Below, piece after piece: positions 1 to 35,821 of a DNA stretch of 35,821 nt. The stretch is from Aestuariivirga sp. (GTDB taxonomy: Bacteria > Pseudomonadota > Alphaproteobacteria > Rhizobiales > Aestuariivirgaceae): positions 1 through 35,821 of the forward strand of contig JBKJQU010000467.1 of NCBI GenBank assembly GCA_046594995.1, in the 5' to 3' direction. The notes beneath the pieces are model-generated. The model saw only the letters and a program-made list of their open reading frames with translations, ran no database searches and was not told the DNA's origin. Numbering within the stretch: the stretch's first letter is position 1; every line of letters starts with the position of its first letter. Made by a program: the position numbers and the translations under genes.

Positions 1-1206
1 GCAACAGAAAAATTCTCAAGAGCAGTGGCTTATCGCATGACACCTGAAGCAGACGCGCAGTTGACGCGCGAAACCGCCTTCCACCCGCGGTTCTCCGCGC
101 TGACCCGGAATTATACCGAGTATCGCGGCTACTGGCTGCCTAACCGATTTAACAACGAAGGGCCAATCGAAGAATACTGGGCGGCGCGCGAGAAATGCGT
201 GGTGCTGGATCTGTCACCCCTGCGCAAGTTCGAGGTGACTGGACCCGATGCCGAGGCGCTGCTGCAGTATTGTCTCACGCGCGACATTCGCAAGTTGTCC
301 ACTGGACAGGTGGTCTATTCCGCCATGTGCTACGAGAACGGTGGCATGATCGACGACGGTACGGTGTTCCGCCTTGGCCTGAACAATTTCCGCTGGATTG
401 GCGGAGACGACTATTCCGGCATCTGGCTGCGCGAGCAGGCGGAAAAGATGGGCTACAAGGCGTGGGTTCGTTCGTCCACGGATCAATTGCACAATATTGC
501 TGTCCAGGGACCGAACAGCCGCGAGTTGATGAAGGAAATCATCTGGACTGCGCCTGCGCAACCTGCAATCGGAGAACTTGAGTGGTTCCGGTTCGCCGTT
601 GGGCGCATTGGACATTTCGAGGGGCCACCGTTGGTCGTCTCGCGCACCGGCTATACCGGCGAACTTGGCTATGAAATCTTCTGCCATCCGAAAGATGCGG
701 CCGCGGTGTTCGATGCGGTGTGGGAGGCTGGCCAAAAACATGGCCTGAAGCCCATGGGCCTCGAAGCCCTCGATATGGTGCGGATCGAGGCGGGACTGAT
801 CTTCGCGAACTACGAGTTCACGTCCGAAACCGATCCCTTCGAGGCCGGCATCGGTTTCACAGTGCCGCTGAAAACCAAGGCGGATGACTTCATCGGCAAG
901 CAGGCGCTGATCGAGCGGAAGGAGCATCCGCGGCGGAAGCTTGTGGGACTGGAGATCGATGCGAATGATTCAGTGGGCCATGGCGACTGCGTGCATATTG
1001 GACGCGCGCAGATTGGTGTCGTGACCAGCGGAATGCGCTCACCTGTCCTTGGCAAGACCATCGCACTTGCCCGCGTCGATGCGCTGAATTCGGAAATCGG
1101 CACGGAAGTGGAGATCGGGAAACTCGATGGCCACCAGAAGAGGCTACCCGCGCGGATCGTAAAGTTCGCGCACTATGATCCGGAGAAGAAGCGGCCACGG
1201 AGCTAA
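1..1206 (+). CDS. tdm: Trimethylamine N-oxide demethylase (DUF1989 + GcvT aminomethyltransferase), 5'-partial, C-terminal GcvT part
   Basis: The frame is open from base 1 (ATEKFSRAVAYRMTP...). It carries GcvT motifs DLSPLRKFEV, GGMIDDG, SRTGYTGELGYE, RIEAGL and C-terminal YDPEKKR, and lies next to tmm and dmm genes. The N-terminal DUF1989 domain is outside the window, so tdm is partly inferred from context. Confidence 0.8.
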   Translation, partial: ATEKFSRAVAYRMTPEADAQLTRETAFHPRFSALTRNYTEYRGYWLPNRFNNEGPIEEYWAAREKCVVLDLSPLRKFEVTGPDAEALLQYCLTRDIRKLSTGQVVYSAMCYENGGMIDDGTVFRLGLNNFRWIGGDDYSGIWLREQAEKMGYKAWVRSSTDQLHNIAVQGPNSRELMKEIIWTAPAQPAIGELEWFRFAVGRIGHFEGPPLVVSRTGYTGELGYEIFCHPKDAAAVFDAVWEAGQKHGLKPMGLEALDMVRIEAGLIFANYEFTSETDPFEAGIGFTVPLKTKADDFIGKQALIERKEHPRRKLVGLEIDANDSVGHGDCVHIGRAQIGVVTSGMRSPVLGKTIALARVDALNSEIGTEVEIGKLDGHQKRLPARIVKFAHYDPEKKRPRS

Positions 1207-1231
1207 GGTGGCGGCAGATCGATCAATGACA

Positions 1232-1255
1232 AATGGCCGGGTTTCGCCGGCCATT
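1232..1255. terminator. Hairpin between convergent tdm and tmm
   Basis: Perfect 9-bp stem AATGGCCGG-gtttcg-CCGGCCATT in the 71-nt gap between two stop codons. Confidence 0.6.
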
Positions 1256-1277
1256 CGCATTCCGGCAGCGGCGGCTT

Positions 1278-2618
1278 TCAAGCGTTCTTGAGATAGGCAT
1301 CCATCGAATCGTCCAGTTCGTCCTTCCAAGGAGTATGATGCTTGGGGCTCATGGTGCCCGTCATCAGCGAGGCGTAGGAATTATTCCGGAAGCCCATGAT
1401 GTCGTCCATCTTGTGGTGCTCCCAGACCATGAAAGTTTTGTTCACGGCCTCAATGTTGAAGCTCGGATAGTCGGTCGCATCGATCAGTTCCTTAACGTAG
1501 TCACCCTGGAACCAGATCATCTGCTCGGCGTCCGCAAGTGTCTCCTCACGTGCCAGCCATTTCTGCCAATCGGCCATCATCTCATCGGGGGGCGGCAGTT
1601 TGATCCGTCCAAGGATGATATCGCGGACGTACCAGGCTTGAGCATCGAACATGTTGAAGGTGTAGAACTGGTCCTGCATGCCAATGTAGAAGAACTGCGG
1701 ATTATCATGCCAAACGACGCCCTTGTAGAGGTTCGCAGGCCACATGCGGTTGACCGTCTTGAGACGGAGGTCTTCGGGTAGATAAGGGAAGTAGTGCTGG
1801 TAGCCAGTACAGAGGATGATGGCGTCCACGTCCTTGGTTGACCCGTCCTTGAAATGGGCGGTCTTGCCTTCGATCTTCTGGAGCAGTGGACGCTCCTCGA
1901 AGTTTGCGGGCCACTTGAAACCCATAGGCTTCGAGCGATAGGTAGTTGTCACCGATTTCGCACCGTACTTCCAGCACTGCGAGCCGATGTCTTCAGCTGA
2001 ATAGCTGCGGCCGACGATGAGGATATCCTTGCCCTTGAATTCCAGCGCATCGCGGAAATCATGTGCGTGGAGGACACGCCCGTTGAATGAATCGAGGCCC
2101 GGGAAGTACGGCACCTGCGGCGTGGAAAAGTGGCCGCTCGCGCTGATGACGTAGTCGAATTCCTCCGTGTACATCTTGTCGTTCGGACGATCGTGCACGG
2201 TGACACTGAACTTCTTTGTCTTCGCGTCGAAGGTGACCATGCGGACCGGCGTGTTGAAGCGGATCCAGTCGCGGACGCCGGCCTTCTTTACACGGCCGAC
2301 GATGTAATCCCACAGCACTGCGCGCGGCGGATAGGAGGCGATCGGCTTTCCGAAATGTTCCTCGAAGGTGTAGTCTGCGAACTCGAGGCATTCCTTCGGG
2401 CCGTTGGACCACAGGTAGCGGTACATCGAACAGTGAACCGGCTCGCCATATTCATCGAGGCCAGTGCGCCAGGTGTATTTCCACAAGCCACCCCAGTCAT
2501 CCTGCTTCTCGAAGCATACGACTTCTGGAATTTCGGCACCCTTGGCTTTCGCCGACTGGAATGCGCGAAGGGCGGCAAGACCGGACGGGCCGGCACCGAT
2601 TACTGCAACACGTGTCAT
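1278..2618 (-). CDS. tmm: Trimethylamine monooxygenase (bacterial flavin-containing monooxygenase)
   Basis: FAD motif [37 protein letters not shown] fingerprint [12 protein letters not shown] and NADP motif [20 protein letters not shown] upstream. Confidence 0.93.
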
Positions 2619-2656
2619 ATAGTCTCCCTCAGTGTCTTCTTATGTCCTGGCTGCCA

Positions 2657-3700
2657 TCATTCCGGGTAAATGCCGGGGGTGGTGGGCTGGCCGTCGTCGT
2701 GTTTCGACAGCCATTCGACCGTCGTCGGGCGATAGCGTGTCAAGCCTTTGTAGTCGATGAGTTCAGGCGGAAGATCGCGCAGCACGCGATGGAAGCGCCG
2801 TCCCCATTTCGGCACCGTCACCAGTTCTTCCATCTTGATCAGATAGCATCGGATGACGAAGAGGATGGCGTTGGAACGCGGCAGGCGCCACAGACTCTGC
2901 AGTTCACAGCGCAAGTGTACCTTGTTGCCAACGTTCTCAGGCGTCACGGTCATCCGGTCCTGTCCCCATTTGTGATAGTTCTCGGGAGACGTATCGAGGC
3001 GCGAGTTGATGGTCATCGTCCAGTTCAGGCGGCGCACGGGCTTGCCGAGCTGAAGGTTCAGCAGGAATTTCAGCGCACGATCGAAGACACCCATTTCATG
3101 GGCGAGCGGCACGGGACCATGCCATTCCATGAAGTTCATGCCGATGTCGAAATCGAGCGACCAGTCGGCTTGCGTCGTAACCATGCCGGCATCGCACCAG
3201 AGATTGTTGTCGCGTTGATCGACGATGACGAAATCGCCCTGCGCCTGGCGCGTGATGTATTCCAAAGGCTCCATCGGCAACGTAGCGGGGTCGCCGAAGG
3301 TGAATTTCTGGTCGAGGCCGAGGGGGCGGTTGATCCAGTGCCAGTTGTCGCCATCCTTGCTGAGCGAAAAGTGCTCAGGATAAGCCGCGGCCTGATGTTC
3401 CATCAGCAGTTCGAGCGTATCCCACTGCGACGCCATCATATGGGGCAGTGCCTGATAGCGGAGCGGGTCCTCCTTCAAAACCAACTCGCGGTCGCGCATT
3501 TCGGAGACATAATGCTCGTCGATGTCGATCGGGTTGTTGTAGGCATGACCCGGAGGGCCTGCCGGAACATGCGGCTCCATATTCACCGCATACATGTACT
3601 TGTCGTCATGAAAGGGAAACGGGAAACGCCGGGTGGTTTCCGGGCTGTTCTTGAACGTGAAATCGTTGCGGAAAGTCTCGTTCTTGAAATTGATGTTCAT
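2657..3700 (-). CDS. dmmC: Dimethylamine monooxygenase heme subunit (DUF3445, heme-dependent oxidative N-demethylase alpha)
   Basis: RFPFPF, QGDF, ADWSLDFDIGMNFMEWHGPVP, RRLNWT and LRCELQ..RLPRSNAILF motifs. AGGAG RBS; lies downstream of dmmA/dmmB. Confidence 0.88.
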   Translation of the reverse strand: MNINFKNETFRNDFTFKNSPETTRRFPFPFHDDKYMYAVNMEPHVPAGPPGHAYNNPIDIDEHYVSEMRDRELVLKEDPLRYQALPHMMASQWDTLELLMEHQAAAYPEHFSLSKDGDNWHWINRPLGLDQKFTFGDPATLPMEPLEYITRQAQGDFVIVDQRDNNLWCDAGMVTTQADWSLDFDIGMNFMEWHGPVPLAHEMGVFDRALKFLLNLQLGKPVRRLNWTMTINSRLDTSPENYHKWGQDRMTVTPENVGNKVHLRCELQSLWRLPRSNAILFVIRCYLIKMEELVTVPKWGRRFHRVLRDLPPELIDYKGLTRYRPTTVEWLSKHDDGQPTTPGIYPE

Positions 3701-3713
3701 GGCGGGTTCGCTC

Positions 3714-4679
3714 CTATAGATCCAGTGTGATCCCGTTGCCCTTGATGCGTGAGACGCAGATCATGATTTTCGTACCGGAAGCCTTATCCTCGGCTTCAAG
3801 GAAGTGATCGTTGTGTTCGAGTGCGCCATCGCAGGCAATGACATTTGTCTCGCATTGTCCGCAAGCGCCGCCGCGGCAAAGATATGGCGCATCGATGCCA
3901 GCAGCCTCAACAGCTTCCAGAATGCTCTGGTGGGCTGCCACCTCGATGGTGCGCTTCGATTTTGCAAGTTCGGCCATGAAGGGCTTGCCGATGGGAGGCG
4001 CGAGGAATTCCTCAGAGTGGAGGTTCTGCTTGGGCCAGCCATTCTTCACGGCGGTGCCCAGAACTCCATTGATCATGCCGGCAGGGCCGCAAACATAGAG
4101 ATGCGTGCCCAGCGGCTGGTTTTCCAGAATCGCATCCACCGGGATAACGAGCTTTTCCTCATCGCAGTAGATCTTCACGCGGTGTACGCCGTAGCGCTGC
4201 ACCAGTTCTTTCCAGTATGCGCCATGAGTGCGGGTGCGCACGGCGTAATGAAGCTCGAAGGCCCTGCCCTCACGGTCCATCTGGTCCATCATGGCGACAA
4301 AGGGTGTGATGCCGATACCACCGGCCATCATGATGTGTTTCCTGCCGCGATGATCGTAGGAAAAGAGATTTACGGGCTGACTGAGTGTGAGGGTATCGCC
4401 TTCACTCAGCTTCTCATGCAGGAAGGATGAACCGCCGCGTGACTGTTCGACTCGAAGTACGCTGATTTCATAGGCACTCGTATCGAGGGGTGATGACATG
4501 AGTGAATAGGGATTGCGGCGCAGTACATTGCCATCGCGCATGGAGACGATGACATGCGCGCCACCTGAAAAGATCGGCATCGGCTGATCATCCGTCCGTT
4601 CGAAACGGAAGCGCTTCACCCTGTCCGCAACCTGGGTGACTTTCGCCACGCGAACCTGCATTTCGGTATTGATCGTCAC
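3714..4679 (-). CDS. dmmB: PDR/VanB-family flavin/2Fe-2S reductase, dimethylamine monooxygenase subunit B
   Basis: RRNPYSL, AGGIGITPF, YVCGP and C-terminal CRGGACGQC...C ferredoxin motif. Start moved to GTG 4679, which overlaps the dmmA stop (GTGA); the ORF-track extension to 4796 lies inside dmmA. Confidence 0.87.
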   Translation of the reverse strand: MTINTEMQVRVAKVTQVADRVKRFRFERTDDQPMPIFSGGAHVIVSMRDGNVLRRNPYSLMSSPLDTSAYEISVLRVEQSRGGSSFLHEKLSEGDTLTLSQPVNLFSYDHRGRKHIMMAGGIGITPFVAMMDQMDREGRAFELHYAVRTRTHGAYWKELVQRYGVHRVKIYCDEEKLVIPVDAILENQPLGTHLYVCGPAGMINGVLGTAVKNGWPKQNLHSEEFLAPPIGKPFMAELAKSKRTIEVAAHQSILEAVEAAGIDAPYLCRGGACGQCETNVIACDGALEHNDHFLEAEDKASGTKIMICVSRIKGNGITLDL

Positions 4680-5281
4680 GGGAAGAGTTCCTCCGGCGGT
4701 GGAGCCGTGCCCGGTTCTTCCGCATCTATGCAGACGCCCTGGAAAGCGCCGATGCGGCGGGAATAATGATCGCGCACGAGGAGCGACAATCCGCAATGCG
4801 TGCAGGTGAAGGGGCTGGTCTTCACATCGTCGCTAACGCCCTTGCAGTGAACGCACTGCACGCGGCGCGCTGCGGAACCACGATGCTCCGTCATCATCGA
4901 TGCCTGATCGACGCCGTGGTTCAAGGCCACTTGCATGGCCTGGCCGATGAAGCCTTCCGTGCCGGAGATGTAGAGCCTTGTTCCCATCTTGGCCTGACCC
5001 AGCATCACATTGAAGCGGTTAAACAGAACGGGAATGGTGGGCGCTGTCCAGAGGTCGTGAGGTTTCAGGGCAGCGAGTTTCTTGTCGTGGTCTTCAGTCT
5101 TCGAGCCCAAAGCGACATAAAGGATTTCGGTCTTTTCGAGAAAACCCCGTCCAACGGATTTCACCTGATCGAGAAGGGCCATCGCCCCTTCGCCCTCAAG
5201 AGCGAAGAGGTGCCGCCTTGCATTCGGATCGATGTTCAGGCCGCTGTAGACCGGGCGGCTCTTGATGCCTGCAACGAGCAT
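4676..5281 (-). CDS. dmmA: Dimethylamine monooxygenase subunit DmmA family
   Basis: IKSRPVY N-terminus, RLYISGTEGFIG, CVHC...CTHC zinc-ribbon-like motif and VRDHYSRR; located between dmmD and dmmB. Confidence 0.85.
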   Translation of the reverse strand: MLVAGIKSRPVYSGLNIDPNARRHLFALEGEGAMALLDQVKSVGRGFLEKTEILYVALGSKTEDHDKKLAALKPHDLWTAPTIPVLFNRFNVMLGQAKMGTRLYISGTEGFIGQAMQVALNHGVDQASMMTEHRGSAARRVQCVHCKGVSDDVKTSPFTCTHCGLSLLVRDHYSRRIGAFQGVCIDAEEPGTAPPPEELFP

Positions 5282-5290
5282 GCGTTTTCC

Positions 5291-6424
5291 TTAGCCGACC
5301 GCGGTGCGCTTCTTCTTTTCGGGATCATCGAAGCTGATGGTATGAGCAATGGCTTTTGCCTCCAGGTTCCTGCCGCGTACTTCAAGCGGCGTTCCCTGCT
5401 TGGCATAAGGCACGTCCACACGAACAATGGCCATGCTCTTCCTGGTGAGCTTCGAATAGCTTGGGCAAGTGATAACGCCAACCTTTTTGCCATCGGCCCA
5501 CAGTTCGTCGCCGCCTTCAGCCATCTTGTCGCCGTCGATCAGAAGGCCGAATATCTTGAAGCGTTCCTTGCCCTTGAGCTTGTAGTGTTCCTCATGGCCA
5601 CGGAAGCCCGTCTTGCCGGGCGATACCGTAAATTCGAGACCCAGTTCCCAGAGCGAGTCGCCAGGCGGCTGGTCCGGAAACGGATACATCTGCGAATTGT
5701 CATAGGGATAAAACAAGAGGTAGCTTTCCACGCGCAGGAAATCGAGGGTGGTGAAGCTGACAGGCTTGATCCCCATGGGCTTGCCCTGTTCGAGGATCGT
5801 ATCCCAGATCATGCCGGCATCCTGCCCACGGCAGAAGATTTCGTAGCCACGCTCGCCGGTGTAGCCGGTGCGCGAGATCATGACAGGTGCGCCGAACAGC
5901 GTCGTCTGCATGTGATGAAAATAGCGGAGGTCGCGGATGCCCGGTACATGCTTGGCCAGGAAGTCAACGGCCACAGGTCCCTGCAGCGACAAGTCATGCA
6001 GATCGTCGTCGAACAGCACGGCGCAGTTGCGGCCCATGGCCTGCTTCATGATTTCCTCATGCGCCGTGCCGGAACCATGCACCACCATCCAGCTGTTGGG
6101 ACCGGTGCGGTATACGATGCAGTCGTCGGTGAATATGCCTCGGTCGTTGAGCATGCAGGCATAGACTGACTTGCCGGGATAGACCTTCGAAACGTCGCGC
6201 GTAGTGATGTAGTCGAGAACCGCGATAGCATGCGGCCCAACCAGATGAACCTTCTTCAGACCGGAGACATCCATGAGGCCCGCCTTGGTGCGGACTGTCG
6301 CATGCTGCTCGACCAGATCATCATCATAGGTCCATGCCGTGCCCATGCCGCTCCAATCCTCAAGCTTCGAGCCCAAGGCGCGATGGCGATCACCCAACGC
6401 AGAAAATCTCCAAGACAACGGCAT
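5291..6424 (-). CDS. dmmD: THF-dependent aminomethyltransferase-family protein DmmD
   Basis: GcvT fold motifs MDVSGL, FTDDC, SRTGYTGERGYEIF, RVES and C-terminal DPEKKKR. GGGAGG RBS; first gene of the dmm operon. Confidence 0.85.
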   Translation of the reverse strand: MPLSWRFSALGDRHRALGSKLEDWSGMGTAWTYDDDLVEQHATVRTKAGLMDVSGLKKVHLVGPHAIAVLDYITTRDVSKVYPGKSVYACMLNDRGIFTDDCIVYRTGPNSWMVVHGSGTAHEEIMKQAMGRNCAVLFDDDLHDLSLQGPVAVDFLAKHVPGIRDLRYFHHMQTTLFGAPVMISRTGYTGERGYEIFCRGQDAGMIWDTILEQGKPMGIKPVSFTTLDFLRVESYLLFYPYDNSQMYPFPDQPPGDSLWELGLEFTVSPGKTGFRGHEEHYKLKGKERFKIFGLLIDGDKMAEGGDELWADGKKVGVITCPSYSKLTRKSMAIVRVDVPYAKQGTPLEVRGRNLEAKAIAHTISFDDPEKKKRTAVG

Positions 6425-6442
6425 TCAACCCTCCCTTTCATA

Positions 6443-6497
6443 TTTCCCGTATGGAAACTATTGTTCCTGACTGTAATGAGATTTTCAACTCTTGCAA
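6443..6497 (-). promoter_or_regulatory. Candidate sigma70 promoter and operator of dmmDABC-tmm
   Basis: Minus-strand TTGCAA-N16-TACAGT (6497-6470) followed by the inverted repeat TTTCC-cgtat-GGAAA (6443-6457) just upstream of the dmmD RBS. Confidence 0.35.
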
Positions 6498-6603
6498 GAC
6501 TGGATTTCAGGCAGACGGCAGGAAATAGACTATCGTTTCAGATGTCCTTTGCAACATTGACCAGCGTCAACTGCAAGTTAAGGTTTGATGGAATTCCAGC
6601 CGT

Positions 6604-7935
6604 TCAGACGATCATGCTGCCGTCTCTCAGACTGGTGAAATAATCATCACTTCCAACCTGGCCGCCTTTCATCGCGATTTCGAGGCCGTCGAGTTCCGGG
6701 TCGCTGCTATGGGCGACGCAAAGCGGCGAGCCGGGCGTGGATTTCAATGGAAAGCGCAGCGTCAGTGCGAAGACATCGAGTTGGCCCAAGGCGTGGCTGG
6801 ATGTGTCGCCTCCGGCCAGGATCGCCCGGCGGAGACCGCAGGCCTTGATTGCATCGCGGGCAATTGCGCCCAAAGCTTCGCCGACACGTTGACGGCCGCC
6901 GGAGATCTGATCGAGGGCCGTGCCCTTGTCGTTTTCCGGGTCGAGGGCAGTATAGACGAGGACACTGCGTCCTTCCTTCAGGCGGGCGATGGATTCTTCT
7001 GAAAGGCGCCGCATCTTCTTGGCGCCTTGCTCTCCGGCGAGAAGAAGGGGGTCGGCCTCAATGCCGGTGAATCCATGGCCGAGTGCGTGGCGGATCTGGC
7101 GCGCGGTGGTTGGCGAGCAACTGCCAGAGATGGCGATGATCCGGTCGACAGGTTCGATGGGCTCGAAATCTGACTGCCCGGAAATGGTGCCTGCTTCCAC
7201 CCAGGCTTTGGCCAATGCGTAATTCACGCCGGAGGAACCCGCGATGAATGGACCAGCAGTTTCAGAGAGCCTCAAAAGCTGGCGGCCTGTCTCAATCTGG
7301 GTTGCGGCATCGAGAACGTCGAACAGAACGATGCCGTCATGCGACTGGGCAATCGTATCGACTGCATGGGCGCTGTCACCACTCAAGAGATTGGCGGGGA
7401 TGAGAGCAATCGGAATTTTCGTCTGGCGCGAAAGATGGATGCGAAGATCAGCCTCATCCATCGGCGTCACGGGATGGCGGCTCATCACAGGATGGCGGTC
7501 TATGCGATAAGTCTGTCCCTGATAGGCCGCAAAGAGATGACCGAAAGCCGTGTATCGTTTGAGTTGCGGGGCGCCGACAACAAGTGGCGTCAGATTCTGG
7601 CCAAAAACATTGCGCCCGATTTCAATGGCCTTGCCAATGCTGCCAACCGTGGGGCTTGAATCAAAGGTGGAGCAGACCTTGTAGTGGCAGTACTGTGCGG
7701 CGCGTTCCTTGAGCCAGCGGAAGTATCGCGGCAGATGCTCATCCATCCATTCAGGTGGATGGCTGCGGCTGGTGCCGGCAATGCCGATGGCACGGCAGCC
7801 AGGGAAACGCTGCAACTCTTCAGCATCAGGGATGCGTGTGAACAGGACCGTGTCAATGCCGTGGAGGCTGAGCGATTCCATCACATCGGTGGAACCTGTG
7901 AAGTCATCGCCATAGTAGGAGAGAAGCAGTGGCAT
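6604..7935 (-). CDS. oiaK: Four-carbon acid sugar kinase (DUF1537), 3-oxo-isoapionate kinase-like
   Basis: YYGDDFTGSTD, HYKVCSTFDSS, GSCSPTT, AGGDTS and KGGQVG motifs. Start overlaps the RLP stop (TGATG). Confidence 0.75.
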   Translation of the reverse strand: MPLLLSYYGDDFTGSTDVMESLSLHGIDTVLFTRIPDAEELQRFPGCRAIGIAGTSRSHPPEWMDEHLPRYFRWLKERAAQYCHYKVCSTFDSSPTVGSIGKAIEIGRNVFGQNLTPLVVGAPQLKRYTAFGHLFAAYQGQTYRIDRHPVMSRHPVTPMDEADLRIHLSRQTKIPIALIPANLLSGDSAHAVDTIAQSHDGIVLFDVLDAATQIETGRQLLRLSETAGPFIAGSSGVNYALAKAWVEAGTISGQSDFEPIEPVDRIIAISGSCSPTTARQIRHALGHGFTGIEADPLLLAGEQGAKKMRRLSEESIARLKEGRSVLVYTALDPENDKGTALDQISGGRQRVGEALGAIARDAIKACGLRRAILAGGDTSSHALGQLDVFALTLRFPLKSTPGSPLCVAHSSDPELDGLEIAMKGGQVGSDDYFTSLRDGSMIV

Positions 7936-9206
7936 CAGCCGGCCTTGCCGTCGCCGAAGAATTTCAGTGACGCGGCAAGCTCAGGGTGGTCCATTGCATA
8001 GGTCTCAAGCGGGACGCCCTTTACGGCAGCTTCCCAAGCCTGGCGCACGGCACGCACACCCGACGCAGCGCCACCCGGATGGCTAACGATACCGCCGCCG
8101 CAAAGATAGAGAAGATCCTGCGTCTTGCCCGTGCGCTCGTAAGTGTCAGGCGCCTGCCCACCCCATTGGCCTGACCCCGCCACTGGAAGCGGGCAATCGG
8201 CCTTGGAGAAGATCGGTTGCTGCAGCGAATTGAAAGAAGCGAGGAAGCTTTCATCTGGCTCCCAGTATTTGACGCGGATGCCGTTGATCTGGAACTGGTC
8301 GACACCGAGTAGCCGCCAGAATTGCTGGTAGACAGAGAAATCCATGCCCAGGCCCGGATGGCGGGTAAGAATGTCCCAGCCATTGCGGTGGGCGTGGAGG
8401 ACAAGGCCAGAGCGCTTTCGAAGGAATGCCATTCCGCCGAAGCCGATGGAATTAATGTTGATCACGGCACAGTTGCCGCCAGCCTTCAGCACCAAGTCAT
8501 GATTGCGCATGATGAAGTCGGGGTCGGCGTGGCTGATGCCGAAAGCGTACATGACTTTTCGACCTGTGCGCTGCTCGCGGTCGAGGATCAGCGGCATGAT
8601 AGCCCTCACGCGCTCTTCCAGCGGCGAGTAGGCAGGGCTCATCAGCTTCTCGTCGTCCTTGATGAAGTCGACATCGGCCTCGATCAATTCTCCTACCAGT
8701 TCAGCGGTTTCGTGAGGACGCAGGCCCAGCGCCGGCTTGACGATTGTTCCGATGATCGGCCTGTTATGGACGTTCGTGAGCTTCCGGCTTCCGGCAATGC
8801 CGAATTGGGGCCCTGGATGTGCGGCGGCAAAAGCATCTGGCAGATGCAGGCCGGTAACACGGATGCCGGTGAAGCCCCTGATCGAATAGATGCCCGCAAT
8901 CGCAATCGTCATGAGCGCAGACAAATCAGTGCCGACGGCATCCAACGGAAAATCAATATCGGCTTCGGCCCGGTTGAAAGGACCCACTTCGCTTGACGGA
9001 AAGGACGATTGCTTTACAGGAGCCAGACGCCTTACAGCCACAACGCGTGCGGCGACCCGGGCCTTGAGTTCTTCGGTCTCACCCGCCAGCGCCACAAAAG
9101 TTCCCGTAGACTGATCGCTCGCAATCTTGTTCGCGAGTTTTTCGGGATCTTCCGCCGTTTCAATGAGATAGGTCAGGCGGATCATATTGGATGCCGGGTT
9201 GCGCAT
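7935..9206 (-). CDS. oiaX: RuBisCO-like protein (form IV), 3-oxo-isoapionate-4-phosphate decarboxylase-like
   Basis: ASDQSTGT, GP.FGI.G.R, GTIVKPALG (second Lys of RuBisCO KPKLG is Ala), DFIKDDE carbamylation motif, HAHRNG and GGG..HP.G. Alternative start ATG 9185. Confidence 0.75.
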   Translation of the reverse strand: MRNPASNMIRLTYLIETAEDPEKLANKIASDQSTGTFVALAGETEELKARVAARVVAVRRLAPVKQSSFPSSEVGPFNRAEADIDFPLDAVGTDLSALMTIAIAGIYSIRGFTGIRVTGLHLPDAFAAAHPGPQFGIAGSRKLTNVHNRPIIGTIVKPALGLRPHETAELVGELIEADVDFIKDDEKLMSPAYSPLEERVRAIMPLILDREQRTGRKVMYAFGISHADPDFIMRNHDLVLKAGGNCAVININSIGFGGMAFLRKRSGLVLHAHRNGWDILTRHPGLGMDFSVYQQFWRLLGVDQFQINGIRVKYWEPDESFLASFNSLQQPIFSKADCPLPVAGSGQWGGQAPDTYERTGKTQDLLYLCGGGIVSHPGGAASGVRAVRQAWEAAVKGVPLETYAMDHPELAASLKFFGDGKAG

Positions 9207-9215
9207 GAGTGGTTT

Positions 9216-9247
9216 ACTGGTATGATGAACTGAACTGATGACAAACT
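9216..9247. promoter_or_regulatory. Candidate GntR/FadR operator sites in the divergent RLP/gntR spacer
   Basis: Two related boxes, ACTGGTATGATGAACT and ACTGATGACAAACT, resembling FadR-type TGGT/ACCA sites in a 58-nt divergent intergenic region. Confidence 0.35.
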
Positions 9248-9264
9248 AGCAGCCTTGTAATCTT

Positions 9265-9984
9265 ATGCAAACCGATCGCATCGTTCGTCGCAAACTTTCC
9301 GATGAAGTGCTGGAGCGGCTGCTCCGCATCATTTCTGAGGGCAATCTCAAGCCCGGCGATGCCATGCCATCTGAGCGTGAACTGATGGAACGCTTCGGTG
9401 TGGGACGGCCCGCAATTCGTGAGGCGATGCAATCCTTAAGCAACATGGGGCTGGTTTCGATTTCACATGGCGAGCGGGCGCGCGTTCAGGAACTCACCGC
9501 GCAATCAATCATCCGGCAGGTGGACCAGTCGGCGCATATCATGCTGTCCCGCTCATCCGACTCGCTGGAGCATCTGAAGAATGCCCGGCTGTTCTTCGAG
9601 CGCGGCATGGTGCGTGAGTCCGCCGAAAAGGCGACGCCTGCCAATATCGCTGCATTGAGGGCGACCGTTGCGGAGCAGCGCGAAAAGCTGGGCAAGGCGG
9701 AAGAATTCATGACCGCGGACATGCATTTTCATACACAGATCGCCGCGATTTCAGGCAATCCCATCTTTGTCTCGGTCAGCGAAGCGATGCTTGGCTGGCT
9801 CAAGGCCTACCACGTTGAATTGCTGTTCTGGAGCGGCAAGGAAACCTTCACCATCGGCGAGCACGAGCAAATCATCGCGGCCATCGAAAAGGGCGATGCC
9901 GATGCGGCGGAAGAGGCGCTGGTCATACACCTGAAGCGTTCCGCCATCCTCTATGCATTGAGCAATCAAAAAGAACAGGCTTAA
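9265..9984 (+). CDS. GntR/FadR-family transcriptional regulator (NanR-like, FCD domain)
   Basis: wHTH LSDEV...PSERELMERFGVGRPAIREA; FCD motifs ADMHFH..IA..SGNP and EHEQI. Confidence 0.9.
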   Translation: MQTDRIVRRKLSDEVLERLLRIISEGNLKPGDAMPSERELMERFGVGRPAIREAMQSLSNMGLVSISHGERARVQELTAQSIIRQVDQSAHIMLSRSSDSLEHLKNARLFFERGMVRESAEKATPANIAALRATVAEQREKLGKAEEFMTADMHFHTQIAAISGNPIFVSVSEAMLGWLKAYHVELLFWSGKETFTIGEHEQIIAAIEKGDADAAEEALVIHLKRSAILYALSNQKEQA

Positions 9985-10811
9985 GCCGATGCAAGTCCGA
10001 GGATTGCCCGAGCCTCCGCAGGGCTGGCGGCATGGCGGCCGTATGTGCCGCAAAGAACGGCAACGCGCTTGACGAGTTCGGCGTTGGAGGACGCGAGGCG
10101 CGTCTCGTCCCAGCGAATATTGTCTTCAAGCCCAGTCCGGCAGTGGCCACCGCGTTCGAGGCACCAGTGGTTCACTTCATGCTGATGCTTGCCGATCCCC
10201 GCCGCGACCCAGGTCGATTCCGGTGAAAGCCTCGTCACCTCATCCACCATGAAATCGAAAGCCTGGCGGATCACGGGCATAGCGTTCTTCACACCCATGA
10301 CGAACTGCACGTGCAGCGGCTTTCTGAGGAGCCCCTCATCCGCAAGACGCAGTGCCTGATAAAGCATCGAAAGATCAAAGACCTCGATTTCAGGCTTCAC
10401 GTTGTGGTCGAGCATCTTCTGCGCCAGTTCGCGGATCAGATCCGGGTGGTTCTCGTAAATGATTGTCGGAAAGTTGCAGGAACCCGTCGAGAGCGAGGCC
10501 ATGTCGGCGCCCAGATGCAGCATGCCGCCGCGCTCCGAACCCTTTCCGGAACGCCCTCCGGTGGAAAACTGCACGATCATGTCAGGGCAGTGCTTGCGCA
10601 AGCGTTCCAACAGCGCAGCGAAGCGATCAGGATCTGATGTCGGTGTCTGATCGTCTTTGCGCACGTGGACATGCGCGATGGTGGCTCCGGCCTCGAAAGC
10701 GGCATGGGTCGATTCAACCTGCTCCGTGATGGTGATGGGCACAGCCGGGTTGTGCTCCTTCCGCGGTACGGAGCCGGTGATAGCGACAGTGATAATGCAG
10801 GGCTTCGTCAT
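9981..10811 (-). CDS. 3-keto-5-aminohexanoate cleavage-family enzyme (BKACE, DUF849)
   Basis: IITVAITGS, HVHVR, STGG, SL.TGS.NF, PEIEVFD and RTGLEDN motifs. Start moved to ATG 10811, just after the GMC stop. Confidence 0.88.
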   Translation of the reverse strand: MTKPCIITVAITGSVPRKEHNPAVPITITEQVESTHAAFEAGATIAHVHVRKDDQTPTSDPDRFAALLERLRKHCPDMIVQFSTGGRSGKGSERGGMLHLGADMASLSTGSCNFPTIIYENHPDLIRELAQKMLDHNVKPEIEVFDLSMLYQALRLADEGLLRKPLHVQFVMGVKNAMPVIRQAFDFMVDEVTRLSPESTWVAAGIGKHQHEVNHWCLERGGHCRTGLEDNIRWDETRLASSNAELVKRVAVLCGTYGRHAASPAEARAILGLASA

Positions 10812-10813
10812 GA

Positions 10814-12460
10814 TCAGGCTTCGGCGTAGCGCTTTGTCTCGTTGCGCTCCCATTCCAGAACCGCGGGCGGAAGCAGCGGCTTTCCGGCAATAAGATCGGA
10901 GGCCTTCTCGCCGATCATGGTGGTTGGCGCGTTGGTGTTCGAAGAATTGATGAAGGGCATGATCGAACTGTCACCGACGCGCAGGCCTTCCAAGCCATGC
11001 ACCTTCAGGTCGGTGCCGACGACGGCCATCGAATCGTGCCCCATCTTGCAGGTGCCGACGGGGTGATGGTCGGTCTTCGCCATGCGACAGGCATATTCGA
11101 ATAGCTCTGCAGGATCGTTCACACCCGGCAGCACCTCACGCTTGACGAAAGGTTTCAGCGCCGGCTGCGACATGATCTCGCGTGCCAATTCAAGGCCGCG
11201 CAACGAGATCTGGAGATCGTAAGGATCGGACCAGAAGTTCGGATCGATCAGGGGTGCATCCGCGATGTTTGCCGTCGCCAGCCTCACAGTGCCGCGCGAG
11301 CGTGGACGCAAAAAGGCGGAGTTCAACGTCACGCCGGCATTGTCGAGCTTGGCGATGCCGGCCTCGATTCCAGAACCCTGACCAAAATGGAACTGGATAT
11401 CGGGCGAGCGCGCCTCTGGATCGGCATACCAGAAGGCGCCGGTTTCGAAGAGCGATGAGACAACGGGACCAGACTTGAACAGAAGATACTGCAGGCCCGC
11501 CATCATCATCCGATGCGGCTTCTGCAAGCCATCATAGGAATGATCGCCGGTGCATTCGGAGAGAACGCAGATGTCGACGTGATCCTGCAGGTTGGAGCCT
11601 ACGCCCGGCAGATCATGCACGACATCGACGCCCACAGATTTCAGATGATCGGCAGGCCCGATGCCCGACAGCATGAGCAGGCGCGGCGAGCCGATTGCGC
11701 CGGATGTGATGAGGATTTCGCGTTCGGAGCGATATTCCTTCGTCTCGCCGTTGACAATCGCCTTCAGGCCCACCGCCCTGCCCTTCTCCACCATGATGCG
11801 GGTGGCGAGGGCACCAGAGATCACCGTGAGATTCCTGCGCGATCTTGCGGGATTGAGAAAGCCGGTAGCGGCAGATGAACGGCGCGCGTTCTTCTGCGTC
11901 AACTGATAATAGCCAGCACCACGCTGATAGCGGCCGTTGAAATCCGGGTTGTAGGGAATGCCGGCCTGCTGCGCGGCGCGAATAAAGGCATCGCAGATGG
12001 GCAGCGCGCTCTTGGGCATGGTAACACCAATTGGCCCGTCGGTACCGTGATAATCATCATGGAAGCGTTCGTTTCCCTCGGCGCGCTTGAAGTAAGGAAG
12101 AATGTCGCGGTAGCCCCAGCTTTCGCAGCCGCCTTCATCGCGCCAGCCGTCATAGTCCTCTGCATTGCCGCGCGTATAGACCTGCGCGTTGATGGTGGAA
12201 CCGCCGCCCACGACCTTCGCCTGCGTGTACCACAGCACACGATCCTTCATATGCTTCTGAGGAACCGTTGACCATCCCCAGGAGGCTATCCCTTTCGTCA
12301 TCTTCGCGAAGCCGGCCGGCCAGTGGAAGAGATAGTTTGAATCCGGGCCGCCTGCTTCGAGCAGCAGGACTGACACATCGGGATCTTCCGTCAAGCGGCT
12401 GGCCAGCACGCAGCCCGACGTTCCAGCACCTGAAATGATGTAGTCGAAACTGGTGGTCAC
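10814..12460 (-). CDS. GMC-family FAD oxidoreductase (L-sorbose dehydrogenase-like)
   Basis: FDYIISGAGTSG, GGGSTINAQ, GAIGSP.LL.LSGIG, NLQDH, HHPVGTCKMG and NTNAP motifs. Start GTG 12460 with GGAGG RBS. Confidence 0.9.
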   Translation of the reverse strand: MTTSFDYIISGAGTSGCVLASRLTEDPDVSVLLLEAGGPDSNYLFHWPAGFAKMTKGIASWGWSTVPQKHMKDRVLWYTQAKVVGGGSTINAQVYTRGNAEDYDGWRDEGGCESWGYRDILPYFKRAEGNERFHDDYHGTDGPIGVTMPKSALPICDAFIRAAQQAGIPYNPDFNGRYQRGAGYYQLTQKNARRSSAATGFLNPARSRRNLTVISGALATRIMVEKGRAVGLKAIVNGETKEYRSEREILITSGAIGSPRLLMLSGIGPADHLKSVGVDVVHDLPGVGSNLQDHVDICVLSECTGDHSYDGLQKPHRMMMAGLQYLLFKSGPVVSSLFETGAFWYADPEARSPDIQFHFGQGSGIEAGIAKLDNAGVTLNSAFLRPRSRGTVRLATANIADAPLIDPNFWSDPYDLQISLRGLELAREIMSQPALKPFVKREVLPGVNDPAELFEYACRMAKTDHHPVGTCKMGHDSMAVVGTDLKVHGLEGLRVGDSSIMPFINSSNTNAPTTMIGEKASDLIAGKPLLPPAVLEWERNETKRYAEA

Positions 12461-12527
12461 GCAGGGCCTCCGTATGGGAACAACATATTCTAGAGGCGAA
12501 ATCCGCACTGTCCAGAGGCAAGGAGGC

Positions 12528-12555
12528 TTGCCATTTGTAACCACTTGGTTATCAT
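12528..12555 (+). promoter_or_regulatory. Sigma70-like promoter with an embedded palindromic (TetR-type) operator
   Basis: TTGCCA-N16-TATCAT whose spacer contains the perfect palindrome TAACCA-CT-TGGTTA (12538-12551), in the divergent GMC/AKR gap. Confidence 0.6.
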
Positions 12556-12591
12556 GCTGCGACAGGTGAATGTCAAGCTGGAGGTGGCCCT

Positions 12592-13611
12592 ATGCCTGCT
12601 ATCGCAAAGCGCAAGTTCGGGCGTGCCGACTTTCGGGTGACCGACATGGGGTTTGGCGCAGCACCCATCGGCAACTTCCTGCGGCCGATCACAGAAGACG
12701 TATCGGAAGCCATGGTACAGCGGGCATGGGACCACGGCATGCGCTATTTCGATACGGCGCCTTATTATGGGCATGGCCTTTCGGAAGCCCGCCTCGGGCA
12801 CTCGCTGCGCTGGAAGACGCGGGGTGATTTCGTGATATCGAGCAAGGTGGGGCGCGTTCTGAAACCGGCGAGGCGGTCATCCATCAATTTTGCACCTTGG
12901 GTCGATGCGTTGCCGAACGTCTGTCATTTCGACTACACCTATGATGGCACCATGCGGAGCTTCGAGGATTCGCTGCAGCGGCTGGGCCTTGAGCATATCG
13001 ACATCCTCTTCATCCACGATGCAGATGTGTTTACCCATGGTGAAGCGCAACAGAAGATCTATTTCAAGCAGGCGATGGAGGGCTCCTACCCGGCGCTCGT
13101 CAAGCTTCGGGAGCAAGGCGCCGTCAAGGCCATCGGCGTCGGTGTCAATAACTGGGACGTGATGCTTGACTTCATGAAGGCGGGTGACTTCGATTGCCTG
13201 CTGATGGCCGGGCGGTATACGCTTCTGGAGCAGGAACCACTCGACGAGCTGATGCCGTTGTGCGAGCAGCGTGGCGCTGCAATCGTGATCGGCGGCGGGC
13301 TGAACAGCGGCATCCTGGCAACGGGCGCCGTGCCGGGAGCGAAATACAATTATTCGCCTGCCCCTGAACACATCATGGAGCGCGTGCGGCAGATCGAAGC
13401 CGTGTGCAGAGCGCATGGTGTGCAACTAGCCGCAGCGGCGCTGCAGTTCCTTCTGGCGCATCCTGCTGTCGCAAGCCATGTGCCGGGCACCCGCACGGTG
13501 GAACAGATGGACCAGAACGTGGCGTGGATAAGCTATCCCATTCCACCCGCCTTCTGGACCGACCTCAAGGACAAGGGATTGTTGCGGAAAGATGCGCCCG
13601 TTCCGGCATGA
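12592..13611 (+). CDS. Aldo/keto reductase (D-threo-aldose 1-dehydrogenase / L-fucose dehydrogenase-like)
   Basis: GFGAAPIGN, FDTAPYYGHGLSE, SKVGR, SLQRLG, IHD, AIGVG.N and GRYTLL motifs. GGAGG RBS. Confidence 0.88.
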   Translation: MPAIAKRKFGRADFRVTDMGFGAAPIGNFLRPITEDVSEAMVQRAWDHGMRYFDTAPYYGHGLSEARLGHSLRWKTRGDFVISSKVGRVLKPARRSSINFAPWVDALPNVCHFDYTYDGTMRSFEDSLQRLGLEHIDILFIHDADVFTHGEAQQKIYFKQAMEGSYPALVKLREQGAVKAIGVGVNNWDVMLDFMKAGDFDCLLMAGRYTLLEQEPLDELMPLCEQRGAAIVIGGGLNSGILATGAVPGAKYNYSPAPEHIMERVRQIEAVCRAHGVQLAAAALQFLLAHPAVASHVPGTRTVEQMDQNVAWISYPIPPAFWTDLKDKGLLRKDAPVPA

Positions 13612-14285
13612 AGAAGCCCAAGCCAGCCGCCGCACCGCGGACGCGTGATCCTGACGCAACGAGGCTTCGCATTCTCGCGGCGGCAAAGAGCGAATTCGCA
13701 AGGAAAGGGCTTGGCGGTGCGCGCGTCGACGATATTGCGGCGAAGGCGAAGATCAACAAGCGGATGCTCTACCACTACTTCGGCAACAAGGAGGAACTAT
13801 TCCGGCGCACACTTGAAGATGCATATCGCGCTTTCCGTGCCACAGAAGCCGAGTTGATGATCGAGCAGGACGAGCCGATCACCGCGCTAAAGCGGCTGAT
13901 GACATTCACGTGGGAATACTACGTCGCAAATCCGGAGTTCATCACGCTGGTAAACAGCGAGAACCTGCACAAGGCGCGGCATATCCGGAAATCCGATGTG
14001 ATGGACACGATCAACAAGCCCTTTGTGGCGCGAATGGAAACATTGCTGGAACGCGGTGTTTCCAAAGGCGTGTTCAGGCCTGGCCTCGATGCGGTTCAAG
14101 TGTTGATCGCGCTCGCCGGTCTTGGATTTCACTACCTCAATAACAGGCATACCGGAGCCATCGTCTATGGCCGCGACCTGATGAGCGAAGAGGCAAAAGC
14201 TGTGCGGCTCCAATTCAACATTGACGCCGTGCTGCGGATCGTCTGCCGGCCGGAGACACTGATGCAAGTTGAGAAGCAGCGATGA
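13608..14285 (+). CDS. TetR/AcrR-family regulator
   Basis: RDPDATR.RIL.AA..EFA.KG..GARVD.IA......KRMLYHYFG.KE. Start moved to ATG 13608 (ATGA overlap with the AKR stop). Confidence 0.9.
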   Translation: MKKPKPAAAPRTRDPDATRLRILAAAKSEFARKGLGGARVDDIAAKAKINKRMLYHYFGNKEELFRRTLEDAYRAFRATEAELMIEQDEPITALKRLMTFTWEYYVANPEFITLVNSENLHKARHIRKSDVMDTINKPFVARMETLLERGVSKGVFRPGLDAVQVLIALAGLGFHYLNNRHTGAIVYGRDLMSEEAKAVRLQFNIDAVLRIVCRPETLMQVEKQR

Positions 14286-15043
14286 ATGGCAGAGCGCTGG
14301 TGACGGGTGCCCGGCGCGGCATCGGCAAGGCGATTGCGCTGGCTCTTGCTGCCGAAGGTTTCGATGTCGCAGTATCAGACATCACGCTTTCAGAAGACTT
14401 GATCGGTACAGCTCAAGAGATCGAGAAGCTGGGCTGCAAGAGTACCGCCATCGCAGGCGACATCTCGAAGATCGAAGACCACGGTTGGATGCTGGATGAA
14501 GCAGAGTCCGCCATCGGGCCGTTGACGACGCTCGTCAACAATGCCGGCGTCTCGGTTATGGTGCGTGGAGACCTGCTAAATGTAACGCCCGAGAGCTATG
14601 ACCGCTGTCTTGAAGTCAACACGCGGGGGACGTTCTTTCTGACGCAGGAATTTTCCCGCCGGGTGCTAAAGGTTGAGAGCGAAGCGCATCGCTCGATCGT
14701 GACAGTGTCTTCCGCCAATGCCATTGCACCCTCCATCGCGCGCGGCGAATACTGTGTGTCGAAAGCCGGCATCTCCATGGTGTCGAAGCTCTTCGCGGCA
14801 CGGCTGTCGAATGATGGGATCGGCGTCTATGAAATCCAGCCGGGCTTCATCGAAACAGACATGACGGCGCCATCCAAAGCGAAATACGATACGCTGATTG
14901 AAAGCGGGCTGACCGTCATTAAGCGCTGGGGAAAGCCCGAGGAAGTGGCGCGCATCGCAGTGACCCTGGCAACCGGGCTTCTTCCCTACACAAGTGGACA
15001 GATCATCCAAGCCGATGGCGGCCTCCTCTCCGTGAGGTACTGA
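14282..15043 (+). CDS. Short-chain dehydrogenase/reductase (3-ketoacyl-ACP reductase-like)
   Basis: TGARRGIG, NNAG, YCVSK catalytic motif and PG.I.TDMT. ATGA overlap with tetR. Confidence 0.9.
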   Translation: MNGRALVTGARRGIGKAIALALAAEGFDVAVSDITLSEDLIGTAQEIEKLGCKSTAIAGDISKIEDHGWMLDEAESAIGPLTTLVNNAGVSVMVRGDLLNVTPESYDRCLEVNTRGTFFLTQEFSRRVLKVESEAHRSIVTVSSANAIAPSIARGEYCVSKAGISMVSKLFAARLSNDGIGVYEIQPGFIETDMTAPSKAKYDTLIESGLTVIKRWGKPEEVARIAVTLATGLLPYTSGQIIQADGGLLSVRY

Positions 15044-15046
15044 CCT

Positions 15047-16201
15047 ATGAAGATCAAGCTTCCGAAATCCGATGGTACGTTCGAGACCTATCTCCTTACC
15101 GGAGAACCGTTGCACATCAGAAAGCCATGCGGTGAGTTCAACCGTATGGCCTTCGCAGCAGCGCATGTGGTGGCCGACCCGTTGTCGAACAGCGATCCTT
15201 CAGGCTCGCCCGCCATCGACTGGGACAAGACGCTGGCCTTCCGCTCGCATCTCCTCGACCTCGGCTTTGGAATTGCGGAGGCTATGGACACATCTCAGCG
15301 CGGCACAGGCCTCGACTGGCCGCGCGCGCTGGAACTGATCGGGCATTCGCTAAAATCCGCAGGCAAGCGCGCTGGCCTGATCTATTCGGGCTGCGGTACA
15401 GACCAACTGGCTGCCGGCGCGGCACACACACTGGACGATGTGATCCGCGCCTATCTTGAACAGTTGCATGCGATCCAGAAGCTCGATGGCCGCATCATCA
15501 TGATGGCCAGCCGCGCGCTGGTGCAGGTTGGGAAATCGCCGGACGATTATGTGAAAGTCTATGGCCGCGTTCTTTCCGAGGCGGATCATCCGGTAGTCTT
15601 GCACTGGCTGGGTGACATGTTCGATCTGGCACTGAAAGGTTATTGGGGCACGCAAGACTTCGAGGCCGCGATGGAGACAAGCCTTGAGGTGATTGCCACC
15701 AACGCCCAGAAAATTGATGGCATCAAGATCTCGCTTCTCGATGACAGCAAGGAAGTGGTGATGCGGCGGCGCCTGCCGGCGCACGTCAAGATGTATACGG
15801 GCGACGATTTTAACTATCCCGACCTGATCGCCGGCGACGATCAGGGGTTTTCCCACGCACTGCTCGGCATATTCGATGCGATAGCACCAGCAGCTTCGGC
15901 CGCGCTTGATGCACTCGCCAAGGGCAACATGAAAAAGTATCACGCGCTGATGGCTCCAACCGTGCCGCTATCGCGCCTGATCTTCCGTTCGCCAACGCAG
16001 TATTACAAGACGGGCATCGTGTTCCTCGCCTGGCTGAACGGGCATCAGGATCATTTCGTCATGGTGGGCGGCGCGCAGGCAATGCGGCCTCTGCCCTACT
16101 TCACCGAAATATTCAAGCTTGCGGACCAGGCAGGGCTGCTGGCAGACCCGGCACTTGCGATAAGACGAATGAATCAGATGCTGGCACTCTACGGTGTCTG
16201 A
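15047..16201 (+). CDS. DUF993 / dihydrodipicolinate synthase-like TIM-barrel protein
   Basis: AAAHVVADP, AEAMDTSQRG, LHWLG.MFD..L.GYWG, GIKISLLD, YTGDDFNY and HALLGIFD motifs typical of DUF993. Confidence 0.8.
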   Translation: MKIKLPKSDGTFETYLLTGEPLHIRKPCGEFNRMAFAAAHVVADPLSNSDPSGSPAIDWDKTLAFRSHLLDLGFGIAEAMDTSQRGTGLDWPRALELIGHSLKSAGKRAGLIYSGCGTDQLAAGAAHTLDDVIRAYLEQLHAIQKLDGRIIMMASRALVQVGKSPDDYVKVYGRVLSEADHPVVLHWLGDMFDLALKGYWGTQDFEAAMETSLEVIATNAQKIDGIKISLLDDSKEVVMRRRLPAHVKMYTGDDFNYPDLIAGDDQGFSHALLGIFDAIAPAASAALDALAKGNMKKYHALMAPTVPLSRLIFRSPTQYYKTGIVFLAWLNGHQDHFVMVGGAQAMRPLPYFTEIFKLADQAGLLADPALAIRRMNQMLALYGV

Positions 16202-17055
16202 TGCGCGATCTGGGCCAGTACCTTGAATTCTGCTCAATCAATACCGCAACGTTGGGCTTTCAAGCTCCAATCGAACAGGTGATCGATGCGGTGGCGCTTG
16301 CTGGATTTGGCGGCATTGCGCCATGGCGGAGAGAAGTGGAAGGCAAGGATGTCGCATCGATCTCGCGGCGCATCCGCGAGGCCGGCCTCAAGGTCTCAGG
16401 CTATTGCCGTAGCACGTACATTCCAGCAACAACGCAGGATGGTTTCGCAGCAAATGTGGAAGCAAACCGTCGCGCCATCGAAGATGCGGCAATGCTCGGT
16501 TCATCCTGCTTCGTCATGGTGGTGGGAAGCCTTCCGGAAGGATCGAAGGATATCGCTGGCGCCCGCGCGCAGGTGGCGGATGCTACTGCTGTGCTGGTCG
16601 AGCACGGCAAAGCTTGCGGCGTGAAGATTGCGCTGGAGCCGCTCCACCCGGTTTATGCGGCAGATCGTTCCTGTTTGTCGCTGCTGTCAGAGGCACTGGA
16701 CATCTGTGACGCCATTGAGGGCGGTGCGGATGATCCGTGGCTTGGCACGTTGCTTGACGTCTATCACCTGTGGTGGGACCCAAACCTCGGCCGCGACATT
16801 GCGCGGGCGGGCAAATCGCGCCGTATCTTCGGCTTTCATGTGTGCGACTGGTTGTTGCCCACAAAGGACGTTCTGAATGATCGCGGGATGATGGGCGATG
16901 GCGTGATCGACGTGCCACAGATCCGCGCGATGGTTGAAAAGACCGGCTATGCCGGACCTGTGGAGGTCGAAATATTTTCCTCCCACGACTGGTGGAAGCG
17001 GCCCATGGATGAAATACTGAAGGTCTGTGGAGAGCGGCTGGCAACGGCATCTTAG
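16201..17055 (+). CDS. Sugar phosphate isomerase/epimerase (xylose isomerase-like TIM barrel)
   Basis: SINTAT, ALEPLHP.YAADR, DVYHLWWD, HVCDW, DRGMMGDG.ID and EVEIFS metal-binding motifs. Coupled to DUF993 (TGATG). Confidence 0.87.
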   Translation: MRDLGQYLEFCSINTATLGFQAPIEQVIDAVALAGFGGIAPWRREVEGKDVASISRRIREAGLKVSGYCRSTYIPATTQDGFAANVEANRRAIEDAAMLGSSCFVMVVGSLPEGSKDIAGARAQVADATAVLVEHGKACGVKIALEPLHPVYAADRSCLSLLSEALDICDAIEGGADDPWLGTLLDVYHLWWDPNLGRDIARAGKSRRIFGFHVCDWLLPTKDVLNDRGMMGDGVIDVPQIRAMVEKTGYAGPVEVEIFSSHDWWKRPMDEILKVCGERLATAS

Positions 17056-17450
17056 TCCCGGCGGCCCTTCATCCATGACGGATTGATGGTGCGGCCTGCG
17101 CGCGTACCCAATGCCGAAATATTTGCCATGTCTTTGTCCGATAATTCAAAATTCAACGCGTTGATGTTCGAGAGGGCATTCTCTCGCTTCGTGGTCATGG
17201 GAATTGCAGCAACGCCCTGCTGGGTGATCCATCGCAGCACGACTTAGGAGGCGAGGCGGCCGAGCCGCGCAGTAATGTCTTGCACGACTTTTGGCTGCAT
17301 GGCTTTGCCACGCGCCAGTGGGCTGTAGGCCGTGAGGGTGATACCGAGACTCTGTGCTTCCCGCAGAAGCTCTGTCTGATCAAGCAGTGGATGGAATTCG
17401 ATTTGATTGACGATGATAGCTCCACCCGCTAGGTGCTGCGATGCCCTGTC
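17052..17450 (-). pseudogene. Aldo/keto reductase (DkgA/B-like) C-terminal fragment with an internal stop
   Basis: One frame reads VNQIEFHPLLDQ...LTAYSPLARG...RLAS*VVLRWITQQG..AIP.TTKREN...N.....FELS. In-frame TAA at 17244-17246; the N-terminal half is absent. Confidence 0.8.
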
Positions 17451-17520
17451 CTATGCGCCGGTGATGGAGCAACTCTCGCGCGGTTATGCGCCAGTTGCCG
17501 ACCAGTGCGGGCTGGTGGAA

Positions 17521-18204
17521 CTGATATGGATACACAATGTTCCGGTAGCCAACGTCGGTTTCGTGCTGGCCCGTACCGGTCCAGCAGCAGGCCATCGCGG
17601 CATGTCGATCTTCATTGTCGATCTCCACACGCCGGGCGTTTTACGCGGCAAGAAAGAGCGGAAGATGGGTCAACGGGCTTCGCAGGTTGGGGCGCTCCAT
17701 TTCGACAATGTACAACTCGGCGAGGATGCGCTTCTGGGCCAGATGAACCGCGGCTTCCACATCAGGATGAGCGTACTCGACAAAGGGCGCCTCGGGATCG
17801 GCGCGCCGTCGGTGGGAATTGCACAGACTGGACTGGACGCGGCAGTCGATTACGCTAGGAGACGTAAGCAGTTCGGCAGGCCGATTGCCGATAACCACGG
17901 ATTGCAATGGCTGCTGGCAGACATGAAACTAGACATTACCGCCGCACGCGCGCTCGTTCATTGTACAGCAATGACCTTGGTTCAATGTCTTTCCCCCACG
18001 ATGGACTGCTCAATTGCCAAGTGCTTTGCCGGTGATGTGGCCGTGACACATACTGCCAATGCGGTACAGGTCTTTGGCGGTTCTAGTTATAACCGGGGGT
18101 TCGAGGTGGAGCGGCTTTACCGGGATGCTAAAATTACGCAACTTTATAAGGCCAGGAACCAGATCCAGCGCACCATTATTGCCCGCGAATTGCTGAAGAC
18201 CTGA
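17521..18204 (+). pseudogene. Acyl-CoA dehydrogenase, N-terminally truncated and degenerate
   Basis: Begins mid-protein at the KxWIxN-equivalent (LIWIHN), then KERKMGQR, RRKQFG and AVQVFGG. The conserved YEGT is YKAR and GGxGY is GGSSY. Confidence 0.75.
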
Positions 18205-18205
18205 G

Positions 18206-18433
18206 ATGCTGGAGGCGCTTGCACAAGTCGTAAGATGCCCGGTTTCCTGTTTCAAAACAGTCGGCAAGAGTGACATCTATCTTTCGCCTAATCATGTGGC
18301 TGAGGCGGCAACGAGCAAGACTGCATATGGCCATCGTATCGCCCGTGGTGCCCTACTGATTGGCTATATGCCGCGCGCCTCCACGCTCATCTCAACCAGT
18401 ACGGCAAGCTCTGTGCTGTTACCACTCTTATAA
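18206..18433 (+). pseudogene. MaoC-like dehydratase remnant
   Basis: FKTVGKSDIYL/SPNHV...TAYGHRIARGALLIGYM matches the MaoC pattern KTV.ESD.YLFAG.TGD..PNH...RIAHG with the FAGxTGD segment deleted; the ORF ends early. Confidence 0.55.
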
Positions 18434-18490
18434 TGCGGCATACCAAGCGCAACTGGACCGCCAAAGGCTCGACAAACTCACACTCCCTGA

Positions 18491-18515
18491 GGAACGAAAT
18501 CGCTTTGTCCGCATT
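18491..18515 (+). promoter_or_regulatory. sigma-EcfG-type promoter (AI-2E gene)
   Basis: GGAAC-N16-CATT. Confidence 0.6.
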
Positions 18516-18607
18516 CAGTTCGCGAGGTCATGCGCCGTTCGCATCATCTCGATCCGGGGTACCGGACCGGCGATGCACCGGCTTTCAATGTCATTGTGGG
18601 GGTTTTC

Positions 18608-20416
18608 ATGAGGCCATTACCAGCTGTGGTCTATCGCGAACAGAGTCTTGGCCCAGCACCGGGGCAAGGCCTGGTCAACGGCCTCGCCATTTTCCTCGCG
18701 ATCTGCGCCATCTTATATTTCGGCAGCGAGATCCTGATACCGATGGCACTTGCGCTGCTGCTGTCGATCCTACTGGCACCTTTGGTGTCGATGTTGCAAC
18801 GTCTGAGACTGCCCAAGGCAGTGGCAGCGATCAGTGCCGTACTGACGGCGTTCGCTATTCTATCGGTGATTGCAGTAGTGGTAGGATCTACGCTTGCCAA
18901 TCTGGCAGCTGATCTTCCCTCATATGAGTCAAGTCTGCGCGAAAAGGCACACAACCTAAAGGCAATGACCTCCGGTGGAGGAACGCTGGAGCGCGCTGCA
19001 GACGTTCTTGAGGATCTTCGCACGGAACTCCAGTCTCCGGATATTAAGCAGCCTGGCGCTGTTTCAGAGCCGAAGCCAATTCCCGTTGAAGTGCGTGAGC
19101 CCGGTTTTGGCCCCTTTAGTTCGGTGTTCACGATCCTTGGCATTCTTGTCCATCCGCTGACGCAGCTGGGCATCGTGGTTCTGATGGTCACGTTCATTCT
19201 GATTTATCGCGAGGACTTGCGGAACCGACTGATCAGGCTGGCGGGAACAGGCGATCTTCACCGGACGACCACGGCGCTTGACGAGGCCGGCAGCAGACTG
19301 AGCAGGCTATTCGCCACACAGTTGATGATCAATGCCATGACTGGCGCTTTCATCGGCACGGCGTTGTTCTTCCTCGGTGTGCCAGGCGCAATTTTGTGGG
19401 GTGTGCTGACGACCGTGCTGCGCTTCATACCCTACGTGGGAACGTTCCTGGCCTCGGTGTTCCCGATCATCATTGCGGTTGCCGCAGGCGACGGTTGGAC
19501 TCTGGCCTTGACGACCATTGGCGTTGTTCTGACGACTGAACTGATCGTCGGACAGATTCTTGAACCGTTGTTTTTCGGAAAGTCTACCGGGCTTTCGCCG
19601 GTGGCAATCGTCGCCGCTGCAGCTTTCTGGACAGCATTGTGGGGCCCTCTCGGACTGGTGCTGGCAACGCCCATCACCATCGTGCTGCTGGTCGTGGGGC
19701 GGCACATTGAGGCGTTGGAATTTCTTGAGGTACTGCTGGGTTCGACACCCGTTTTGACGCCCGATCATGTTTTTTATCAGCGTATGCTGGCCAGTGATCC
19801 GGTGGAAGCTGGCGAACAGGCCGACGCATATCGGGAAACCGGCGAGCTCGGCAAGTACCTGACCGACGTCGTCATCCCGGGATTGCTGCTAGCGCAACAT
19901 GACAAGGACAGGAAAGTGCTTCCCCCCGACCGTGAGATCTCGGTCGTCAGCACATATTCGCAATTGCTGGATGATGTGTGGCCCGCTGCAGACGCGAAAT
20001 CAGATGCAGCGTCTTCTGTGCTTCTCATTTCCGCGCATGGAGCGCTGAACTTTGCGGCAACTTTGTCTGTTTCGGCCTTTTTGCGTTTGAAACATATTCC
20101 GCACCGCCTTTTGCCGCAGGAAGCGATCACGCCAGACAAGTTTCCGGAAGATCAAGCGAAAGGTGCCCAGTTCGTCTGCCTCTGCTATCTTCAGGCTCCC
20201 TCTGCCGCGAAGTATTCCTACCTGGAGAAGCGCATCAGCATGCGCCTGCCGGAGGCTAGAGTGCTTGGTCTTGCGTGGCGTGATACCGAGGACGGGCGCA
20301 CCATGATCAATCCCGAACATGCAGCGGCAATGTTGCCTGCGCCCGTCACGCCTGATGCCGAAAACGTGAAGTTTTCAGAGCAGGCCGTTTCGGAGTTTTC
20401 TGCCGCAACATCATGA
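18608..20416 (+). CDS. AI-2E family transporter with a C-terminal soluble domain
   Basis: Hydrophobic helices; EDLRNRLIRL, LRFIPYVG, LEP..FG.STGLSP and LWGP.GLVLATP motifs. Alternative start ATG 18530. Confidence 0.88.
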   Translation: MRPLPAVVYREQSLGPAPGQGLVNGLAIFLAICAILYFGSEILIPMALALLLSILLAPLVSMLQRLRLPKAVAAISAVLTAFAILSVIAVVVGSTLANLAADLPSYESSLREKAHNLKAMTSGGGTLERAADVLEDLRTELQSPDIKQPGAVSEPKPIPVEVREPGFGPFSSVFTILGILVHPLTQLGIVVLMVTFILIYREDLRNRLIRLAGTGDLHRTTTALDEAGSRLSRLFATQLMINAMTGAFIGTALFFLGVPGAILWGVLTTVLRFIPYVGTFLASVFPIIIAVAAGDGWTLALTTIGVVLTTELIVGQILEPLFFGKSTGLSPVAIVAAAAFWTALWGPLGLVLATPITIVLLVVGRHIEALEFLEVLLGSTPVLTPDHVFYQRMLASDPVEAGEQADAYRETGELGKYLTDVVIPGLLLAQHDKDRKVLPPDREISVVSTYSQLLDDVWPAADAKSDAASSVLLISAHGALNFAATLSVSAFLRLKHIPHRLLPQEAITPDKFPEDQAKGAQFVCLCYLQAPSAAKYSYLEKRISMRLPEARVLGLAWRDTEDGRTMINPEHAAAMLPAPVTPDAENVKFSEQAVSEFSAATS

Positions 20417-20467
20417 TTCTACGGTTATTTTTGAATATTTTCCACAGGGTGTAAGTTCAATTCCTTC

Positions 20468-20492
20468 GGAACTACACGGAATCCCAGCCGTT
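20468..20492 (+). promoter_or_regulatory. sigma-EcfG promoter (csbD)
   Basis: Perfect GGAAC-N16-CGTT. Confidence 0.8.
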
Positions 20493-20540
20493 ACATACCT
20501 ATATCCACTACTTCAAATTCTGAGAACAGGAGAGCACGGC

Positions 20541-20738
20541 ATGGATTGGGATCGCATTGAAGGTAACTGGAAGATTTTTAAAGGCAACGCCAAGTCACAG
20601 TGGGGTAAACTCACGGATGACGATCTGGATGTAATAGAAGGTCGGCGGGAAGAACTCGAAGGCCGTCTGCAGAGTTCCTATGGCTTTGAGAAGGATCGTG
20701 CCCGCAGTGAAGTGGATAGCTGGCTAAAATCGCTCTGA
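20541..20738 (+). CDS. csbD: CsbD family general stress protein
   Basis: MDWDRIEGNWK..KG..K..WGKLTDDDL....G.RE.L.G.LQ..YG; AGGAGA RBS. Confidence 0.93.
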   Translation: MDWDRIEGNWKIFKGNAKSQWGKLTDDDLDVIEGRREELEGRLQSSYGFEKDRARSEVDSWLKSL

Positions 20739-20782
20739 ATCAGTCAGCGACTCAAGATCTCTTCCGATAAAGGAACAAGATT

Positions 20783-20956
20783 ATGCGCTACTTTGTGGTG
20801 TTAGTGTTGACTTTGTGCCAGTTCACGGCATTGCCGTTTCTTTCGATGGTGGCGGCCAACACCGCACGGCAACAGGTCAATGCGGTTGAGCTAACAGGCA
20901 ATCACGCTGCCAATACCCAAAATGTGACGACCGTCTTCAAGACGGTGTCAATGTAA
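20783..20956 (+). CDS. 57-aa hypothetical protein with a signal-peptide-like N-terminus (not in the ORF track)
   Basis: MRYFVVLVLTLCQFTALPFLSMVAANTARQQVNAVELTGNHAANTQNVTTVFKTVSM*, with an AAGGA RBS, 44 nt after csbD. Confidence 0.5.
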   Translation: MRYFVVLVLTLCQFTALPFLSMVAANTARQQVNAVELTGNHAANTQNVTTVFKTVSM

Positions 20957-21262
20957 CAGGTTTCTACACTTTCGGCTAAGCACAGGGCTTGGAATATATC
21001 CCAGGTCCTGTGCATCGTGCTTACGATAAAAACGATTCAATACCGATAAAAATTGCAACCCAGAACATGATTTTAGCACCTCCCATGGCATTGCCAGTGA
21101 CTCCTCCAAAGCCGAGGAGCATCGTGCTGTCGCTTTAGGGCATTGGGCGAGCAAGTGGAATCACTTGCGATGCGAAAAATGCGCCAGAATCTAAGCTTTC
21201 GAACAACTTATCGGCAAATAGACCGCCGGCTGCTCAGCAAAATTCCGGAGCGTTCTCCCCGT

Positions 21263-21862
21263 TCAATCTACGGATGAACGCACGGCAAGTGCAGCCTGGA
21301 CGCCAGGTTCCGGACCAAATTCAGATGCCTCCTTGAGGTGCAGGATCTCACCCAACTTGACACGCGCGCGGTTGACGCGGCTTTTGATCGTGCCCACCGC
21401 AACACCGCAGATGATTGCAGCTTCCTCGTAGGACATATCGCTGGCACTTACCAGAAGAAGCGCTTCCCGCTGATCGACGGGCAACAGCCCGAGAGCCACC
21501 TGCATGTCGCTAAGATCCATAAAGCTGTGCTGCGCGGGATGAACGCCGACATTGGCGGCGATGATGCCATCGGCATCCTCGACCTCACGCTTGCGCTTGC
21601 GGAACACTGTATAGAACTCATTGCGCAGAATAGTGAAGAGCCAGGCCTTAAGCTTTGTGCCAGGTTCGAAACTGGCCCGGTTTGCCCATGCCTTGAGCAG
21701 GGTTTCCTGCACAAGATCGTCTGCCCGATCAACTTTCCCTGTCAGTGAAATTGCAAAAGCCCGCAAAGGCGGGATAAAGGCAATCAGATCGTTCTTGAAT
21801 TCACGATCATTCATCACCGGACGCGCGGCCTGTCGGACTAAAAACTTTTCCATCTGAGTCAA
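21263..21862 (-). CDS. ecfG: ECF15 sigma factor sigma-EcfG (SigT/RpoE2)
   Basis: LRAFAISLTG..DRADDLVQET..KAW, AWLFTILRN, QREAL.L, YEEAA.ICG..VGTIKSRVNRAR; downstream of nepR and divergent from phyR. Start is TTG 21862 (overlaps the nepR stop), ATG 21853 or ATG 21814. Confidence 0.92.
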   Translation of the reverse strand: MTQMEKFLVRQAARPVMNDREFKNDLIAFIPPLRAFAISLTGKVDRADDLVQETLLKAWANRASFEPGTKLKAWLFTILRNEFYTVFRKRKREVEDADGIIAANVGVHPAQHSFMDLSDMQVALGLLPVDQREALLLVSASDMSYEEAAIICGVAVGTIKSRVNRARVKLGEILHLKEASEFGPEPGVQAALAVRSSVD

Positions 21863-22032
21863 TCTTGAAGCTCGTCAGCCTTGTCGAGATCCTTAAGAAG
21901 ATCGAGGAAACGTTGCGGCACATCTTGCCGCGAAATATCGTCATAGTAAGTCTTGAGCTTGCTACTCACGGCTTCCTTGACCACGTGCTGGGCATTAGAG
22001 GCCCGTGACTTCTTCACCTGTTTATCGCTCAT
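21859..22032 (-). CDS. nepR: Anti-sigma factor NepR (57 aa; not in the ORF track)
   Basis: MSDKQVKKSRASNAQHVVKEAVSSKLKTYYDDISRQDVPQRFLDLLKDLDKADELQD* matches the NepR core L..YD.....VP.RF.DLL..L, in the canonical position. Confidence 0.88.
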   Translation of the reverse strand: MSDKQVKKSRASNAQHVVKEAVSSKLKTYYDDISRQDVPQRFLDLLKDLDKADELQD

Positions 22033-22086
22033 GATAGTTATTTCGCGCGCCCCCGACCGCTGCTTTGCAACGGTTTATTGGTCCAT

Positions 22087-22111
22087 AATGCATTCAGCTC
22101 ATCTTTGTTCC
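22087..22111 (-). promoter_or_regulatory. sigma-EcfG promoter (nepR-ecfG)
   Basis: Minus-strand GGAAC-N16-CATT. Confidence 0.75.
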
Positions 22112-22129
22112 GTAAGAATTAAAAAATGT

Positions 22130-22154
22130 GGAACTAAAGGCAAAGATTTGCGTT
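22130..22154 (+). promoter_or_regulatory. sigma-EcfG promoter (phyR)
   Basis: Perfect GGAAC-N16-CGTT. Confidence 0.8.
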
Positions 22155-22211
22155 ACTCCAATATATCATCTAGCAGGGAGGGCCGTGGCGTCAAGCCATG
22201 CCAATGATTTC

Positions 22212-23006
22212 ATGAGTTTATCTGCATCCGTGGCGCCGCACCTTCCCTTTTTGCGGCGTTTTGCGCGTGCCTTGACCGGAACCCAAGGCAGCGGCGACGC
22301 CTATGTTGCCGCCGTTCTTGAGAGTCTGATTGCCGATCCGTCCATCCTGACCACATCCGACAATCCCAAGATCACGCTCTATCAAACGCTTTGCACCCTG
22401 TGGGGTTCACTTCCTGTCAACGGTGCCAGCGATACAATCCAACCGAGCTGGGAGGCAACTGTTCAGGGCAGGCTTGCGCATTTGCCCGGCCCAGCCCGCC
22501 AGGTGTTCTTGTTGTCTGCCGTCGAGGGTTTTGAAAGGGGCGATATTGGCCGGATCATCAAGCGCGAGGATTCCGAGGTGGAATCACTGTTTGAGGAAGC
22601 CAACCAGCAAATCTCAGAGATGATTGTCAGCGACATCCTGATCATTGAAGACGAGCCGCTCATTGCTCTCGATATCGAGGACACGATCATATCACTTGGT
22701 CACCGCTCGGTTGGAATTGCACGCACTCACAAGGAGGCCGTGAAGCTTGCCCGTGAGAAACGGCCACAGCTCGTACTGTCTGATATTCAGCTCGCTGATG
22801 GAAGCTCGGGCATCGATGCGGTGAACGATATTCTTTCAAGCTTCGATGTGCCGGTGATTTTCATCACTGCCTTTCCCGAACGCCTGCTGACGGGCGAGCG
22901 TCCCGAGCCCGCTTTCCTTATAACCAAGCCATTCTCGCCCGAAATGGTGAAGGCGCTTATTGCGCAGGCTTTATTTTTCGATCTTCGGTCAAAGAAGGCG
23001 GCGTAA
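22212..23006 (+). CDS. phyR: Anti-anti-sigma response regulator PhyR
   Basis: N-terminal sigma-like domain (HLPFLRRFARALTG.Q.SGDAYV) plus a receiver domain (IIEDE, DIQLADGSSG, FITAFPE, KPF). Start set at ATG 22212. Confidence 0.95.
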   Translation: MSLSASVAPHLPFLRRFARALTGTQGSGDAYVAAVLESLIADPSILTTSDNPKITLYQTLCTLWGSLPVNGASDTIQPSWEATVQGRLAHLPGPARQVFLLSAVEGFERGDIGRIIKREDSEVESLFEEANQQISEMIVSDILIIEDEPLIALDIEDTIISLGHRSVGIARTHKEAVKLAREKRPQLVLSDIQLADGSSGIDAVNDILSSFDVPVIFITAFPERLLTGERPEPAFLITKPFSPEMVKALIAQALFFDLRSKKAA

Positions 23007-23029
23007 ACTTTCAAGTATTTCATGAGAAA

Positions 23030-23052
23030 GACCCGGTGTACTCTACCGGGTC
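23030..23052. terminator. Hairpin between phyR and the convergent small ORF
   Basis: GACCCGGT-gtactct-ACCGGGTC. Confidence 0.55.
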
Positions 23053-23078
23053 CCTTATCATCGGTTAAACCAGTCCCT

Positions 23079-23150
23079 TCAGAAGAACAGATAAAGCAGG
23101 ACGATCACCGTGAGCGGGACACCAAGAATCCAGAGTAATATGCCTGCCAT
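23079..23150 (-). CDS. 23-aa single-transmembrane peptide (not in the ORF track)
   Basis: MAGILLWILGVPLTVIVLLYLFF*, with a strong AGGAGG RBS, its own EcfG promoter and a downstream hairpin. Confidence 0.75.
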   Translation of the reverse strand: MAGILLWILGVPLTVIVLLYLFF

Positions 23151-23180
23151 CAAATCCTCCTGTGATTGATATACTTCCGC

Positions 23181-23205
23181 AATGCGGGTGGGGAGGCTTG
23201 GTTCC
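23181..23205 (-). promoter_or_regulatory. sigma-EcfG promoter (23-aa peptide)
   Basis: Minus-strand GGAAC-N16-CATT, 30 nt upstream of the ATG. Confidence 0.7.
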
Positions 23206-23255
23206 AAAGAGCACATAGTGAAGCTTCACACACCAATGACGATATGCGAGGGGCG

Positions 23256-24239
23256 ATGACAGCTTCAACTGGCAGCACCACGGCAAGCGAGATTGCCACC
23301 CCCCAAGGACGGCGTGCGGTTGTGCTGATCAATGCCCAGTCTGGCACTGTCAGGAGCATGGGCGTTGAGGCTGTGCGCCAACTCCTTGAAACAGAACTGG
23401 CGAAATGGCCGCAGAAAACTGAATTCCGCATTGTCAATGGCGCAGACATCGAACAGGCCGTAAAAGGTCTTATTGCTGATGGTGATGTTTCATCGGTGAT
23501 TGCGGGTGGTGGTGATGGCACGATCACCAGCATTGCCGGTCAGCTGGCTGGAAAGAACATTGCCCTTGGCATTCTTCCGCTGGGCACGATGAATCTGATG
23601 GCGAAATCGCTGGAAATCGGCCCGGATCTGACCCAGGCACTTGCGCAACTCGGCAACGCGGAACAGCGGATGATTGACGTTGGTCGCGTAGATGGGCGGG
23701 TTTTTCTGCACCACCTGTCCTTGGGTATTCAGCCACGCATGGTGCGCGTTCGCGAGAAACTCGGCTATAGCTCGCGTTTGACCAAGATGCTGGCCGGTGC
23801 CAGGGCGATGCTTTCAGTAATCTTGAAGCCGCAATCACTGCGGCTGAAGGCTGAAATTGATGGAAGGCCGGTCGAGTTGAAGGCCCCTGCCCTTGTAATC
23901 AGCAACAACCGTTATGAAAATTCCGTCTGGATGAAACATAGTGGCCTCGATGAAGGTCTGCTTGGGCTTTATGCTGTGAAGCCCATGTCGAAGTTCGCTT
24001 TCATGAAGCTGGCGTTGGACATGCTCCGCGGCCGCTGGCGTGACAATCTGAACGTCATTGAGGACACTGCTCAGCATGTGAGGCTGGAGAAGCGCCGTCG
24101 TTTCGGAGGCAAGAGCAATGCCATCCTGGCAACGCTGGACGGCGAAGTGGCCCTGTTGAACTCACCTATCGATGTACGCATTGATCCGCAGGCCCTCAGA
24201 GTGCTTACGCCTCGTAGAACCGGTGCGACACCAGACTGA
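23256..24239 (+). CDS. Diacylglycerol/lipid kinase family protein (DAGK/YegS-like)
   Basis: LINAQSG, AGGGDGT, ILPLGTMNLMA, IDVG, SNN.Y and LDGE motifs. Start set at ATG 23256 with a GAGGGG RBS. Confidence 0.88.
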   Translation: MTASTGSTTASEIATPQGRRAVVLINAQSGTVRSMGVEAVRQLLETELAKWPQKTEFRIVNGADIEQAVKGLIADGDVSSVIAGGGDGTITSIAGQLAGKNIALGILPLGTMNLMAKSLEIGPDLTQALAQLGNAEQRMIDVGRVDGRVFLHHLSLGIQPRMVRVREKLGYSSRLTKMLAGARAMLSVILKPQSLRLKAEIDGRPVELKAPALVISNNRYENSVWMKHSGLDEGLLGLYAVKPMSKFAFMKLALDMLRGRWRDNLNVIEDTAQHVRLEKRRRFGGKSNAILATLDGEVALLNSPIDVRIDPQALRVLTPRRTGATPD

Positions 24240-24262
24240 CAGACCATCCTACTGACAGACAG

Positions 24263-24287
24263 GGAACCAACACTCTCCAGCCGCGTT
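24263..24287 (+). promoter_or_regulatory. sigma-EcfG promoter (Thr/Pro-rich protein)
   Basis: Perfect GGAAC-N16-CGTT. Confidence 0.8.
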
Positions 24288-24337
24288 GGTGCAGCGTCGA
24301 ACACAAATCTTGTCAACGACGCCAGGAGATAAACACG

Positions 24338-24730
24338 ATGGCCGACAATATCGAAAACAACTACAATCAGAAAACTCCGAGGCCAGACTCTTCGTCCGCC
24401 ACGGGCTGGATTCTGGGTGCGATTATCGCGCTCGCAGCCATTGCTGCGATCTGGTATTACGGGATGCGCAGTGGCGACACGACAAATGTGACGGTCGAAC
24501 AGCCGACAACGACAGTTCCCGCAACGCCTCCTGCAGATACTTCAGGCTCATCTACTACGACGACGACAACTCCGCCCGCCGAAACGGGCACCACAACGAC
24601 GACGCCTCCGGCCGATACAGGCACGACGACCACAACGACAACTCCGCCTGCAGATACCGGGACGACAACCACAACAACGCCCCCGGCTCCGGAAACGGCG
24701 CCCGCCACTCCTCCAGCTGCGAATCCATAA
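24338..24730 (+). CDS. Single-TM protein with a Thr/Pro-rich repetitive tail
   Basis: TM segment WILGAIIALAAIAAIWYY followed by six TPPA units separated by Thr runs. AGGAGA RBS, promoter and terminator present. Confidence 0.8.
   Translation: MADNIENNYNQKTPRPDSSSATGWILGAIIALAAIAAIWYYGMRSGDTTNVTVEQPTTTVPATPPADTSGSSTTTTTTPPAETGTTTTTPPADTGTTTTTTTPPADTGTTTTTTPPAPETAPATPPAANP
24520..24727 (+). repeat. Imperfect coding tandem repeat (T4-7)PPA(D/E)TG
   Basis: ACN-codon runs alternating with CCN-CCN-GCN; synonymous codons vary between copies. Confidence 0.75.
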
Positions 24731-24739
24731 TCGCTATCA

Positions 24740-24785
24740 TTAAGAATGGCGGGCATGGGTTCTCTCCAATGCCCGCCATTCTTAA
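24740..24785. terminator. Long hairpin between convergent genes
   Basis: Perfect 17-bp stem TTAAGAATGGCGGGCAT / ATGCCCGCCATTCTTAA. Confidence 0.75.
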
Positions 24786-24793
24786 ATCCCAAT

Positions 24794-25555
24794 TCAGGTA
24801 CGATCGCTGTCGGCGGGATAAACGCCTTTCAACACCTTTTCAAAATGTGCCTTGACAGCTTCATGACATCCACAAGCGCGAGCCCTGAGGCGGGCCTCAT
24901 CGCGAACCACCAAATGGCCCCGGCGGACGGCCAAAGTGCCATCTTCCTTGAACGTGCCGATGACACGGCTGATATAACTGCGGCCCACGCCCAGCATGCC
25001 GGCAAGCCGTTCCTGCGTGAGTGGCACTTCGCGTGAGCCAGACCTTTCGATCGCCGCGCCAATCCACTTTGCAGTGCGCTGTTCAATGCTGTGGGCAGCA
25101 TTGCACGCCGCAGACTGAAAGAGTTGCGCCATAAGACAATCGGCATAGCGCGCAAACAGGTTTTCAATGGTTCGCGAGCGTTCCTTGCATTCGTCAAGCA
25201 CACTGACGGGAAGCGTAAGCAGGTCACCGCCGCTCTGGATCGCGATCTTTGAGAACGCCGGAAGGCTTCCCTGGCTTACGATGCCGCCTACCGCCCCTTC
25301 CCGGCCGACCAGCAGTGATTCAACTGCGCCGCCATCTTCGGTGGATACCAGAAATGACACCAACGTGCTGTAGCAGGGAAAATATACTGTCTGCACGCTC
25401 TGCCCTGGATCGTATAGACTCGTGTTCGACTCCGCATGGACCGACCGCAGATGCGGACGCAACAGTTCAAGCTCGGATGGCCTGAGATGCGACAACAAGT
25501 TGTTGCCGCTCAACAGTGTTGCAATGAGAGCGGAATTCTCGACGGGAGGCGGCAT
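24794..25555 (-). CDS. Crp/Fnr-family transcriptional regulator
   Basis: N.LL..L, VYFP, VGREG.VG, Q.AACNA.H.IEQR..KW and HTH LTQE.LA.MLGVGR..I motifs. Confidence 0.9.
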   Translation of the reverse strand: MPPPVENSALIATLLSGNNLLSHLRPSELELLRPHLRSVHAESNTSLYDPGQSVQTVYFPCYSTLVSFLVSTEDGGAVESLLVGREGAVGGIVSQGSLPAFSKIAIQSGGDLLTLPVSVLDECKERSRTIENLFARYADCLMAQLFQSAACNAAHSIEQRTAKWIGAAIERSGSREVPLTQERLAGMLGVGRSYISRVIGTFKEDGTLAVRRGHLVVRDEARLRARACGCHEAVKAHFEKVLKGVYPADSDRT

Positions 25556-25684
25556 GAGCGTTCACCAGTGCACAGACGGGGCATTTGAACAGCGTTACGT
25601 GTGGAATGAAAAGGAAACTACGCTGCCGCAATTTTTCTTATCCATCTGCGAAGCTCGCAATAGTTCCACAGTAACAGTTAGGCT

Positions 25685-25709
25685 AATGCCACATGCTGCC
25701 GTTTGTTCC
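25685..25709 (-). promoter_or_regulatory. sigma-EcfG-type promoter (crp-like gene)
   Basis: Minus-strand GGAAC-N16-CATT, about 130 nt upstream of the ATG. Confidence 0.55.
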
Positions 25710-26077
25710 GGGTAAACAGACGCTCAGTCATTCCAGTGCAAAGTTCCGAGTCATGACACCCGTTTTTCCGATCCGGGCCGTGTTTTCCAGCTCCAATCTT
25801 GCCTGGTAGTTCAATAGGATACGATTATCATCATTGGTGTTGAGCGCACGTTGCGGCAGCGGTGTTCGACACCGATCCAGACAGCAACCAAGCCGGCAAA
25901 ACCAAGGCGTTTGGAATGCTGGAAGAAATTCACTTCGCCATTAGTGACTATGAACTGGACCACCTTGCCAGTACCCTGTGCCGGTACTGTCCAAGCCCTT
26001 ACCACGGCGGTGATACCGGACATGCTGATGCAACTGACAACCAGTCGCGAAGCCGCGAACCCTCACCGGTTTTGCGG

Positions 26078-26956
26078 TTAAGAGCCCCGCTTCCTTTTTC
26101 CGGAAAGACTTGCGTCAAGAAAGGCCGCGAAGGCATCCTTGTAATCTGGATGCCAGCGCGATAGTGGCGGACGATTCTCGATGATGTCATCCATTGCCCA
26201 GCGCATGCGAAGTTCGTCGATTTCGCGGGTAACGCTGTTGTCAGGACACAAGATGTAGAAATCGCCTGCCACCATTCTTTGCATCATGAAGTCCGTCACC
26301 TGTTCCGCACTCCATGCGGCATCGGGCTTGGTTTGCGTGTGCACACGGGTGAAACCCGTGAATGTGAAACCCGGAATCAGGAGATGCGCCGTGATGCGGC
26401 AATCTTCAACGTTGCGAAGCTCGTGCGCGAGCGCTTCTGTCACAACCTTTATGCCAGCCTTCGAGACATTATAGGCGGTGTCACCCGGAGGGCAGGTAAT
26501 GCCCTGCTTCGATCCGGTGTTAACGACAGCACAACGTGTTCCTTGTTCCTGCATGCACGGTACAAAGGCCTGAATGCCATTGATGACGCCCCACAGGTTG
26601 ACATCGATGATCTTCAGCCAGCGTGCGCGTTCACCGAAAAGCTGGCCGCCGCCTTCGGTGCCAGCGTTGTTCATGAGAAAAGCGACTTCGCCAAAATTCG
26701 CATAGACGCGATCCCGCAGGCGTTCGACTTCCTCGATCCGGCTGACATCTGTTGGAATGGCGATGACATCTCCTGCGTTGCGGGCGTGCAAGCGGACCGA
26801 GGCGGCAGCAGACTCAAGGGCGGCCTCGTTCACGTCCGTAATGCATATTTTCATGCCGAGGGCGGCGAGCCTCTCCGCAGTGGACAGACCAATGCCGCTG
26901 GCACCTCCTGTGATGACGGCTACTCGGGATGGAGCGAATGCGGGATGACTTGTCAT
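26078..26956 (-). CDS. SDR family NAD(P)-dependent oxidoreductase
   Basis: ITGGASGIG, NNAG, NTGS and YNVSK motifs. Confidence 0.9.
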   Translation of the reverse strand: MTSHPAFAPSRVAVITGGASGIGLSTAERLAALGMKICITDVNEAALESAAASVRLHARNAGDVIAIPTDVSRIEEVERLRDRVYANFGEVAFLMNNAGTEGGGQLFGERARWLKIIDVNLWGVINGIQAFVPCMQEQGTRCAVVNTGSKQGITCPPGDTAYNVSKAGIKVVTEALAHELRNVEDCRITAHLLIPGFTFTGFTRVHTQTKPDAAWSAEQVTDFMMQRMVAGDFYILCPDNSVTREIDELRMRWAMDDIIENRPPLSRWHPDYKDAFAAFLDASLSGKRKRGS

Positions 26957-27128
26957 GTGCGGGCTTTCTGCTTTGGTTTCAATGCGATCTGACGAGGACA
27001 GCCTCCCGTGTCAAGTACGGCGAATTCCGGATAGCTGCCATGCGGATCGGGCTTGAATCCAGCACGGCACTCGACGCGGCGCCCAATGCGGCGGTAAGCT
27101 CGGCTTCCCGCATTGGAGACGGCATAAT

Positions 27129-28046
27129 ATGAATGACAGCGCGAAAACACGCGTGGGTGTGATAGGGCTCGGGTCGATGGGACTTGGCATGGCACACTCG
27201 ATGGTACGGAAGGGGCTGGCGGTTCGAGGCTTCGACCTCAACGGATCGGCGATCGCCAAGCTTGAAGCTGCAGGCGGCGAAGCAGGAACGAGCATTGCCA
27301 ATGTTGCGGCGGAGTCCGACATTCTCGTGGCCGTTGTCGTCAACGCGGCACAGACAGACGCGGTGTTGTTCGGAGAGAATGGGGCGGCGGGCTCAATGCC
27401 GCGCGGCAGTGTGATCATCTCGTCCGCGACAATGTCTCCCGATGATGCGCGGCGATTTGCGGCAAAGGCCGAGGCATCCGGGCTTCATTATCTCGACGCA
27501 CCGATCAGCGGAGGTGCGGCCAAAGCTGCATCGGGGCAACTCACCATCATGGCGTCCGGCACGCCAGAGGCCTTCTCGAAAGCACGGCCCGCACTCGATG
27601 CCATGGCCGCCAAGATCTACGAACTGGGCGACAAGGCTGGAATCGGCGCGTCTTTCAAGATGGTGAACCAGCTTCTCGCGGGTGTTCATATCGCAGCAGC
27701 CTGCGAGGCGGTGACATTCGCCAAGCGATTGGGTCTCGACCTCGATGAGGTCTACAAGGTGATTACCGCGTCGGCCGGCAATTCATGGATGTTCGAGAAC
27801 CGTGTACCGCATATTCTCGAAGGCGATTATGCGCCGCGAAGTGCGGTTGAAATCTTTACAAAGGACTTAGGGATCGTCAGCGACATGGGACGGCAGGAGA
27901 AATTCCCCTTGCCGATCGCTGCAACAGCGCTTCAGCAGTTCCTGATGACGGCCGCTGCCGGCATGGAGCGCGACGATGATGCTTCTGTGGCGCGGATGAT
28001 TGCGATGATGACGGGGCTGGAGCTTCCGCCCGCGAAGAAGGAATAA
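27129..28046 (+). CDS. ltnD: L-threonate dehydrogenase (beta-hydroxyacid dehydrogenase family)
   Basis: GLGSMG, VVNAAQT, DAPISGG, KMVNQLLAGVHIAA and GNSWMFENR.PH....DY.P.SAV.IF.KD motifs; adjacent to otnI. Confidence 0.8.
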   Translation: MNDSAKTRVGVIGLGSMGLGMAHSMVRKGLAVRGFDLNGSAIAKLEAAGGEAGTSIANVAAESDILVAVVVNAAQTDAVLFGENGAAGSMPRGSVIISSATMSPDDARRFAAKAEASGLHYLDAPISGGAAKAASGQLTIMASGTPEAFSKARPALDAMAAKIYELGDKAGIGASFKMVNQLLAGVHIAAACEAVTFAKRLGLDLDEVYKVITASAGNSWMFENRVPHILEGDYAPRSAVEIFTKDLGIVSDMGRQEKFPLPIAATALQQFLMTAAAGMERDDDASVARMIAMMTGLELPPAKKE

Positions 28047-28051
28047 ACGCC

Positions 28052-28819
28052 ATGCCGAAATTCGCGGCCAATCTTTCGATGATGTTTAACGAATGGGATT
28101 TTCTCGACCGCTTCGGTGCAGCAGCGGATGCCGGGTTCAAGACTGTCGAGTATCTGTTTCCCTATGCCTTCCCGGCAGACGCCATTGCAGGGCAGCTGTA
28201 CCGCCATGGGCTGAGCCAGGCCCTGTTCAACCTGCCACCCGGCAACTGGGACGCGGGCGAGCGTGGATTGGCATCGAACCCGGATCGCGTTCAGGACTTC
28301 CGCCGTTCTGTTGAAACGGCACTTCCCTATGCAAAGGCAACAGGCGTGAAGCGGCTTCACATGATGAGCGGGCATGGCAGCCGAGATGACGCCAAGGCGC
28401 TGACGGCCTACAAAGATGCGATTCGCTTTGCTTGCGATATGACAGGGCCTTTAGGGATCGATATCCTTATCGAGCCGATCAACGGGCGCGACATGCCGGG
28501 ATATTTTCTCAATCACTTCAGTTTCGCGGCAGATCTGATCGCGGAGATGACTCTGCCAAACCTCAAGCTGCAGTACGATATCTATCACCGCCAGATTCTG
28601 CATGGCGACGTGCTGAAGAGCCTTGAAGCGCTACTGCCGGTCACGGGGCACGTGCAGGTGGCCTCGGTGCCGAAGCGGCACGAGCCAGGCACCGGCGAAC
28701 TAGACGATCAAAGGATTTTCCATCATCTCGATTCGCTGGGATATGATGGATACATAGGCTGCGAATACCGGCCAGCAGCCGGTACGTTAGAAGGGCTCGG
28801 CTGGATGAATAGAGCATGA
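28052..28819 (+). CDS. otnI: 2-oxo-tetronate isomerase (hydroxypyruvate isomerase family)
   Basis: MPKFAANLS, VEYLFPY, EPIN.RDMPGYFL, DIYH.Q, HVQ.A.VP.RHEP and GCEY.P motifs. Confidence 0.8.
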   Translation: MPKFAANLSMMFNEWDFLDRFGAAADAGFKTVEYLFPYAFPADAIAGQLYRHGLSQALFNLPPGNWDAGERGLASNPDRVQDFRRSVETALPYAKATGVKRLHMMSGHGSRDDAKALTAYKDAIRFACDMTGPLGIDILIEPINGRDMPGYFLNHFSFAADLIAEMTLPNLKLQYDIYHRQILHGDVLKSLEALLPVTGHVQVASVPKRHEPGTGELDDQRIFHHLDSLGYDGYIGCEYRPAAGTLEGLGWMNRA

Positions 28820-28894
28820 CCTTCCGGCAGCGGCATCATTGCGCTTGCGGCCGGACTTTAGTTTTTGTTTCTTTCCCGCCGAAGGAGACTGACC

Positions 28895-29677
28895 ATGCCG
28901 GAAGGACACACGATACATCGCGCGGCACTTGACCAGCGGCCGATGCTGGTGGGGCAGACTGTCGTTGTGTCGTCGCCGCAAGGGCGCTTCCTTGAAGGCG
29001 CGGCACGACTTGATGGAGCGCAGTGCACTGCAATTGATGCCTATGGAAAGCACCTGCTCTATCATCTCGGCGATGCTGCGCTCCATATCCATCTTGGACT
29101 ATTCGGCGTTTTCAAGACTCAGAAGCTTCCCGCCGCCGAACCCAAGGGCGCAGTGCGCGTGAGGATGATCAGCAACACTCATTGTGTCGATATCAACGGG
29201 CCTAATACCTGCGAGGTGCTTGGAGGCACCGACCTCACAAGTCTGATCTTGCGTATCGGTCCAGACGTGTTGCGCGATGACGCCGACCCCGGACGGGCAT
29301 GGGCGCGAATTTCAAGAAGCAAGGCGCCAATCGGTTTGCTGATGATGGACCAATCCGTGATGGCAGGTGTCGGCAATATCTACCGCAGCGAAATACTCTG
29401 GCGGCAAAAGGTCAGTCCGGATACGCCGGGCAATCAGATCTCGCGCGAGACTTTCGACAAGCTATGGGCGGACGCTGTGCATCTGCTGAAGATCGGAGTG
29501 AAGGCCAATTCCATCATTACGGTCGATGGCGTCAAGAACTCGCGCAGCCGTTATGGCGAGCGAGTCAATATTTTCAACAAGCACGCATGCCCTACATGTG
29601 CCGGTGGAATCCGGAAGTTCGCTATGGGAAGCCGTAGGGTTTTCATCTGCGATATCTGCCAACCGGCGCTCAGATAG
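28895..29677 (+). CDS. nei: Fpg/Nei-family DNA glycosylase (endonuclease VIII-like)
   Basis: Catalytic N-terminus MPEGHTIHR, GKH, HLG, H2TH motif AGVGNIYRSE and C-terminal zinc finger CPTC...CDIC. AAGGAG RBS before ATG 28895. Confidence 0.85.
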   Translation: MPEGHTIHRAALDQRPMLVGQTVVVSSPQGRFLEGAARLDGAQCTAIDAYGKHLLYHLGDAALHIHLGLFGVFKTQKLPAAEPKGAVRVRMISNTHCVDINGPNTCEVLGGTDLTSLILRIGPDVLRDDADPGRAWARISRSKAPIGLLMMDQSVMAGVGNIYRSEILWRQKVSPDTPGNQISRETFDKLWADAVHLLKIGVKANSIITVDGVKNSRSRYGERVNIFNKHACPTCAGGIRKFAMGSRRVFICDICQPALR

Positions 29678-30098
29678 ACCGGCTGGAGATCGACGCGGTG
29701 TTGACCAGCTCGTCGAGTAGCGACAGCGTCGCATGACCGGATGAAGTGAAGGGATTGAGCACGGGCTTCTCATGATATTTCAAGAGAAGCCCAGGATTGA
29801 GCTTCGAGAGATCGACATGGCCCATGGTCCAGTTGCAGAACTTCCGTTCCTGGATTTCCTCATAGGCGAGAAGGCGAACCTGCGTGTGGCGCTGGTCTCG
29901 AACAATTGCGTTATAGAGCTCGCAAACCTCGTCGCGCCCGCCCTCAAGAACCTGGATGAAGATATCGCCCGAATAACACAGAATGCCAGTGATGCCATTC
30001 GCAGGGTTGTTGACTCGCGATTTTTCCAGAATGTCTTCGATCATCGAAGGCGACAATACAGTGGCAGCACGGCTGGCATATACACAGCGGACAATCAT
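29670..30098 (-). CDS. Stand-alone BLUF blue-light sensor
   Basis: Conserved Tyr (VYAS), NN..NGITG.L, F.QVLEG, D.RH and F..W.M; no output domain. Confidence 0.92.
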   Translation of the reverse strand: MIVRCVYASRAATVLSPSMIEDILEKSRVNNPANGITGILCYSGDIFIQVLEGGRDEVCELYNAIVRDQRHTQVRLLAYEEIQERKFCNWTMGHVDLSKLNPGLLLKYHEKPVLNPFTSSGHATLSLLDELVNTASISSRSI

Positions 30099-30105
30099 TT
30101 CAGTC

Positions 30106-30819
30106 TCAATCCTTGAGATTCACGAGTGACAGGAATTCGCGGCGGAGCGAAGGGTTCTTGAGGAAGGAGCCGCGCATGACACTGTTCACCATCTTGGTGG
30201 CAGTATCTTTAACACCGCGCCAGTGCATGCAGAAGTGATCAGCCTCCATCACCACGGCGAGGCCATCGGGCGCCACCTTATTCATCAGCAGATCGGCAAC
30301 CTGCGTAATGGCTTCCTCCTGAATCTGCGGACGGCTCATAATCCATTCGGCGAGGCGGGAATACTTCGACAAGCCAATGAGATTGGAATGCTCATTGGGA
30401 AGGATGCCGATCCAGAGGCGGCCCATGATGGGGCAGAAGTGGTGGCTGCAGGCACTTCGCACCGTTATCGGACCGACGATCATGAGCTCGTTCAGATACT
30501 CGGCGTTGGGAAATTCGGTGACCGGAGGCTGGGTGACATAGCGGCCCCGGAATACCTCGTTCAGATACATCTTGGCAACACGCCGAGCGGTGTCTTGTGT
30601 GTTATGATCATTTCTGATGTCAATGACCAAGCTTTCGAGCACACCTTGCATCTTGTCTGCAACCTCTTCAAGGAGCAGTTCCATTTCGCCAGGCTCGAGG
30701 AACGCAGCAATATTGTCGTTTGCATGAAAGCGCTTCTTCGCGGCTTCGATGCGCTCGCGAATGCGGTTCGACACGGGCAGAGACTTGCCGTCGTTATTTG
30801 TAGCAGGTGGTTTATCCAT
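30106..30819 (-). CDS. folE: GTP cyclohydrolase I
   Basis: TARRVAKMY, SACSHH, GLSKY.R, RPQIQE, HFCM..RGV and RREF motifs. Confidence 0.93.
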   Translation of the reverse strand: MDKPPATNNDGKSLPVSNRIRERIEAAKKRFHANDNIAAFLEPGEMELLLEEVADKMQGVLESLVIDIRNDHNTQDTARRVAKMYLNEVFRGRYVTQPPVTEFPNAEYLNELMIVGPITVRSACSHHFCPIMGRLWIGILPNEHSNLIGLSKYSRLAEWIMSRPQIQEEAITQVADLLMNKVAPDGLAVVMEADHFCMHWRGVKDTATKMVNSVMRGSFLKNPSLRREFLSLVNLKD

Positions 30820-30913
30820 TGCCGCCAGATGTGTGTTTCACTGCCGTGCCACTCCTAGCACATTGCACATTCACAGATCAATTTGAGGTTACGGATCCAT
30901 GACTTGTTTCTAG

Positions 30914-30939
30914 TACGGCCAGATTACCGTCCCGGACCA
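30914..30939 (-). promoter_or_regulatory. Possible ECF (ChrR/sigma-E-type) promoter of folE-BLUF
   Basis: Minus-strand TGGTCC-N16-CGTA, close to the TGATCC...CGTA motif as I recall it for the singlet-oxygen sigma-E; one mismatch. Confidence 0.3.
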
Positions 30940-30952
30940 GAAGCTACGCATC

Positions 30953-30989
30953 AAAAAGCCCGTGTGGAGATGTCTCTCCACACGGGCTT
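30953..30989 (-). terminator. Rho-independent terminator
   Basis: 15-bp stem AAGCCCGTGTGGAGA / TCTCCACACGGGCTT with a T-run on the minus strand; separates the stress operon from folE. Confidence 0.8.
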
Positions 30990-31011
30990 GCATTCTAGAC
31001 GATGCCGGAAG

Positions 31012-31521
31012 TTATCGACGGCTGCGGCTGCGGCCAGTCGACTGGCCGGCTGGGGACGACATGCGGCCAATAGGGCTTGGCAACATCAAGCCGATCATCG
31101 CGCCGATGCCAAGGCCCAAAGCGCCCAGCATATAGGGCCGCTCATCGGCGAGCTTCTGCACCATGCGCTGGTCCGGCATGCGGCGTGCGGCCAAGGGCAG
31201 AGCCCGGCCAGCACCTTCTGCGGCCCATTCATAGGCATTGCCTGCTGCACGCTTGCCACGTGACAAGAGCCTTGTCGCCGCGCCGGCATAACCGCTGCTG
31301 GCAGCAGACTTCTTGCTAGTGCCGCGCGTCCTCGCTGAGGCGCTCTTCGATGCGTTCTTCGACGACCGGGGGCTCGCGCTGCTGCTCACTCCGCGGCGGG
31401 ATGCCGCTGCCGTCTTGCGTTTTGCTGCGCCCTTGCGTGACACGGCTTTTCGCGCCCTGCTCTTTGGCTGCGTCTGGTTCGGAGACTGGCCATTGGTTTC
31501 CGCTGTTTTTTCGGCTGTCAT
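31012..31521 (-). CDS. Basic K/R/S/A-rich protein with a YqjD/ElaB-like C-terminal TM anchor
   Basis: Low-complexity basic N-terminus and C-terminal ERPYMLGALGLGIGAMIGLML; strong AAGGAGA RBS. Confidence 0.72.
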   Translation of the reverse strand: MTAEKTAETNGQSPNQTQPKSRARKAVSRKGAAKRKTAAASRRGVSSSASPRSSKNASKSASARTRGTSKKSAASSGYAGAATRLLSRGKRAAGNAYEWAAEGAGRALPLAARRMPDQRMVQKLADERPYMLGALGLGIGAMIGLMLPSPIGRMSSPAGQSTGRSRSRR

Positions 31522-31831
31522 TGTTATTCTCCTTCAAAATTGTACGTGGTAGTTTTGTATCAGCCTCCCGCATTTTTCGGGGTTCGCTGGTGCTGCGGCG
31601 GGGAGCTCCCACCAGCCAGCCTGCTCCTGCCAGGACGGCAAGACTCAAAAGCTTGTTCTGCTGCACACCCGATTTAATGCGGCCGAGCAATGTCAGATCA
31701 GGATCAAGCAAGTTCATCAGATCCTCGGCGAGCTGAGGCGGGCTGACCCGGTCCCGGAAATTGCCTAAGGTCTTTTCAAGTTCGGCCCGGCTCGCATGTA
31801 CTTCGGCCAAGGCTTCCTGTTTCGATGTCAT
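31316..31831 (-). CDS. DUF3618-like protein
   Basis: EVHASRAELEKTL...RDRVSPPQL N-terminus and N.LLSLAVLAGAGWLV TM segment. The 3' end overlaps the next gene by 206 nt, so the true C-terminus is uncertain. Confidence 0.65.
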   Translation of the reverse strand: MTSKQEALAEVHASRAELEKTLGNFRDRVSPPQLAEDLMNLLDPDLTLLGRIKSGVQQNKLLSLAVLAGAGWLVGAPRRSTSEPRKMREADTKLPRTILKENNNDSRKNSGNQWPVSEPDAAKEQGAKSRVTQGRSKTQDGSGIPPRSEQQREPPVVEERIEERLSEDARH

Positions 31832-31834
31832 CTC

Positions 31835-32230
31835 TCAGGTCCTCGCGCTGGACCGGCGGGTGAACCACCGTAAGAAGATACTCTCGGTGCTCCATGACAG
31901 CGCGCTGCGCATGACAAGGACGCTGATCACAACAAGCAGCATCAGAACGGCGCCTACAATCAGGGCCGCCAAGCCAACACTATCGACATATGGTGTAAGG
32001 AATGCAACGCCAGCCTGGGAGAATGCTACCAGCGCGCAGAATGTGGCAGCGAAGGCGACAGTCGCTGAAATCGCGAAGCGAATGGCCTGACCCTTTAGCT
32101 CACCCAACTCGGCCTTAGCCAGTGCAGTTTCAGCTCGCGCCCACCTGCGGCCATCGGATTGCAGACGTTCTATCAGCTTGGTGATTTCTGGACGCGGTGC
32201 TGTTTCGGTATCCATTACGCTCTTGAGCAT
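31835..32230 (-). CDS. Holin-like (YqjE / phage_holin_3_6) membrane protein
   Basis: D.....RAE..LAKAEL followed by two TM helices. Start is ATG 32230 or 32215; the ORF-track start at 32401 lies upstream of its promoter. Confidence 0.72.
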   Translation of the reverse strand: MLKSVMDTETAPRPEITKLIERLQSDGRRWARAETALAKAELGELKGQAIRFAISATVAFAATFCALVAFSQAGVAFLTPYVDSVGLAALIVGAVLMLLVVISVLVMRSALSWSTESIFLRWFTRRSSART

Positions 32231-32303
32231 CTGGGGGCCATCTCTCGATTGCTGCCGATATCCGGCAAATGAGATCGATAATCCAATTGCAGTTCCGAAA
32301 AAC

Positions 32304-32328
32304 AACGCTGCATCTCCTGATAAGTTCC
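32304..32328 (-). promoter_or_regulatory. sigma-EcfG promoter (holin-like operon)
   Basis: Minus-strand perfect GGAAC-N16-CGTT. Confidence 0.75.
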
Positions 32329-32367
32329 GCTGCGTTTGAGCGCGGCAGTTCGACACGTCATGCTTAT

Positions 32368-32399
32368 AAAAAGAAGGCCCCATCACATGCGGGGCCTTC
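32368..32399 (-). terminator. Rho-independent terminator
   Basis: GAAGGCCCC / GGGGCCTTC stem followed by TTTTT on the minus strand. Confidence 0.65.
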
Positions 32400-32459
32400 A
32401 AGGTACAGGCAGTCTATGGGGGGAGGGAGACACTGCCCGGGGAAAAGTATCGAGGGGTT

Positions 32460-32942
32460 TTAGTCGACTTGCCCATCCATCGCAGCGGGTGCGGGCGAGC
32501 GGCGGCCGCGCCTAGAAGTCGAACGCGGCGTTTTGCCAGAAGATGCAGACCGCATGGAAGACGTGCGCGCCTGTACGAGCTGTGAGATGACGAGACCCGC
32601 GGCAATGCTGCCGCCCAGAGTGGCAAGCGGATGGCGACGGGTGAAGTCGCGTGCATCGGCGAACATTTCGGAAAGATCGCTATCGGTAACGTAACTGGCC
32701 AATTCATCGAGACTTTCAGCGGCAGATTCCGCGTAAGCTCTCATCGTGGGAATTTCTGGCATGACATCGGTGAACTGGCGAACGGATTCCGCCAGGCTTT
32801 CAAGCTGCGCTGCTGCATATTCCTTGCGGCTGGCGGCAAGGCTTCCTGCCATATTCAATACATCGTCAAGCAATGCCGGCCCGTCACGTCCGCTGTCGCT
32901 CCGTGCCCGGCTGCGTGACCGGCCTTGGGATACTGTCGCCAT
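32460..32942 (-). CDS. DUF883/ElaB-like stress protein (NdiA-like)
   Basis: Helical acidic core, then DARDFTRRHPLATLGGSIAAGLVI. AGGAG RBS before ATG 32942. Confidence 0.7.
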   Translation of the reverse strand: MATVSQGRSRSRARSDSGRDGPALLDDVLNMAGSLAASRKEYAAAQLESLAESVRQFTDVMPEIPTMRAYAESAAESLDELASYVTDSDLSEMFADARDFTRRHPLATLGGSIAAGLVISQLVQARTSSMRSASSGKTPRSTSRRGRRSPAPAAMDGQVD

Positions 32943-32974
32943 AGGTTTTACTCCTGGTTTCAAGTTCGGTATAT

Positions 32975-32999
32975 AACTGGACCCTTCGTTATTTGTTCC
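32975..32999 (-). promoter_or_regulatory. sigma-EcfG-type promoter
   Basis: Minus-strand GGAAC-N16-AGTT, 32 nt upstream of the ATG. Confidence 0.6.
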
Positions 33000-33171
33000 G
33001 TTAGGCTATGTCGGGTCAGCATCGGTCCCAGTAAGTCCGTCAGTCGCTGGACAGTAACATTGGCATGAAGCCGCTGTGCTTTTCACGGCTTCGTCCTGCT
33101 GCTGCCATGGCAAGCGCTGCCCGCCGAACGCGCAGCGAGTGGCGCAGTTCCGTGCCGCGCAGCGACTATCG

Positions 33172-33197
33172 GGAACCCGCTGCGGAAGCTCGCCGTT
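33172..33197 (+). promoter_or_regulatory. sigma-EcfG-type promoter (SLC13 gene)
   Basis: GGAAC-N17-CGTT, 53 nt upstream of ATG 33251. Confidence 0.55.
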
Positions 33198-33250
33198 GTG
33201 CTGCAATTCGCCTTGAGCCAAACGGCCTTGAGCCACTGGGGGATAACACC

Positions 33251-35038
33251 ATGGAAATGACGACCGACATCGTGACGTGTCTTGCGATACTGATCGCGGC
33301 TGTGATCATGTTCTCGTGGGACAGGATATCGGCGGATGTGGTGGCACTCGGTGTATTGCTCGCGGTGGTAGCCACCGGACTGGTGCCGAGCGATCAGGCA
33401 TTTGCTGGCTTCGGCAGCGGCACGGTCATCATGATCCTGGGTTTCTTCATCATGACGGCTGCTCTCTCCCATACCGGCATTGTCGACTCCGTCGGTCAGT
33501 GGATTCTAACCCACGTCGGCAACAGGCCTTCCGTTCTGCTGGCTGTCATCATGGTTTCGGTTTCGGTACTCTCCGCCTTTATCAGCAATACCGCTGCGAC
33601 GGCCTTCTTTGTGCCTGTCGTGTTGGGGCTGGCGCTGCGCAACAACGTGAACCCTTCGCAACTGCTGCTGCCATTGGCATTTGCTTCGATCCTGACGAGT
33701 TCGGTGACGCTGATCAGTACTTCCACCAATATCGTAATAAGTGAATTGATGGTCCGTAACGGTCAGCAGCCCATGGGCATGTTTGAACTTGCGCCGGCAG
33801 GCGTTCCCATCGCTGTTGCCGGCATCATCTACATGCTGACAATTGGGATTCGGCTGATGCCCAACAGGAAGACGCAACAGGGCGCACAGGAAGAAGTGGG
33901 GAACCGCAGCTATACTGCCGACTTGCTGGTGCCTGCAGATTCTCCGCTGATCGGCTTCATGCTGGCAGAGTCACCTGTTGGCCAGTCCGGCTTCGAGGTA
34001 ACACGGCTCATCCGTGACGGAAAATCGCTGCCGAACAAGGCGACTGCGACGCTCGAAGCAGGTGATGTGATCGTTGTCGCCGGACGCCGGCGCGACCTGA
34101 TCCGGATAAAGGATATTAGCGGCATTGACATCAAGGCGGATGTGCATCTGGAGGGGGAAGACAAGGAAAAGGACGATACGGCAATCGTCGAAGGTGTGCT
34201 GTTGCCTGATTCACCACTGATCGGGCAAACGCTCCGAAGTGCAGATTTTTACGAGCGCTACGGCCTGAAGGTGCTCGGCCTCAACAGGGTTGGATCCACG
34301 TTGCCGGGTCGATTGAGCCAGATTCGCATGCGGCTGGGCGATGTGCTCCTGCTGCAGGGAACGCCCGAGAACGTGAAGGCGCTAGAACGGGGCAACCTGT
34401 TCAACATATTTGGTGGCGTATTAGACGAGCGGCTTAACACCAGGCACGCGGCCCTGGCGGTTGGTATCTTCGCCGCGGCACTGGCGGCAATAACCTTCAA
34501 CTTCGTGTCGATGCCGGTTGGCGCGGTGGGAGGCGCCTTCCTCATGATGCTAACACGTTGCATCTCGCCAGAAGAGGCCTATCGTCGGATCGAGTGGAAA
34601 GTGCTGATCCTGATTGGGTCCCTGCTCTCACTCGGTGCCGCGATGGAGACAAGCGGAGCTGGCCAATATCTTGCTGCAAAGCTGATCGAGGTAGTCGGCG
34701 ATGCGAGCCCGCATATAATTCTCAGCTGCTTCTTCCTGCTGACCGTCGCACTGACCCAACCCATGTCCAACCAGGCAGCGGCAATTGTCGTGGTGCCAAT
34801 TGCCTTCGAGACGGCGCGTCAGCTGGGACTTAACCCAAGGAGCTTCGCAATGATGATTGCCATTGCGGCGAGTTGTTCATACCTCACGCCGCTGGAGCCT
34901 TCGAGCCTCATGGTCTATGGGCCGGGCAAGTATCGCTTCATGGATTTCGTGAAGGTCGGATTTCCACTGACATTCCTGATTTATGCAATCGCCATCGTGA
35001 TGGTTCCGATCTTCTGGCCACTTTCTTTGCCAACATAA
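33251..35038 (+). CDS. SLC13/CitMHS-family permease with two TrkA-C (RCK-C) domains
   Basis: SAFISNTA, TLISTSTN, two SPLIG..L repeats, MSNQAA, AASCSYLTP and GPG.Y.F.DF.KVG motifs. Start set at ATG 33251 with a GGGGA RBS. Confidence 0.88.
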   Translation: MEMTTDIVTCLAILIAAVIMFSWDRISADVVALGVLLAVVATGLVPSDQAFAGFGSGTVIMILGFFIMTAALSHTGIVDSVGQWILTHVGNRPSVLLAVIMVSVSVLSAFISNTAATAFFVPVVLGLALRNNVNPSQLLLPLAFASILTSSVTLISTSTNIVISELMVRNGQQPMGMFELAPAGVPIAVAGIIYMLTIGIRLMPNRKTQQGAQEEVGNRSYTADLLVPADSPLIGFMLAESPVGQSGFEVTRLIRDGKSLPNKATATLEAGDVIVVAGRRRDLIRIKDISGIDIKADVHLEGEDKEKDDTAIVEGVLLPDSPLIGQTLRSADFYERYGLKVLGLNRVGSTLPGRLSQIRMRLGDVLLLQGTPENVKALERGNLFNIFGGVLDERLNTRHAALAVGIFAAALAAITFNFVSMPVGAVGGAFLMMLTRCISPEEAYRRIEWKVLILIGSLLSLGAAMETSGAGQYLAAKLIEVVGDASPHIILSCFFLLTVALTQPMSNQAAAIVVVPIAFETARQLGLNPRSFAMMIAIAASCSYLTPLEPSSLMVYGPGKYRFMDFVKVGFPLTFLIYAIAIVMVPIFWPLSLPT

Positions 35039-35821
35039 AAAGGCCCGCATCAGCGGACCTTTGCCGAACCGGCTTTGCGGCCTTGCGCCAGGTTACGAAG
35101 CGGCCGTGATCGACAGCCCGGTCGCGATGGTCTCCACCCTTCGTTGCCGCCCACCAGCCGGCCACCGCAGAGATCAGAAGCGACACAGCCGCAAGAAATC
35201 CCATTAATACTGCCAGGCGGCGTAATTGATCAGACTGCGCTTTCATAGCCACAATCGTTGCATCGAGACGTTCAGTCGCCTGTTGCTCGTTCAGTGTAGT
35301 ACGCTCCATCATCTGCTGGACCAGATACGTGCGGTCTTCTGAAGCCGCCGTTGTCACACTGTTGGAAGACAGAAGCCGCCCAAACTCGGCGCGGACATCA
35401 GCCGCAATTCCACGTTGATCGCCGTTAATCGAAGATGCGGGCGGTGTGGCTGCGCCCTCGGCCGGCGCAGCAGCTGCGACCGGACGCAAGAGACGGTCAA
35501 CGTAGTGGTCTGCCATATTTGAAGTTTGCGGGTTTGATGCTGGGCCTGAACCTAGTGTTGCGGCACTCATGGTGCCGATGGCAGCTATGAATCCCGCCAG
35601 CAATGCACCCAGCAGCACTCCGATGGCCCAGACAATCAGGCCGTGCATGCCATCCCGCATCTCGACTTCGTGCTTTTGCGCATCGTTGATACGGCGGCGC
35701 AGGCGGCCCGCGACATATCCACCGCCGAGCGAAGCGCTGACCTGCAACAACATGAGCCAGATGCCAATTGCAATGACGATCCCCAACCCCGGAGCGGCAT
35801 TGCGGCAGTCGACGAAGGACG
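34938..35821 (-). CDS. Multi-TM membrane protein of the type found in alphaproteobacterial stress loci, 5'-partial
   Basis: The frame is open to the window edge, with GGYVAGRL, E.RDG.HGL.VWA and AA..GG.HRD motifs. The C-terminal tail overlaps the SLC13 gene. Confidence 0.75.
   Translation of the reverse strand, partial: SFVDCRNAAPGLGIVIAIGIWLMLLQVSASLGGGYVAGRLRRRINDAQKHEVEMRDGMHGLIVWAIGVLLGALLAGFIAAIGTMSAATLGSGPASNPQTSNMADHYVDRLLRPVAAAAPAEGAATPPASSINGDQRGIAADVRAEFGRLLSSNSVTTAASEDRTYLVQQMMERTTLNEQQATERLDATIVAMKAQSDQLRRLAVLMGFLAAVSLLISAVAGWWAATKGGDHRDRAVDHGRFVTWRKAAKPVRQRSADAGLFMLAKKVARRSEPSRWRLHKSGMSVEIRPSRNP

What the first reader, a model, noticed from the sequence alone, without database searches (positions are those of the whole stretch)
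9981..17055. Uncharacterised TetR-controlled catabolic divergon (GMC + BKACE / AKR + SDR + DUF993 + TIM barrel): candidate new sugar pathway
Seen: two divergent, tightly coupled operons encode three oxidoreductases, an aldolase-like DUF993, a metal-dependent isomerase/epimerase and a beta-keto-acid cleavage enzyme. Known: I know of no assigned reaction for DUF993; BKACEs cleave 3-keto acids with acetyl-CoA. Inference: the set fits oxidation of a sugar or polyol to a keto-acid followed by C-C cleavage, and it might supply 3-oxo acids to the adjacent kinase and RLP, giving one ~10 kb undescribed pathway.
Basis: partly seen in the sequence, partly recalled or inferred. Interest (0 to 1): 0.7.

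Follow-up and report, generated by a model that had tools for sequence, protein, structure and literature searches.

The report
Half of anhydro-sugar CoA breakdown regulon
Six of the seven genes are one half of a widely conserved, probably repressor-controlled gene set that likely breaks down ring-locked sugars such as 1,5-anhydroglucitol by an oxygen-tolerant coenzyme-A route I found in no paper, whereas the keto-acid cleavage gene and the RuBisCO-like gene beside them rarely travel with the set.

Summary
The genes, the divergent layout and the tight coupling are real. A 14-bp palindrome on the rightward promoter is a likely TetR operator. The proposed single ~10 kb pathway is not supported. 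The BKACE lies near DUF993 in 0 of 80 DUF993 loci and in 1 of 57 family genomes that hold both. The kinase/RLP pair looks like the apionate route, and an ApnO-like gene lies on another contig. The real partners are a second GMC, a CoA-transferase, an enoyl-CoA hydratase and a sugar ABC transporter, under the same palindrome on contig C356, plus a decayed AKR and acyl-CoA dehydrogenase at 17073-18204. The window's GMC type is tied to the 1,5-anhydrofructose reductase operon: 22 of 28 genomes, against a 10% base rate. Best reading (about 0.5): a 1,5-anhydrohexitol is oxidised at C6, activated as a CoA ester, dehydrated and ring-opened, probably by DUF993. DUF993 has a DHDPS fold and an invariant Lys227, but His186 where DHDPS has Tyr. 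Substrate and steps are inferred. This scan has proposed the same route before on other DNA, mostly AFR-type operons. This window is the TetR-type, AFR-less variant.

The parts
10814..12460 (-). GMC flavoprotein, 'type B' (548 aa; His466/Asn510 pair). Predicted primary-alcohol (C6) dehydrogenase. 67% identical to the GMC of the S. meliloti afr operon
12487..12514 (-). sigma70-like site for the leftward unit (TGGACA-16-TAGAAT); consensus match only, not kept in G120
12528..12555 (+). sigma70-like site (TTGCCA-16-TATCAT) with the palindrome TAACCA-CT-TGGTTA at 12538-12551; predicted TetR operator; these 28 bp are identical in G120 while the flanks diverge
12592..13611 (+). Aldo-keto reductase of the L-galactose-dehydrogenase-like group; Asp54/Tyr59/Lys85/His142 conserved; predicted to oxidise the aldehyde (hydrate) made by the GMC
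13608..14285 (+). TetR-family regulator (TetR_N + TetR_C_29), gene 2 of the rightward operon
14282..15043 (+). SDR of the PRK12745 group (Ser144/Tyr157/Lys161); never in the same locus as the Gfo/Idh/MocA gene of other DUF993 loci (0 of 80 have both)
15047..16201 (+). DUF993; DHDPS/NAL-type barrel, invariant Lys227, His186, Asp81-Thr82, Gly252-Asp253-Asp254; predicted Schiff-base ring-opening hydratase/aldolase
16201..17055 (+). AP-endonuclease-2 TIM barrel with Glu146/Asp186/His189/His213/Arg228/Glu257; predicted keto-sugar epimerase/isomerase; relative of SMc04130
17073..17447 (-). 3' remnant of a second AKR (DkgB-like), a regular member of the module; 5' half deleted
17440..18204 (+). Acyl-CoA dehydrogenase remnant, a regular member of the module; 5' end deleted, internal deletion, catalytic YEG motif replaced
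9981..10811 (-). BKACE passing NF053568 (3-oxoadipate type); probably co-transcribed behind the GMC here, but not a conserved member
6604..9984 (.). Separate unit: DUF1537-type kinase (6604-7935 -), OiaX-type RLP (7935-9206 -), GntR (9265-9984 +); probable apionate route

Best explanation
GMC, AKR, TetR, SDR, DUF993 and the TIM barrel are half of a conserved gene set, probably a TetR regulon, whose other half (second GMC, CoA-transferase, enoyl-CoA hydratase, sugar ABC transporter) lies on contig C356, and the set likely degrades 1,5-anhydro-hexitols aerobically through a CoA ester. Shown: gene identities, layout, shared palindrome, co-occurrence, DUF993 fold. Inferred steps: (1) ABC uptake. 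(2) The GMC oxidises the exocyclic C6 alcohol. L-sorbopyranose is 5-hydroxy-1,5-anhydroglucitol, so sorbose C1 corresponds to this C6. (3) The AKR or an ALDH gives the 1,5-anhydro-uronate. (4) The CoA-transferase activates it so that H5 becomes acidic. (5) The crotonase removes the C4 hydroxyl to give a cyclic enol ether. (6) DUF993 uses its Lys to add water and open the ring to a 2-keto-3-deoxy-hexonate, and may cleave it to pyruvate plus a C3 unit (glycerate kinase is a recurrent neighbour). The manno series would give KDG directly. The gluco series would give the L-threo isomer and need an inversion, the role proposed for the TIM barrel with SDR and AKR2. The BKACE is a lineage-specific neighbour, and the kinase/RLP serve apionate.
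For: Partners in 80 DUF993 loci: TIM 61, CoA-transferase 43, hydratase 39, SDR 34, TetR 33, ACAD 27, GMC 25, ALDH 21, AKR2 16, AKR 14, AFR 13, glycerate kinase 8, BKACE 0. The own genome has GMC-CoA-transferase-hydratase-ABC on C356 behind the same palindrome; there are two distinct sites in the genome. The motif is in 31 of 80 loci. It is also at the module promoter in 7 of 8 regions fetched later, and the eighth holds no module gene apart from a weak transporter match. It is absent from 4 of 4 DUF993-less relatives. In 300 order genomes the window-type GMC occurs in 28; 27 of these have DUF993 (22 within 20 kb) and 22 have AFR (21 within 20 kb) (kin are not independent). S. meliloti order: DUF993 <> LacI-AFR-CoA-transferase-hydratase-ALDH-ABC-GMC-SDR-GMC(67% to window)-glycerate kinase. 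AFR identity rests on PDB 2glx/4koa. smc04396 is reported as dextrin-induced (PMC4960864 passage). A Sinorhizobium sorbose dehydrogenase is reported to react with 1,5-anhydroglucitol (title only, reference list of PMC8135088). Both crotonase Glu and the CoA-transferase Glu are conserved. The TIM orthologue was not found in 9 of 10 AFR-type genomes, as expected if the manno series needs no inversion. An enolase-like protein occurs in 14 of 80 loci, none with the CoA-transferase.
Against: No activity, growth or expression data. G000 has no close AFR (best 31-34% partial; none at 1e-100; genome 78% complete), so the substrate is borrowed from the sister operon through shared GMC, SDR, DUF993, CoA-transferase and hydratase. 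The published route in S. morelense sends anhydromannitol to mannose by an unidentified C1 hydroxylase (review PMC12441222 section 5.1), not through a CoA ester. The own binding protein is unlike that of the AFR operon (no match at 1e-10) and 25% to the Rhizobium one, so the substrate range may differ. ACAD, ETF and MaoC have no forced role, and ACAD and AKR2 are broken here. No close ALDH orthologue was found in G000 (best 37%). 25 of 80 DUF993 loci have no CoA enzymes. DUF993 lacks the GxxGE loop and the Tyr of known aldolases, and its profile does not align significantly with DapA. Whether the Araki enzyme is this GMC's orthologue was not tested. The motif was derived from the same 80 loci, and 3 hits in G000 against 1.16 expected is not striking by count alone.
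Confidence: 0.5

Rival explanations
1. Same regulon and the same CoA-dependent elimination chemistry, but the substrate of this TetR type is another ether- or glycoside-locked sugar (small alkyl glycosides or heterosides, five-ring anhydro-polyols, deoxy-anhydro sugars that need the ACAD).
For: No AFR in G000. Different binding proteins. ACAD in 27 and MaoC in 9 of 80 loci. Two GMC paralogues only 49% alike under one operator.
Against: The window-type GMC sits in AFR operons in most genomes that have it. No glycosidase was among the recurrent neighbours I scanned in the 80 loci.
Confidence: 0.22
2. L-sorbose or keto-gluconate catabolism: GMC gives L-sorbosone, ALDH/AKR gives 2-keto-L-gulonate, and the DkgB-like AKR, SDR and TIM barrel interconvert keto-aldonates before aldol cleavage by DUF993.
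For: The probable S. meliloti orthologue is labelled L-sorbose dehydrogenase (table in PMC12542648; matched by gene order). AKR2 scores 228 bits on DkgB (cut-off 327).
Against: A 2-keto acid has no alpha hydrogen, so it gives no role to the CoA-transferase and hydratase, which are coupled to GMC and found in 43 and 39 of 80 loci. It does not explain AFR.
Confidence: 0.1
3. One reading: the divergon oxidises a sugar to a 3-keto acid, which the BKACE cleaves or the kinase/RLP consume, as one 10 kb pathway.
For: BKACE is 2 bp behind the GMC. The whole arrangement is shared with G120. The divergon lies beside GntR/RLP/kinase also in G118, and RLP is 6 kb from DUF993 in L009. SDR+BKACE+glycerate kinase is a real pattern for deoxyribonate (PMC6365646 passages).
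Against: BKACE near DUF993 in 0 of 80 loci and 1 of 57 family genomes with both (compared by eye, many assemblies fragmented). No genome-level association. RLP within 10 kb of DUF993 in 2 of 31 family genomes. Each block is lost independently. ApnO-like gene in G000 and 5 of 5 relatives. The BKACE passes the 3-oxoadipate model, and 63% relatives lie beside pcaG/pcaD.
Confidence: 0.07
4. The SDR-DUF993-TIM core serves free unsaturated uronates from polysaccharide breakdown, and the GMC/CoA genes are a separate feed.
For: 25 of 80 loci have Gfo-DUF993-TIM, many with tricarboxylate-type transporters, and no CoA enzymes. Earlier unchecked scan notes link such loci to uronates.
Against: Here the core shares an operator with GMC-CoA-transferase-hydratase and a sugar-type ABC system.
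Confidence: 0.11

Closest known systems
afr locus of Sinorhizobium (1,5-anhydro-D-fructose reductase, PDB 2glx/4koa; Kuhn, Yu and Giffhorn 2006, seen only through review PMC12441222)
   Same: Shares this GMC type (67%), SDR (44%), DUF993, CoA-transferase, hydratase and a sugar ABC system.
   Different: LacI control, AFR and a third GMC type there; TetR, TIM barrel, two AKRs and ACAD here. Only AFR is characterised, and the published continuation is C1 hydroxylation to mannose by an unidentified enzyme.
Oxidative deoxyribonate pathways (Price et al. 2019, PMC6365646, passages read)
   Same: Sugar acid oxidised and cleaved, with glycerate kinase downstream; one variant uses acyl-CoA intermediates, another SDR plus BKACE.
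   Different: Open-chain 2-deoxy acid cleaved at a 3-keto group by thiolase or BKACE. Here there is no thiolase among the recurrent partners, BKACE is not conserved, and a crotonase and DUF993 are present.
DHDPS/N-acetylneuraminate lyase superfamily (YagE, HOG aldolase, L-KDA dehydratase, NahE/PhdJ hydratase-aldolases)
   Same: Fold: Z 24-29 over about 290 residues; Foldseek E about 1e-9; invariant Lys and a Gly-Asp-Asp motif at the expected strands.
   Different: 10-15% identity; His186 for the Tyr, and AMDTSQRG for GTTGE; about 90 extra residues.
D-apionate route with ApnO, OiaK and OiaX (NCBIfam models; PMC13753588 passages)
   Same: The neighbouring RLP passes the OiaX model; an ApnO-like PF16896 gene lies on C68.
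   Different: The kinase is below the OiaK cut-off; this unit is not part of the DUF993 set.
Anaerobic glycyl-radical routes YbiW/PflD for anhydrohexitol-6-phosphates (review PMC12441222)
   Same: Same proposed substrate class and the same problem of opening an ether ring.
   Different: Radical, phosphorylated and oxygen-sensitive; no such genes in this set.

Membership tests
DHDPS/NAL superfamily (DUF993) | (beta/alpha)8 barrel with C-terminal helices | tested here: met
   Model pLDDT 90; the 27 rows after 4dnh are all DHDPS/NAL family, Z 23.8-29.1, next family 14.8
DHDPS/NAL superfamily (DUF993) | Schiff-base Lys on strand 6 | tested here: inconclusive
   Lys227 invariant in 60 rows on the sixth barrel strand; equivalence inferred from strand order, no residue-level superposition; hhalign to DapA not significant
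DHDPS and pyruvate aldolases proper | GxxGE loop and catalytic Tyr on strand 5 (recalled; seen in own DapA) | tested here: not met
   DUF993 has AMDTSQRG and invariant His186 at the places inferred to match
afr-type operon | 1,5-anhydrofructose reductase gene | tested here: not met
   None in the window; none at 1e-100 in G000, best 31-34% partial; genome 78% complete
afr-type operon | CoA-transferase, hydratase, GMC, SDR, DUF993 and sugar ABC set | tested here: met
   Split between window and C356 under one palindrome
L-sorbose 1-dehydrogenase | GMC fold with His/Asn pair | tested here: met
L-sorbose 1-dehydrogenase | Orthology to and activity of a characterised enzyme | not testable with these tools
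   No characterised sequence came from a tool; the likeness to the Gluconobacter enzyme is recalled; Araki 2015 not held
Ketose 3-epimerase/IolI-type TIM barrels | Glu/Asp/His/Glu metal site with His and Arg | tested here: met
   E146, D186, H189, H213, R228, E257 at least 95% conserved in 61 rows; signature recalled
3-oxoadipate BKACE (NF053568) | Score above cut-off | tested here: met
   472.5 against 350
3-oxoadipate BKACE (NF053568) | pca genes in the genome | tested here: inconclusive
   PF00775 not found in G000 (78% complete)
Deoxyribonate-type SDR+BKACE pathway | Conserved SDR-BKACE linkage | tested here: not met
   0 of 80 and 0 of 20 loci
OiaX (NF042437) | Score above cut-off | tested here: met
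   764.8 against 700
OiaK (NF042436) | Score above cut-off | tested here: not met
   472.7 against 700, still the best of three kinase models
TetR regulon | Binding of this TetR to the palindrome | not testable with these tools
   Only position and co-occurrence shown

The most novel reading that the evidence does not exclude
The set is an aerobic, non-radical pathway that opens the ether ring of 1,5-anhydroglucitol by C6 oxidation, CoA activation and crotonase elimination. DUF993 is a new His-type Schiff-base enol-ether hydratase/aldolase. The AFR type handles the manno series straight to KDG, and this TetR type adds a TIM-barrel inversion step for the gluco series.
Probability: 0.3. Interest if true: 0.8.

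Novelty: new variant of a known kind. Interest (0 to 1): 0.58.

Why it matters
A 2025 review (PMC12441222, section 5.1, passages read) says that no aerobic oxidative pathway for 1,5-anhydroglucitol has been described, that the enzyme after AFR is unidentified, and that an oxygen-tolerant enzyme acting on this sugar would be wanted for two inherited neutropenias. The set gives named candidates for each step, in cultured carriers with solved but unassigned structures (4dnh, 3ju2). It would assign DUF993, found in 91 of 300 sampled genomes of this order. The window also shows that tight packing (BKACE 2 bp behind GMC) can mislead.

Tried and rejected
Literature, 10 searches: DUF993 0 papers; SMc tags and PF06187, 2 papers with passing mentions; AFR+CoA terms, nothing on the operon among 30 listed of 441; anhydro-sugar catabolism gave the review and one reference title; one search gave one table and a PDB list; 0 papers. 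Searches were for BKACE and apionate. The library lacks most subscription papers. Kuhn 2006 and Araki 2015 were not held, so 'not in print' is limited to these searches. No supplements were opened; fitness tables in supplements may bear on the substrate. Sequence searches of the PDB with DUF993 found only 4dnh, and profile comparison with DapA was not significant. No Rfam match. Repeats and terminators were at chance level. No RNA holder listed. First ORF clustering was spoiled by shadow ORFs, and its successor missed some TIM genes, so counts come from tblastn. One search used a mis-trimmed AFR query and is replaced. My first count of three operator sites fell to two, since the C356 and C457 ends overlap. 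NCBIfam gave no hit for the ApnO-like protein, and the ApnO paper does not name PDB 5t57, so that label rests on PF16896 and recall. AKR as a strict replacement of ALDH was rejected, since both occur together in several loci. No complex prediction was run.
Full report
Observation. The seven genes exist as described. The leftward unit is GMC (10814-12460) then BKACE (9981-10811), 2 bp apart. The rightward unit is AKR, TetR, SDR, DUF993 and TIM barrel, with junctions of -4, -4, +3 and -1 bp. The 131-bp gap has a sigma70-like site on each strand (such sites are not above chance in this region). A perfect palindrome at 12538-12551 lies between the -35 and -10 of the rightward site, and those 28 bp are unchanged in the nearest relative G120 while the flanks drift. 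The window is a whole contig of a 78% complete genome. The nearest DUF993 loci are labelled Aestuariivirga or Hyphomicrobiales. Contigs of public runs bridge the GntR-BKACE and BKACE-GMC junctions.

What travels with DUF993. One search kept the best 80 of 596 confirmed loci from 14 of 64 parts of the collection, with up to 10 kb flanks; several are shorter, so absences there are weak. At 38% identity over half the length the counts are: TIM 61, CoA-transferase 43, enoyl-CoA hydratase 39, SDR 34, TetR 33, acyl-CoA dehydrogenase 27, GMC 25, Gfo/Idh/MocA 25, ALDH 21, AKR2 16, AKR 14, AFR 13, MaoC 9, glycerate kinase 8, RLP 1, kinase 1, BKACE 0, GntR 0. Families were named. Three types appear. A LacI type is built on 1,5-anhydrofructose reductase. 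A TetR type has CoA enzymes, ACAD, TIM barrel and two AKRs; the window belongs here. A Gfo-DUF993-TIM type lacks CoA enzymes, and 14 of its 25 loci carry an enolase-like protein. SDR and Gfo never share a locus, nor do CoA-transferase and Gfo. These patterns are confounded with kinship.

The other half. The own genome has a second GMC (50% to the window's), a CoA-transferase, a hydratase and a sugar ABC system in one run on C356. The degenerate palindrome TAACYRNNYRGTTA occurs just upstream of it. The genome holds two distinct sites; a third hit on C457 is the same place on an overlapping contig end. Chance expects 1.16, so position carries the argument, not count. The motif is in 31 of 80 loci (53 sites in 1.46 Mb) and in 0 of 19 BKACE-only regions; it was derived from those 80 loci. 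In regions fetched afterwards it sits at the module promoter in 7 of 8, and the eighth has no module gene apart from a weak transporter match. It is absent from four relatives without DUF993 and present twice in G120. Right of the finding lie remnants of AKR2 (17073-17447) and ACAD (17440-18204). About 800 bp present in G120 are missing, and the ACAD has lost its catalytic Glu motif. One contig of run X3 spans this junction without gaps.

BKACE and RLP. The BKACE passes the 3-oxoadipate model, and its 63% relatives lie beside pcaG and pcaD; such genes are discussed as G4 BKACEs in PMC8963497 (passages). No intradiol dioxygenase was found in G000, so its substrate here is open. It is in 118 of 150 family genomes, DUF993 in 62, both in 57, and within 10 kb in one, G120 (compared by eye, fragmented assemblies may hide links). 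In nine close relatives it follows AKR2 directly beside GntR-RLP-kinase, with the divergon absent; in ten others it has unrelated neighbours. That AKR2 groups with the DUF993-locus AKR2 of the same family (100/99). G118 has the divergon beside GntR with no BKACE. The blocks were thus probably neighbours in the ancestor of a small clade and are lost independently. In 300 order genomes, 6 of 28 with the window's GMC type have this BKACE against a base of 31%. The RLP passes OiaX and the kinase scores best on OiaK but below cut-off. A PF16896 protein, the family I recall for apionate oxidoisomerase, is on C68 and in 5 of 5 relatives tested. RLP is within 10 kb of DUF993 in 2 of 31 family genomes and in L009.

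Substrate. The window's GMC type was found in 28 of 300 genomes; 27 have DUF993 and 22 have AFR, mostly within 20 kb. Of 20 regions fetched around these GMCs, 17 had the SDR, 15 the third GMC type of afr operons, 13 the hydratase and none BKACE or RLP. In S. meliloti the 67% orthologue ends the run LacI-AFR-CoA-transferase-hydratase-ALDH-ABC-GMC-SDR-GMC-glycerate kinase, divergent from DUF993. By gene order it is SMc04390, labelled L-sorbose dehydrogenase in a table of PMC12542648, where SMc04390-92 and SMc04132-39 fall together. The binding protein of that operon resembles glucose binders (8hqq is glucose-bound per PMC11485210), and smc04396 is reported as dextrin-induced. From structure, L-sorbopyranose is 5-hydroxy-1,5-anhydroglucitol, so a sorbose C1 dehydrogenase would attack C6 of the anhydro sugar. 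A paper titled on exactly this reactivity in a Sinorhizobium enzyme exists (title only). Against: G000 has no close AFR, its binding protein differs, and the published route leads to mannose.

Mechanism. The DUF993 model (pLDDT 90) matches 4dnh and then only DHDPS/NAL proteins. By strand order Lys227 is the Schiff-base residue, His186 stands for the Tyr, and AMDTSQRG stands for GTTGE, so it is probably not a plain pyruvate aldolase. An anhydro-hexitol has no anomeric hydroxyl and cannot open. C6 oxidation and CoA activation make H5 acidic; crotonase elimination of the C4 hydroxyl (both Glu kept) gives a cyclic enol ether; and hydration opens it to a 2-keto-3-deoxy-hexonate. By Fischer projection the manno series gives KDG and the gluco or galacto series the L-threo isomer. 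That fits the absence of the TIM barrel from 13 of 13 AFR loci and 9 of 10 AFR-type genomes, and its presence in the AFR-less type. The third GMC of afr operons resembles glucose and fructose dehydrogenase large subunits and could, with AFR, convert gluco to manno. All these steps are inference. ACAD, ETF and MaoC are unexplained and may widen the substrate range.

Comparison and novelty. The closest known systems are the afr locus, the acyl-CoA deoxyribonate route and polysaccharide-lyase-type elimination (recalled). None of my searches found the CoA route or a DUF993 function, within the limits of the library. I stated the anhydro-sugar/CoA reading before the first look-up. Earlier notes of this scan reach the same idea on other genomes; they are unchecked and are not counted as support. 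What this window adds is the link from the TetR type to the AFR type through a shared GMC, the TIM-versus-AFR pattern, and the exclusion of BKACE and RLP.

Verdict. A real, undescribed and testable catabolic module, with a different boundary and chemistry from those proposed. Module boundary about 0.85, anhydro-hexitol substrate class about 0.5, full step order about 0.3. Interest 0.58.

Noticed in passing
window 25-6424: Methylamine cluster: trimethylamine monooxygenase (1278-2618, passes NF058570), DmmA-like, reductase and haem N-demethylase genes, two aminomethyltransferases, one being the cut end of a TMAO-demethylase-like gene. Syntenic in G120.
   Followed up: no
window 17073-18204: AKR2 and acyl-CoA dehydrogenase remnants fused by an ~800 bp deletion that also removed a weak operator-like site present in G120; no other close ACAD copy found in G000.
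   Followed up: yes
G000:C68:5119-6304 (L130:1498-2325): ApnO-like PF16896 protein beside an HpcH-type aldolase and a probable 2-hydroxyacid dehydrogenase; probable supplier of the kinase/RLP.
   Followed up: partly
G000:C356 end and G000:C457 end: The two contig ends overlap at 97% over 426 bp, placing another ABC ATPase, a SAF/homoserine-dehydrogenase-like gene and a probable pyruvate dehydrogenase E1 gene upstream of the second operator (labels from sequence look, not scanned).
   Followed up: partly
L057:7395-8810, L073:17351-18775 and 12 other loci: A 470-aa enolase-like protein (weak PF13378) beside Gfo-DUF993-TIM, never with the CoA-transferase; may do the same elimination without CoA.
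   Followed up: partly
L108-L115, beyond the kinase: In relatives a PEP-hydrolase-like PF09370 gene follows the RLP-kinase pair (family checked for L111); it is missing at that place in the window.
   Followed up: no
window 18530-25555: General-stress-response block: AI-2E transporter, ECF sigma (21263-21862), PhyR-type regulator, lipid-kinase-like gene, Crp-type regulator; lower GC around 20-24 kb.
   Followed up: no
window 27129-28819: Hydroxyacid dehydrogenase (NAD_binding_2) coupled to a second AP_endonuc_2 barrel; looks like a tartronate-semialdehyde reductase / hydroxypyruvate isomerase pair (recalled likeness).
   Followed up: no
window 34938-35786: 282-aa ORF on the minus strand without a Pfam match; may be spurious.
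   Followed up: no
G053:C25 and G006:C3 (L179, L180): Two same-genus genomes carry the LacI/AFR type of the cluster instead of the TetR type, so both types occur in one genus.
   Followed up: partly
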